Part shown: positions 1-64,000 of the stretch, in pieces
Layout: each line of letters starts with the position of its first letter
Numbering within the stretch: the first letter of the stretch is position 1
From: Podarcis liolepis
Taxonomy: Eukaryota
Direction: 5' to 3' (one strand)
Length of the DNA stretch: 64,000 nt
Assembly: GCA_965112155.1 (NCBI GenBank)
Contig: OZ218098.1
Made by a program: the position numbers and the translations under genes
The notes under the pieces: generated by a model
What the model was told of the DNA's origin: nothing
Seen by the model: the letters and a program-made list of their open reading frames with translations, nothing else
Database searches by the model: none

Positions 1-879
1 AAATATATTCGATTTTTTAAATCTGACATTTCATGTACATTTTAATTTTTTTAAAAAAGTTAGGCAGCAAATGAAATGATGCATTAAACAGATTGAAAAG
101 TAGCATAGAGCGCCATATCTCTGGAATACATATTCATTTCTTTTCTGCCCTGCTATGTACTCTACTCCAACTGTTTTTTGCCAAATGTGCATATACCGTA
201 TATGGTGGGCAATGATGGGTGAAGTCTCTGAAATCTCTCATCTGTACTCAATGTTATTCCACCCAAGCAAAATCATTTCCAGCTGACTGTTTGCCCCAAC
301 CTTGTTGACCTAAGTAAGGCTTGGATTCCCAATGGCTGAGCCCTTAATCCAGGCACTGGATGAAGCAAAAACCCCACAGCACAGGAAATGAACTCTTTGA
401 AGGTGTGCCTATACAGTTAAGCCTAAAGTCCAGATAGCAAAAACTTCCCTCAGAAGCCATATACTTTTAGACTGTTTCCCACATTTTCTTCACTATTATC
501 ACAGCTATCCAGAAGGAGGAAGGGTCCAGATTAGGCAGATTAAAACAGATTGTGTTGCAGAATCCTGCTGTACAGAAGTTCATTCTTTTCATATGTTTTC
601 CCTTAACTATTGTGATGGCCAGAATGTAGGCAGAAAGTTTTTTGATTTTAAACAGAAAGAAAACATTTAAGTGTATATAAGCCAACTGTATCCTTTAGGT
701 TTCATGCTAAAGAAACATCAAGATACTAGTCTGAATTTTTAGTCAGAACTGTTTGGGTTCCTTAGTTAGCATTTCCAACTTGCCCTTTTAATCTTGTGGC
801 TCGTTCTGTTTTTGTTACACTGCATTTATAAATGGTTGTCACACTTTCTGCACTCCACACCCTTGGATTCGCATGATGA

Positions 880-1760
880 AGGGGTGGTTAAGAAAAATGT
901 TATGAAATAAACGGAAAAAATGCGGTCTTGAGAGAGGAATTTGAGCCACCCATGCGTTTCAAAGCAAGAGGAACTCTACCCTCTGCTCTCTCCCCCTCAC
1001 ACACCAAGTTCGAGCTCACTCCCTCGGAGATCAAAACAACATTCACCTTCGTGGGCCTCGTGCCTTCTTCTCCCCGCGCCGCCCTTTGCAAGCCTGACCC
1101 CAACCGAGGGGCCCCTTTCGGCGCTCCTGCACCGCCCACCCTCCTCCTCCTCCTCGAAGCAAAAGGCATCTCGGGCTCCCAAGACCTGCGCAAAGAGGAA
1201 GAGAAGTCTCCCATCCCTCGCACTCTCACCGAAGCCGCTTTCACTAACTTTGCGGGCCTCGCGCGCCCACATTTGCTCCCCTCCTCCTCTCTCAACTCCA
1301 GGAAGATTCAAACCCGCCCAAACCACCTTGCAAAAGCAAGCCCGCTTTCCTTGCTCCCGGCTTCAAGGCCAGAGCGCGAGGGTTGCCTTTGTTGCCGCTC
1401 CAGGTGGATGGATTCCCGCCGCCGCCCGCCTCCCCTCCCCTCTTTCTGGCCACTTCCTTGCTTTCCTTCCCTTACACGCAAGCAACCTCGTGCGCGCAGG
1501 ATCCAACAAACCCCCGGGCCCCAGAGCCGGCGCAGACCTTTTTCCTCGCGATGACGGTGGTCTTCTCTGTTCTCGGCGAGAATCCGTTTCCAGACAGCGC
1601 GGCGAGCGAGAATGCAAAGCAAGCCGCTACTACTCCGCAGACCCCTCCCAGTTCTCGGCCCCTGCGGCTAATGGAATATTTTTAACTGTTTGAATAAACT
1701 CTGATCTTTCTCTGCGACGAGTCTGGGACGCCTAGCGGGAGAAGGCGATCATTGCCGTTC
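880..1760. promoter_or_regulatory. CpG island; probable promoter/first non-coding exon of the next minus-strand gene (CD151 by synteny)
   Basis: CpG-rich block with GC boxes and an ETS-type GGAAGT; candidate minus-strand donors at 1230 (TCG|GTGAGA) and 1047 (AAG|GTGAAT). Gene identity comes only from the PNPLA2-CRACR2B-CD151 order; no coding exon is in the window. Confidence 0.65.
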
Positions 1761-3315
1761 AGTTAGGCGGGGCAGAGAAAGTTTGAATCCTAGTCCTCAA
1801 TCAGGACTAGGATTGTAGGAGCGACGATTCTGAATGGAGGCGGATTATTCCTATACTGGATTCCCCAAGGGCGTGGCCATGTCGATTATTTTTTAAATTG
1901 CTTTCTAAACCCATCTCTTTAGGGTGCATATACCCTCCCAAGGTGAGTTACAGCAACTCACATGAAACACAACATTTAAATTCTAAGATTTAAAATAGCA
2001 GTAAAAACATTAAAGCAGACCAAAAAAAATGTGGCAAAACCATAAAATCACACAAATGCTCACTGGAATTCGTGTGGAACAGAAGGGATGGTACCATTAT
2101 TTTAAATTACTAGAGGCTGCAATCCCATGCAGCTTTAAGGCACATCCAACTCTTATTGATTTTGAAGAGGTTGCACCAAGGTTGGGAAATTCTTTGATCT
2201 GCAAAATTGCGCCAGACAATCGCCATTGATTAGTAGTAAAATATGCAAGTCTTAAATCATATATTGTTTGAGGACTACAATTAACCTTCTTCCTTGTGGT
2301 GCTTCTGTTGCTGCAGGTATGTATTTTCTCAGCACATAAACCACACTATTTTGTCCATGGTAAAATGCAACTTCTGCTTCCCTTTCTATCAGGATCCTGC
2401 CCACTGTGCTAAATATGCTTACACATGTGTGTATGGTCCGGTTTGTACATTCAACAGAGTCAATTGGCAAAGCTTTTCCTGAATTGAGACACTTGCGAGT
2501 TTCTTCTATAAAGTTTCAGTCACAAAGTGGCTAACACCTTCCAAAGTTTTATACAGTACTCTTCAACCAACTACAACAAAGATTCCTGAGGCACCTTAAA
2601 ACTAGCACATTTCACATAAGCTTTCTCAAAATAGAAGAGTTTTCTCCATCAGATGTTCGAGTCAAATGGCAATGGAATGCAAAAAGTACACTCTGTAACA
2701 AGAGCTTGAGATAAGCAAATCAGGCTTCACAGCAGCAGGAGCCGAAAACCATTGTCTCGATTCAGACCCAAATTAATAGAACAGAACTTCTTGATAAGTT
2801 GTAATTCAGCAATTTCACATTGGATCCTCCTTCCAAATTTAATTTATTTGTGGGAGGCCATCTTAAGGATAGTAGCAGTGTGTCCTGACAGGTTGAAATA
2901 TTTGCCTCTGGTTTCTAAATATTGCCATTTCTGATGTCATATTTTTGTTTAGGAGACTTAGAGTGCACCTATAGTACCTTTAATGTATTTTATGTTCAAT
3001 CCCCCCCTAGAGTCTTAGGCAGAATTGTGCATAAAATGTACTTAAAATACATTTTACATATTTTTGGTACCATTTCCCCATAGACTCTAAGAAGCAAATC
3101 TATCTTAAAATATGTAAAATACACGTGCAAAAAATTCCCACTGAGAGTGACAGCACATCGTCAAGACTCCCTGTGAGATTTGCTGTTCTGATTTCAACAG
3201 GCGTTGCAGTAGGCGTCCCAAAGCAGTAGCGAGTCGCTATTTTCTTAATGTTCACATTTCTTTTTTTAAAAAAAAATCACAGTTATAATCGGAAACACCT
3301 AGAAGGCACCAGGTT

Positions 3316-3403
3316 GTTGTTGTTTAGTCGTTTAGTCGTGTCCGACTCTTCGTGACCCCATGGACCAGAGCACACCAGGCACCTCTGTCCTCCACTGCCT
3401 CCT
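3316..3403 (-). mobile_element. 5'-truncated BovB/RTE LINE 3' end
   Basis: GTTGTTGTTTAGTCGTTTAGTCGTGTCCGACTCTTCGTGACCCCATGGAC is the reversed BovB-type 3' end; 10-bp TSD GCACCAGGTT (3306-3315/3404-3413). Confidence 0.85.
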
Positions 3404-5339
3404 GCACCAGGTTAGGAAAGAATAAGCAACTAACTGTGGAAGCGCCATAATTTTGGGTGCATTAATACACATGCACATTCCAGCACTTGCTTCATTTTAG
3501 TCCTTAATCCTCTGGCTTCCAGCAACAGATGATCTACTGGTATAAGTGTGTTGTAATAAATCACTAATGACTATTGAGCCTATGTATTTGTCTCACTGAC
3601 TCCCCTACTTCAACACAGTGTCTCCTATAACAATACTGTCGGGCACTAGGCATGACGGGATGTGATAGTCATAGAAAAAACATTTCCCCTGCTAAAAGCA
3701 TCTCTTTTTAGAATTGGAAGTGAGTCATCATTTTCCTATTTAATATTGTCCAGAGGGAATGTATTTTCAGTGCATTATTGTAAATAAAGCCTGAGCGCCA
3801 AACTGGATATGACTTAAATGCCTCTGCTTGGAATGGAAAAGTTCAGTTGATCAAAATTCACTGAACTAATTCAGAAGTCTCTGAACTAAACCTGAAAGTA
3901 CTTCCCATAATTGCTAAGTGATCTAAATATGAATTACCGTAGATGCATTCTGGGGTGGAAATTAGAACATTTTTTAGTTCATTTTCCAGTTTATTCTCTC
4001 CTCCCCCTGACAGGAGGCCCAGCCTCTTAGCTTTCTTTCTTTCTTTATTTTTTAAAGGAAGTCAGTCTGATATCTGTCAGTATCTAACTGGCAACATCTA
4101 AATCTATCTATAGTGCTTAGTTTTAGTTTAATTTAAATGCCATTTCCCCACCATGTACTGTTCCCAATTTGTAATGTTGCATACACACCTTAAAATCAAC
4201 ACTTGATTTTGCAGTTATCGGTTATGAAAATGTTTTATGTGACCCAGGAGTAACGACCTTTTGTGTGCTATCAGTCCTATCATTAGGCAAATTGAAGCGA
4301 TTGCCCCAGAAAGCAGATTTTGGGTGTCACAAAAAGGGCAGAAAAAAATATTTTATTTTTTGTTATTGTGTTGTTACTCCCAGGGAAAGGCATTTGAGGG
4401 ATTTTCTTCCTCTGGTGCAAAAATATGCTGGTAAGTCTTGGGTGCTTGACTCAGGGTGAGCATGGTGCTTACTGTTCTGCCTCAGGCAGCAAAATGTCTT
4501 ACACCAGCCCTGGTTGTTAAATGTGCCATCTCTACTGACAGTGAAAGAGGAGAGATCGAATCTATGTGAGGTAATTCTTATGCTAATTGGGTGCAACACT
4601 TCCTTTTTTGGAAGCGATGAAAGAGTCAGGAGGGGTGGGGGACACATTACCTGTACTGAGAGTCACAAATTCCATTTCCCTTAGTGCCAGGCTTCCAAAC
4701 ACCTGACAGAATTATTTGAAGGGGGGGGGGACATGCCTCACCCTTGTACAGTACAGCTGCTTGACTCAGAAAGCTTTTGGTCTACCTCAGAGCTCCTTAG
4801 GAAATGTAAGAACAGCGCTGGACCAACTTCACAGGAATCTGAGTCATTTCTGAGGGAAAACTGAAACTCTTTCTTTACATGGCAAATTAAAGGAGCAGCT
4901 TCTGCTTTCACCTCCACTCCTCCCCCCCCCCACCTCCAACCTCCGCAATGCATGCAACACATTTACAAACAGGGCAGACTTGAGGAAATATCTGTCAGCC
5001 AATACTGGATAAGCAGATGCTCTTAAAACCAAGACTGAAATGTTAATAGCTAATGTTCTAAGTAACTTTCCCAAATATAAAGCTCAGCTACAAGTGATAG
5101 GGTGTTTTTTTTCAAAGAGAGCTTTCCCAGCACTTATACTCTAGGTGCATGAAATACTTCATTCTGCACTGGTTCCTGCCAGTTCATGACTGACATGGAT
5201 CAGCCTGGGCTGTGAAGATTGTATTGCTGGGATCCTCTTCTGCATTGTATTATTTATATGGTTGATTATTACAGGGATAGGAAACCTAACAAATGGGGTC
5301 CAAATGCTTCTTTATTGGACACCTGCTTCTTCAGGACAT

Positions 5340-5645
5340 GCCGCCCCCAGCTTTGCACCCCAAGTGTTCTTGCTGCCGTCCCGGACTCTGCTTTCATCAT
5401 CTGAGGCCCTTCTTCATATACCTTCGCCATATGAGGGTGGCAACATGAGAACAGGCCTTTTCTGTATTGGCTCCCCGTTTGTGGAACGCTCTCCCCAAGG
5501 TGGTTTGCCTGGCACCTTCATTATATATTTTTAAGCACCAGGCAAAAATGTTCCTCTTAAACCAGGCCTTTGGCTGATTAATATGCTACAGCCTTTTAAA
5601 TGTGTCTGTGGGAAGGGGGGGTATTGTTTTCCTGTTTTGTTTCAT
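5340..5645 (+). mobile_element. L2-like LINE 3' fragment
   Basis: AGGCCTTTTCTGT..GGCTCCCC..TGTGGAACGCTCTCCC..CAGGCCTTTGGC, the end-of-ORF2 signature (AFSV.AP.LWN.LP-like). Confidence 0.7.
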
Positions 5646-6246
5646 AATTTAATAATTAATACAATAAATGAATAAGAATGTGTCTTTAGCCTCTTATTTC
5701 TCTGGAAGGAAGACAGAGAGGATTGTGTGTAGAAACAAATTTACTGCACAAAATTAATATCTGACATTTGCTGCTCCTCCTACTTTTGCCTCTGGCCCCA
5801 CCCATCTCTGGCACGCAGCACTTGAAAGGTTGCCCAAAATGGCTGAAAAAGTCTCCCCATCCCACTTCTGGTTCTTTGCACGTATATCTTCTTTTCTCCA
5901 AGGACCTCCAAGCATGCGTGGTTCTCTCTCCTTTCTCCCTTTTATTTCCACAAAAGCCTGTGAGGGAGGGTTAGGCAAGTGACTCACCCAAGGGGGGGAA
6001 AGGCCTAACTTTCCCCGATAAAGGGTGGCATGCATTCTGGTTGCTCCCATGACCCCTCCATGCTGCTCCAGGGGGTTATGGAACCACCTGAAGAGATTTG
6101 GGGGTTCACAGAGGGAGAACGTCCCGTTGAACAGGCAGAAGGAGCCCTTGTACTAATGGGACAACGTGGCTGGGTACAACTCTTGTGCTCTCCTTCACTT
6201 GGGTAGTGAGGGTGCCATCACTGCCATTAGCCTGGGTGGGTACAAT

Positions 6247-6428
6247 CAAGGGTGCCAACTTGAATAAAATATGGGGGAGGGGCACAGGTAAGCCCCGCCC
6301 TGCGTAATCACATGACGTGAGGCACACACACGATTTGAATGGCAATGCCTATCAACTGGGGGGGCAGCCTCCTCAAATATTTTATTGGGGGGCAAAGACC
6401 CCTCGGCCCCTAGCAGTTGGCTCCCATG
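6247..6428. mobile_element. hAT-type MITE
   Basis: TIRs CAAGGGTGCCAACT / AGTTGGCTCCCATG; perfect 8-bp TSD GGTACAAT. Confidence 0.85.
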
Positions 6429-7020
6429 GGTACAATATACTAAAAAACTCTCCGTCCTTCCTTGGACACTCTAGTAGGGCCTGCTGTGTGAAGAAATTGC
6501 ACATGTATTGGGCTTTAAGCTATTTCTATGCTGCCTTGATTTTTATTTAAAAGAAGGGCAGGATAAACTTGATGCCATACATAAAATTAGGCATATTAAA
6601 ACAGGGTAGGGTGCACAGCCCACTAGATTAATCAATTAATTGTGCCCTAAATGCAGTCACATTGTAAAGTGTGTGGAGCAGCCTTCGCTAACCTGCTGTC
6701 CTGCAGCATTTTTGAACTACAACTCCCGTCAGCATCCGCCAGCACTGCTGGAGGGCCCCAGATTGGCAAAGGAATAGGCACCTGAATTTCCCTTTAAGGC
6801 CTTCACACATTCCAAATATATTATCACGCCTTTGCTGACATCTTGGATAGCTGTTGTTGTTATGACACAGCACCACCGTGTGTTCACTTGAATGAACAGC
6901 AAGTAAGGGCCTCCAATCTATAATGTATGTATATACAGCAGCATGTCAAGAACAGAAACTACCCTCAAGGGCATTTCATTCTGCTTAGGCGGGGGGGGGG
7001 GGAACCCTCTTCACTTCACC

Positions 7021-7141
7021 CATGGGCATAGGCCCTAGAAAAAGTAAAACAATAGGAATACTTAACTGACCAATCACATCAGTTCAGCCCCCCCTAACAA
7101 AGTCCTGCCCCCCTCTAACAAAAATCCTGACTATACCCATG
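7021..7141. mobile_element. hAT-type MITE
   Basis: TIRs CATGGGCATAG / CTATACCCATG; degenerate 8-bp TSD ACTTCACC/ACCCCACC. Confidence 0.7.
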
Positions 7142-7964
7142 ACCCCACCCACCCTCCAGAGAACAGTGCTGCAGCAAACAATGCATGGAAGAGCTTCCCC
7201 GTTTACACACAGCTATCTTTAAATCCAATTGGATTATTGCATGTTTATCACAATACAGCATTAATTGAAATGTTTCCAAATAACAGACAGAACTAAGGGC
7301 TGATTTTGCTAACTCTAGAGGCCCATTTTGCTTAAATCTATAGCTTCAGTCAAGCCTTGGTAGCAACTGAATTAAGTAAAATGGTATTATTCCTAGTCCA
7401 CCTGTTATGTATACATTTCCATTTCTTCACTGCTCTTTATCAGTAATATTGGGGAGCCTACTTTTATTAGCAGTCTGAGTCTTTGACCAGCTTAAACAGA
7501 TGTAACACATTTACAATACTATATGGTACGTCAGGATGGGGAGTCAGTGGCAACACAGCCAGATGGGTGGGGTATCAATAATAAAAGAAATATTTTTATT
7601 TTTACTATGTTGCTGGAGTTCCAGTTCCCATCACCTCTGACCTTTGGCCAGGCCGGCTGGGCTGGTGTTAGTTGGGGTGCAATGATGTCTGGAGGGTACT
7701 AGGTTCCCCATCAGTAGTGTATGCTTTTGTGGCCTCAAGCACCCTTCGTTGGGTGTATGAAGTGAAAACTTAGATAAATAAATGAGAAAAATGTAGGGTG
7801 GAAGTTGAACAGCAGTGAGATGCAAACCGCAGTGATAATTACAGCTTAAACACAACAGGCGCACACACAGCGGAGTGGTGATAATTACTGAGATGATTGT
7901 ATTAACACATGTAGCTGGGCAGGAAACCATTCACAATACGCAGGTATCCTATTGGTAAGCTCCC

Positions 7965-8236
7965 ACAGGAGGTAGCGATGGCTACCAACTTGGATGGCTT
8001 TAAAAAAGAATTTGGCAAATTAATAGAGAATAAGGCATCTATGGCTACTAGCCATGATGGCTAGGTTCTACCTCCACGGTCAGAGGCATTATGCCACTGC
8101 ATACCAGTTGCTGGAATCCCATGTGGGCAGGGTGCTGTTGTGCTCATGCCCTGCCTGGATGGGGGTCTGTCTAGTTGGTCACTGTGAGAACAGCATGCCT
8201 CACCAGACCTGATCCAGAAGGCTCTTCTCATGTTCC
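7965..8236 (+). mobile_element. CR1 LINE 3' fragment
   Basis: ATGGCTACCAACTTGGATGGCTTTAAAA...CTGATCCAGAAGGCTCTTCTCATGTTC, typical squamate CR1 3' end. Confidence 0.75.
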
Positions 8237-8413
8237 TGAGCTCATGACTTACGATCATCTCCAGAGGTAGCCCTGCCATGCAGGAGGGAAGTGCTTCAGG
8301 CAGAACCAGGAAGAGAAGGGAAGATGAAGGCAAGGAATTGATGCTTTTGGTGCAGTGAGACTATAGCAGAAAGCTGGTACCACTCCACTCCACTCCAGTC
8401 AAGTCATTATCAC

Positions 8414-8419
8414 TTTATT
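8414..8419 (-). terminator. Candidate polyadenylation signal (AATAAA) of the CRACR2B long form
   Basis: TTTATT on + about 360 nt after the stop; another copy lies at 8746-8751. Confidence 0.4.
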
Positions 8420-8777
8420 GTTGCACGACTCCATTGCAATAACTTACACTTGCATAACTCACATTGTTTCTGAGTGTAGTCTTGAGACTCTGTGAAGTAG
8501 CTTGAATGGTTTTATAGGCAAGCCAATAATGCTGGATCTATGAGCTGTGATTTGAAGCACTTCCCTGAAGCATTGCGGAAAAAGCAGGAGCGATTTGCAG
8601 CTGCAAAAGAGGTCATGTCACTTTGATACAGCACTCCTTTCTTTCTTTTTTTTTTTAAAAAAGATCTTTACTCTTCCTTCAGTTCAATCACAGTTATCCC
8701 TATCTTCTTGCACAGAGGCAGCCAACTCTGTGCTTTAGGCTGTTCTTTATTTTCTAACATATCCCTGAACAATTCTG

Positions 8778-8862
8778 TTACAAACAGCATCCCTTCCTCT
8801 TGTTGTACTCCTCCAGGTGCAATGCCTGCTCTCTCTGCTTGTCCTCATGTGCTGTCAACAGT
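8778..8862 (-). CDS. CRACR2B: CRACR2B coding exon 17 (hypervariable tail, prenylation motif, stop)
   Basis: [30 protein letters not shown]; ttgcag| acceptor. Confidence 0.92.
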
Positions 8863-11800
8863 CTGCAACACACACAAAATAGGAGGTCAGCACAGAAGAG
8901 AAGGAGTAAAGTAAGAGACAGGCAAATCAAATTGAGGGGGGGAGAAGCATACATTATCTCAGCATGAAAGGATGAGTACTCTAGCATCACACTGACAATC
9001 CAAAAAGCCAAACTAAGCTCACTGCTCCTTCAGAGACATCCAGTGTACCTTAAAGCATCCAAGGCAACATGATTATCAAATTCAAATCAAAGTGCATCTT
9101 TCGCAACTTATTTGGGAGCAGTTCCTCCTGAACTTAATGGGACACACTTCAGAGTGTGCATGTATTTGTTTGGACTGCACATCATCTTGAATTCAAGTAT
9201 TCTCAAACTGGCTTATGATTTAATATGTGATATCTGCTGAGAGAAACTGACCTTTCTGGGGAATCTGCAAGTTAACCCAACAGGCAGAGCTGGCTCAGCC
9301 AGTAGACAGGGTGAGGGTGCTACCTCAGGCAGCAGAAGCCCCCTGAGGCAACACTCCACTCCCCCCCCCCATGCACCCTGCCTGCCCTGCCACCTCTGCC
9401 AGCAGCAGAGAAGCGCTTCCGCCATCAGTGTCGATTTCAGACAAGTTTGAGTCCATTTCTGGCAAGATCTTGCCTGAAAACACACAAGATCTTGTGGAGT
9501 ATATAAGATCTCACACGATTTTTGGTGAGATCTCACTGAATCAGCACCAATGGTGCTGCTGCTTCTCCACTAGTGCCAGATGTGGTAGGGTACGCAGTGG
9601 CAGCAGAGTGGGCTGTGCAGGCAATGGTGGCAGCAGCCGGTATTGTGGTGGCAGTGGGAGTGGGAGTGGCAGCAGCGGCAGGGGAAGGCAGCACTTCCAA
9701 CAGGACAGATCTCCAGCATAGATCTGCTCCTGTCAGGAACTCCCAAGACAAAAACAAGAGACAGAACCTTAGCAAAGAATTAAGAACTTATGTAACCATT
9801 ACATTGGCCATAGGCCTCCCCCACAAACCTTCCATTCCCCAAACACTAAAATGAAGTGCTAACATTCTGCCTTGTGAGATTGTGGTGGTGAAGCTCTATG
9901 GCAGGAGTTGTTAACCTGAAGGCCTCTAGATGTTACTGGACCCCCAGCTCCCATTGTTCCTGACCATTGGCCATGCTGGCTGGGGCTGATGGGATCCAAC
10001 AGCATCTTGAGAGCCACATGTTCCCCAGCCCTGCTGTATGGTATCTGAGCATCTTGCAGTCTTTAATATATAATCCTACGGAGTATCCACCCTGTGATAA
10101 ATGGAGTTTAACTAACATTTGCAGTGTGGCAGTGCTGAAAGCACACAAGGCAACTGCAAAACATGGAGGAAGAAGTTATCTCCACCCACTGGACTCTTAC
10201 TGTTTAACTGGAACCAACACACTGCTATGTTTTGTCATCTGTTGCTGCTTAACCAGGACCAAGCCTAGCAACTTTGCTGCAACTGGATGAGTGGCTTCTG
10301 CTCTTTTTTTCCAGTTTCATGGGAACTGTTTGCACAGACCTTGCCATGTGCAGCATGGGCTCCTGAATGTTATAGCCAGTCCTTGCACTGCACTCATAGA
10401 AGACAGCTTTATATTCCTGCAAAAAGAGGGAAAGAAGGCAGAAAGTAACTTCAATCAACAATTGTCAGAGTCTGCCAATGGAATAACCTTTCCCCCCTTT
10501 CTTGCTATACCCATTAATATATTCAAGGTTAACCTTCCTGAACACTGAAGATACTCTGTCTTCTTAAAGGTTCCTTGCTATCTAATTTTCAATGAGGTAC
10601 CTAATTTATGTGAGTCAAAGCTCACTCACATTGAGTTCTTTTTGTTGGGGGCCATTCACAAAACCTTCAAAAGCCCAAGGTAACATTCTAAGGTTTGAAT
10701 AAGTTTACTGGAAGAATGTTTGCACAGGAATGCTTGAGGCACAGAGGTAATTCACACATATCCCTGAGCAGCATGAATTTTCCTCCAGGTCCCTACTTCT
10801 CACATACCTGATTCTCATACTGTCCTGTTATGTCTGTAAAACACATTAATTTACCTCCCAGTGTCACCAACGCTTAACCCTAACAGGTTTACTCTGAGAT
10901 TGCAAGGAGACTGGCTTATGATCGACTTTTCCCAAGGCAGATCCTCTACTTTGAAATATTCATTCACTTCCTTCTGTATAGAACCATCCTAGAAAATATT
11001 TTCATGCTCAGAACAACTCCCTTAAGTATTTCCAAATATTATCATCAGTTATGGAAGATGCCATAAAGTTTGTTAGCAGTGAAGGAGATTGGTGTAAGGA
11101 GGAAAGGGAGATACAGAGAACCAGACCTTTGCCAGCCTTTCCCCCTCAGCCCTGGGGACTTTGGGTTCCTCTTTGTCTGCTGTATCCATTTTGTTTCCAA
11201 CAAGAAATATCACTGCACCATCTTCAATTCCATCCTGAAGAAAAGAAGCCATAAGACATTGCTCAATGAAGCGTGTGCTCATAATTAAGGAGAGAGAGGC
11301 TAATTCCTACACTCAAGTATAAGGGTACTTAGAGAACACCTGACCATTTTCAGTTTAGACAATAGCTAAGCAAAGTTCTAGAACCTAGTTAAATGGTGAT
11401 CCATAAAGATTAAATAACTTACATAGTGCCTTTCATTTTGAGAAGAAATATTAAGGTGGTTCAATCCGATTTGTGCTCTTAAGGATCTGAATAATTTGCA
11501 TGTTCTGAATAAGGGACATTGGGGATAAACCTATCATATTTTTTATTTAAAGAAGAGTCAAGTTAATGCTTTGCCTCAATATTTTTTGGCATGCTTCAAC
11601 TATAATTAAAGTCAATACCTGAGTATTGTTAAGGTTAGGCTACCTGCCAAGCAGAAAAGGCTCAATTTAAGGAAAGATTATTTTGCTAGCACCCTTTTCT
11701 TTCTCGATTAGCTCTCTCCTTTACTCAGGTTAGAGCCAACAGGGATTCCTCCTACACCTTTCTCCAGGTAGACGAATAGGCTAACTGCACAGCCACACAT

Positions 11801-14800
11801 GCTCCCTCTGCCCTAAAGCTCCACAAGATTTCCAGCTCTCATCACCACAAATTTGTTGCCCTGTTATCACGACTCCTTGGGCCAGACTGTTGCTGTAAGG
11901 AGGACCATACTTTCTTCCTCTGGGTGGCTTGAATGGGGTGTGTCCACACACAGACACCATTTGCTAGTACCGCAGTATCAAAAAAAAGAGGTATGGACTG
12001 TAAAGACCAAGTTATCTGTGTTCCCTTCCAAGTTTATTCTGACCTGGATACAACTCATCCAGTTTCGGACCGCCATGAAGGAGCACTCTGCTGTGACGTC
12101 ATACATGACCAGGATGCCATCCACTCTCCGGAAATACTGCTTGGTAATACTCTGGAATCTAATGCCAAACAAAATATGAGAACCTTAAATGCATTCGTAC
12201 CTTGGCAGACATTCCACTACTCTTAACTGAACCTAGATTTGGACTCCCTCTGTGTGGCCTTCTTATTGCTAACAGCTCAAAATGGAGGCTTGTCTCCACT
12301 TACAAAATGGTGTATGGAGCACATTCCAGTCATTTCCTTTGAAAGGCTGAGGCCTTCATAGAAGAAGCCTGGAAGAACTGAGGATTTCCAACTGGGTAAG
12401 GTATTGGGTTACATGCTGACAACAGCTTCCCAAGCAGTGCTTGTGCCAAAACAGGAGGTATCACAAAGGAAAAGTTTTGAGAGAGGCCATAACTCAACAA
12501 CAGAATGTGTTCTTTGCAGGCAGAAGTTCCTAGGTGCATTTTCTGGTATGTTTTGTTTCATTTCCTGTTAAAGATCAGACATCTTCTTGAAACTCTGGGG
12601 AGCTATTGCCAGTCAAGAGTAGACCAGGGGCCCCCTATGTGATGACTGAGTGCATCTACAATAACCTTTTCCCCTGTTGAAATTAGACTTGAAGACAGCA
12701 TTTGATTGCAGCCAATATAATAGGTTGTGGTGTGTGCCCACAACAGTTCCTCCAGTTTGAAATGTTCCCAGAGGTTGAAAGAAGGTTGGCAAATCCTGCC
12801 ATAGGCAATACTCAGCTAGCTATGCAAACAGTGTGCCCTGGCAAAAGGCAGCATCCTGTGTACCTCCTAGCATTGAGATTTGGCACCACTGTAGTTGGTC
12901 TTGTGCAACAGTTGCTGTGTCATCTGGACTGATCCTGCTGTTTCTCTCCCCCCTCCCACCAGCAGCAAAGAGCACAAGGAACGGCACAGTCCTAAGGGGC
13001 TTGGATAGAAACCAGGAGCACAATTTTAGCAAGCCTCTCATCAGTGGAAGTACTACAGCCGCTGGCATGACTGTCATAAAGCACCCTTAACTTGGAAGAG
13101 GTGCACCCATAAGAAGAAGGACCCTTGTGTTCACTTTGGAGATAGAGAAGATTCTGCTTTAAAACAAGGGTGGAGAAAACAGGTTTTAAAAAGGAAAGAC
13201 TGTCTCAATGGCATGGGCCTGCATTTGACACTCATTGTCATCTCTCATACATCAAGGTTGTTTTTCTTCCTGGTTTATTCCCATCTCGCTGAATCACAGC
13301 AACAGCTAATGAATCACCACTGAGTTTTACACTGCAGCAGGCAGCTGCAAAACTAATGTAAATATTCCTCTACACACATTTTTGAGCAGGGTCGCTGCTC
13401 TCCCTTTAAATAATTATTTAGTTGAAAGGTAGGATATAGCCACTTAGGCAAAGAAGGGTCTGGATGTTGACCCGGGTTGTCCCCATTGCATTTCCTGTAG
13501 AGTTGTGTTCCCCCTTCTCTCAGCTGCTTAGAGTGTGCCAGAAAAGTAGGTGGAAGGATACACGTTGAATTCTAACCCCCTCCCCCAACAAAAAACTCAC
13601 TGCAAGTAGAAAGTTAGCATGCCAGCGAGAAAGGAGGCTAGAGTATGGTTACCAGATTTTTTTCAATGAATTCGGGGACACTTTTTTTTTTTTTTTTTAA
13701 ACTGAGTAGCAACAAGGAGTCAGTAGTGGGGATGGTGAGGCAAAAGACCCTGGGCCCAAGCACACATGCATATTGTATAAAGGTGCAAAGCCCTTCTTTC
13801 GCACCCTGTGTAACATAAATGCGCAGTTTTTTAAAAAATGGGCAACGGCCAGCCGCCCACAACTCCCAAGCCTCCCCCATCAGTCAAAACAAAGGGGGAA
13901 GGGGGAAGGAGAGCTGTACTGTCGGATGTCCCTGGTTCTCCTTCAGCAGTGGCGGTGGCAGTGGCAGTCAGCAGCCCAGAGCCAGCCTGGTAGTGCAGTT
14001 GGCTCTGGCTGGCTTCAGGAGCTGCTCGCTGCCATGGCACCCGCCATTTTCCCTCGCCATAAGTCCCCATATGATGTGTTGCACACAAGACACATCATAT
14101 GGGGACTTCCGGCAAGGAAAAATGGTGGGCGCCACGGCAGCGAGCAGCTCCTGAAGCCAGCCAGAATCAACTGCGCTACCAGGCTGCCTCTGGGCTGCTG
14201 AGGCTGCCGCTGCCATGTTTCCCGGGGACAGATTTGCAAATCCGGGGACTGTCCCCAGGAACCGGGGATGTCTGGTAACCCTAGGCTAGAGGGCTTGTCT
14301 AAACATGACAAACGTGTATAAGAAAACAGCAGTTTCATAAGGGGGAACTTTGGAGGAAATAAGTGCTGGGAGAGGGGAAGCAGCACGCAACCTTTTGCCT
14401 TGCCCACTCCTTGGGTCCAAAATATTTCCTCAAGCTGCTTCTCCCCTGACCCCCCAACCCACCCCTCTGCTTCAAATTGCTCTCTCCCCAAGAGAAGTTT
14501 TATTTTAAATGCCCACTCATACTTTGGTCATGAGGACTTGCTACACATGTTTGTGTGCAGCATACAGTACTTCCATTTATATAAAGAAAACTGTAAGTGA
14601 CCAGATTCTAAGAGTCTTGCATGCAAAAGAAAAGTACTGGATATGTGAAGTTTTACACTAGTCAGTTATTGCTGTTAGTGTTCAAGAACATGTGGAAATT
14701 TTGGAAGAAGGTTCAAGTCTCCTCATATTATCACTGTGTGCTTTTAGGGCTATTTACTGATCTAAATCTCACAAAATCCTTTACCTTTCCTGCCCAGCTG

Positions 14801-17800
14801 TATCCCATAGCTGCAAAACCACCTGTGTGTTGTCAACCATCAAGCTCTTCACCTGGTAATCAACGCCTGCAGGAGAAACAAGAGGAGTCTAAGGCCAGGA
14901 TAGCACAGTGGGCAGAGTTGGACTTTGCATCTGGGAGTCCAGGTTAAGCATGTCTGCTTGACTCCTTTTATGACTTTGGGCTTGGGACGGGGCACCTTTG
15001 GCCGCAGTTCCCAGCAGTTAAAGGGGGGCAATGAACTCCTTCGCAGTACTGTTGCGAAGAAGGCACCACAGAAAAGTCTGTAAAGCATAATCACAAAGTA
15101 AAAGTGCTATTGAAAACAGTAGATGGTCAGGGCTGGGGGGAAATGGGTGGGTTTGCAAATAGGTTCATTATTTATACAGAGTGGGCTGCAGGTTATTTTC
15201 TTGTCTGCTTGGAAAGCACGTGCAGCATCTGGTATGCTACCACAATTTGAAGTTAAAAGTCTTCCCAATGGCTATCAGTTAGTAGGGATTTGGGAGTTAA
15301 TGCCTTTAAACATTCTTAAGGCACTAAGACAGAAAGTAGCCACCATTTGCTCTTATCACCATCCCTCCACCAGTCCTCTCATCCATCCCCTACCCCTCCA
15401 CTACCTGCCACAGAGCAAAGTTAAGAGTCCCATGATCACAGCGGCAAAGGAGTAGACTTGACAAGAGGCCTGGTGAAAGAACAGACTACATGCGTCCTGC
15501 CATTGTGCCTTTTAGAGCATCACGGTATATATAAACCTTGCCTCTGACTGATTGGTTGTGATTTGAATTAGTCAGATCTTAGCACTTAGCTTGTCCTTAT
15601 CCATTTGTAACTATTCCAAAAAAACCATTTTAAAAATCCTCAATGTTAGTTGACTTTAAACATTATACCGCTAAAGGAATACATAGTGTGGAATGTCCAT
15701 GGGGAATATTGCCATGTTTACAGTAGTACTGAAAAGGGGGATGTGTAGTTCACAAATATTTCTGCTGCAGAAGTTGTTGAGCACATGGCACAAGCCTCGC
15801 TTAAGCACTTCTTAAATTCCCTTATGCCTCTCCCTTCTGCAGTTTGGGAGCCTCAGTTACCAATAGTTGAGCTGATCCCAGCCAGGAATCTATTGTAGCA
15901 GAAGCGATGGATGAAGGTGCTCTTGCCAACTCCGGAATTACCAAGAAACACTACTTTGAAGACACGGTCAGGAGAAGAACTAGCTGGCTCCAATACCTGG
16001 ATGCAAAAGCCATTATCAAGGTAAGAATGAAAAGGAAGAAGAAAAGTTTATAGAGCTAGGGTACAAATTGCATTTAAAACATTGCAAGGAACAGACAGTG
16101 GGAAAACTAATATGAGCAAATTTATACCCATGTTCATATCTGCACAACCAGTTGCATAGACTGAGGCTATGTTCAGATATTATCCCCACTTCTCACTGCC
16201 TAGAAAGCATCTGCATAAAGATCAGGTGTAACACTCAAGCTCACATGGTCCAGCAATTTTAACCTCACACTATCAGGGAGATAATGTGTTTAAATAAATG
16301 TGGGATCTCCTGATCCAGTCATTCATGTCACCCCTATAGTGAAGTGATGGCCTTTTCCCCATCTCACCTGGAGTACAAAATATCTGTACAGAGCCTGTTA
16401 ATATTCACCTAGCTGAAACAGTTTTCAGACTATACCATATGGGAGGAAGGAAAGACTGAAGAGCAATTTTAAAAATATCCACCTGCTTTGCAACATTTGG
16501 CCCTGAATAGATACAGGAGGTAAACAAAAAATTTCCAAAGGTTTTGCTGATGGATTTTCTCGTTTTTCTCCTTAGCATTTCTGTTCAGTGTCACTTCAAA
16601 ATTAGAAAATATAATTGCTACTAGGAATATAATATGCATATTAGTGCAGGTAGCTAATTGTCATGTCCCTGGCCCTAAACGATTCTTGGAAGACTGAATC
16701 AATTGAGGCTGTGGCTGCTATACTGCTGGCTGAAGAACAGAACGAGGCTACCAATTCTGAACCCGGGGTGATGGTTGTCAACCTGTGGACCCTAAACATA
16801 GGGAACTTCATGGCCACTCCCATGAGCCTGATTCACGCAAGGAACAAGTACATCCCATTCCACAATGCCTGCAACTGTCAGATGCAGAAGGACTCATCTC
16901 CAGGCCAGGAGGTCCTCGTTTTAAAAAGTCACAGGCAGGGAAGTAGACAGGAGAGGTAGGTAACCTGGGATATAGGAGTTATAAGGTTGCAGTCAAGCTT
17001 CAGCTTTTTCCTGAGCAAGTTGCTCACTTGGAGCTCTCCAAGGTACTGAAATGCCACTCTTCCTTCCTATACCCCAGCGTGGCCTGTGGACTCCAACTTG
17101 AAGTCAGGATGGGCCATTTAGTATACACAAAAAAGCCCACAAATGATTCAAGATTCAATAACAAAAAGACAATACATAAGGTTAGTATTCCCCACCCCCC
17201 GCTAGCTAGACTCACCACAGTTTCATTACCAATGGGCAGCCTTCTTGGCGATAAATGAAGATAATTAGGTCTGTTGGTCTTTTCTCTCTGGGATGTGCTG
17301 GTCTTCATCAGAGACTTTGGCTTCCCAACATTTCCTGCTGTTTCCTGCCTCTCTGTTTTCCTAAGAACCACATATTCCTCCACAGATGAATTGATTCCTC
17401 TTCCCTGCTTCAAACTGGCAGTGTTGGTCAGGAAGAGTTTACAGTTTTTCTCTTCCAAATAAAAATCTTTTGGCAGGACAAGGGGAGTACTTCCTGGAGC
17501 AAGCTGCCTGTGCCAAGGCACACAAACAATGGGAAGAAATGTCCAAAAGCATCAGCACAATCAACATCAGCATTTACAGAAAACTTACCCACACTTTCAT
17601 GTAACGTCAGCACTGATGAGGACAGGAAACCAACAGTCTTATAATGTGAGGAGGGAGGAGAGGAGCAGCAGCAGGTATATCAATGGGTTCCAGAATCCTT
17701 AAGGCATATCCACACTACAAATGTATGCTGGTTTTTAAATTAGTTTTGCCTCTTGGGGCTCCACTAGATGGGACACTGAGAATTGTACTTTTGGAGGGGC

Positions 17801-20800
17801 TCCAAGAAGTGTCAACACCCACAGAAATGAATGCATGAACAAAACAAATGAACAGTTAACATGTGGAGGTGTGGACAGGGCCAGAGGCAATGCTCATATG
17901 TTTTGGCAATCTACCTTGATTATCCAATATGCCTATCTAGTTGTGCTCTATATTTATATATTACTATCCCAAAGGAGGCCAAAGCTGTTCACATAGTTCA
18001 GAAATGTGTGAAATAACTTTGCTTATGGTGTTCTGCCCCTCCTCTAAATGCATGCAATGTAGGAAACTTGAGGGTGTGTATATGTTGAATCTCCTTGTTA
18101 TCAAAATTAGACTCACCCCCTCCTACCCACCTACACAGTCTCATTCAGTCACCAGTGCCCCACAGTCCCAAGTTCATCAAAGGGCAATTCCCCAAGGACA
18201 CCCATTGCCTCAACCTTAGTTCAGTTGAAGAGGAGAAAGGGAGAGAACAGTGTGACCCAACAGACCGACTGTGGTGACTACAGACCGACAGCATGCAGTG
18301 GGACACAACACAACATATTCAGCTCTGACCGTTTGACTGGCTTCTCCTCCACTAGGTATTTGCCTATCGCTGACCCCTTCTTCAAGAGGGGTCTTTTGCT
18401 TTCAAGTGCCTGAAAATTAGAGAGAGCAATTTGGAATCTGTCATCTAAGTAAATTAAGAAAAAACAACCACCATGTCACTTTGGGAGAGGCTCTCCAACA
18501 GTTAGTCAAGATTACCCCAGGAGCTGCCATTTTGTGGCTGATGAGACATTAAAAGGTTTTTCAGTTTTGGGGTTGGCATACAGAAAGTACTCAACTTACT
18601 TCAGTACCCCACTTGTTATTTATATTTAAAATTTAAATTCCAATAACAAAGAATGCATTCTCAGGATGAAAGTACAATTTCCCAGCTTTAAAATGCATCC
18701 CAGAGACGTAACAGTTCTGCACCCTGCTTCCAAAGTTGTGTGGATCGCTCACAACAGATTAATCATGATGGGACATTTATTGTGCTGAATACGGTTTAGA
18801 ATGATGAATCGAAAGATTATTCATAAATATATTAGTTGTTTCATTCAAGTGGGTTTTATTGTGTGCTTTGGGCAGACTCAGAACCCAGTCTTAACCATCT
18901 GATTGGACCTCTAAATGGTCTGTCATAATACAGTCATACAAAAGAAACACTTTACGCAATGGAACATGAGCACGAAAGAGGCAATTGTTTCCTGGCTGTT
19001 TCTCTAGCTCTTGCCAGCTTTTATTGGCTCAGTGTAACATTGGCATTTAAAAACAGACGATAAAGGAATATTGCATTGCAATGACAGCACACACAAGCAT
19101 GAAATATTTGATGAGAACGATAACAGGGTGCATGGCATTTTATTATGGAAGTCTGGATCACAGGCTCACATTCCAACAACAGCATGAATTCAGCAGTATT
19201 TTGCCATCACAATATTTGCTGTAAACACATACCAAAGACACATATGCTGTAACTAGACCCGTGAATGAATGGGTTGTACCTGGAGACTGGTTCCTAGACT
19301 TCTGGAAGGTGCATGCAGGTTTCTCATTAAGGGACACGCAAAGGACCAGATTGTACATGGCACGCAACTCCCTCCAAAACTTGTGGATGTATGGACTTGG
19401 GGAAACTCAGTTTCCATTCATAACACACAGCGGTACAACCAAGCGCAGTACAAAATGCAGAAGCTCAAGGCACAATGTTTTCAAATATCAATTTCAAAAT
19501 TAACTTCAGAATGTTTAGGATGGTAATCCGGATTAATGAACAACTGGGGACCTGAAGGGATTGGCAGAGGAAAAGAAGATGCAAGGAGCCGAGTAGTCCT
19601 CTGCAGCCTTGGAACTTGGAAAGGTATCAGCAGAGTTTCCACACTGTGCTTCAACTGTCCTAGTTTTGCACAGTATCTCAGGGCCTTACTAGAGTAAATG
19701 TTGGAAAACTCTTTTGAAATGCTTTTAGAAGCATCTGTGAGCAAATTAGACTAGGCCTGGAGTGCCTGATTGCTTGGTCCAATCTGAGAACTCAGATGTG
19801 CCCCTTGCAATCTCTTCAAAAGGATGAGGCAGGGGGCAAATCACCTGCTGGATCAATGTCTTAGCTGCACTTTGCCATGCCAGGCACCTGCTGTGCCTTT
19901 TAACTCTTGTCTTGCCTATGTACTGTGCGGACTGAAGCATCAAAGATTTTGGCAGAAACCAAAATCAAAGTTCAAGCTCTTCATCCAGCAGGGCATTTCC
20001 TCCCATTTAAGTGTGCATGGATCCACTCAGATTTCTCCCATGTTTCGTCTAGTTTGGCCTTCTCCCTCACAGTGCCAAATGATTTCCAGTGCTGGCATTT
20101 ATGCATAAACAGTCTTGGCATATTTAGAAGATTTTAATACTTCACTATTGCAAGGTCTCCCTGTTATATGTTGAAGCAGACTTGGAAATATGTCTTGCAG
20201 CGCTGGCAAACTGCCATAAACGTGCAGGCAAGAACAAGCCAGATATCTCTCCTACAGAACGATGCACTGTTAAACTCTGGCAACCTGATTGGTCCATCAT
20301 TATGTCACAGTGAATGAAGACTGGTACTGACTACCAACCAGGAATCTCTAGCTAAAAAACAGTACAGTTGCAAATCTAATGACAACAGAAACACCAGGCT
20401 AGGAAGGCCCTTCAGGCTTTAAAACCAAAAACCTCACCAGATCTACATTATGCCAGTATACCCCAAGTGTGCACTGGAGTTTGTGCTCTTCTCTATCTTA
20501 AAAAAGCAACAGCCTGCAAATGCTCCAACAGACAGACACAAGCATTGCAGTCTTGGACAAAAGAGAAATATACAAAGGGCCCATCATCAAGAGGCTTCAA
20601 GACAGGAAGTTGCTGCTTCATCAGCAGACTTCTTTTCTCCTTGATAATTCTCTTTGATGGTAGAAAAAGCCTTCTAGAAACACCATACTTTTTTTAACTA
20701 AGGCAAACAGACATCTTTTGTTTTTTTACTATTCTACAGCACACTCTTGCAATGGAAAGATTGCTGCAAATTACAGTTAGCATGAGCAGATATCAAGGGG

Positions 20801-23800
20801 TGTGTGTGTGTGTGTGTGCGCGCGCATATATAGTTGACAGGAACATAATGCAACATATTTTTTCTACTAGAAAAATTAGAACTCAACCTCCTTCATTCCA
20901 GTCCCTCCAGCATAGCTGTAGTTGGTACATCTTGATACAAGACTGAGGTTCAGAAAAAAGGGGGAATGTTTTAAAAAAGAAACAAATAAGGATCCTTTTT
21001 TCCATTAACTGAAGGTTTACATTTTACTTCAAGAGTCTGATGTGCTAACTCTAACCCATGCAACCTGCCTTTATGCAAGCACAGTCCACAGTATTATATT
21101 ATTTGTTTCTGCACTAAACCAGTTCTTTAAATCTGCAGAATGACTGTATGCAGATCAAAAGCTTGCTCTTTTTGAATTCCCACATCAGATGCAATCTGCA
21201 TGAAGAGTGGTGGGTGCCTTTCTTCCCTGCATCCAACAGAACCTCCATCTCATTAATATTTACTTTTCAAAGAGGATCAGACAACAAAAGCCATTGTAGC
21301 TTGCCTGGAGCCCATATTCCACTAGAGAACAGAGATAGCAGACTGTCAAAGGGACAATCCAGCAGCTACTTTGACATGTGAAGAAAAACCAATTTATGTC
21401 CATATGAAGTCTCTCCACGTCCCTCCATGCCATACTGTAAATTGCTTTCAATGCGACCCCACTCAAGAGTTCTAAAAGGTATCCCATGGTGCAGCATGAA
21501 AGGGATGCTCTTCAAAAAAGACATTAAAGTGCCAAATGGGATCTGAGAACTCACTGCATTGCTCTCTCTGAACTGCAACTGCAGAAGACAGTTTCTCCCT
21601 GCTGCTTCTGCTGCATTTAATGATCTCATTGAGACTATGGAGATCACATGCCCCCAGATTTATCTGGAGATGCAGCCACAGGCCTAGTAATCAGAAAGAT
21701 GAGTCGTGGGACAGCCGGAGAGCCAGCCCACTCATAAGGCAAGGTAAAGAAGCCACCTCTGGTGGTGGAAACACAACAGGCGGTGCCCCACCAGCTCTCC
21801 GCCTGCCCCACCACTTCCACTGCAGCTGGAACGCTCCCTTCTAGGCCTGCAGAAAAGCTTTGTAGAACAGCTCACACTTGCTCAGTTTTGCAGTTGCTCT
21901 CTCTCTCCACTCCTAGGTAAGAAAGGCTTCAGTGGGGAGGCAGCAGCAGTGTATGTTGGGGAGGGACACCTCGTTTCACCCTCAGATGGCAAAACAGGAT
22001 GGGCCACCCATGGACAGACAGACAGGTGCACAGATGTTTGCACAATCATACCCAAAGATTAGAACATTGCACTGGAAACTTCCCTCTCCTTTTTACACAA
22101 AAACATACATAGCAGCTTCAATAAAAACATTCCTGCACCCTACGCTTGTACAACACTAAAGACTAGATAGCTGATCAGCATACGCCCCCCCCCCTTATAC
22201 TTCATTCCTGCCCTGCATTTGTGAAGCAGGGAAATCAGCCGCAAGAGGTCTTTTGGCTCATCTTCACATTTTGGTTGTCTGCCTCGCTGGTCTACGATCA
22301 AATCTACTAAGTGGTATGTTTCGTGGACATTACATCTCTCCTACCAAAAACAAACTGCCCAGGGATGGAAAAGGCCCATTCCAGGAGCAGGCCAAAGTAA
22401 GAGGCAGAAACAGACAAAAAGACATCTTGTTTTCAGTCTCTTAATTGTGGGCTGTGTGACAATGGAAGCCTAGAAGGATATAGGCACAAGGTGATATAGC
22501 AGAAGAACTATAGGCTGGAATGAGGCAAGGCAGTTCCAGAGATGAATTCCAGACTACTCTGCAGAATGGTGGTGGTGGGAAGAGAAAGAACATAACTAGG
22601 CCTTCTCCAAGCTAGATGGTAATGGCTCAGCCTTAAAACATGGAGGTTCAGCTACGGTTCCTCTGAATGGAAGCCTTACTGTACGAAGTTCAGGGTGTGC
22701 TAAACATTCTCTCCCCCTCCAGTTTGGAGGGACACCCAACTGTAAATGCTTTCTTGTAGAGTCAGGAGCCAGCAGTCCTTATTGCCCCCTTTGTAATTGC
22801 CTGGTTTAAAAATGTGCAGCTCTCTCTTAAAAAAATAATAATAAGTCCACATGCAGGCACTACAGGGTTTCTCAGTCAATGCCCCCCCTGTAAATGAAAT
22901 GACCCCAAGTGATGGCAACAACAGCAAGCTGCAAAGGGGAGGCGACGGGGGATTAGAATTTTCTTTCTCAGACTAACCAGCTTCTTGGCTTCAAAGGCAT
23001 CTCTCTCGTCTCGCAGTTTCTTGTTCATTTCCCTGCTCCAAAGGAAAGAAAGACACACAGAGGTAAGCGGTGGCAGTTGCTCTACACATACTGTGGTAGG
23101 GAACTAACAATCCTCAAAGAGAAGTGAGAAAGGGGAAGAGACCACTCCTTTTCACAACCACAAATCCCCATTCAGGTTTCACAGAAGCTTCCTGTGGCCT
23201 AAATCTTCACTGTAGAAATGGCTTTGGTGCTGCTCTCAGACATTATTTTAGCACCATCTATTGCCACTGGGGAACTGAATCACCCAAAGCACTGTACAGC
23301 TTGCTGCTTAGGTCAAGTGGCAGCCCTGTGGGTCTGGCCAATTCCGCTGGTTTATTTGAATAGCTGACATAACACCAAGGAGCTTTTTTATTCTATATCT
23401 CCCTATACACGTGAACAAGCCCTCAAGGCCCCACCTTTACCTGAGCAGTTCCAGTTGTCGCAGGAGGCTTTTCTTTTCTTTCTGCATATTCTTAGAGACT
23501 CTGAATACATCCCTAGATTTAAAAAGGGAAGGGGAGGGGTTAGTGTTTTAAGGGTTACAAGTTTTGTCCTGTGCAAACGTTGATAATATGACCCAAATGC
23601 CAAAGCTGCTGGCAGCAATCAAGGGCAGAGGGTGGACTAATTAAATTAACACTGGGTTAGGAGCTGACTCCCATTCTTGCTCTCCATGACTTGCTGATGC
23701 AAAATATCATTCTCTTGGTTTCCAAGAGAAATTCCAGCTGAGGACCAAATTTACATGTACCCTTTTTGCACCCATCACACTGCTCTGCTCCCCAATCACT

Positions 23801-26800
23801 CCACCTCCCAAAGTACCTTTCCTGTTAAAAATGAGCCATTAGTCTATGTTTGCATACAGTTCAAAATAATAAGAATGTTTACTGTGCATACTGCGTATTT
23901 AAGTTAAAATGCCTACATCAGCTCTAGATTTTTTTTTATTACTAAAAATAACAACCCTGTACCATTTGGGACTTTCTATCTGAGGAGAAAAGGTGGCAGA
24001 AGATCTACCTACTGGGATCCTATTGTTCTGCAGACGTTACGTCCAAATTCTTATCCCGGTTTATAACTGAAGTCATGTTTTGGCCAATTCAGTATTAGAA
24101 AGTAGATTTACTCTTCAATAAAGCAAAGGATCGCCCAATTTGCAGTGACATCATACAATTTGCAGTGACATCATACATTTGACTGATTGCTGTGGAGATC
24201 AGTGTTATTGTTTGCCACATTGTTTGTTCTCAGACTGGTAGGAGCCATGGTTTTGACAATACAAGATTTGGATTGACCTTTTATGAATTGCTGTGGGGCT
24301 TGCTTTCCGAGCCATTTCTATCATGGTCTTTTAGGAAACGTAACCAGGGAAATGATTTTTATCTCTAGTTTACACAGAGCAGGGATAGCCAATGCGCTAC
24401 CTTCCAGATATCGTTAGACTCCATCTCCCATCATCCCTGATCCTTGTCCATGCTGACTGGGGCTGATGGGAACTGAAGTCCAAGAACATCTAAATGGCAC
24501 AACGTTAGCTACCCCTGACAGAGAGAAAAGAAATCATGTTACTAACTCAAGGCCACATAGGAAGTAGATTTGTGGAAGAGAATAAAAACATCATGCATGT
24601 TCTAATCCTTTAACTCAGTCCTGGAAGCTAGAAAGTGTTCATGCTTACAGACCCTCTTTAATTTTATTTTATAAAAATAATGTAACACTTGATTGTAAAA
24701 CAACAACAAAAACTACCTCAAGGTGGTTGTCTACCTATTTGGGTAAGGCTTGCCTAAACAAAAACACTTTTAGCAGGCGCTGAAAAGAGTACAGTGAAGA
24801 GACCTGTCTGATGTCAATAGTCAGAGAGTTCAAAAATGTAGGTGCTGCCACACCAAAAGATCAATTTTTTACAAATGCAAACCAGGTACAGTGGTGCCTC
24901 GCAAGACGAAATTAATTCGTTCTGCGAGTTTTTTCGTCTCGTGAATTTTTCGTCTTGCGAAGCACCTCTTCAAGCAATGCACCCTGGGTATTAACGGTTT
25001 TAAGAAAAAGGAAACAAACTTGCAAGATGTTTTCGTCTTGCAAAGCAAGCCCATAGGGAAATTTGTCTTGCGAAGCAACTCAAAAAACGAAAAACTCTTT
25101 CATCTTGCGAGGTATTCGTCTTGCGAGGTACCACTGTATTATGTGGCACCTGTAAACAGTGCCAGTTCTGCAGTTTGCAGTAGCCACATATTATTGCTAT
25201 TCATTCCTACATTCTGTAGTCCCACTGATTAACTAATTAGCGTAAACCAGCATTACACAGCAAAAGCAACTGGCACTTTTCATTGCATGTTCTACAGCCC
25301 CACCCAAACACACCTGTTTTTCTGTTCCTGCTCTAGCTGGGCTTCTTTCTGCAGCTGTTGCAGGTGACCTCGGGCTACCTCCAGCTCCCATTTGCTTCTC
25401 TCCAGTTGGTCCAGGAGATTGTCGTTCAAGATTTTCAGCCTCTCATTTTGCACCCGCATTTCCAGCTGCTCTGAGCTCTGGGACTGTAACTGATGTTCCA
25501 GCTAAAAATATGTAAGAAATCAAGATGAACAGATCTGAAAAACCAAAAGTACAAAGGCATCAGTAGCCAGTGTCTGCAAGCAGCTTTGAGCTGTAGGGGA
25601 GGCAGAATAAGAATATGTTAAATTAAAAAAAAGTTGTACAAAGGAAAACAGAAAGCAGAGCAATACATCTGTGAGGTTTTTTTAGCTGCAATGCATTCAA
25701 GTACATTAATAACGATAACATGTTAAGGACCTGAACCAATGGATTTAAGTTACTAGAAAGGAAATTCCAACTAAACATCAGGAAGAACTTTCTCACAGTA
25801 AGAACTGTTTGACAGTGGAAGCGATTCCCTTGGAAGGTGGTGAATTGGAGGTTTATAAGCAGAGGTTGGGGGGCCATCTGTCATGGATGCTTTAGCTGAG
25901 ATTCCTGCACTGCAGGGTACAGTAATTACCATGGTATCAATACCCCAAAGACCTTCTAGCTGCATTTTCATTCCCTATTGTGAAGTGGTCTTTTGTGGTC
26001 CTAATCTATATCCCTGTTGGTCACATGAGTGGATAACCTCAGAGTCATAGAATTGAAGAGTTGGAAGGGACCCTGAACTGAGAAAACCCATATGGGGGAA
26101 TTCTTAATCTCCTCTCTGTTGTTTTGCCCCAGCGTAACTGCTCTTTAGTTTTTAAACAACCCAGAGCAAATACTGACACTGACTTACCCAAACTGCACCA
26201 ATAACGCAAATTACACAGTGTTATCTCTCAGCCGCATTCCTATAAGAGGATATTATGGCATGATGATAACGTCATGTGCAAACAGAGCAGATGGCCTTCC
26301 TTGGGTTGGTGGAGGTGGAGTCACTTCTTTGGAGCTAAAACATGAATGGTGCTGGCATCACATACTAAGGTTGTGGGCCTTGGAGGTTAAAGGAGGACAC
26401 TGTGTGCTTTGCAAGTGGGGCAGCAAGCTAAAAGGGCCCTCACAGCTGAAGGTTTAAAATCCTGGAAGGAACTTGGCATCTCAGGCACAAGAGCCCAAAT
26501 CCAGCTCTAGCCCTGTACATGTGTAAGAAGCGATGACTTTGGTGTCAAAAGACACCGCCAGCCAGTTCAACGGGACCTGTGTAGACAATGCAGAGGGTAA
26601 AATCCAAATTCAAGCAAAAGAAACAAGGGGCACCCCCTCCAAGTCACCTTTTTCTGGTGGTATAGCATCTTCTCAAATTCTTGTTCTTTGCTCTGCAGCT
26701 CTTTCTGAAGCAAGCTGCTCTTCTCATGCTTCACTGATCCCTGCAAAAAGCAGATAAATTGGTGCTTTTCCTTTTTTTCTTCACTCCAACGTTCAGCATA

Positions 26801-29800
26801 AAAATAAATCTCCAGCACTTTGCAAGGATGTGGCTCATTGATTTAGCAACTGAGCTCAGTGTCCAGCTCAGGCATCCTGAGAGTGAAGGAATGATGTGTT
26901 TACCTGGTTCAGCAGCCGTTCCCTTTCTGCTTTGATTTGTTGCTCCATTTCTTCATAAAGGCACCTGATTTCGCGGTCATGGTCTACCTCCCTTCTAAAA
27001 GCACAGAGCAAGAGGGATGAAATGCAAGGAACAGATACAGTGTAAAGACAAAGTGGGAGGAGGGGGGAGATTGGGGGGAGGGGGAGAGAGAGAGAATTAC
27101 CTCTCCACTGAGAGAAAATAAATACGTCTCAGCTAACATAAGATGTGCTGTCTCACTTTTCAGGAACTTGAGTATTGATATGGAAATCCTCTGGCACTAG
27201 GGGGCGCCAGAAAGGCTTAAAAAGCTGCACATTGAGAACATTTTCTCAGGAAACTTTTGCTACCCAACTGCTCATGCTGCTTAAGGTTAGACTAAGTCTG
27301 TGTACACATTACTAGCTTAAAAAGCAGCTAGTCTGTTCTTTTCCCCAATCTGGGTTGAAGCTGGGGAAGGTTTTGGGGGTTTTTTTGGAGAGGGGGCGTT
27401 GTGGGAAAACATATCAAAACAGTATTTCAAAAGCAATGACAGGATAAGTACCAGATGGAAGTGGATCGTGGCTAACACTGTGTGTACACCGCTTCCTAAA
27501 CTAGTGGTGGAAGCACACTGGATACAGACAAAATTTTAGTGTGTGCACAGCCTGTTTGCTGCAGGTGTGATTGGGTTATAGAGGAAGAAAATATTCACAG
27601 AGTAATAGGTCCTGTTGAAGGCATTTGGACACTTCCACCTCCTTCTTTGGCATTCACAAATCCTCTTGTGGATGCTGAGTGAAACTTTCCCTCCCACTTA
27701 CAGCATCCTAAGACTGCATTGCACTTTCTATGGCATAGTCACATGCCATCCAGAAACTGCTTACCGTTTCAACGCCTGCTCAATCGATTCCTTCTCGTGA
27801 TGTATGTCCCTGACATATGAGGAAATGTGGAAGAGAAATTCTTCAAAACTGGTTAGGAGTTCTGGCTTTTCTTTCCGGAGTTGAGCCCAGAGCTCCTGAA
27901 CCTCGTTCTGACTGGAGCAAAGACAAACAGTAAAGTTTATCAGCTTGAGAGTAATAGATAAGCATAGTCCTTGCACCAAACAGGCTATAAAGAACTTATT
28001 TTAAAGTACTTTGTAGTTAAGCCTCCTAGTCATCCCTCCCTGAGATGAGAAAATCCAGGAAATAAGACGTCAAAAGTCCTCATCTTAAAAAGTAAAGATG
28101 CATGTGAACATGTATACACTGTTGGAGAATCTCTTCCCCCATGTGATTTTGTCCGAGCCTTATTATGCTCCTAATACACCCATCCCTTTCTACTAGTCCA
28201 CTGCTACTCATGCTAGTCCCAACATCATCTGGAAGACCACAGGTTCCCCATTCCTGTTGTAGCAGTGCAGCCCAGGAAAACATAGCACAAGCATATTAAT
28301 GAAGAGGACATGATAGATAGAAAGGGTCAAAGCAATGCTTCTGCGAAACAAGTTTCCTAAAGATAGCAACAGCAATCGTAATACAGTGGTACCTTGGTTT
28401 ACGAACTTAATCCGTTCTTAAACCAAGGCGTGCTTTCCCATAGCAGCGTGGGACTCAATTTACAAATGGAACACACTCAACAGGAAGCGGAACATGTTCT
28501 ACTTCCAAGGCAAAATTCACAAACCAAAACACCTACTTCTGGGTTTGCAGTGTTCATAAACTAAGCTGTTCTTAAACCAAAGTACCACTGTAATAAACAT
28601 GCACAGGTTGGAAAGTTCCAACTTACTCTTCAAAGACCTGGGATGCTTCGAGCTGCTCCAACATGGAGCAAAACCTCTTCTCTTCCTCTTCCTGGTCCAA
28701 GTCATCTGACCAGCCTGACTCAAAAGTCTCCTCGTGCCTGGTGCTTCCAGAGCTCTCATACTGCTCAATCCCTATGAACTTGCCTAGTCAGTGGAATGAG
28801 AAAAACAAAGGACTATAAGATCTCTCTAATCCCAGGTATGGCTTGCATCAGTGTTTGAAGGGGAGAGAGCTTGTGAAATCCACAAGCTCCATATCAGACC
28901 CCTTCCACCTTTAGCCAAATCAGGGCAACAGTAAAAATTAAAAGAACTGGAACTGGTCCACTTCAAACACAGAACCATGGTTCACTTCTGTAATGAAGGA
29001 AGGAAGCTCTTCACATGCTCAAAGGCACTCTCTGCATTACTCCATGTCACTTTCGTTATTTCAAATGTTCCAAGGGTAAGCCGTTCCACTCAAAACAGGT
29101 TCAAGGACTGCGTCCTGGACTTTAAACAATGCATTTACCATGGAGTTCTATACATGTCTACTCAGAAATGAGCCCCACCTGAATTCAATGGGTCTTACTT
29201 CTAGGTAACGGATCAGGGCCAGATTCATACATGCTGAGGCTCTAAACAATGCCAAGTTTAAGAGACTTCCATAGTGTTACCCTCCCCCCCAAAATGTGTA
29301 ACTTCTAACAGAAAGGACAATAAAAACAGAAATAAAAATTAAAGTTTTATATTTGCATACGGACTGGTACATAGGGGAGGGTAAAACTAAAAAATAACCA
29401 TCTGACTAAAACATATATTGCAATAAGCTTCTCTTTATAGAAAACACCTTTAAATTAAAATGCCTTATGGTTTCTTACTTTGCCCATATGAAGACTTTTA
29501 ATGCACAGCAGCACAATATCTGTCACACTTTAGAACTTACTAAATGAAAAAGGCAATACAGCCTGATACACAGCCCTCCCCAACCCATCATTGGTTTGAT
29601 CCATTAAAGTATGGTTGTTTTAAGAGTTAACCACTCTGGCCTTAGAGACTGGGAACTGGCACAATTGCACAATGTCAATACAGGTCGGTCCAATTCCAGA
29701 TGTTACCCACTGAGCTTTAGGACACCACGACATTTATGGCTTGTGCAAAACACACTACGAACATGACTGTGTTCTAGTTCAAATAAGAGCCTGCCGTTAC

Positions 29801-32800
29801 CTTCTTGCCTAACTCCCCACTCCTGATAGCTTTGATCAGCACTCTTCCTGGAATCTTCGTCAGATTCCTGGAACTGTTGACTTAAAGCTGTTTTCTTAAG
29901 GAGAAAAAAGGAACTTGGCTTCTTCTAATCAGCACAGGGCCATAGAAAAGCCAGAAAAACCTCTGCTCTCCCTCATGCAGCTCATACTTGGCAAAACAGC
30001 TTTGGCTACACTTTGCTGCAGGTGGATCTCTCTGCGGTGGCTGCTGCACAATGTCTCCACAGGAGCTGCGTGCTTGAGCGCTGAACTGGAAGCATTGGAA
30101 AGAGCCTTCTCAGCAGAGACAGTGAGTGTATGGCATGATATAGCCCCACCTCAGCATTGCTCACCAGTAGGGTGGGTGCACGTTCCACAATCATGCTGTG
30201 CAAGCATGAAATCTGGTGCAATATACAGGAATTCACTACTCCAAGAACTGCACTTTTGGAGATAAGTTTGAAAGCATGTATGGCAAAGACAGCCCCAGAA
30301 GCTGCACATCATTCTCATATATATGTGTGTGTGCGTGCATGCGCATGCGCGCACGCCTGCTTTATATCTAGCAAAAATAACTTTTGCCATGTAGGAGTAT
30401 TGCACTGGCTTGAATCTGGTCCCTGGGTTTCTATCTCAATACCACAGTTCCTTAATTCTCTGCAGTTGCCTTGGCTGCCTAATATACGGTAAACTGCCAG
30501 TATTCCAAGGAAGGAAAATATTTATGTTAAGAACACAGGAAGCTGCCTTATACTGTATCAGACTCACTGGTCCATCTAGGTCAGTACTGTCTACACTGAC
30601 TGGCAGCAGCGCTCCAGGGTTTTCGGCAAGAAACCTCTCCCAGTCCTACCTGGAGATGCTGGGGATTGAATTTGTGGCCCTCTGCATGCAAGGCAGAAAC
30701 TCTACCACTGAGCTAAGGCCATTTTTCCCATTCTGCCCACTGCCCACATACATGCTAAGCAACAGCAGTTGTCATTTTCTCCATATAGCCACTGAGCTTC
30801 ACACTCTCTCGTTCCTCTTACCTAGTCCCATACTGAATTCGACTGGCGTGAGATACCCATTATTGTCTTGCTCTAGGCTGTCAAAAACAGATTCTAGTTG
30901 TTCGGGAGTGAGAGGAAGTTCACTTTGTAGCCGCTGTGAAGGAGGAGGAAAAAGAAAGGACAGACCATTATAACCACAAGAAAAAACTTCCATTCATCCT
31001 ATTTTCCCAGCTCCCTTCACTGTTGCTGCCACAAGTGGCCAGATTCAAAGTGTGCAAGTTGCAAATTCTTAATCTGAGCCCAAACCCAGAAAAAGGTGAC
31101 CTGAGGAAAGGAGGAATTCCTGACAGGCAAAGAGAAGAGACATTTCTGCATAACACATGTGAATGCCTTGTGTTATGTAGTGTAGTTTCACCCTGGGCCA
31201 ACAGGGGGATACTGTATATAGTTTTCACTCAGGTCCGCGGCAGTTATTTTAGGCGGGAACTCTGGGCTGTTGTGGTTACAATGTTGACAGCCGGCTGCCT
31301 ATAAATACAGGCCGGCTGAGCTGTTCGCAGTCAGTTCTATTCCAGCTTACCATAATAAAGAGCTACTTGAAGAAATCGCTGTGCCGGCTGCTATGTCAAC
31401 CCACGACTTAACACCTTGCATTCAAGGTTGCTGACAAAATGCACTTTCATGACACAACACTAGTCTTCCCATTCAGAATAGCCACATAATTCAGCTTCTG
31501 AAGGGACTGTGCCACTTCAAAATTCAAGTGTTGGTTGCAAGATCAATTGTTCAACCATATTAAAAAACAAACCTGCTTGTGAAGGGCGGCCCTACTGTTA
31601 GGAAGGATGAGGCAGCTGCCTCAAGGAGCAAATGCTGGGGGACAGCAGTGCAATTCCCGACTGTTCCTCCTGTGTCCCCCTGCCATTCTCCTCCTGCGGC
31701 ATGGCCGGTCCTGCTCCACCTCCACAAACAAACAAAAACATTCTAGCTCATGGCTTGGGTGCATGGTAGGAGGGAAAGCTTCTACTGAACATACAGATTG
31801 GGTCAGAGGTTGCTGCACCCCCCTCAAGACATTGATTTTTCACCCTTGCCAAACTCAAGTCAATGAGCATTGGAGCTTGTTGAGAGCTCAAGCCATTCTC
31901 CATAAGAAGGCAACAGAAGTCTGTGAAGTCCAAGCTCATAATAAGGAAAGGAGTGGTGCAAAGACGATGTTTTGGTACAAGACAATATATCTGTGTCCAT
32001 CAGGACAGATACTGCAAGTGCTTCTGTTAACAGGTGTGTGTACAAAATCTGGCATTACATAATTTATTGCACAACTCACTGGGGAAACCAGCTCTTGCTT
32101 AATAAGCGTGAAACAGGATAAATTCGCCGAGTGACCTCAGGGGCTCTGGGAGCTTTAACGGTTGTACAAAAGAAGGGAATTCAGCAGGTGGAAGTTTGCA
32201 GGTCAAACTCCACCTGCAGACATTCTTTCTTCTACAGAACTCTTGCAAAGGTGCAAGAAACCTGCCCTCCTTTTTCACCTTGCTACCCTAAACCAAAGAT
32301 GGGCACAGAGTGAGATCTGGATCTGGTGGTAGATGCCCGAGTGATTTACAGTTTTGTTTTTAACAAAAGCAATAAAATGGCCCAGGGCCAGCCCAATATA
32401 TTTTGCAGTCTCAGACAAGGACAAGCTACCCCCATTCTAGAAGCCAAGTGGACTGGCAGGTGAAAGTTACTCCAACACCAACAAGCGGATAGTGTCCTCC
32501 GTATCACCTGAGGGAAGCAGACCAGTTTGGGAGGAGCAGGACAAGCTCTGCCCTCCAATAGAGGGCGAATGGTGCACTCACTAGCTCCCTCACTCAGCCT
32601 GACGATATGATTTCTTTATAATACATATTGCCTGCCCTTCAATCAGAAGGTTGTAGGGTGAGTCGCAGCATGTAACAACAGAAAACATGCACAATACAAT
32701 CAAAAGAGCAACAAACATAACATAAGCAACTACCCACAACAATAATTCAAGCACAGGGTTGAACTCCCTCATCCAGAAGTCATCAGCCAAGGGGACCAAC

Positions 32801-33876
32801 GCAGTTTTGGTACCATGTCCAGCACACTTGCCACTTCAGGTGAAACAGGAAGTACTGCCCTGCTGCCTTTACTGTTGGCACAGATTTCGGGTGAGATTCT
32901 GGCAATTTCTAGAGAAATCTCGCTGAAATTGCAGAAGAGCTCATGTGCTCTGCAAGATCTTACATGATTTTGGTGAGATCTTGCCAGAAATTGGTGCAAT
33001 CTTACCCAAAATCGTTGCCGGTGCTGCTTCTCTGCTGGCAACCTCACCTAACGGCTGTGCCAGCCCTGATGTCCAGGCCTGAAGCCAAACTGAAATGGCA
33101 GCAGGTCTGAGGCTGGGTCACTATCGCCCTGTTGAGCATAGGGTAGGGAATTTTGTGTCTGGATGATAGGTGCTTAGCGCTTTGCTCAAGCAATAGTCAT
33201 TCAGCATAGCCTTTGAAGGAGAAACAGTAGATCAGGGGCATGAGAGCAAAGGGGCCTCTACATTTCTAATAGCTGTGTGGAAGAAGGAACTTTTGGGCAG
33301 GAGCTTTCATGACAGGTTGCACCTGCCAGAAATTCCACACTGCTGTGAAAGATACAGGATCCCTTGTCCTCCCTGGCATTTCATCACGCTAAGATAGAGA
33401 AGGAATGGAAGTACAGAGAGAGCAAATTTCACAGCAGCAGCAACAGCAGCCCCTGATGTGTCAGCAGGAGTTTTCAAGTCTTACACACACACACCCTTAA
33501 CACACACACACACATTATAGACTTCTGATATCAGTGGGATGTTGATGAAATCTCTCTCCAGCACAATGGTAAATGAAATCTACACATGGCAGTACATTGC
33601 TCATAGGTGGCAGTTCAGGAAAGCAAGAGCTTTTCCTCTGCAAAGGAGGTGGCCACAGTCAATTTTCCTGCTTACCTGCATGTCCAGCTTGGTGATAAAG
33701 CCCTTCTCCTCCTTGTCACAGAGCCTGAAGAGCTCCCTCGCCTTCTCCAGCATCTCCACCTGCATGTTTCCCACATCATTCAAGCAGAGAGTGGAAGAGA
33801 TGCCTGAGGCTGCTCCATCCTCTTCCTTGTCCTCCGCATGGGAACTTTCAGAGAGTTCTTCCCCAGGTCTTTCCAT
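8778..33876 (-). CDS. CRACR2B: CRACR2B/EFCAB4A long form, 17 coding exons, 696 aa: EF-hand pair + coiled coil + linker + Rab GTPase domain
   Basis: Hand-spliced exons 33676-33876, 30822-30933, 28627-28783, 27765-27911, 26904-26994, 26648-26740, 25314-25501, 23441-23512, 22978-23032, 18330-18409, 17216-17507, 15861-15996, 14785-14866, 12044-12158, 11127-11234, 10340-10416, 8778-8862. All introns GT-AG with matching phases; total 2091 nt = 696 aa + TAA. CRACR2-family motifs ([30 protein letters not shown]). Position directly downstream of PNPLA2 indicates the B paralogue. Confidence 0.9.
9902..10033. mobile_element. Short palindromic hAT-derived MITE (abundant family in this window)
   Basis: CAG...CTG ends, TSD CTCTATGG/CTGTATGG. 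Related copies near 6690-6765, 7605-7710, 24380-24517, 28190-28255, 38258-38360, 53909-54036, 60196-60262. Confidence 0.75.
10340..10416 (-). CDS. CRACR2B: CRACR2B coding exon 16 (Rab G5)
   Basis: [25 protein letters not shown](R); tttgcag| and AG|GTCTGT. Confidence 0.92.
11127..11234 (-). CDS. CRACR2B: CRACR2B coding exon 15 (Rab G4)
   Basis: [36 protein letters not shown]; cttcag| and AAG|GTCTGG. Confidence 0.92.
12044..12158 (-). CDS. CRACR2B: CRACR2B coding exon 14 (RabF3-F5)
   Basis: [38 protein letters not shown]; cattag| and CAG|GTCAGA. Confidence 0.93.
13644..14283. mobile_element. Non-autonomous hAT-type DNA transposon with long internal palindrome
   Basis: TIRs TATGGTTACCAGA / TCTGGTAACCCTA; perfect 8-bp TSD GGCTAGAG (13636-13643/14284-14291). 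Confidence 0.88.
14785..14866 (-). CDS. CRACR2B: CRACR2B coding exon 13 (Rab G3)
   Basis: [27 protein letters not shown](R); cctgcag| and AG|GTAAAG. Confidence 0.95.
15861..15996 (-). CDS. CRACR2B: CRACR2B coding exon 12 (Rab G1 P-loop, G2)
   Basis: [45 protein letters not shown](G); missed by the ORF track; catccag| and G|GTAACT. Confidence 0.95.
17216..17507 (-). CDS. CRACR2B: CRACR2B coding exon 11 (long form linker)
   Basis: [14 protein letters not shown]...[15 protein letters not shown]; the end resembles the SPRGQPVGKE motif before the CRACR2A-L Rab domain; gcacag| and GTG|GTGAG. Confidence 0.82.
18330..18409 (-). CDS. CRACR2B: CRACR2B coding exon 10 (long form linker)
   Basis: [26 protein letters not shown]; a GSxIGKY motif is recalled from CRACR2A-L; ttttcag| and CG|GTCAGA; phase fits exon 11. 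Confidence 0.8.
20800..20826. repeat. (TG)n(CG)n microsatellite
   Basis: GTGTGTGTGTGTGTGTGTGCGCGCGCA read directly. Confidence 0.9.
22876..22977 (-). CDS. CRACR2B: Alternative short-isoform C-terminus of CRACR2B (read-through of exon 9 donor; 405-aa product)
   Basis: Frame stays open past the donor: [33 protein letters not shown]-stop. Resembles the Cys-run tail I recall for human CRACR2B. Confidence 0.65.
   Translation of the reverse strand, partial: VSLRKKILIPRRLPFAACCCCHHLGSFHLQGGH
22978..23032 (-). CDS. CRACR2B: CRACR2B coding exon 9 (last exon shared by long and short forms)
   Basis: [18 protein letters not shown]; gagcag| and CTG|GTTAGT. Confidence 0.92.
23441..23512 (-). CDS. CRACR2B: CRACR2B coding exon 8
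   Basis: [23 protein letters not shown]; tctag| and AG|GTAAAG. Confidence 0.92.
24889..25136. mobile_element. Tc1/mariner (Tigger-like) MITE
   Basis: 22-bp TIRs CAGTGGT(G/A)CCTCGCAAGACGAA, TA target duplication; nested in an L2-like fragment. Confidence 0.9.
25314..25501 (-). CDS. CRACR2B: CRACR2B coding exon 7 (coiled coil)
   Basis: [62 protein letters not shown]; tttttag| and AG|GTGTG. Confidence 0.9.
25727..25965 (+). mobile_element. CR1 LINE 3' fragment
   Basis: AATGGATTTAAGTTAC...CTAAACATCAGGAAGAACTTTCTCACAGTAAGA, end of CR1 ORF2 plus 3'UTR. Confidence 0.78.
26648..26740 (-). CDS. CRACR2B: CRACR2B coding exon 6 (coiled coil)
   Basis: [31 protein letters not shown]; tttgcag| and AAG|GTGAC. 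Confidence 0.9.
26904..26994 (-). CDS. CRACR2B: CRACR2B coding exon 5 (coiled coil)
   Basis: [30 protein letters not shown]; ttttag| and CAG|GTAAA. Confidence 0.93.
27765..27911 (-). CDS. CRACR2B: CRACR2B coding exon 4
   Basis: [49 protein letters not shown]; ctccag| and CG|GTAAG. Confidence 0.93.
28384..28590. mobile_element. Tc1/mariner (Tigger-like) MITE
   Basis: TA-CAGTGGTACCTTGGTTTA ... TAAACCAAAGTACCACTG-TA. Confidence 0.88.
28627..28783 (-). CDS. CRACR2B: CRACR2B coding exon 3
   Basis: [52 protein letters not shown]; this frame is not in the ORF track; actag| and GA|GTAAGT. Confidence 0.9.
30527..30720 (-). mobile_element. tRNA-derived SINE (Squam3-like)
   Basis: Minus-strand A box TAGCTCAGTGG and B-box-like AATTCAATCC, followed by a LINE-like tail; related to 49318-49506. 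Confidence 0.75.
30822..30933 (-). CDS. CRACR2B: CRACR2B coding exon 2 (EF-hand 2)
   Basis: [37 protein letters not shown]; ttcacag| and G|GTAAG. Confidence 0.93.
31171..31413 (+). mobile_element. Solo LTR (243 bp)
   Basis: TGTTA...TAACA termini, 5-bp TSD CCTTG (31166-31170/31414-31418), TATAAATA 31300-31307, AATAAA 31354-31359. Confidence 0.85.
33676..33876 (-). CDS. CRACR2B: CRACR2B coding exon 1 (start to EF-hand 1)
   Basis: ATG at 33876 (MERPGEEL...[26 protein letters not shown]); donor CAG|GTAAG; acceptor tttgcag puts the exon start at 33920, leaving a short 5'UTR part. Confidence 0.88.
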
Positions 33877-35074
33877 TGCTTCAAATGACCATTTACTCGC
33901 AGGGACTGGAGTGCATCTAACTGCAAATATAAGGCATTCTTCTTCAAAAAGCAATGTTGGATTGAGTTGTTTAGACTCCTCAAAATACTGGCCTGATTCA
34001 CAAGTACCATTAAGCCATAGTTTAAAATCAACTATGGCTTAACACAAATGAGGAGTGTGCTGGTAGGTGCAGCCAATGCAATGCTTCCTTCAACCCTCCA
34101 CTGTTTCCGTGCCACCAAGAAATAAGCCGGAGTCCAGCTTGTGGTGATGTCTCCATAGAAGCCAAAATTTGTTCTTGACTTAACACTCACAGTTTATATC
34201 AAGAGAAACAAGCGAGGAGCCTGGGTTCAGAGGTCACAATAAGCTAGACTCTGGCATGTTCTGTCTGTAGCATAGCGGCAGTAGCAGCAAGAGGAGCAGG
34301 GGAGGAATGAAATAAGCACTGTATTAGCTGCACCCACCAGCTCACCTTGCTCACTTGTGTTTATTAAGTGGGAACCAGCTGATTGAGTGAAAGGCCACCA
34401 TCATGCTCCCAAGTAATATGCCTTGTTGAATATGAAACAAAGGACTGGGATTACCCCATTGCTATTACTGAAAGACAATAGAGAAGGGAAATTGACGTCT
34501 AGTAACAATGGGATTAACATGCGATTTTCTCACAGAAACCTGCATTTCAAAAGCAAAGGGCAGCTGACAGCTTTCTTGAAAGAACAGGACTGAGTGCCCC
34601 TGAGCATTATGGGTAGAGGCCTACCCAAACCCCCTCTTTTTATACTTGCTTTATATTTCTGTAAAATGAAAATTCTCCGTCAGCAGCTGTGGGCTGCCAA
34701 GAGAAGAAAAGCATTAAGCAAGATGAGATCACCACAGAATCTAATTAGGAGAAGATAGGACAGGGAAGAGCCAAGACCCTCCTAATTGGCAATGGTGATA
34801 CAAAGGAATATAAAGTAGGCAGCCATGTTGGGATGAGCACAAAGGTTGAATCCTCCCTGTCCAGCCCAGAACCCTGACAGGGATGCAGACTGGTCCCCTC
34901 CTGGATCATCAGATTTGTCACTTGGTGAGAAAGGAGGGGTTGATTGGCTCCCGCTGCATGTGCTCAATAATGTGCTGGTGGCTGCACCCGTTGCTTTCAT
35001 GCAGCTCCCAGGCCAAAAATGATTAGTTGCCCCCTGAAATAAGCACACATTTTTGGACTTTTAGATTAGCCAGT

Positions 35075-35190
35075 CTTTTGTTTAGGGAAGTTGTTAATGT
35101 TTGATGTTTTATAATGTTTTTAAGATTCTGTTGGGAGCCGCCCAGAGTGGCTGGGGAGGCCCGGCCAGATGGGCTGGGTATAAGCAATAA

Positions 35191-35236
<46 letters not shown>
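35075..35236 (+). mobile_element. L2-like LINE 3' end with (ATT)n microsatellite tail
   Basis: GGGAGCCGCCCAGAGTGGCTGGGG...AATAAA followed by about 15 ATT units. Confidence 0.78.
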
Positions 35237-35866
35237 GTGTTCAAGGCACCACTGGTTCAGATTCAGAGAAACACAAGTGAAATTCCTGAAGTTGCTACCA
35301 AGGGTTGCATTCAATTACGGTAACTTCTACAGAGAGCAGAGCCATTGAAATGGATGACAAAGACTAACTTTGGTACATGGATTTCAATGGTTCTACTCTA
35401 AGTAAAACTTAGCGGAATGCAACCCTTGGGGTCCTGATATGGCCAGTTGAAAGCCACTTATTATTTATTTCCATGAAGCACTTAGGCCGCAAGAGCTTCA
35501 CGTCCTAACAATGCCACATCCTTAAAACAATTTTAACAACTGTTTCCTTTCCTTAGGTAATTGTAATCCTACAAGGGTAATTTAGCATGTTCAAAAAAAT
35601 TCTCAGCACCCTCACCAAACCAAAATCCATATAACTGTTTGAAAGGAAATGAAGACAACTTAAGCGGCACTTTTGTATGCATGCATAGGTATGCTCTTTG
35701 GACCACTTCTTAGGATGCCCCAACATAGCAACACACTCTAAGGCTGCAATCCTACACACATTTAGCTGGAATGTACTTCTGAGCAGACATGCAAAGGATT
35801 GCACTGTGTGCAAGTCAATTAGGGGAGGGATGCAAATAAATTATTTCCCAGTTATCCCTTATACAT

Positions 35867-36001
35867 AAAGGTAAAGGTAAAGGACCCCTAGACGGTAAGT
35901 CTAGTCAAAGGTGACTATGGGGTGCGGTGCTCATCTCACTTCAGGCTGAGGGAACAGACGTTTGTCCACAGACAGCTTTTCAGGTCATGTGGCCGGCATG
36001 T
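35867..36001 (-). mobile_element. 5'-truncated Sauria SINE
   Basis: (GGTAAA)n tail plus GCTCATCTC and GGTCATGTGGCC core motifs shared with the full copies. Confidence 0.8.
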
Positions 36002-36944
36002 ACTCATACTAGAATAGTTATCCCATTGTTTATTCACTATAGATAATGCCCACTCCACAGGATATTTTGTATGCTTATCCCAAACTGTAGGAATGCACTG
36101 CTTTCTGATCGCTCTAGGGAATGAGCTACTTACACACACATTCTGTGGCACATCTGTTTTGCAGGCTCCTCTGCCTAAATGTAGATTAACAGCATGTCCA
36201 CAAATCCTGCACAAAGACAAAAAAGGGTAAGGTGTTACGCATTCCTGCCAACAGTTCTAACTTTTATTTATACAACCGCTTAACCTAAAAAGAAACTAAA
36301 TCTCCAAACAGTTAACAAGAAAGAATATAGTTGTCAGATCACCAATAAAATCTAGGTGATATATACGAAATCATAATGCTAAGCAGTGCAACCAGGGAAA
36401 ACAAATACATTTTTTAAAAGCACCTGAAAATGCCATTGTTGATGCCTCCCAAATGACACAAGGGAAGGCCACAGCATAGTCAGCAAGGCCTCCTACAATG
36501 ATTCTCAGGGTCCACTGAGTCTGAACTGAGATCTGCTAGTGGTCCCAAGTTGTTTAAGGTTTTAAATGGCAATATTAAAAACCTTGAACATGGCTTGGTT
36601 GCTAATGAACAGCCACTGCAATTTTTAAAATGGAGGAGTAATGTGTGTACAGCCAGGGACTCTGCTCAGCACCCTACCTGCTGCATTCTGCATGAGCTGC
36701 AACTTCCAAACGAAGCCCAGAGGCAGCCCCAGTTTATTGGTTACCCAAATAATTGTGCAGTCTGGAAACTTTCCTGATCCATATAGCCAAAAGTAATTCC
36801 TATTAGAACAGGAATGTCAATTACATTGGGCAGACTGGGAGCAATTAAGTAATCTTCTAGGAAAGCAGCTTTTTCTTGATTAGGCTTCCATGGGCATAAA
36901 GACACACAGGGTTGGGGTTTCCATCTTGCGTAGAAATAAAATGC

Positions 36945-37288
36945 ATCATTCATTCATTCATTCATTCAGTCATTCATTACCTGCCTTTTTTCTTAGATGG
37001 GACTCAAGGTGGCTTACAAGAACTGCTAAAAACATAGAAAAATCCATCATTAAAATACAATTAAATATTGAATGAATTAAAACTATATGCATATTTTTTA
37101 AAAAACTGTTTAAAACACTGCAATAATCGCAATAAAAACAGCATGGCAGCAGCCTTTTCATTAAAATCAGTCAATTCCCAAAAGCCTGTTGGAACAAGAA
37201 AGTCTTTACCTGCTGGCAGAAAGACAGCAAGAAGGGAGCCAGTCTGACTTCTCTAGCGAGGGAGTTCCAAAGTCTGGGAGCCACTGTG
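36945..37288 (-). mobile_element. L2-like LINE 3' end with (TCAT)n tail
   Basis: Residual minus-strand peptide VAPRLWNSLAREVRLAPFLLSFCQQVKTFLFQQAF is typical of the L2 ORF2 C-terminus. Confidence 0.75.
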
Positions 37289-40200
37289 CATGAAGTGTGC
37301 GTGAAGACAACCCTCAAAACTATCAAAGCCTCTGTGTATTTTTTTATCTCCATGTGGCTTAGAATATCAGATCATAAATCATATGCAGTCAAAGTTCAAG
37401 GAGGCCAGCTAGAAGGAAGTTTTTGCCAAGACTTTATATAGAACTGCCACCAGTATTTTTATTAAGATGTTTTTATTTTAAAAAAGGGTGGGGAGGATAG
37501 GAAAGTCGAAGGCTATACAAAATTGCCCAGAGGTGCTACAGGCAGGTGTAATACTCAAGCCTGTTGTTTCTGCTTCTAGCCCATTAAATTTATTGTTAAC
37601 ATCCATTTTAAAGAAAACAGGAAAGATCTGTGTGAAGTTTTAGTGGTGTATGCTCAGCAGAAGAGGATTAGTACAGAAGGTAACAGACTGTGCTCATACT
37701 ACCCACAACAATGTTTACTGGTGATCAGTCAGTGGAACAAACCAGAAATATCATCTCCAGACAGAATTAAAATAGTCCTTATTTATCAATGTGACCAAAA
37801 TAATAATAATCACCCCACTGCTTTTGGAGCTCTTGGCTCCCCCCTTTTGTTTTTAATAACCTAAATCATTTGGTACAATCATCAGCAAACCTGGTGAACT
37901 TTTTAAGGGCCTTTGAAGTAGTGGGGAAAGAGCAAGGGAAGAGAAGTTTTACGTCATAGTTGTTCCAGGGAGAAGTTTGAGGAATAAGGGAAAGCAAGAA
38001 AGAATGCCAGATTTATCGACATACTTCTGGACCAAATTCATGCAGTGGTGTTCTGTCAGAATTTTAAAGAAAGTAACACTTTTCTTTTGGCAGTAGCAAC
38101 CAGAATTCTGGAGCTCGCAGGAAAAACAAGACTTCCCCCAGGTTATGACAACAAAGCTTGAGATGCTCTGATTCTGAACAAATGGATATAATTAAAGCTG
38201 GTGGCCAGTTCACACAGACACCTGCACCTGCACAGGACTTAACCCAGAGGAGCTTTGGATGTTGCTGAACTACAACTCCCATCAGGCCAAGCAAGCATGG
38301 ACAATGGGCAGAGATTATGGGAGTTGCAGTTCAGCAAACCTCTGGAAGGCCAAATTATCTGACCTAACCCAAAGGCAGGAAAGTCAGCATATACTTGGGG
38401 AGTTTTTAATAGATATCAAGGAGATTGTTTGCTCAGTTTATTGTGCAACAGTTGGAATAATATCTTATCGAGAGGAGTGACTGTAGAGATCATTATTAAC
38501 TGAGAAAGACAGAGCCACTTCATTCCTATTACTTGGCAGCTTGAACAGACACAGACATTGTAGAAACAAATGTAGAAACATACCAGGGTGAGCCAAAATG
38601 AGACCTTCCATGCACTGGTATTATGTCAAAGAACTGACACAACCTGCTCCCTCACCAGAAAATTGCAGTTTTAAATAACTTTTAAAAGAGTGGGGAAAAC
38701 CAGGGCTCAAGATGATCTGGTTACAGCATTCTCTGACCTAATCCCTAGTGTGCAGAGACTTTGTAGTTCCTCAGTAGTGAGTGAAAAGAATCTGTGCTTT
38801 CTTACCTTCACCTATGTTTCCTTGGTATGTCTCAAGGTTGAGCCCTGGCACACATTAAAGTACCAAGAATAAGCACATTTGCTGAAGTCCAGCAGAACGT
38901 TCATGCAATGCCCCTTGAAAGCCAGGCCAATATTCTTGGCTTCATGTAACAGAGATAAGGACTGACGCTGGAGGAATAGTGACTTGCGCAAGGCCATCCA
39001 GTGAGTTCATGTGGTGAGGTTTGAACTGAGGATCAAACATCCAAGCTCACAGCTCTTTCTTTTAATGAGTACAAGCTGTTCCCTTCCCTTGTGGTTGCTT
39101 CATGACAATGAATCTGCTCAGCACCTTTAATCAACAGCTGAGGTCCTCTTTTAGGACCCCTCTGCCATCTAAAATAAAGTAGATGTGAACCTGAGAGAAG
39201 GCCTTTTCAGTTCTAGCACCCAGTGTTTAGAACAGCCTCTTGAAGAGATGCTAAATCAACATACCTATATGTTGATAAGCTACCTTGTGTACTGCAGCCT
39301 AACAAAACGGTGGGGTAAACATTTTTTAACATTTCTAGATCTATTTCTAAGGATAATCATAGGCAAGCAATCTAAACTGAGAGTTTAGTAGCTACAGAAT
39401 TAAGAAACATCCAAGGATTGGTGCCCAGTAAGAAAGAATTGCAACATGCATGGTGTGTTTACTGCCTCTACAGAGACTCCTAATCCGACACTGGAAAAAG
39501 GGGGAGATGTTCTGTACTAGGCACTCTATATGCTTATCAGCACCATAATTAATCACATCTGCTTTGCAGAGAGTTTCCCTGTCAAAAGACCCCATGAAAA
39601 ATCCACAACATCCACCATGAGTCACATGAGGCTGGAGGAGCTGTGAGGGAAGATTAAAACTAAGGCCCATGGAGGCGGATGTTCCCTGATCACGTCAAAT
39701 TTGTATTTCAAAGCCATTTTCGGAATGGACAGTTTTCTGGCCATTGTTTCTGTGTGTAGGTGAAAAGGAGTAAAGGGAGGGGGAGCGGACCACTGCTTAG
39801 GGGAACCTTTTGTTTGCTATTCATAACCTCCTGTTAAGATGGATTTCAAAAGGTCATGAATAGTTTGTGGAAATTAAAAGCAGGGGGGAGGGTTTCCAAA
39901 CAACACACCCTCTCTCTCAAGCTGTGCTTATTGCTGTATTAGCCTCACCCTTTCAGGGGATTATAAGGCTTCTGAAAAGATTAACCTTTTAACATAATTC
40001 AATAACAAAACACAAGCAGGGGTGCCCAGGTGAGGCCTGCTTTTCCAATGCCCCTTCCCCACCTCAGAGGATTAACGTTTTAACATTAGAAACTAGAGCA
40101 CTCTGTTTCTGGAAGCAGTCTATCCTTCTTGAGAGCTGTTTTCTTCGTTCTCAAGCACATATGTTATAGATTACCACTGACCTCACTCCCAAGTCTGCAC

Positions 40201-43200
40201 GCTTAGTACATCATAACCCAATGTACTTGCTTTCCCAATGGTGGGAAGTGGGAAGTGAGACTGTGGCCCAGAGCCCTCCGTGTGCTGTTGGAATCTCCCT
40301 CAGGATCTCTGGAATATCTTCATACTTTCCCGGCTCTCCAACTCATCAAAACAAATGCAGAGCCTGTAAGCATTTCTGCCTGACACTTTTTAACACGCCA
40401 TGCAGACAAAACAGCTTGGGATATATACATATGCCAAGTATAGCATGTGGTCTAAGGCGAAATGTGTACAGATTGGGCAAGAGAAGCCTGTATCTGCTAG
40501 TCAACCATCTCTGCACACCATTCCTTGCTGCTTTTTAAAAATATCGACAGATATGGGAATCCAAAAACCCTGCAGCACTATGGGCTCATCCAGACTTCCT
40601 TTCATGCCATGCTTTCAAGGCACAGGTCCTGTGCTTTAAAGCTCCATGTCTGAAGAAGGGTGGTTGGTTTTTTTGTCCCAGAGCTTTCTCTGGGAAACCC
40701 ATCCTTTACCACTGAATCAGAGCAAACAGCAGTCTGCGGGAAACTGCAGTGCAACTGGCAGTGAGAACAAGCTCAAGGGTTTTTGAACCTGTGGCATGCC
40801 TATTGCTGAGGGCAACGTGGAGCCACCAACTAATCATAACATGACTAGAAGACCTGCATGCCAATCCGCATAACACATTGGTGACAGCTATACTAATAGC
40901 AGCAGCAGGTACAAGGATTCAAGCAAGAATAATCTCAGGGATAAAAGGAAAGGAGTGAATTGTTTCACGTAGGCAGCTGTTCTTTGAAGATAAATGACAG
41001 CATCCTGGAGAACTATTACTTGTTGTTCCTTGTTGCTTTATTCTAGTCAGGTCAGATAGCCTAGGAATGGAGGGATTAGAACAATAGTTAAATCTCAACT
41101 TTCACTTGGGCTGAAGAAATTGCTGCACCCCTCAGACTGGCATTGGTGATGGCCATTTATTATGTGATAAGTAGGCAAGACCAGAGGGACAAGGAAGCAG
41201 GGGGAGGGGAGGAGTACCAATTATGCTTGCTTAAGGAACTTATTCATTTTGCATTTGATAATGATAAAGTTGCACATATTCTCGCAGCAGTGCGGATCAA
41301 CGATTACAAGCAGCCCCACCCCTTTTCAGTGTCCTGTAATTGCCTGTTTGCCATATGCTTGTTTTCAACTGCACAGAAACAGAGGAAACAAAAAGCCACC
41401 CCAGCCTGTTGGAAATGTCACGGTAGGATGCTGTTTGTTTTGAAAAGCAGCCGTTCAGGGCTGCAAGCCAAGGCAAAGCTGGCCTTGGCCACAGCAGCAC
41501 CTATCAAGGAGCACAAGGCCATGAGAAAGGACACAGCACCGGAGCCACTTGACAGGATCACTGAGAGTTCTAAGCAGCATTGTTTAATGCCCTTTACCTC
41601 CTCCCCAACTGGTCACCCGATGGGCCTGCAAAGCAGCCCTCAAAGATAATATTTACCCAGCAAAAACAAACTTTGACATACCAATACCAGGAGAAATATA
41701 TGAGTTCAGGTAGGAGTGCCTTGGCTGCCTGTGGATTTTATTTCCTCTTTCCTTATTAGCTGCTTCAAGATTTTAACTGGAGCCTGAATGGATTTTTAAA
41801 AACACTTTTAGGCTCATGGAGGTGACTGAAACAAGGCCATTTACGGAACACAAATCATTGCAGAAATCCCTTCTAAGAATCAAAGATCACACAGCAAGAG
41901 CAAAGGTAAAACGGTACATTGCTAAGTCAAATGGGAGCTGGTGATCTTGAAAAAGCTGAGAAGAACAAGCTTTTCTCAACCCCCTTTGGATTGCATGCAG
42001 ATATATAGGACTATAAAATGCATCCACATCTCTCTCTCTCTCTCTTTCTTTGTGTGCAGTGCTTTTTTTCTTAAAAGAAAAGTTTAGGGGGACTCTCATT
42101 TTCCTGCTCATATTAAAATACTGCCCCTCAATGAGGCCAAACTTAGATTCACAAAATGTTTAGGGGTATGCTGTGTCCCCCCAGAAAAAAACACTGTATG
42201 TATTTACATACATACACACATAAACAAACAAACAATTGTTTCCAAGGCTCACAGAATTAATGCTTTATCTTGGTTTTGCATGAATCCAAACTATCCATTG
42301 GGAGGTATACAATATGCAAAACACACCACTTGACATCATGTTCTGGCCAGATTTGCATCCTTCAGTAGCACCTGCTGTAAAGCTAGACTATTAGCTGCTG
42401 CAAGAAGATTTCTCTTACAGTTAAGTGTCTGTAATGCCAAGGATTGCATGAGAGCCCCAGGAGTCTAGGATGCAGTCTAGGAATCATTTTACCACCACTG
42501 TTTGTGTGAGCTAGGCCTAGGTTTCGAACATCACACATACCCTTGTTGTCTCTAAGAGCATGGAATTGGTAGGATACCTAGTGGTCCTTTAATTGAACTT
42601 CCTGCCCCAAGGCAGTCTTTCCTGAAACAGCTCTGATATCTCAAGTCCTATAATTTCTGCCTCATATACTTTTGGACTTCTTGTGGCAGCCTGCTCAGAA
42701 TGTTCCTCTGTAGGGAGAATCAAGTCCTGATGGGCAACTGTGTGTAAGCATACTTGGGAATGGGGCTTGTACTCAAGAGTCTTAGATCACTATTCGAAGT
42801 TAATCCAAGTTGCAATGTCATTATTCTCCCTCATGTACGGATGAAAAGAAATGGTTTTATTGAGAGCATGGGGGGTAGAACAGAAAAAGAAAGCCAAGAA
42901 GGAAATATGAGTTCAATGAGATGCATGCAAATATATGAATCTCAGGAACTCAAAACAGGCCACACATGCAAATATAATCTCTTCGGCAAATGGATTTTGG
43001 TCGGTTTTCCTTGAAAAATAACAAGTGCTTGTTTGTCTCTTCTCTTCATCAAGGAGCTCATTTGCTTCCATTTAATGTTGAAAAGAATATGCTCTCACCC
43101 TTTGTCCATTTTATTAATGTAACATGGGGGCAGAGAATCATCCAGTGACATGAAAAGGGTCTCTGGAAGGAAATTAAATTATCTGCACTTTGATGCTCCC

Positions 43201-44020
43201 TTTCAACTTCAAATAATAGATATACAGGATTAATCCCTTCAATTTCCTGACTGATCAGCTGATGGGTCTGCAAAACAGTCCTCAAAGACAATATTTACCC
43301 CCTATATCCATGTTCCGTTTGGAAGCATATGAATGTAAAGCTCTGATCCCCAATCGTGTTCTCAGCACTCTCACAAACCTAAAAATTCTCAGTTTTCTGT
43401 AAGAAGTCGTCTTTAATATGGTCGTGGAGAAGTGGCTTTTATCCTTTAAAAAGGAACAAGCACTAACAAAAGCTGCAATATGGGGACACATATACAAAGC
43501 TGCATTATAGCAAGTTAAACCATGAGTCTATCTAGCAGAGAACCAACAAAACCATTGCACTTCTTCTAGCTCAACATAGCCACACCCTTCCCCCAGAGCG
43601 TCCATTAAAGTGTTCTGTTGCACAGTTCTCCACCGCCCATGAGTCATGTCAGGCACTTTGGAATGAACCGCTATAATGGGTTACGAAGGGAGAGCTGCTG
43701 TCTAACACTCCACACCTGGCTAGAGTGAAAACTCATCACGCTAGGCAGACTGGGCAGCAGGAGAACCCAGATCTAACAGGAAAAAAGTCAAGCTTTATTA
43801 TACCAGTAACCCAAGACAACTGCTATCAAAATCACATGAGCACCAGTCCAGGGGCCCTTTGGGCTCCAATGAACACAACTCCCAGTGTCAACACATCTTC
43901 CCATTTACTTCACTGGAATGGGCAACGTCATGAAAGAGGGTAGAGGAGTGCCACATGTACAATGGAAGCAGGCACACCTGCAAAGAATTGATGCAACAGA
44001 GTGGCAGCCACTGAGAAAAG

Positions 44021-44058
44021 GCTTCTCGGCCTTTTGGCTAAGATCAAGTGTAGTATCT
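44021..44058 (+). pseudogene. 3'-truncated U2 snRNA retrocopy (U2 nt ~4-41)
   Basis: GCTTCTCGGCCTTTTGGCTAAGATCAAGTGTAGTATCT matches the vertebrate U2 5' end; the rest of U2 is absent. Confidence 0.92.
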
Positions 44059-45712
44059 ATGATTCTATGAGAATTGTTATTACACAAGTTCAAGTGACGT
44101 CATTTGGGGGTTGTGTGACCTCAGTGATTGGTGGACTTTATATTTGGTGCAGGGGATCAGGCAGTCAAAACGTGTAGCACACAGAATGAAAATGTCACCA
44201 AGAACTCACAGGACTGATGCCATGACAGATTGTGGAGTGCTTAATGGGGCAGAAAAAACAGCGTCAAACACTCACTACAGGTCTTTGAAGTTGGGTGTGC
44301 TAAGCTCATACCTGAATGCTGTGACAGCTCTACCATTTTCTCTCTCCCCCCCTTAACAATATCTAAAGCCCAACCAGGCTGTAGTGATTAAATCATCAAG
44401 AAAAAGGCTGATAAAAGTTAGTTTTTATTTAACTGATACTTTGGCATATATTTTCTTAACAATGGAGCACATCTGACTACTCTGTTAATTTACAACTAAT
44501 TGAGTAATAATAAGCTTTGTTTTCCTTTGCTACACTATATACATTGTTCATTCTTTCCTATTTTTTAACCTATGGAGGAGATACAGTATTTGTACATAAC
44601 ACTCAGTCTTGGCTTATTTGATCCAATGAACTTCACAGCAGAAATACTATTGCATACAGGTGAGGATGCTGACATTCTTCTCAGCATATCCAGCCAGTTA
44701 TCCAGAGCAAGGACATAGAAGAGGAATAAGAAGAAGAAAAAATATTGCAAGTGCAAGGCCTCATCCATTCCATGTGAGCATTACACTCATGCTTCCTAAG
44801 TTTCCTTCTGGAAGTGCTTATCAGTTCAAATAAATTTACTTTAAAGGAGCTGGGATTTGCAGGTAAACTAACAATCCACACCTGTGACAATGGCCTCAAA
44901 GAGCTTTCTCCAAACCATGGAATGTCAGCAAAACAAACTCCACATCAACACCACCATAATTCAACATAAAGTTAATCATGCTCTATCCCACTGAAGTCAA
45001 TGCTTTTAAGTATGATTAAGTTGGACTGGTTCCTGCATGTTATTTACAGTTCAGTTAAAGCTGCAAGCAGGGCACACTTTCCAGGAAGCAAATGCTACTG
45101 AATAAATGAAACAATAATTTATTATCTCTATCCCATTCTTCAACTTCCACACCCAAGTACTCAACCTGATGGGACACTTCTTACAAAAATGCTTAAAATT
45201 GCAATGGGGGGGGGGGGGGAAATACTGTGCCAACAAAACAATGTCTCCTGCTATACAAGACAATTTAAACAGCACAAAGTTTCCGTTCTTGATAATAGGT
45301 CTTACGCAAATAGGAACCTGTCTTAATTGATACCCTGATTTTTCTATCCTTTGGTCTCAAAATTACATTGTCCTCTTTTCAATTGTTAAGAATCCCCATT
45401 CCATGTGTTAACAGAGAGAAGAAAGATGGCTCATGGAAATTTGGAGCTTCTTTCTATGCCCCAAGTGGCTGTTCATTCTGCTACTCCTTTGGTCCGTATA
45501 GACTGCTCCATCCATCTGCAATCCCAATTCCTAATTACCCTCCTTCCTTAGGGGCCTAAAACTGCCCTTGTTCCCGACACCAAGCATGCAGCAGTTGAGT
45601 TTCTACAGCTGCTGCAACAACACCACCACACTCTTACAATAAAGTTGAAGCTACCCTCAGGCAACTATATAATACTAAGAGCAGACCTGTGTAAAAGTTA
45701 CATGGGACTTAC

Positions 45713-45779
45713 CAGCTTGAGCCCTGGGTTCAAATCTCAACTCGAAGAGCAGAATTTGTGAAAGGCTCCACTTTTCTAC
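45713..45779 (-). other. Candidate non-coding 5'UTR exon of CRACR2B (67 nt)
   Basis: Strong acceptor tttctctattgctcccctgtacag| and strong donor CTG|GTAAGT. Confidence 0.45.
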
Positions 45780-46172
45780 CTGTACAGGGGAGCAATAGAG
45801 AAACCCGTGAACACCTTGTGTCAGATATCCAACCACAATCAATCAGCACAGCTGTTACGACAACTGATAATTACTCCTACGGTGCTTAAAATGCCAAGAC
45901 AAGAGTTTCTAATTCCTCATTGAAATGAGTCATAAGTTATTACTGATAAGAGTGGTTGCATCAGAGGTCATTAACTGGGTCATTGTTAAGGTTCTGTGCC
46001 CGTAACAGTGACATAAGCAGCAGAAATTAAACACTACAGTGATGGGGGAAACTGTACCTGTTACATTTCTGTCTGCAATGCACTAAGGGTTGAAGAATCT
46101 CTTATAGGAAGAAGATGTAGCAACACTATGGGGACGCATGCTACCACACATGACAATACTCTTAGGACTATA

Positions 46173-46383
46173 CAGTGCTACCTCTGGTTACGAACTTAAT
46201 TCGTTCTTAACCTGAGGTATCACTTTAGCTAATGGGGCCTCCTGCTGCCGCTGTGCCGCCGCCCCCATCTTCTCTTCTCATCCTTGGGCAAAGTTCTTAA
46301 CCCGAGGTACTACTTTCAGGTTAGCAGAGTCTGTAACCTGAAGTGTTTGTAACCTGAGGTGTATGTAACCCGAGATACCACTG
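46173..46383. mobile_element. Tc1/mariner (Tigger-like) MITE
   Basis: TA-CAGTGCTACCTC ... GAGATACCACTG-TA; same family as 61478-61705 in opposite orientation. Confidence 0.85.
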
Positions 46384-47249
46384 TAATCATAAACACATAC
46401 ACAAACACCTATCTGGTCTTGCTCATATGCATTTACACTTAACTTTAGCAGGCGACACATTTCCCATTATGCTTCTTTCCACACCAGGAAAAGCACCACC
46501 TGCCAAACTTCAGTGTCTCAGGCAGCTCTTGAGAGGCAACAACTGCAGTAAAGAACAATGCAAGAGTTTGACACCTGCAGTTTTCTCAGCACTGAACCGC
46601 ATCCATTGCAGCTCCACCTGATGAAATTCTTCCTGTCACTGCAAAAGAACTATGCCAGCGGATTATATTTTTTTTTAAGATAGCAGGTTCAGGAGGGCTT
46701 TGCTAAAGAACCACATTACGCATTTTAGTTTTTAAAATGTGGTTATAAACAAAATAACTAAATAAAGTCACCATCTTATCGTCTAAGATTGCACTGAAGA
46801 AGTGGCTCTGTGTTCACAAAACCTCATTATCAGTTTGTTAGCGTTTATTAACACACCTAAGATGCCACAAGAATCTTTAACGTGTTTGCTAAAAGAGAAT
46901 GAAAGCAGCTGACTCTCTAGAAATCTCATCGGGGAGAGGAGCCACGTAAGTAAGTGAGGTGGGTGGCCCAACACCATAAGCTTTCGTGGAATTTTCTGTC
47001 AGCCGATTAGGACGCATTCCAGCCACTGAAGGCTCCGGATACCTCAAAAGGAAGCCTTCTACAGCTCAATAATCACATCCTTTCGCAAGTAATACCGACG
47101 CATTCCTTCCAATGGCCATTATCGGCAAGCCTTTCGGGGGCGTCGCTTCCCAGCTACCTGTCCGCAGGTCAAGGCAGACCACAGATGGGGCTGCAGGTGG
47201 GAGGAGTGGTTCCTTTCCGAGGGAAAGCCGCGTTAGCCAGGTGAAGTGC

Positions 47250-48600
47250 ACCACGAACTCACCTGGATATGTGTGTGAGACGTAGGTCGAGAGAAACGGC
47301 CCCCAAGACCCTAATAGCTATCTTCTCAGAAAGGGGGAGGGACCCAAAGTTTCCGATCGCTCCCGGCGTTACCTTATACCTCTGATCCTGAAGGCACCTG
47401 AGAAGAGACGCAGAAGGGAGGGGGAAATTTCTTTTCCTTCGCTGATGTTAAACAAAAGCCCAGCAGTCCAAAGAGTTGGGATCGATGTGCAAACAGAAAA
47501 GAAACAGAGAGAGGCTTTTCTCTTTTTTTTCCCCAACCCGGAAATGCCTGGAGAAGCCGGACTCGCCAGATGAGGGGGGAGGAAAAGAAAGCAGGGAAAC
47601 TCTTCGGTCGTTGCTTGAACGTTTTTCTCTCTCCCTGGCGCGCAACGTGTTCGCAGCAGGTGCGGAGGGGCAGGGCCAGCTACCCTGGGGCTGCTTGAGG
47701 GGAAAGGAAGCTCGCCTCGTGGCCAGTTAGAGCCGCGTCCAAGCCTCTTCCTGCTGCTGCTGCCCCGGGCCCTGCCTCGAGGCGTCGAAGCCGGGCTTGC
47801 CGCCCTATAAGCGGCTACCCGCGAGGAAGCCCCGCTGAACTTGGACGGCGCTTCCTGCTGAGTAGCGCGTGGCTGGGATGAGGCGCTGTCGCGCAAGGCG
47901 GGCTGCAGCCCAGCGCGGGCCCCACTTTAGGGCCGCGCGCACGTGCAGGGCCGCGCGAAAAGTTTGCAGGCCGGTCCCCGCTTTCCTCCTTCTCCTCGGG
48001 ACCAGCTAGTTGTGAAGCGGAGAGGCTCCAAGGGCCGCGGGCGGGGAATCCTCGCAGCGAAGCCGTTGGCCGAGCGCGCGAATTAACCTTGACATACCAG
48101 CAGCCCCGTCCGCGTCAATGTATTGCTTTTTCCAAGGCCGGGGTGGAAGCGGGGGGGGGGGAGAGGTTGGGCACAGATATAGCCGCGCTGGTGGCGAAAT
48201 GCCTGGCTCGATCGAACAGAACAGATCCAGAGGGATTCCAGGCGGAGGAAAGGCAGCGCTTGGAGACCGCTCCCCGCGCCAGGAGCTGCCGCCCTCCCTG
48301 TCCGGCGCACGTCTGAAAGTGACGCGGACGGTATGCGGAAGCACTGAAGGGGCAGATAAGTTAAAAGGGTCTTCCTATGGCTTGCTTCTTCCTAGATGAG
48401 TGGCAGCTCCCAGAGCAGCAGCAGGGATCCTGCGGCACCTGAAGACTAACGCATGGGGCTGCGGCATAACCTGTCGTGGATTGGCCTCCAACCATTAGGA
48501 CTTTTTTTTTGTTTCTTTGAACATACGGCGATCTAGTCCAGCATCCTGTTCGCATAGTGGCCAACCAGGCGCCTGCTACAAACTCGCATGCGGGACCTGA
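47250..48600. promoter_or_regulatory. CpG island, probable CRACR2B promoter and non-coding first exon
   Basis: Sharp CpG/GC enrichment upstream of CRACR2B on the minus strand; E-box CACGTG 47940-47945; E2F-type GCGCGAAA 47953-47960; minus-strand donors AAG|GTAACG (47373) and CAG|GTGAGT (47263). Confidence 0.75.
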
Positions 48601-48748
48601 ACACAAGCGCGCTCTCCGCTTCTGCTGCTGATATTCAGAAGCCTTATTGCCTCTTAGAGACAGAGCATAACCATCAAGGTTAATAGCCATTGATATCCCC
48701 CATGAATTTGTCTAAATTCCATCCATGTTGGTGGCTATCACTGCCTCC
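48518..48748 (-). mobile_element. CR1 LINE 3' fragment
   Basis: Reverse of the 7965-8236 family (TCTAGTCCAGCATCCTGTT, ATAGCCATTGAT, GTTGGTGGCTATCAC). Related pieces at ~58040-58190 and ~61890-62010. Confidence 0.65.
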
Positions 48749-48883
48749 TTTGAGAACCATTTCCTTAACTTAAGGGAATCTGGGGAATCCATGGGAATCT
48801 TGCTTACATTTCTTTGACTGTTGTTAGTATCTAGGTCAAGATATCATAGAAGCATGTTACTTTTTAATGCTACCATCCATGGT

Positions 48884-49250
48884 AATTATTATTATTATTA
48901 ATTATTATTAATTATTATTATTATTATTATTATTTACACTGCACTCTTCTGGCTGGGTTTCCTCAGCCACTCTGGATGGCTCTCAACAGAATATTAAAAG
49001 CACGATAAAACATTAAAGACTTCCTTAAACAGGGCTGCCTTCAGATGTCTTCTAAAAGTTAGATAGTTGTTTATTTCCTTGACATCTGGTGGGAGGGCGT
49101 TCCACAGGGCGGGCGCCACTACCAAAAAGGCCCTCTGCCTGGTACCCTGTAACCTCACTTCTTGCAGTGAGGGAACCGTCAGAAGGCCCTCGGAGCTGGA
49201 CCTCAGTGTCTGGGCTGAATGATGGGGGTGGAGACGCTCCTTCAGGTACT
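48884..49250 (-). mobile_element. L2-like LINE 3' end with (ATT)n tail
   Basis: (ATT)n, then CTGGCTGGGTTTCCTCAGCCACTCTGG...GGGAGGGCGTTCCACAG...; same family as 35075-35236. Confidence 0.75.
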
Positions 49251-49317
49251 TTTACGGTGCTTTTATTAAGTCCCCCCCTTTCCCCTTTACATAATCTTGT
49301 GTGTTGTGGTTTTGGTT

Positions 49318-49506
49318 AACAACACAGGAAAGTCTTTTATGTTGAGTCAGACCATCTAAGCTGGCTGTTGTCTGTACTGCAAGGTAGTGGCTGTCCAAGG
49401 TTTCAGATGGGGGTCTACCTATTTCCAGCCCTACCTAGAGATGTCAGGGATTGAATTTGGGACCCTCTATATAAGTGAAATGTGTGTCCCTACCACTGAG
49501 CTACAA
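49318..49506 (-). mobile_element. tRNA-derived SINE (Squam3-like), older copy
   Basis: Shares CCTACC.GGAGATG..GGGATTGAA..TACCACTGAGCTA with 30527-30720. Confidence 0.7.
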
Positions 49507-51443
49507 TAAGCATCTCTGGCCGATATATGCACAAAATGGTGAGGCTGGAAAGAGTGTCTTAAATAAGGGGTGCATAGATTTTGCATCTGTCCCAGATGAT
49601 GCACTAACAAACCCACGAGTATCAACTTGGCCAACACAAACACAGGAGAGTCAGATGGGACCAACAAGTCCCTGCACTTTCAGAATTCACAACTGGTGAT
49701 AGCTGCTCTAAACGAGAGGCCAGAATGAAAGGTTTTCTGGATGTCTGTTAAATCAGCAAAGGATCTCAGTGCAAAATACATGGTGGTTCTCCTGGATCAC
49801 CTGGTTTCATGACAGACAGGGGGTAGAAAACTGAGGCAAAGGGTTGGTGAGGAGTCTAGCTGGGCTGGGTGAGTAACAAGCTATGGCTCCAATTCCTAAT
49901 GGGCTCCTGAGAATAATTGGCGGCTTCCAAAGGAGTAGTTGTGAGAATGGGATGTCAGGGTAGGGTCACACGAGGCACCTTGGTGTCACCAAGCTTAGGA
50001 TACCTCAGGGTCTGCCTTCCATCTTTGGATGGCCTGGCATCTCTCTCCACCTCTCCCCCCAAGCTGACTGCATTAAACAAGTTCAGCTTTCAATAGAAAG
50101 CACCACGTGATTACAGCTGCCAAGCCCAGGGGGTACAAATTAAAACACACACACCCCAGTTCACATTTTTAGGAATTATTTTATTAGGGAGGTATATCGT
50201 TTCAAAATAAATACTTAACACATTTCCAGTAAAACATGTGGAAGGGGGGGAAGCAAAGCATAACAATATCAAACATGGAACTGTTCAAGCAATGACTACT
50301 AAAATGCTCCCTAATGATAATCGCCATGTAAAATAAAATTGTTTCCTCACTAATCTTGCTGCTGCTCTGACTTCAGACAAAATATGTTACGCGTGAGCAA
50401 GTGCTAACATTGATCTATGACAGGCTGTCCCACAAGTGCACAATCACATCAGGGTAACGCCCCGCCCCCCCAAATCAGCCCAGAGATTTCTGGTCTCAAG
50501 TAAGACTAATACAAAAAAAAATTAGTTCTAAAGGTTGGGTCTTATTCTCTATTTGGCACTTTGGATTTTCTGCAGATTGCAGGTCAGGCTGGTGTGCATC
50601 ACTGGAACAGAGAGGGCACAAGTCCCTTGTCACAGCAACCACAGCATCTGTGGCAATATTACCAATCCACAAGCTGCTACTGGTTGCAAGGAAACTGGAT
50701 AGAGAGAGAACAGGAGAGGAATGGGTGCTGTAAGGACAGCAGCAGCAAGCGGCATTAAAAAAGGAAGAAAAGACACTGTGAAAACTTGAGAACAATGCTA
50801 CACTAGCAAGATACAGGCAAGCCATTAAGGCAAGCTATTGTTCCATTGGCTTCTGGTGTAATCAGATGCCATTCTTCAGTCTGAGGAAACCATATTAAGT
50901 GCCAAGTCACGCAAAAGCTCGCACCTGCGTCACCCTATTTCAGCCTTTATCCAAAAGACTCTAAATTTGGCATTACAAAGCCTTTTCCAAGACAAAAAGT
51001 GGGAGAGGTTGGCTTCCCCTAGCTGGCACACAGCTATGGTGCATAGCTTCTTACTACTTGTGCTTAATTTACAGGTTGGTGGTTATTAGAGCCAAGACTA
51101 ACCTAGACCATAGCATTTTAACATGTTTTTGTTTTTTTAAAGAAGTTAGGGTTAAAGAACATCATGGATCTCTTTTCCTTTCAAACACCCAATGCATGTC
51201 AAAATACTAGGTTTTGGCAATAAAATCTGGATTTCGTCCAACTAAAGCAATTAAAAATTAAAGCAGAAAAAAATACTGAATTTTACTTGATGAAACAAGC
51301 ATTTATAACCCTGGTTATTTTCCCATCTGACCAGATGGGTTGCTACAGAAGAGGCCATATAAATTATAACATATTAGCAGCAAAACAAACACAGCAGTAT
51401 AATCATTCTGCCTTAAGCAGCAACTTACTAGAAAAACCTAAAT

Positions 51444-51717
51444 CAGTGGTTCCCACACTTTATTTCCCACTCAAAAATTGCTGAGTGACTAAAATGACCC
51501 CCCCCGCCTGTTCTAGCAACTGCAATGTGCTGCGCTAGATGCTGTGTGATTTTTAATTTCATTTCTATTGCTTCTTTTATTTTTTATATTTTAATGTATT
51601 ACAATTTGAATCCCCTAGAATTCAAATTGTAAGTGTTCTTTGCATACATGTCACAGACCACCTAGATGAAGCTAGCAGACTACTAATGGTCCACAAATCA
51701 TAGTCTGGGAACCCCTG
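51444..51717. mobile_element. hAT-type MITE in the putative PNPLA2 3'UTR
   Basis: CAGTGGTTCCCA ... TGGGAACCCCTG TIRs; degenerate 8-bp TSD ACCTAAAT/ATTTAAAT. Confidence 0.7.
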
Positions 51718-54544
51718 ATTTAAATTGTGCAAGACATTAAAAAAACAACAACATAAGATACAGTGTTGAATAAGTTAGTGGCTGACTATATATGTACACA
51801 TACAAACATGTTTACTGTTTTCTTACAGGAAAGAAGTTCACATTTACATTATGATAAAACAACAGGGGAAAATTAGCACATGGCAGAACTTGGGATGACG
51901 AAGGCCATGTCTTTTTTCTGAATATTTCAAAATACAAGAACTCCCCCCCCCTAAAAAAAATATTACTTGGAGCAGACCAAATGGTACTTCACATGAATTA
52001 CAAGAAGTCTCTAGCTATTATCATCTTTCTATAGGAGAGAAGAGACTTTTTGATATACAAGCACTCCTTAAAAGAAAAAAGATTCTGGGTGCTATTTCAT
52101 GCTAATCACACTCAGAGCAGACCCACTGAAATCCATGGACTTGCAGTATTTCAATAGGTTGACTCCAAGAGCCCTGCTTAGAGATGCTTGCTATTATTTC
52201 ATGGAAGAAGGGTGAGATAGATGTTTACTATGATGCACTCTTCATGAGCATTTCCCCCCTCCCAATGAGAATACAGGGGATCATGCAAATATTTGCATGA
52301 AACAGGTAGCAACAATTTAACAGCAATTTAACAATTTAACTCCAAATAAGGAGTTCCATTTTTAGGTAAGGCCCTCCACAGAAATGGCACCACAGACTAT
52401 ATTTCAGTTAAAATGCAGAGGACCTCTAAATTTTCCTCTGCACAAATAGCTGCTGTCTGCATTGTTTTCTTAACCAACATAAAACTAAACACACATGCAA
52501 CATCTCCAAAGTTGAGTCCGCAGCTAGAGCTCCAAGGCAAATGTTTGTAGAGAGAACAGTAAATTCCTTGCCACCCTGTGTGTTTACATAAAGTTATAGA
52601 AGAGGGACTATTGCATTGGCTAGTGCCAAATGCTCACCACTCCCATCCTGCCTAGTCACAAAGGCTTCATACTTGAATAATTCCACGTTTCTAAACTACT
52701 TACAACATTGTTAAGGCAGGCACTTATGCTACATGAGCAGTCAATTATGAATTGGAATATTTTTCTTTTAGCGCCAAGATGGTTTTCATAACGCTACTCA
52801 TTCTCAAAATCTGTTTAGCAGCTGTGTCACTCCAGAAGCTCTGCAGAGGAAAGCATTTCTAGAAATCCTAGTATTGGCCACCATAAAAAAAATGCACTAC
52901 AAAGTCATAATGTCCTGACTTGAGCCCATTTCAAATCATTATACTCTGAATTTTCTTTTTTTTAAAAAAAAAGCGCCCCAAGGATGTACCTCATGGGCCT
53001 CAAAGAGTCTCATAAAGCTCAGCAGTGCAACACACCACTACTCAGATGCTTTGGAATGAACAAAACCACAAATCTATTCAATGTACACTGAGTAGTGAGA
53101 TATGCCTACCAAAGAATGCCCACCCCTTTGTTCTGCAGTGGCACTCTGAATTGTATCTCTATTAACACTGCTTAACTGATATGTACTGTGCCAGCTCCCC
53201 CTGCCCCTGAATACCCCTTGGATTCTCTTTGGCATTCAACTGATTGACTGCGTTGTGAGAGGATCGAAGATGGTAGGTTAGTGTGCAAAGGAAGTCAACC
53301 TCCGCGCAGTACAGATACAAAGACTTGTTTCTCCCTGTAGCACAAACCTATCTGTGCTTTCATGGTACAAATCACAACAGGGAAGAAATATATATTTATA
53401 TTATATATACAGATATATAGATATGCCCCAAAGCCAATGGAAAAGCAAGCCACAGAAAATAGTATTGCTATATGATAAGGGATGCTGCTGCTTTGCTGCC
53501 ACAGCAAATCTCTGCTAGGCTACGCAGTAGCATGAACAAGGCAACAGCAGTGAAATGTGAGATAACAGTTTAGTGCTGATACAATTAGTAGTCTGTACAT
53601 CACATCTGAAAGGCATCTGTAGGGAGAGGGATTCTATATAGCAGACAGGACATGTGCTGCTACATGGAGTGCTTAACCTTTAACACACACTGCAGTGAAC
53701 AATTCCAGCAAGTGGGGAACTTTGCAAAAGCATTGGGAATACATACCAGATCTTTGGCTCAGAAAACTTGAGAACCTGGCAAGTAACTAAATGTCCTTCT
53801 TCTGGCTCTATGAACTATAGGGGGGAAGCCCTCCAGGTTAACCTAAGACATGAATCCCTGTTTCATTTGCAGAACAGGAACCAAGATCCACTGAACTAGC
53901 CTGTGGTACAGTGGAGGGAAACCTGTGGTCCACCAGATGTTGGACAACGCCTCCCACCTTCCCTGACCATTGGTCATGCTTTCTGCAGCTGATGGAGTCC
54001 AAAAACATCTGGAGAGTGCAAGGTTCCCCACCTCTGACACAGGTGGATAGAAAGAAGGATGTGCATTCACTTCTGACACTCTTTTCACACTGTACTGCCA
54101 TCCCTTTTAGGACCTCCAGCTCCTGACCCTCCTGACTAACACCCACACTAGTCACAATTCTGTTGGGGTTGCCAGGTCCTTTCAAAAGTGATCAAATATA
54201 CCACTGGCACAAAGTGCATATGGATTCCTCGAGGTTAAATCCAGTTTGGCCAGCATCAGTTTTGGCCTCCACCTTCACTTTCATTTTGTGAGTGGCAAAA
54301 CACCCCTTCTCTCCTCACATGCTCAGCTCCATCTCATCAGATGAGCCACAAACCATTTGAAAAACATACACTAAGCTCTCTTAGCTCCTGCATTCTTCCT
54401 CTATCCTTCTTTACATCCTTTCTGCACATTTGAAGAATAATGTAGTAGTGTTGTTTTGGGTGGGTGGGTGGAAATAGCATCATCCAAACAACATGGAGCA
54501 TCGAAAAGAAAAGAACAGCATAGCTCAAGCATACATTTAGGACT

Positions 54545-54645
54545 GTATTCAATTCAATTTTACTCAGATGAGACCCACTGAAATTAATGGATCTAAATTA
54601 GTTACGGCCATTAATTTCAATGGGCCTACTTTTAGTACAACCCTT
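54545..54645. repeat. Old palindromic MITE-like repeat
   Basis: TTTACTCAGA..GACCCACTGAAATTAATGG...CCATTAATTTCAATGGGCCTAC self-complementary. Related copies near 29150-29205, 35300-35425, 52090-52170, 57125-57237. Confidence 0.6.
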
Positions 54646-55419
54646 ACGAAGCACGTTTCAGAGCTTCTAATATTTTCTCTCTCCATAGTTAAAAAAAAAG
54701 TCCATTAGAAGAGGGTGATCCTGAGAGGAACAAGGAACTCTAGTGTTCTAAGAGTTCATTTTTACAAGTCTACATTCCTAACATCTATATTAAGAGCAGT
54801 GGCACCCAGATAGATTTGAAAGAGAATGTGGGGCACAGGCATTTAAAAAGGTGCATCAGCTGAGAGTTGAAAACCAAGGGCTGCCTTAGATAACAAGAGC
54901 CAATCTGGCAGCCAGTTGTTGTAGCCTGCCTGCTTTTCACTATTCTGTGTAGCGCAGGCAAAGATGATCTATGAGGGACTCGGCTTTCTTCAAAACAAAG
55001 ACCCTTTTACAACACTGATGTAAAACAAAGGAGGTTAAAGCAAAGAAATGCCAGAGTACTGATTTGTGTCCCAATCCTCTTATCACAAACGGCAAGTTCA
55101 ATATGATATGAGGCCTCTGAAAAGGTGTCCCAAGCAAAACTCTTTTCGGTTCAACCAAGAGACCAAGCACTTTTGTCACATGTGCTGGGCATTTATACAC
55201 CATCATCTCTAAGAGTGTACGCAACGCCCGACACATTGCTATGGGTTTGAACACTGTGCAGCCAACAGCTTAGCAGGTGCACAATGGCTATATTGATGTA
55301 AATTCTCACTCTGCAAATGAGAAAATAAGAAGTCTCTTAGCAGGTGTTACAGCTCCATTAGGACGCTGTTGAGAGGCAGCGGCTGTCTACCCTCCCCTGC
55401 CCAAAGTGTGGCAACAAGA

Positions 55420-55684
55420 TCAGAAAAGCTGGAGGCTTTCTTGTGTGCAGCTTGCTGGCGGGTGCCTCATCTGCAGCCCTTCTGATGGGAAGATGGACGC
55501 CTGCAGGTCCACGTTAATGCAGAACAACCCCAGCATCAGCTGGCGCTGGTACTCCTCCCATTTTGTCATAACGTCCGTCAGGGAGAGGTTACTCCGCAGC
55601 CACTTGGGCAGCGCCTCCCCATAGCCGATGCTCAAGGGGAGGGGCAAGCTTTGGCTTTTTCTGAGTTCCAGGTGGTAGTACAGC
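55420..55684 (-). CDS. PNPLA2: PNPLA2 last coding exon
   Basis: [16 protein letters not shown]...[32 protein letters not shown]...LQLF-TGA. Confidence 0.93.
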
Positions 55685-58600
55685 CTGAGAGAGAGAGAGA
55701 AAGAGAGAGAGGAAGATGTTTAGTTTGTTTGTCATGCTGTACTCACAAGCGCTGCTTGCTGCACTGGAGCTTCCAGGCTAGACATGGAGATACAGAGAGA
55801 GGAGTGGGGGATAAAAGATCACACATTCCCCATTGCAATTTCCCCTTAACAGTACAAGATGCCAGTGTGATGCTACCGTCACATACAAAAAGTCAGCAGC
55901 ACAGGCTAGGATCATGGAAGGTGCAGGTGAGCAGTGCTCAGATTGTCCTTGCATGCCTCAATACTGACCTTTGACACCCTGGCTATCCTAGTCCTGCCCC
56001 TTCCTAGTCCCGTCATTGGCCCATAAGCAGAAAGTGCCACGTGAGCTGACTGAGGTCCAGGGGAAACTTGGAGCCTCCAGAGTCCCCAGGCTGACGGTCG
56101 TCACACTGCTGAGTTTCATTCGGTCTGAGAAAGTGAGTCAGGTGTACAAGTGAGAACACAAGCTGCGTAGAGTGGGCTGCTCTGCAAAATGAGATTCTCC
56201 ACTGGCAGAATGGGCTCCGTTATCTCTCGATAAAACCTGCACCCCGCCGAGTGAAAGCTTTGTTACTCAAAGCTGTTTCAAACAACACATTTGTCTGCAC
56301 AAACCATCCTGATATCTTTTGCATGTTGACAGTTGACATACAGAACTGTCCTGAGAAATTAATGTGTGAATTGGAAGATCGTAGAAAAATCATCTGCTAT
56401 TGCAGGAACGAACATTTTTATAAGTCATTCCATGGAAAGTAAAGGGAAATAGGGTCCCTGTTGTTAGGTTGGAAAAATATATACGTAGTGGCTTTCTCTC
56501 CTCCTTACTTTTTAAAAAAGTTGTTGTTGTTGTTGTTGTTATTTAATTAAGCATATAAACAATTGCTAAAGTAGGAAATAACAAACAACTTGTCCCAATA
56601 AAATCATATACATTTGTCTTGCTATACAACATCTCATTTGGTTGCTCTAAAAGATCACACCACGTTTCCCTGTGAGTGTTAGGTGGATTCCTACCACTAT
56701 CCAAACAATTTATATATTCAATGATTTTTTTTTTGCCATGTATTATAAAAAGAATAGGGATGGTGTTTGCCCTTTGCTGTTCTGACCTGACATGTTAGTT
56801 TCTCTGCCAATGCTATTGACCACCGACTATTATACCAAGAATCAATGTTCAGCCCAAAGCCAGTTTTCCAGCATCCATGGCTATCTCCATATGGGCAACC
56901 TCTGGCTATCTCCCCCCCCCCCCACCTTTGAGATAGAATCCAATCACTTTTTGGCAGTTCACACACAATACATTTTTGCCCACTGTCCTGAACTGCCCTG
57001 GGAACATGTTCACATACAGAAAAAAAAACTGAACCAAGAGTGAGCAAATAGATGCATTTGAAGAGGGTTGTTTGGGTTTTAAACTTAATCCAAGATAGCT
57101 CTTCAGAACACTCTGTATATGGGATGCTACTATATCTAAGTTTTACTCAGAGTAGATCTAATGAAATCAAAGACCCTAACAGGTTCATTAATTTCAATGC
57201 GTTTAACTCTGGAGTAAAACTTAGTTGAACACCACCCTTGGAAATTAGGCCTTTTTCTTTTGGAAAGAAAATTAGGCCCTTTCAAATATGTTACGTACAA
57301 CATCTAAGGACTTCAGACACTTAGTTATGTTATTTCACCGTCAAAACAAAACTGGGGACTGTCAAGCCTGGGTTTTCAGTTATTTGGTTTCTTGAAAAAG
57401 AAGCGCACAGTGCTGGAATTGCCTGTAGTTTCATAACCATGCATTCGGTTACCTAGGCACAGTAACACTAAACCTTCCTGAAGAGTAAGGCACCTTTATT
57501 TTATAGAGGGCTGTGCAAAGTAAGATGACACATCTAGAACTGCCATCTTAAGCACACAAACTTGGAGGAGAGTACAAAGGGGCTGATTTCTGAATAAGCA
57601 CGGTCAGATTGGAGGCCAAAGTCCCCCTGATTACCATTTATATGGCGCCAGTCCTATGGCAACTCCCAGTGTCGCAATACATAGAAAAGCAAACAAGATA
57701 ATCCTACCTGGCTGAGAGATGGCTTCCCAGCTTCTTCTTGGCTTTCCTCATCAGATAGTGGCAGACTTTCCTCGTCTGCTCCTTCATCCACCTGATATCC
57801 TCAGGGACATCTGGCAGCCATTCAAGCAACCTGAAGGAGACAGGTGACCAACAGGGACACTGTTACGTAACGCAGGCCATTGCTACACTGCAAGCACGAA
57901 GGAGCACCAGCCACGTTGCAGCTTTGCAATGGTGTTCTTAAAAACAGCCTGCACAAGGGCGCCTCTTGTGACAATGGCAAGTATTCACATAAAGAGCATG
58001 CCTCCCCTTGCTAGAGTAGACCAGTGACCTTTCTCGTCCAGAATCCCATTTTCCATGGTGGCTAACTAGGTGTCTATGGGAAGCCCAGATGCAGCACATG
58101 AGAGCAAGAGTTTGTTCCTGCTACTGTTTCCCAGTGGCTGATAGCCACCTCTGACCCTGCACATAGACCTCATGGCTAGTAGCCATTGACAACCACATGG
58201 GAGAGGGTTCTTGGCTTTCAATAAATTCCCTTGGAGTGGATTTTACCCTTGTTTTATTTAGAACCAAGTCCCACAGAATAGCAAGTTCTTAACGATGCAG
58301 ATAATACAGCAATCTAGGTCCCAATCACAAGCATTTCCCAAAAGCATATCAGAAACAGGATTTAGAGCATACCTGACAGTGAAGGAGAGAGCCGACTCCA
58401 GAGGAAGAGTGTATGGAAGCATCAAGGTAGAGGCCAGGCGCACAGGCAACAGGTTGGCAATGCCGGAGAACAATCCCCTCCTCTCAGCACAGGCTTCCAA
58501 GAGGGCTGGAGATGGAGACAGTGAGTTATTCCAGTCACCAATTCAATGGGGAAAGCAGAGACTGCCCCCTCTCAATTTTTAGAGGAGAAACACCTGTCCA

Positions 58601-61600
58601 AAATTTAGCCCTCTTGTGGCTCCAAACATCAGCCCAAAAGGCAAGGAATAAAAATACAGTATAAGACTTCGCTCAGCTCATGAGAAGCAACCAGAGGGAT
58701 TTCTATTACTCTTCTTCCCCAGAGAAAGAGACCAAGCCTGCTTTGTTTGCCCCATGCCTCATTTAAAAGGTAGTATTCACTATAGAACTTGAATGCCTCT
58801 GAAACCTTCAATTCTGTTGGGCTGTATGAGTTAGCAACATGTTATTGCCAGGGCCCTGAAGGCCCTGCAGTTCAAAAACAACAACATTAACTTGTAATTT
58901 CCCAATGCAGGTGTAGGTTTGAAATGAAGTGAGGGACTTCACATGCTACAACAGGAGTGGGAATTGGAAACACAAGTCACCAACATTTTAAAAGCAATTA
59001 CTGGATGTTCAGACTACTTTGAAGATCCACAAAATCTCTCTAGCCATAAACATGCATCTACTACTAAGCAGGGGGACCAAGAGGTTTGTTATAGGCGGGA
59101 AGATTGTGTCAATTCTAGAGCTGGCAGCAAATCACTTTATTCATCTCTCCTCAGCACTGATCCCCATCTTATCTGTCTACAGGCATTTCCCGACAATTTT
59201 GCTGGTTTTTATGCTTCTGTGTCTACTATCCGTTATCTCATGAGTCACCTAAGAGAAGTTCCAATAGGAAAATAAAAAACTATAGCCAGACCCTAAATCA
59301 AGGCAGGCAGCCTGTTCTTCTCAGATACCAACTTTACTGGGCAGTGGAGGTTGGAACCAGAGTTTCAAGTCAGTGCTGTGCACCAACTTCAGAATTTCCA
59401 CATGCATATGTGAACACATGCACACTTTCAAAACATTGCTCAGTACACTTGTGTTACTAATGGGAAATAGAGATTTTCTGAAGTCCTGCGATATGTCTGC
59501 AGGGGGCCATGGAGCAAATTGTATCCCCTTACATTAGCCATAGGGACGCAGGTGGCGCTGTGGATTAAACCACAGAGCCTAGGACTTGCCGATCAGAAGG
59601 TCGGCAGTTCAAATCACCACGACGGGGTGAGCTCCCATTGCTTGGTCCCAGCTCCTGCCAACCTAGCAGTTTGAAAGCACATCAAAGTGCAAGTAGATAA
59701 ATAGGTACCGCTCCGGCGGGAAGGTAAACGGCGTTTCCGTGCGCTGCTCTAGTTCGCCAGAAGCAGCTTAGTCATGCTGGCCACATGACCCGGAAGCTGT
59801 ATGCCGGTTCCCTCGGCCAATAAAGCGAGATGAGTGCCACAACCCTAGAGTCGGTCACAACCGGACCTAATGGTCAGGGGTCCCTTTACCTTTACCTACA
59901 TTAGCCATACTGCCCACCCTGTGTATTTCATGTATTCACAGTTTCCTAATTTACCTTTGGACATGGCCAATTATGGCCAACTATACAATGAAATCAATTT
60001 AACCATCATGGCTTCCTCCGCAGAGCCTGGAACGTAGTTCGACTATGTACCAGGGAAACCAAATCATCTGCACAGAACAAAATAAAACGTATGCATATGT
60101 GCAGAATCGGAATGTCTATCTTTTAGCCTCTCAACATTCCTCTTTCTTCCGCTTCTCCCGTTTTCTCCCACAAAGGAAAAAAGCAGGACATAAGTCAGGG
60201 GTGGGGAACTCGTGGCGGAGGCCCAACATCAGATGCTGCTGAACTACATGTTCCTCACCCCTAGAGCATTATAAAAGCCTCAGCCTAGTCTGTGTAATGA
60301 GGAGAGCCTTGGGTCAGACACAGACACACAGCAGCCTCTCCAACCCAAGATCATACCTTGGTTCAGTTTAGGAGGCAAGTGTTCAAGAATGTGATCTTCA
60401 GCCTCTGCCAGTGCAGCATTCTCTCCCAGCTGGTCCTCTTCCCCTGCCTCCTCCTCCTCCTCTTCTTCAGCATTCCTCACCCCGGCACCATTTTCAATAG
60501 CCAGCAAAGGGTTGGTGGGTCTTGGATGATGGAGAAGACCTGAGGAAGAAGGGAGAAGGAACTGTTGTGCTTCAACCAAAAACTTAATATGCTTTGCAGA
60601 TTATCTTTCCTGACAGTGGAGAAAGTGGCAGTCACAGCCAAAAGCCACCTGCTGTCACAGAGGATATCATGTACAATAAGCACTGGACATGAAATTGCCA
60701 CCAAGGCATGTGAGACAGCTGTGCAAGGCAAGAGGGTTTACAAAGCAGAGAGAAATAGCTCCTCGGGAAAAGACTCAGTGGGCATCAATGCTACACTCTT
60801 TTGGGTACCAGGTTAAAACTTATTTGTTTAGTCAGACTTTTTTTTTAAGTGCTAAATTTGTTTTTGGAACTTTTTTTAAAAAACCACAGGTATCTTAAAA
60901 CAATAGATCTATGGTGGATTATGTTTTCCTTTCTTTGTTATAACTGTACACTGCAATCGGATCTGTTTGAATAAAGTTTAGTTTACAAATATTTAAAAGA
61001 ATATTGTAACACGTATGTTGTACATACTGTGTGCTGTCTAATACCTAGAAGTATTGTGCAGCAGAAGTATGTTGTTTCTTGTAAAACATGCGCATGGAGG
61101 GACATTTAAATGTTAAATCCTGCCCACAAATATACCCCACCACTGCAGACTGAAGCAACGGAGTTCTAAGAACTCAGTACCACGTGGTTTATCTATCCAG
61201 GGACCTCCAACTCCCAATAGTCTGTGATCAACTCACAATATAAAAAAACTGGCAGTGATCTACTCATTGTCGTAAAAAGAATGGCAGTGATCTACCCAAA
61301 GGTGGAGCTTTTTTTAGGAAGCCAAAGTTGGTGGGAGTTTTTGGTTTTTTGTTGTTGTTGGGTTTTTTTTGCTTTTTTTGTAAGGAGATCGCTGAGGGGC
61401 CAGAGATCAACCAGGACCTACCAGGAACACCCTGTGATCTACCAGTAGATTGCGATCTACCTGTTGGACATGCCTGAAGTGGTACCTCGGGTTACAAACA
61501 CTTTGGGTTACAGACTCTGCTAACTAGGAAGAAGTACCTCGGGTTAAGAACTTTACCTCAGGATGAGAACAGAAATTGCGTGGCAGCAGCGGCGCGGCAG

Positions 61601-64000
61601 CAGCAGGAAGCCCCATTAGCTAAAGTGGTACCTCAGGTTAAGAATGTTTTTAGGTTAAGAACGGACCTCCGGAATGAATTAAGTTTGTAACCAGAGGTAC
61701 CACTGTATATGCCTACACATTCTGTAAAGTACCATTTGAATTCTAGAACTACTATACATAGCTTCAATAAGAAGTCCCAAGTGGAACCTTTCACACCTGC
61801 AACTATAAGAAATCTTTGGCTGTTACCAAGTCAATTTCCTCTCTAATTGCCTTCTCTGGGGTAGGGCAGTGGGGTTGCTGAATCATGTAATATAAGAACA
61901 TAAAAAGAGCCCTTCTGGATCAGAGCAAAGCCTCATTTGGTTGAGTATCCTGTTCTCATAGTGACCAACTGTTGCCTGTTGGAAGCACACAGGCAAGACC
62001 TGAACTGCATCAATGTAAGTAGTTAACTCATGAACTGTAAGGACAAAAAAATACAGTGCACAAGATTGCTGCACTACAGACAGTGTACCACAAGGTGGCA
62101 CTATAGACACAAACAGTGTGCTCTGGCCACAGCTCATGCCAGAATAATAGGCAGAGTGCTAGAGAAGCATTGTTATGCTCTTGCACAGCTTCCATTAAAA
62201 TGAATTTTGTGCAGGAGAAAACCCCAGTGGATCATACCCAGTGCCATTTTGCATCTATGTGATCAAATACAAAATAGACTCTCTTGTCATATCCAACGTT
62301 TTGCTTTCATTCAGCGATTTGTGTAGGAGTATGTAAAACCTCTTGATTTATTCATAACTTTTCTAATAATGTAGAATGGAAAGGGTGCTCAAACTCAGAT
62401 AAGTGGAAATACAATTGGCAATAATGAAGCTGGCTGCTGCATAGTAAAGGTAAAGGTACCCCTGCCCGTACGGGCCAGTCGTGACCGACTCTAGGGTTGC
62501 GCGCTCATCTCGCTCAAGAGGCCGGGAGCCGGAGCCGTCCGAAGACACTTCCTGGTCACGTGGCAAGCGTGACGAAGCTGCAGCTGGCGAGCCAGCCCCA
62601 GCACCGCACATGGAAACGGCGTTTACCTTCCGGCTAGAAAGCGGTACCTATTTATCTACTTGCACTTAGGGGTGCTTTCGAACTGCTAGGTGGGCAGGAG
62701 CTGGGACCGAACGACGGGAGCTCACCCCGCTGCGGGGATTCGAACCGCCGACCTTACGATCAGCAAGTCCTAGGCACTGAGGTTTTACCCACAGCGCCAC
62801 CCGCATCCCCTTTTCTGCTCAGCAACAACTGGTTAGATGGGACAACTGAGGGTTAAGCATGGCCGCCAATGGATTTTATGCACAAGCAGGACACAAGGAA
62901 ACTTATAAAGCAGAGAAGAAAAATGTTTTTACACAGCTTTACGTTTGCTAGAAAATTTGGGTGGGGAGGGAAGGCAAAACCTTTTGCTAAGTGCTTACCA
63001 TTCTTCTTCAAGAAGTGCAGTGCATCCCTGTATCCTTGCTTGCACATGTCCCGCAGAACCTGCACACAATGATAAAGGAGAGTCAGTTATGATGATGAAA
63101 GCCTGTGTCTAAACATTCCAGTTGGAAGGGCAAGAGGGGCTTGTTTTCTGGTTACAACCATTGCTACCCCAACAGTGTTTTCTACTGCAGCAATAAAAGA
63201 GGGAGAAAGGGCAGAAAGCAAGAACGGACCAACAGCATTTGTTATGTTGCTAACTAAAGGAAGAGGCAGGAACACGGAGGAGACATGTTATGGTCTGGGC
63301 AATGGCTCTGAATGAACACCCATGGGGGAAGAAAGAAGGCCAACAAAGGAATGTCAGTCTACACCAACTGAATACAGCCCATAAGCATTTTCAAACAATT
63401 GAAGGTATTTTCAGGTCTCTTCATGTTATTCCAATGGGATTAAAAAAGGCATTCAGTGCATTCCAAAAGTTTTGAAGGCTTCTTGTCCCATCCCTTTAAA
63501 AAAACAAGTCAGATTAAATCATAGAATGAGCATTTGCCACTCCAAATTAGGCTACCTGTCTAAAGAATGGGAGTGGGAGTCCCAAGTTACATGAAGTGCA
63601 TTGGCCTTTCAGTGACTTTGTTGCCTGTTTCTAAAAGGAAACGTGCAGCTGTTCATGAAACACCATATGCCCGTCTCTCAGAAATGGGTGGCACAAACAC
63701 CACTGAAGCTTTATGGAGGGCAGGTTGGTTTCTATAGGTGTGTAAGCTCCATCCAACACCAGTGGGACTCACTTCCAAGTAAACATGCACAGTCTTGTGT
63801 TAGAAGCATAAGGGCTAAGACAGATGAAATGCTCTGATGAAGAATGACTACAATGATTTGTATTTAGAAAGTATATAAATTCAGGTTGCTTGAAATTCCT
63901 TCAAATGAAGAGCCATAAACAATGTTTACCATCTATGGAAGCTCAAGCGTCACTACAAAAATATAGACAATCATGCTGGGCTCTCACCTGAGGCTCTGGT
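55420..64000 (-). CDS. PNPLA2: Patatin-like phospholipase domain-containing 2 (ATGL), 3' part; runs off the window end
   Basis: Exons 63988->64000 (..PEPQ), 62999-63059, 60357-60539, 58373-58505, 57708-57830, 55420-55684; GT-AG with consistent phases; motifs [37 protein letters not shown]. Confidence 0.95.
57708..57830 (-). CDS. PNPLA2: PNPLA2 exon
   Basis: [40 protein letters not shown]; missed by the ORF track; cttcag| and AG|GTAGG. Confidence 0.95.
58373..58505 (-). CDS. PNPLA2: PNPLA2 exon (hydrophobic lipid-droplet-targeting region)
   Basis: [44 protein letters not shown]; ctccag| and AG|GTATGC. Confidence 0.95.
59543..59896 (+). mobile_element. Full-length Sauria SINE
   Basis: GGGACGCAGGTGGCGCTGTGG head, (TTTACC)n tail, 13-bp TSD TACATTAGCCATA (59530-59542/59897-59909). 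Confidence 0.93.
60357..60539 (-). CDS. PNPLA2: PNPLA2 exon (acidic linker)
   Basis: [14 protein letters not shown]...[13 protein letters not shown]...[13 protein letters not shown]; cctcag| and G|GTATGA. Confidence 0.93.
61478..61705. mobile_element. Tc1/mariner (Tigger-like) MITE
   Basis: AGTGGTACCTCGGGTTAC ... GTAACCAGAGGTACCACTG-TA; abuts a probable hAT-type element at ~61198-61476. Confidence 0.85.
62444..62810 (-). mobile_element. Full-length Sauria SINE
   Basis: Reverse copy: (GGTAAA)n tail at left, tRNA-like head with B-box GGTTCGAATCC on minus; CpG-rich, so young. Confidence 0.92.
62999..63059 (-). CDS. PNPLA2: PNPLA2 exon
   Basis: [20 protein letters not shown](G); gtgcag| and G|GTAAGC. 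Confidence 0.95.
63988..64000 (-). CDS. PNPLA2: PNPLA2 exon 3' end (truncated by window)
   Basis: CCA GAG CCT CAG|GTGAGA = PEPQ, matching the PPEP motif that precedes VLR in ATGL. Confidence 0.8.

Follow-up and report, generated by a model that had tools for sequence, protein, structure and literature searches.

The locus analyzed here raises the question of whether CRACR2B (EFCAB4A) can encode a large Rab, that is, a protein joining EF-hands and a coiled coil to a GTPase domain. Human CRACR2B is a short protein of ~399 amino acids (aa) without a GTPase domain, and its gene lies between PNPLA2 and CD151. The initial annotation of a 64,000-nucleotide stretch of Podarcis liolepis DNA (here, the window) nevertheless placed an intact Rab domain at the 3' end of CRACR2B. 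Based on the analyses described below, the best overall explanation, which we consider highly likely, is that the window contains a lacertid CRACR2B orthologue with two predicted products, a short protein and a 696-aa large Rab.

The gene model has 17 coding exons and runs along the minus strand from 33876 to 8778; exons 1-9 (33876-22978) cover the EF-hand/coiled-coil half and exons 10-17 (18409-8778) the remainder. After splicing, the predicted coding sequence is 2091 nt long (696 codons plus stop) and contains zero in-frame stops and zero frameshifts; the window itself has no N. All junctions of the model have canonical AG acceptors and GT donors, and the phases of exons 10-17 carry on the frame of exons 1-9. 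The spliced frame, splice sites, and phases thus confirm the claim that eight in-phase, stop-free exons follow the coiled coil, and the coordinates proposed for the connecting junction (22978 to 18409) and the gene end (8778) were exact. We sought exon joints in four sequencing runs and found none; the contigs were continuous through the introns, and no RNA run is on record. A RefSeq protein of Podarcis muralis with the same length of 696 aa, P0153, bears the name EF-hand calcium-binding domain-containing protein 4A (CRACR2B). It shares 98.7% identity with the exons of the window, and the source of the gene is a lizard very close to P. muralis.

In the N-terminal half, exon 1 (33676-33876; 67/67 residues [100%] identical to P0153) has the start codon at 33876, the first EF-hand, and a GT donor, while exon 2 (30822-30933; phase 0; 37/37) encodes the second EF-hand loop of 12 residues. 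These two exons match the Pfam EF-hand_7 profile in order, at positions 2-25 and 37-62; in exon 1, EF-hand_7 and also EF-hand_6 are weakly matched at residues 44-67. The exon-wise EF-hand matches are weak (E ~0.003), and the whole P0153 protein scores 28.6 bits for EF-hand_6 against a cut-off of 25. In sauropsid 4A (CRACR2B) proteins, position 1 of the second Ca2+ loop is aligned as Glu instead of Asp, and because of this residue, Ca2+ binding may differ from that of CRACR2A. Exons 3 (28627-28783; phase 1; 51/51) and 4 (27765-27911; phase 2; 48/48) are followed by exon 5 (26904-26994; 29/30), which lies in the coiled-coil region according to family descriptions, and by exons 6 (26648-26740; 30/31), 7 (25314-25501; 62/62), and 8 (23441-23512; 23/23). 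Exon 9 (22978-23032), the last exon common to the short and long forms, has its donor just past 22978; it agrees with P0153 at 18/18 residues and shares 94% identity with shark 4A. The region of exons 4-9 is homologous to the coiled-coil region of CRACR2A in the alignments used for the N-terminal tree.

Exon 10 (18330-18409; phase 0; 25/26 residues identical to P0153) is the first exon specific to the long form and starts a linker that continues in exon 11 (17216-17507; phase 2), which encodes 97 residues (92/97 identical to P0153) and matched no Pfam family in the exon-wise search. Exons 12-16, each searched separately, tile the Pfam Ras profile in order within positions 1-156 of 162, and such ordered tiling by successive exons cannot be due to chance. 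The domain begins in exon 12 (15861-15996; profile positions 1-32), which encodes the P-loop GNSGVGKS (G1) and STI(G) of switch I, and exon 13 (14785-14866; positions 34-59) contains RabF1 (G)VDY and the G3 motif WDTAGQE. Two motifs straddle exon junctions, i.e., IGVDY that of exons 12 and 13 (Gly codon split G|GC) and RFQSIT that of exons 13 and 14 (Arg codon split AG|A). Exon 14 (12044-12158; positions 61-97; 38/38 identical to P0153) encodes RabF3 (R)FQSIT, RabF4 YFRRV, and RabF5 LVMYDVT, exon 15 (11127-11234; positions 103-132) the G4 motif NKMD, and exon 16 (10340-10416; positions 134-156) the G5 motif ECSAR. Exon 17 (8778-8862), with an AG acceptor, encodes the C-terminal tail KRKGCCL and the stop codon (8780-8778). 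G1-G5 are therefore complete, including the switch I Thr in STIG and the catalytic Gln of G3, and each of the GTPase motifs listed in the initial annotation was found on the minus strand at the place given there.

RabF1-F5 are the motifs that separate Rabs from other small GTPases, and their definitions are reportedly those of Pereira-Leal and Seabra. The Rab-specific RabF motifs, 26 residues in addition to LVMYDVT, are present in the lizard protein and kept throughout the aligned 4A clade. The domain-level Pfam scores are those of the 98.7% identical database protein P0153, in which Ras matches with an E value of 6.5e-50 over profile positions 1-159 of 162, while the exons of the window were searched singly; in both cases, EF-hand and Ras were matched, as had been predicted. 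The closest PDB chains are all Rabs, with the human RASEF/Rab45 Rab domain (2p5s; E value 2.4e-50) ahead of Rab26 and Rab8A. With exon 12 as the query, phmmer returned full-length proteins that combine EF-hands with a Rab domain. The EF-hand pair and the Rab domain lie on one predicted frame that runs unbroken through all 17 exons. Its last residues, GCCL, form a candidate CC-x prenylation site that could be geranylgeranylated; CC-x after a basic stretch is conserved in 4A, 4B (CRACR2A), and invertebrate homologues.

Exon 9 also has an alternative end. Past its donor, the frame stays open on the minus strand at 22876-22977 and encodes a 33-residue Cys-rich tail with a stop codon at 22878-22876. 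Read-through of exon 9 gives a predicted protein of ~405 aa with the EF-hand pair, the coiled-coil region, and the Cys-rich tail, but without the Rab domain. Short forms annotated in squamates, birds, a turtle, amphibians, and a shark end in the same tail, and those of marsupials do so more loosely. Splicing of exon 9 to exon 10 would instead yield the 696-aa large Rab with the EF-hand pair, the coiled-coil region, a linker of ~125 residues, the Rab domain, and the CC-x tail, so that one gene would have two products. A 415-aa Ensembl isoform of P. muralis (P0430) includes exon 10 (26/26 identical).

To place the gene, we used separate trees of the N-terminal and Rab parts, which included no eutherian EFCAB4A and no vertebrate RASEF sequence. 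The split between 4A and 4B received support of 100/100 in the N-terminal tree and 100/99 in the Rab-part tree, and the lizard gene fell in 4A in both, supporting its assignment to CRACR2B; the N-terminal half did not group with CRACR2A, and its placement in 4A had 100% support. In the N-terminal tree, the 4A side takes in marsupial (n = 2) and amphibian (n = 3) EFCAB4A. The 4A clade around the lizard gene follows the species tree. Every exon is nearer to 4A than to 4B proteins, with 58% versus 39% identity to the two paralogues of one shark. As to its identity and architecture, the lizard gene is very probably a CRACR2B/EFCAB4A orthologue with EF-hands, a coiled-coil region, and a Rab domain.

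Open frames on the minus strand at 63086-55423 resemble what we take to be the last exons of PNPLA2/ATGL, as judged by the human ATGL sequence; searches of these frames in Pfam, PDB, and Atlas gave no match, and CD151 coding exons are absent from the window. In the stretch that separates exon 1 from the PNPLA2-like exons upstream of it lies a CpG island (47000-48500; GC 0.53-0.65, CpG observed/expected 0.71-0.86 in 500-nt bins), which is likely the promoter or a 5' untranslated exon of CRACR2B.

Could the Rab exons belong to a different gene? A short CRACR2B ending at the read-through stop and an independent downstream small-Rab gene might have been fused by automated pipelines, and indeed, no spliced read was obtained over the 22978-to-18409 junction, while there are short-only models for Zootoca and, in Ensembl, P. 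muralis. However, the joint of exon 9 with exon 10 is already present in P0430. Exons 10 and 11 are themselves open, keep the phase of exons 9 and 12, and are flanked by canonical splice sites, and the conservation of exon 10 between gar and lizards amounts to 62-81%. Moreover, the N-terminal and Rab halves yield congruent trees, the fused architecture also occurs in CRACR2A and invertebrate homologues; among the latter, P0015 and P0132 are encoded whole on contigs of ~2.5 kb, which must be spliced transcripts. Some homology-based bird annotations split the locus into an "EFC4A protein, partial" and a "RAB44 protein, partial," but these models were presumably built on mammalian references, where the short form is described. 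We consider it very unlikely that the locus consists of two genes. The single gene might alternatively be a copy of CRACR2A, RASEF, or RAB44, for which a Rab domain would be expected. Automated names are inconsistent: "4B-like" is used for the orthologues of lungfish and some sharks and "ras and EF-hand domain-containing protein-like" for a pigeon model. Nonetheless, the 4A/4B split is fully supported in both halves, marsupial EFCAB4A shares a clade with the lizard gene in the N-terminal tree, and 4A is accompanied by a separate 4B gene in lizards, alligator, turtles, sharks, and lungfish. On the basis of the trees of both halves, the separate 4B genes, and the per-exon identities, we rejected this assignment, which has hardly any probability left.

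A CRACR2B orthologue could still carry its Rab exons as a decaying relic, open by chance, free of selection, and heading to a loss as in mammals. The fast evolution of linker exon 11, which is only 26% identical between lizard and shark 4A, and the apparent lack of the Rab module in the retrieved marsupial, amphibian, and snake models would agree with decay, but the six Rab exons are 53-77% identical in the same lizard-shark comparison, and the Rab-tree branches are short and follow the species tree. Among the aligned 4A proteins, a 10-residue G3 segment encoded by exon 13 is invariant (24/24), NKxD is present in all complete long forms, G5 reads ECSA-x in 22 of the 23 complete rows, the exception being gar with ECSVK, and every row that reaches the C-terminus retains the CC-x tail. 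Over the whole gnathostome range, 4A keeps the tail, the RabF motifs, and the nucleotide-binding motifs G1, G3 (including the catalytic Gln), G4, and G5. A relic is even less likely than two genes; rather, the long form of CRACR2B appears to be held by purifying selection from sharks to birds and lizards.

Both 4A and 4B have a long form in each of sharks, coelacanth, lungfish, gar, bowfin, turtles, and alligator, and the EF-hand and Rab architecture recurs in the single-copy homologues of invertebrates as far back as cnidarians (Hydra, Nematostella). These observations support the earlier suggestion that the Rab module is ancestral in both CRACR2 paralogues; the long architecture is older than the vertebrate CRACR2A/CRACR2B duplication and represents the ancestral state of the family. 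The retrieved marsupial EFCAB4A proteins (414-419 aa) have no linker or Rab part, the short form being the sole kind retrieved, and the retrieved amphibian EFCAB4A proteins are also short, with no Rab part. Given the apparent absence of the module from these and the snake models, its loss is tolerated in some lineages. Of the proposal that the module was kept in the lizard and lost on the human lineage, the first part is borne out by the intact exons; the Rab-less marsupial proteins fit a loss on the mammalian line, and the short human form is general background.

The sequence itself is not new, since public gene models already include the long form, a possibility that the initial annotation had raised. 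Models with the 696-aa architecture exist for P. muralis (XP_077787784.1), Lacerta agilis (XP_033011460.1), and Anolis carolinensis (XP_008106579.1), and besides those of P. muralis and L. agilis, RefSeq holds ~100 other long models; such models occur in sharks, basal ray-finned fishes, lungfish, coelacanth, turtles, crocodilians, birds, and lizards. Nothing essential differs between the non-mammalian RefSeq/Ensembl EFCAB4A models and the gene in the window, and these records carry an automated name and no functional description. In the literature searched, no paper connected CRACR2B with a Rab domain. What is new is only the recognition of a fourth large Rab.

If long CRACR2B works like CRACR2A-L/Rab46 and RASEF/Rab45, its Rab domain, prenylated and GTP-bound, would hold the protein on a vesicle membrane, and partners would be recruited by the coiled coil and the Ca2+-sensitive EF-hand pair. 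The best candidate partner would be dynein-dynactin, through the light intermediate chain. CRACR2A, Rab45, and ninein are EF-hand-type activating adaptors of dynein-dynactin, in which the EF-hand pair binds a helix of the light intermediate chain, and motility is activated by the coiled coil. A role of long CRACR2B as a dynein adaptor is a tentative proposal from this analogy, with slightly less than an even chance; the literature searched held no paper treating CRACR2B together with CRACR2A and dynein. We give an even chance to a broader reading in which the long form (CRACR2B-L) is an overlooked fourth vertebrate EF-hand large Rab. Sharks, basal fishes, turtles, crocodilians, birds, and lizards would then express it as a functional vesicle Rab that is prenylated, linked to Ca2+, and possibly a dynein adaptor. 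Independent losses would have occurred in mammals and perhaps in amphibians and snakes, and the N-terminal half that remained in mammals would have gone through a burst of change. On that reading, it would have been overlooked in the Rab literature because the mammalian orthologue lost the GTPase module.

Among known systems, mammalian CRACR2B/EFCAB4A is similar in that the marsupial orthologues group with the N-terminal half of the lizard protein and share its exon 9 sequence, which is followed by a related Cys-rich tail, but their N-terminal half lies on a very long branch (stem, 1.07 changes per site). CRACR2A-L/Rab46 (the long isoform of EFCAB4B) is a paralogue from the vertebrate duplication, in which EF-hand pair, coiled coil, linker, Rab domain, and CC-x tail follow one another as in CRACR2B. 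Like CRACR2B, CRACR2A has a Rab-less short form and a Rab-bearing long form with a prenylation site (PMC8303950, PMC4300414). It differs from CRACR2B in forming a separate clade (100% support) with ~39% identity overall, in its P-loop (GNSSVGKT versus GNSGVGKS in 4A), and in RabF3/F4 (RYRSIT/FFRKA versus RF[QR]SIT/YFR[RK] in 4A); also, its long form is described in mammals, whereas no long form of mammalian CRACR2B was retrieved. RASEF/Rab45 is a more distant family member with the aligned P-loop GDAAVGKS but is likewise a large Rab with EF-hands, a coiled coil, and a Rab domain, the last being the nearest solved structure by sequence.

The candidate gene lies on the minus strand, and reading of the nucleotides located every Rab motif reported in the initial annotation, which had proposed that CRACR2B carries an intact C-terminal Rab domain. 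This domain is encoded by six exons at 15996-15861, 14866-14785, 12158-12044, 11234-11127, 10416-10340, and 8862-8778, with the first five set by AG acceptors and GT donors in one frame and the last ending that frame in a stop codon; together, they comprise 603 nt in a single frame with a closing stop. The two linker exons at 18409-18330 and 17507-17216, as well as the nine upstream exons that span 33876-22978, also have canonical splice sites and consistent phases. The complete CRACR2B model comprises 17 exons and 2091 nt (696 codons plus the stop), with all exons joining in phase at canonical splice sites, and the initial annotation gave the exact positions of the donor of exon 9, the acceptor of exon 10, and the end of the gene. 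The IGVDY and RFQSIT motifs each cross a junction via a split codon and are, therefore, present only once the exons are spliced. In an exon-by-exon search, matches to the Pfam Ras profile covered positions 1-32, 34-59, 61-97, 103-132, and 134-156 of 162, in order. The window contains no N.

Using exon 12 alone as the query, phmmer matched full-length proteins of ~700 aa, and the best long match, a protein from Elgaria (P0002), aligns collinearly with the window between 33876 and 8781. When P0002 was used in a word-index search, about a hundred proteins of ~670-800 aa were among the matches listed. Nearly all P0002 matches are named "EF-hand calcium-binding domain-containing protein 4A" (from here on, 4A for CRACR2B/EFCAB4A and 4B for its paralogue CRACR2A/EFCAB4B) or "calcium release activated channel regulator 2B", and all the long proteins have precomputed EF-hand and Ras Pfam domains. 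The hosts of the long 4A proteins found in this search include lizards, turtles, crocodilians, birds, lungfish, and coelacanth among tetrapods and lobe-fins and, among other fishes, sharks and rays, chimaera, bichir, sturgeon and paddlefish, gar, bowfin, and eels. The translations of the window exons are 98.7% identical (678/687 residues) to a Podarcis muralis RefSeq protein (P0153; XP_077787784.1), which at 696 aa has the same length as the window model. The window, therefore, comes from a lacertid very close to P. muralis, and an annotation of precisely this long form already exists; the models from two other lacertids have 696 aa (Lacerta agilis) and 701 aa (P. raffonei). The caution that public gene models may already include the Rab exons was, thus, warranted since RefSeq and Ensembl have both the sequence and the model.

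While the window exons were searched singly, P0153 served as a proxy for the spliced protein of the window in the Pfam, PDB, and tree analyses. The expected combination of EF-hand and Ras domains was recovered by Pfam in P0153, with Ras matching at 6.5e-50 (profile positions 1-159 of 162) and EF-hand_6 scoring above the cut-off. Among solved structures, P0153 is closest to 2p5s (2.4e-50), the RASEF/Rab45 Rab domain from human; Rab26, Rab8A, and Rab6 rank lower in the PDB search.

Every window exon, whether N-terminal or Rab, is nearer to 4A than to 4B proteins, and the overall identity of the window exons to the paralogues of one shark is 58% for 4A versus 39% for 4B. A search with a shark 4B protein identified long CRACR2A forms in sharks, coelacanth, lungfish, ray-finned fishes, amphibians, turtles, crocodilians, birds, and a gecko, and both paralogues are, therefore, long in many species. 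In a maximum-likelihood tree built from the Rab parts of 53 proteins, 24 4A rows and 19 4B rows are split at 100/99, the lizard proxy P0153 lies inside the squamate clade within the sauropsids, and the single-copy invertebrate homologues fall outside the 4A/4B split. A word-index search with the short-form tail identified EFCAB4A proteins of marsupials (two) and amphibians (four). In the tree of the N-terminal half (372 residues), to which two marsupial and three amphibian proteins were added, 4A and 4B are split at 100/100. This tree places the N-terminal half in 4A and not with CRACR2A, in support of the assignment of the gene as CRACR2B.

The architecture with an EF-hand pair, a coiled coil, and a Rab domain is present in a single gene in acorn worm, brittle star, octopus, abalone, brachiopod, and horseshoe crab and also in the cnidarians Hydra, Hydractinia, and Nematostella. 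The matching architecture of these invertebrate homologues shows, in line with the earlier proposal, that the Rab module is ancestral and was inherited by both CRACR2 paralogues. An alignment of 4A proteins from sharks to lizards shows conservation of the P-loop, an invariant stretch of 10 residues, NKxD, the RabF motifs, and the basic-CC-x tail; the G5 motif is ECSA-x (ECSVK in gar). Between lizard and shark, the Rab exons have an identity of 53-77% and linker exon 11 of 26%. Judged by this contrast in identity, the Rab exons show the pattern of purifying selection. The Ca2+ loop of the second EF-hand (exon 2, 30822-30933) has Glu as its first residue in every sauropsid 4A protein (EQDNNG or EQNNNG), whereas this residue is Asp in sharks and in every 4B and invertebrate protein in the alignment; given the Glu at the start of the loop, Ca2+ affinity may differ in sauropsid 4A.

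Among the annotated proteins, neither those of marsupials (414-419 aa; both Macrotis isoforms are among them) nor those of amphibians (432-498 aa) matched the linker or the Rab part. Similarly, no long form from a mammal, amphibian, or snake was among the best 120 matches to P0002, in which fishes with 46% identity were present. These data fit with a loss of the Rab module in mammals, for which the retrieved CRACR2B proteins are from two marsupials (P0420 and P0421), with eutherians and monotremes absent from the set, and they hint at further losses in amphibians and snakes. This evidence consists of annotated proteins, to which unannotated exon sets are invisible, and a missing annotation does not equal missing DNA. 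For snakes (P0255, P0256, and P0269) and amphibians (P0415-P0419 and P0506), only short 4A forms were retrieved; these short-only sets may represent independent losses of the Rab exons or simply missing annotation. In the N-terminal half, the stem of the marsupial proteins P0420 and P0421 has 1.07 changes per site versus 0.1-0.2 for other tetrapod stems, suggesting fast sequence change in a lineage from which no long form was retrieved.

Upstream of the gene, four open frames on the minus strand (62856-63086, 60283-60600, 58261-58542, and 55423-55719) resemble the last exons of human PNPLA2/ATGL and are candidates for them; they would put PNPLA2 immediately upstream in the same orientation, which is also the human arrangement. 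Searches with these frames against PDB, Pfam, and the ESM Atlas and a motif search of papers gave no match. Two CpG islands with a GC content of up to 0.65 and a CpG observed/expected ratio of 0.7-0.95 are located at 47000-48500 and 1001-2000. The former is probably the promoter or a 5' UTR exon of the CRACR2B gene, while the latter, which is downstream of the 3' end of the gene, may act as promoter for the following gene, which in the human order is CD151. We also observed a near-perfect hairpin at 13968-14201, in the intron that separates exons 13 and 14; its two arms of 112 nt are 90% complementary and 10 nt apart, and it probably consists of two repeat elements in inverted orientation. In intron 9, contig depth over the stretch 18800-22200 is 2-5x that of the neighbouring exons 10-11 (sequencing runs X1-X3), and this stretch may contain a repeated element.

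A review names three mammalian large EF-hand Rabs, i.e., Rab44, Rab45/RASEF, and Rab46/CRACR2A-L (PMC8303950), and CRACR2B is given only as a Ca2+ sensor (PMC8156796). A search of the accessible literature, which excludes subscription papers on chordate Rab evolution, gave no paper that connects CRACR2B/EFCAB4A with dynein or with a Rab or other GTPase domain. Because the sequence is already in RefSeq and Ensembl, the gain is one of interpretation, not discovery: what is new about the CRACR2B long form is its recognition. Some bird annotations divide the gene into an "EFC4A protein, partial" (~304-327 aa) and a "RAB44 protein, partial" (~174 aa) (P0438, P0440, P0443, P0447, P0469, P0470, and P0474; P0461, P0487, and P0497-P0499). 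P0438, one of the fragments called "RAB44", shares 82% identity with the Rab domain of lizard CRACR2B, and its label is, therefore, wrong; an ancestral CRACR2B long form accounts for this recurring mislabel. More broadly, a form that is ancestral, conserved for ~450 million years, and missing from the retrieved marsupial proteins brings an unstudied protein into a small family that functions in granule and vesicle transport. A natural loss-of-domain comparison is also available: mammals seem to manage with only the short form, and their N-terminal half subsequently changed rapidly.

For the CRACR2B long form, the sequence data establish which domains are present, that the motifs are intact, that they are conserved, and which gene is the orthologue. 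The long form would be a GTP-regulated, geranylgeranylated vesicle Rab, for which the EF-hand pair and coiled coil would recruit effectors; the analogy to CRACR2A and Rab45 suggests that dynein-dynactin may be the effector.

Read-through of the exon 9 donor would add a tail of 33 residues with a run of Cys followed by a stop (22977-22876, minus strand). The same tail ends annotated short forms of squamates, birds, a tortoise, caecilians, a salamander, and a whale shark, and the marsupial proteins end in a looser Cys-rich version. The short form is, therefore, as old as jawed vertebrates. In four sequencing runs, the best "RNA?" candidates although none is on record as RNA, contigs over 17150-23100 pass introns 9 and 10 with no joints; these runs are, therefore, DNA-like and neutral on splicing. 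The sole indirect transcript hint of exon 10 use is a 415-aa P. muralis isoform in Ensembl, which includes this exon (26/26 residues). CRACR2A exists both as a short form and as a long form with the Rab domain (PMC8303950, PMC4300414), and CRACR2B is predicted to resemble it in that one gene gives rise to both.

Follow-up and report, generated by a model that had tools for sequence, protein, structure and literature searches.

Exon 9 of the lizard CRACR2B gene very probably acts as a composite terminal exon, in which use of the donor yields a Rab form of 696 aa and read-through yields a form of 405 aa that is equivalent to mammalian CRACR2B. The gene lies on the minus strand of the window, that is, the whole stretch of 64,000 nucleotides of Podarcis liolepis DNA that was analysed, and judging by the NCBI and UniProt names of its best matches it is the orthologue of CRACR2B (EFCAB4A) in this species. 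Some of the shark and lungfish matches carry the name 4B-like.

To place the gene model, the database proteins P0176 and P0167 were located on the window by tblastn, and exon 9 plus its read-through was used as the query. P0176, an EFCAB4A protein of Podarcis muralis with 696 aa, corresponds to 17 exons of the window (about 100% in the exon cores), and the junction between its residues 372 and 373 maps to 22978|18409. Pfam detected an N-terminal EF-hand pair (EF-hand_6 and EF-hand_7) on both database proteins, and the coiled-coil segment ...LRD[DE]RD.FEAKKL is visible in the translation of the window. The acceptor AG of exon 9 is at 23034-23033 of the minus strand; the exon finishes on a whole codon, CTG, and is followed by the donor GT at 22977-22976. 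In all taxa compared, the end of exon 9 is the last residue common to the long and short proteins. The donor is off consensus at positions -2 and +3, and its GTT AGT would be read as Val-Ser codons when the short form is translated. The elements around this donor are as follows.

23440..23512, minus strand: exon 8, 73 nt, joined to exon 9 (RNA contigs of runs X2 and X6; P0176 by tblastn).
22978..23032, minus strand: exon 9, common to both isoforms, with a phase 0 end (sequence; P0176 by tblastn).
22972..22980, minus strand: switch donor CTG|GTTAGT (sequence; crossed without interruption by RNA contigs).
22879..22977, minus strand: read-through coding extension of 33 codons (translation of 23031-22876; homologous C-termini).
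22915..22926, minus strand: candidate cluster for S-acylation, encoded by the four Cys codons TGC TGT TGT TGC (sequence).
22876..22878, minus strand: TGA stop of the 405-aa short isoform (sequence and translation).

The sequence-only reading had proposed that the donor at 22978 leads to the Rab exons and a product of 696 aa, and that skipping it leaves 33 codons open, with four Cys codons and a total of 405 aa. Both points agree with our data: the first with the junction of P0176, the second (372 + 33 residues) with the coordinates and the translation. The tail contains a basic stretch, Pro residues, the run CCCC and a His-rich end, ...GGH. At least 33 open codons follow about 24% of the start points within intron 9, so that openness over this length proves nothing by itself; the tail stands above chance because of its homology and the RNA evidence, and a chance ORF was rejected on the basis of tail homology and read-through RNA depth. 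The peptide of exon 9 plus tail matched no Pfam family. A word search with the 51-aa exon-plus-tail peptide gave no match in a search that covered only proteins of 28-89 aa and that carries little weight.

The expression of the locus was analysed with RNA contigs from three Podarcis-like organisms (runs X1, X2 and X6) and with single-cell reads from X23. The divergence among the three organisms is 1.5-3%, and tail differences among them would weigh little. Contigs of both X2 and X6 contain the joint 23440->23031, with GT..AG borders on the minus strand, and this indicates that the contigs derive from RNA. One X6 contig (record 16) has exon 8 spliced to exon 9 and then continues for 116 nt beyond the donor (22862-23031), and one X2 contig (record 10) runs unbroken from 21253 to 23035 across the donor, with the same depth as at the exon 8-9 joint. 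Past the stop codon, the depth of the proposed 3'UTR is 59-71 in X2, 17-38 in X6 and 18-22 in X1. The upstream spliced depth in X2 is 42-49 (48.6 at the joint and 41.9 in record 12), and in the flanks of the stretch the same run reaches 5.8 (intron 8) and 9-13 (beyond 18700). In all three runs the depth falls at a cluster of AATAAA signals.

18784..22875, minus strand: 3'UTR of the short isoform, about 4.0-4.1 kb (depth; the 3' end is approximate, from 18784 to 18984 depending on the run).
19144-19139, 19025-19020, 18860-18855 and 18781-18776, minus strand: four AATAAA signals, the only such minus-strand hexamers in intron 9.

The cluster is located 370-730 nt upstream of the exon 10 acceptor. 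High-depth contigs end at 18984 in X6 (36 nt past the hexamer at 19020), at 18838 in X1 (17 nt past the one at 18855) and at 18784 in X2. Transcripts polyadenylated within intron 9 had been anticipated from these hexamers, and their existence is made probable by the spliced contigs that cross the donor and by the drop in depth at the cluster; in the contigs, which show neither ends nor strand, the proposed 3' ends had neither a poly(A) tail nor a pile-up of reads. An unspliced X2 contig with a depth of 12.6 spans exon 10 and its flanks, indicating that pre-mRNA is present and adds part of the intronic signal. Six single-cell RNA reads of X23 fall at 19300-20500, in both orientations. The short form dominates, being the main RNA in the contigs of X1, X2 and X6 (tissue and library type unstated).

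To explore the origin of the tail, exon 9 plus tail was compared by phmmer with 1.84e9 (1.84 billion) proteins. Six matches were obtained, including the C-terminal ends of CRACR2B/EFCAB4A proteins of about 400 aa: the echidna EFCAB4A (406 aa) was aligned end to end over its residues 357-406 with an E value of 1.8e-7, and a partial panda protein containing ...ARLPGAPCCCCCCC.. was also among the matches. A word search with the echidna tail region retrieved 185 proteins at E <= 0.01, and the 120 listed include turtle, bird, snakes, frogs, caecilian, newt and many non-human mammals. A further word search retrieved long forms with Pfam Ras as well as short forms of coelacanth and whale shark, all of which part directly after ...FEAKKL. 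The tail follows directly after this segment in whale shark, coelacanth, amphibians, turtles, birds, squamates and non-human mammals.

Residues 355-408 of the Varanus short form match the window at 23034-22879 with 90.7% identity (tblastn). The lizard tail shares 20/33 residues with turtle, 21/32 with bird, 15/32 with echidna, 16/30 with coelacanth and 14/31 with whale shark; each of these five matches has p <= 0.0005 in 2000 shuffles, and the part before the Cys run is significant alone in all five. With the Cys run removed, the lizard tail resembles eutherian tails weakly, its similarity to those of mouse and armadillo not being significant in the shuffle test; the homology of the eutherian tail rests on its position and on intermediates such as echidna. 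Tails of 33 aa occur in turtle, birds, gecko and snakes, of 32 aa in echidna, newt and axolotl, and of 30 aa in coelacanth, the stop position being kept in most non-mammals (tails of 30-33 aa). A run of 3-8 Cys at a constant distance from the junction occurs in nearly all orthologues, and the tail starts with VS in shark, coelacanth, newt, turtles, birds and lizards. Complete or spliced short forms are also encoded by Logan transcript contigs from other sauropsids (P0001, P0012 and P0013).

These data corroborate the proposal, made before any comparison, that the tail is conserved coding sequence, since in taxa from sharks to mammals the orthologues carry a tail after this same exon end and terminate at nearly the same codon. 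The frame and the Cys run are kept in other sauropsids (turtles, birds and squamates), and the suspected likeness to the mammalian tail was found in non-human mammals, end to end in echidna and as ...RRKAL..ARLPGP.CCCCC(C).. after LRD[DE]RD in eutherians.

The same observations bear on two other explanations of the read-through. It might be intron retention or pre-mRNA, with the 33-codon frame open by chance and the Rab form the sole real product in the lizard. The quarter of intron 9 start points with frames at least as long is in line with this, as are the unspliced X2 contigs in intron 8 (5.8) and around exon 10 (12.6) and the public Podarcis muralis protein found, which is the long form only. 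However, the C-termini of short CRACR2B proteins across jawed vertebrates show residue-by-residue homology to the tail, with the stop position kept, and the read-through depth is at least as high as in the spliced exons upstream, exceeds other intronic stretches by a factor of 5-10 and falls at the AATAAA cluster; retention is thus extremely improbable. That the 4-kb stretch belongs to a separate intron 9 transcript adjoining exon 9, such as an unannotated gene, an expressed repeat or an antisense RNA, we consider very improbable. It conflicts with X6 record 16, where the exon 8-9 splice and the 116 nt past the donor occur in one contig, with the continuity of X2 record 10 at the depth of the joint, with a depth that begins exactly at exon 9 and not upstream, and with the lack of any ORF of note within the 4 kb, even though the contigs are strandless, the six single-cell reads lie in both orientations and the assembly is interrupted at a repeat (20790-20835) and again near 22862-22888.

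The long form would continue from the acceptor at 18409 onwards.

18330..18409, minus strand: exon 10, the first exon present only in the Rab long form (P0176 by tblastn; like continuation in other taxa).
8778..8862, minus strand: final coding exon of the long form, which ends in ...KRKGCCL and a stop; the double Cys is a prenylation motif of Rab type (sequence).

P0176 has a Pfam Ras domain with an E value of 6.5e-50, the Rab exons in the window also match Pfam Ras, and the Rab-bearing proteins of sharks, lungfish, turtles, alligators, birds and lizards, about 700 aa in length, likewise diverge at the residue that ends exon 9. The exon 9-exon 10 joint (22978->18409) was absent from the four RNA runs mapped, so the evidence for the long form in Podarcis comes from the public gene model P0176 and from conservation. 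No Rab-bearing mammalian protein was found among the matches listed. The sequence-only reading had taken the human gene as the surviving short isoform of an ancestral two-isoform locus. In sharks, turtles, birds and squamates the Rab-bearing and the Cys-tailed proteins diverge from a single residue, and this distribution supports CRACR2B as an ancestral two-isoform locus whose short form would have been kept in mammals, with a possible loss of the long form there.

Under the composite terminal exon that we favour, use of the weak donor at 22978 would join exon 9 to 18409 and give a protein with EF-hands, coiled coil, Rab GTPase and a prenylatable GCCL end. With the donor unused, translation would proceed for 33 more codons through the conserved tail and the mRNA would end about 4 kb further on, at the AATAAA cluster. 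The choice of isoform may reflect a kinetic competition between splicing and cleavage/polyadenylation. The secreted/membrane switch of immunoglobulin mu is a composite terminal exon with intronic polyadenylation, and CRACR2B would resemble it in opposing a suboptimal 5' splice site in the last common exon to a putative downstream poly(A) site, and in having two C-termini with different membrane relations. Unlike immunoglobulin mu, its poly(A) cluster is about 4 kb from the donor and not far from the following acceptor, and its two products are cytosolic, each having a putative lipid anchor and no transmembrane segment.

As to the function of the tail, the Cys run may be S-acylated and anchor the short form to membranes. 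The Cys cluster adjoins basic and hydrophobic residues and is conserved across orthologues, and the protein has no transmembrane segment. S-acylation usually occurs in such a setting, where adjacent Cys lie next to a basic and hydrophobic stretch at the end of a coiled-coil protein that is otherwise soluble, and SNAP25, cysteine-string protein and PLSCR1 are known Cys-cluster proteins. It is plausible that the two products carry different lipid anchors, the Cys run (putative S-acylation) in one and prenylation in the other. Our literature search found no link between CRACR2B and palmitoylation, the papers on EFCAB4A and palmitoyl being judged by title or abstract. Alternatively, the short isoform is real and its Cys/His tail is a metal (Zn or Cu), redox disulfide, protein-interaction or degradation element and not an anchor. 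His residues are kept after the Cys run and near the end (HH..H..GGH in sauropsids, H.H..EGH in salamanders and GSGH in mammals), frogs and caecilians have extra Cys and His past the run, and P0005, a sturgeon-labelled contaminant protein, has a His-rich tail without the Cys run. We regard such a role as unlikely, since the sequence context is the one usual for S-acylation and adjacent Cys provide poor geometry for a classical zinc site. The poly-Cys tail is an ancient, constrained element and a likely membrane anchor, and CRACR2B would offer a test bed for bringing a calcium sensor to membranes through either a Rab domain or acylation.

A comparable pair of products is known from the paralogous gene CRACR2A, which gives a protein of about 395-405 aa with EF-hands and coiled coil and without Rab, and CRACR2A-L (Rab46), which reaches about 700-730 aa and carries a Rab domain and a prenylation site at its C-terminus (PMC8303950, PMC6504896); alternative splicing is involved (PMC6504896). 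The parallel with CRACR2A-S/L that had been drawn holds in domain content, namely EF-hands, coiled coil, Rab and the double-Cys motif of the long form (PMC8303950). Both genes share a short EF-hand/coiled-coil form and a long Rab form; the short form of CRACR2B described here ends in a conserved poly-Cys tail. Mammalian CRACR2B would correspond to the short branch of an ancient S/L switch resembling the one in CRACR2A/Rab46, and the lizard switch a composite terminal exon with the short form dominant in the available RNA. The literature searched yielded no discussion of a long CRACR2B form and no paper describing both CRACR2B isoforms. Codon-repeat frameshifting is reported for human CRACR2B, in a report that does not state which codon repeat is concerned.

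The mammals compared (echidna, mouse, horse family, whales, bats and non-human primates) have CRACR2B/EFCAB4A proteins of about 394-406 aa with the same architecture and the tail at the same position. Their tails are like that of the lizard in the basic stretch, the prolines, the 4-7 Cys and the His near the end, but in eutherians the part after the Cys is longer and Arg/Pro-rich. The donor-derived Val-Ser of the lizard (GTN AGY) is replaced by Gly-Ser, Ser-Ser or Met-Asn in mammals, by DT, DN or NT in frogs, by LN or LS in caecilians and by AS, AG or VG in some snakes, and in all these groups only short proteins were seen among the matches listed. Mammals may descend from an ancestor with two isoforms and have lost the Rab branch. 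Our tentative reading, to which we give somewhat less than an even chance, is that the donor VS was kept from sharks to birds where the Rab exons persist and was replaced independently in the groups just named, that CRACR2B counted as a fourth large Rab, switching between S and L forms, in the ancestor of jawed vertebrates, that Rab was lost repeatedly, leaving the decayed donor as a coding fossil, and that the mammalian remnant is lipid-anchored and Rab-less.

The protein collection searched contains no Podarcis protein of about 405 aa and shows the long form only; the short form seems to be unannotated in the genus although it is dominant among the RNA contigs, and the present analysis corrects the Podarcis annotation in this respect. 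Both isoforms are already present in automated gene models of other species, and sauropsid short-isoform models with the same tail, VSL[RK]KK..CCCCC..HGG[HQ], exist for Carettochelys (model X2), Apus apus (model X2), Rhineura (models X1/X2), Varanus and Sphaerodactylus.

The exon structure of the lizard CRACR2B (EFCAB4A) orthologue was defined by mapping the 696-aa EFCAB4A protein of Podarcis muralis (P0176), which falls on 17 exons of the window, between 33876 and the stop codon at 8780-8778, with essentially complete identity to the exon cores; the DNA is accordingly that of a wall lizard or a very near relative. Residues 372 and 373 of P0176 meet at the joint 22978/18409. The features around this joint are as follows.

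Features around the switch donor
23512-23440, minus strand: exon 8, 73 nt, separated from exon 9 by just 407 nt (RNA joint)
23032-22978, minus strand: exon 9, ending on the complete codon CTG (sequence reading)
22977-22976, minus strand: exon 9 donor GT, context CTG/GTTAGT (sequence reading)
22926-22915, minus strand: four Cys codons TGC TGT TGT TGC (translation)
19139, 19020, 18855 and 18776, minus strand: AATAAA hexamers, the sole ones on this strand in the 4.6-kb intron 9 (hexamer scan)
18409, minus strand: start of exon 10, first of the Rab form, with a ttttcag acceptor in front (sequence reading)

Direct reading of the exon 9 donor shows consensus mismatches at -2 and +3. Translation of 23031-22876 gives 18 exon-9 residues, 33 read-through codons and a TGA stop, so that the donor toggle, the open frame and the Cys codons are as the sequence-only reading described them. 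Its product lengths also agree with the mapping of P0176: 696 aa for the long form, which ends in KRKGCCL, and 372+33 = 405 aa for the read-through form. A complete Ras/Rab domain is present in P0176 (Pfam Ras, E 6.5e-50), and the window's own Rab exons match Pfam Ras too.

At least 33 open codons were found from 24% of the start points in intron 9; the length of the open frame alone is not above chance, and coding status therefore has to be decided by homology and RNA. With the exon 9 plus tail peptide no Pfam family was matched, and a word search, which for this query covered only proteins of 28-89 aa, was blank. The hexamer AATAAA is in excess across the whole window (93 copies counting both strands; shuffles predict 54.7), so that finding one is by itself weak evidence at any position; the cluster in intron 9 matters solely because RNA depth ends there.

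Logan contigs from three closely related Podarcis-like organisms (X1, X2 and X6, 1.5-3% different from the window) and a single-cell RNA run (X23) were placed on 17900-23899. The joint 23440->23031, with GT..AG on the minus strand, is present in X2 and X6, which shows that these contigs are RNA, and a loose contig end past 23514 matches the exon at ~25300. In X6, record 16 joins exon 8 to exon 9 by splicing, then goes on to 22862, and record 10 of X2 runs unbroken across the donor from 23035 to 21253. Depth remains high to ~18800-19000.

Contig depth by region
Read-through and 3'UTR: X2 59-71; X6 17-38; X1 18-22
Spliced exon 8-9 joint: X2 48.6; X6 12; X1 not seen
Contig with upstream exons (record 12): X2 41.9
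Intron 8 (23100-23299): X2 5.8; X6 0; X1 0
Downstream of 18700: X2 9-13; X6 0-1.7; X1 7-7.5

The high-depth contigs end at 18984 in X6 (36 nt past the 19020 hexamer), at 18838 in X1 (17 nt past the 18855 hexamer) and at 18784 in X2 (immediately 5' of the 18781-18776 hexamer), and all six X23 reads lie within the 3'UTR stretch, at 19300-20500. The long-form joint 22978->18409 was found in none of X1, X2, X6 or X23. Because the donor is read through, depth stays high to the AATAAA cluster and the long-form joint is missing, the main mature transcript in these samples consists of exons 1-9, the 33-codon extension and a 3'UTR of ~4.1 kb. The transcripts ending in intron 9 that had been proposed from the sequence are supported by spliced RNA that passes the donor and by the fall in depth at the cluster; their ends are approximate, as contigs give neither strand nor true ends and no poly(A) tails were seen in them.

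Some pre-mRNA is also present, since a 3886-nt contig of X2 (record 5, depth 12.6; window 17901-18648, minus strand, extending past 17901) holds exon 10 together with the introns on either side of it, still unspliced. Transcription therefore passes the cluster, at about one fifth of the 3'UTR level. Intron 8 of X2 likewise occurs as an unspliced contig at ~1/10 of the spliced depth. At 20790-20835 in the 3'UTR lies a simple repeat, and the contigs of all three organisms are interrupted at this one place. The X2 organism has an 18-nt insertion at 21842 relative to the window, and several further small UTR indels tell the three organisms apart; none lies inside the 33 tail codons among the rows listed.

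The exon 9 plus tail peptide was compared by phmmer with 1.84 billion representative proteins. Six matches were returned, five of them CRACR2B-like C-termini and the sixth (P0004) a repeat protein. The echidna EFCAB4A (P0003, 406 aa) aligned over 357-406, up to its last residue (E 1.8e-7), and ends in ...RLMNLRKRGLAPQFRPAPCCCCCHQDPNLLAGGH; a partial giant-panda protein (P0006) contains ...RRKALAVARLPGAPCCCCCCC..., and two Logan contig products (P0001 and P0002) show 76-80% identity, P0001 having exons 8 and 9 spliced together and the donor read through. A 287-aa CRACR2B-like protein labelled UNVERIFIED_CONTAM, Acipenser sinensis (P0005), has a tail that begins VSLRQRV and is His-rich (..DSGHAHHYWHHPFNHGHY) without a Cys run; it may be a different tail type of some lineage or the product of a contaminant organism. 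A search with the tail region of the echidna protein gave 185 proteins at E <= 0.01. The 120 of these that were listed represent turtle, birds, snakes, frogs, caecilian, newt and a large number of non-human mammals, and almost all carry a run of 4-7 cysteines near the C-terminus. A full-length turtle short isoform as query added coelacanth and whale-shark short forms among the matches listed, together with many Pfam Ras proteins of ~700 aa from turtles, alligators, birds, lizards, sharks, chimaera and lungfish.

Every protein compared shares a common sequence up to ...FEAKKL. Thereafter the short forms continue as VSL[RK]K[KR]...P...CCCC(C).H...GG[HQ] and the long forms as [AV]PQSKK.LLKKGS..G.YL.[ED]DKPVKR..., which is window exon 10. 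One turtle model (P0138, Lepidochelys kempii isoform X2, 515 aa) has histone H2A-like sequence with Pfam histone domains after this point, and looks like a chimeric gene model in which exon 9 was joined to a histone gene that is a neighbour or lies in an intron.

Identity of the lizard tail to other tails (2000 shuffles per comparison)
Turtle: 20/33, p <= 0.0005
Sandgrouse (bird): 21/32, p <= 0.0005
Echidna: 15/32, p <= 0.0005
Coelacanth: 16/30, p <= 0.0005
Whale shark: 14/31, p <= 0.0005

In these five species the 17 residues ahead of the Cys run are significant by themselves. Eutherian tails resemble the lizard tail weakly outside the Cys run (horse family p = 0.005), and those of mouse and armadillo are not significant there by the shuffle test; homology of the eutherian tail is supported by its identical position, by the Cys run and by echidna as an intermediate. 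The tail that the sequence-only reading gives for the human protein is consistent with the tails of non-human primates and other eutherians. Turtle, bird, gecko and snake tails have 33 residues, those of echidna, newt and axolotl have 32, and that of coelacanth has 30. Intronic drift cannot account for a stop that has stayed at one codon for hundreds of millions of years, and the tail is coding sequence. Orthologous tails follow FEAKKL from shark to mammals, and conservation of the frame and Cys run in other sauropsids extends to turtles, birds, snakes and gecko.

In the immunoglobulin mu secreted/membrane switch, splicing competes with cleavage in a composite terminal exon, and CRACR2B probably follows the same logic. 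Exon 9 would be a composite terminal exon that yields the Rab form when spliced to exon 10, and the short form when cleavage at the AATAAA cluster, which precedes the exon-10 acceptor by 370-730 nt, comes before splicing. By analogy with Rab biology, geranylgeranylation is predicted at the CCL end of the long form. In the short-form tail four cysteines come after a basic and hydrophobic stretch, a typical S-acylation context, and the Cys run is putatively S-acylated; the main functional rival is that this Cys/His-rich tail binds metal or has a redox role. At product level, the short and long CRACR2B forms match CRACR2A-S and CRACR2A-L/Rab46 (PMC8303950, PMC6504896), as the sequence-only reading had anticipated.

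Among the matches listed, cartilaginous fishes, turtles, birds and squamates all have a long and a short form that part at a single residue, which places the two-isoform arrangement before the jawed-vertebrate split. In shark, coelacanth, newt, turtles, birds and lizards the tail opens with Val-Ser, the two residues that the donor GTNAGY encodes. Mammals have instead GS, SS or MN (echidna), frogs DT, DN, NT..., caecilians LN or LS, and some snakes AS, AG or VG; among the matches listed, these groups have short proteins only. The Rab branch may thus have been lost repeatedly while the donor decayed, a reading consistent with this pattern. An ancestral two-isoform locus is supported by the distribution from sharks to squamates, and judged from the matches listed mammals may be one of the groups that lost the Rab branch.

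Automated gene models hold both isoforms in several species (Carettochelys X2, Apus X2, Rhineura) and only the short or the long one in many others; the protein collection searched has no Podarcis protein of ~405 aa. Large-Rab reviews list Rab44, Rab45 and Rab46 without CRACR2B (PMC8303950), and our literature search found no paper on CRACR2B isoforms or tail acylation. With good support, lizard CRACR2B is a probable S/L pair of a large-Rab-type gene via a composite terminal exon, and on comparison with gene models and literature it therefore joins an already known kind. Human CRACR2B is among three loci validated for codon-repeat-associated ribosomal frameshifting, which is boosted by a downstream RNA G-quadruplex and reached 3.2% in a reporter; the text leaves its codon repeat unspecified (PMC12809536). 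Should the Cys run be this repeat, the conserved tail would double as a recoding site.
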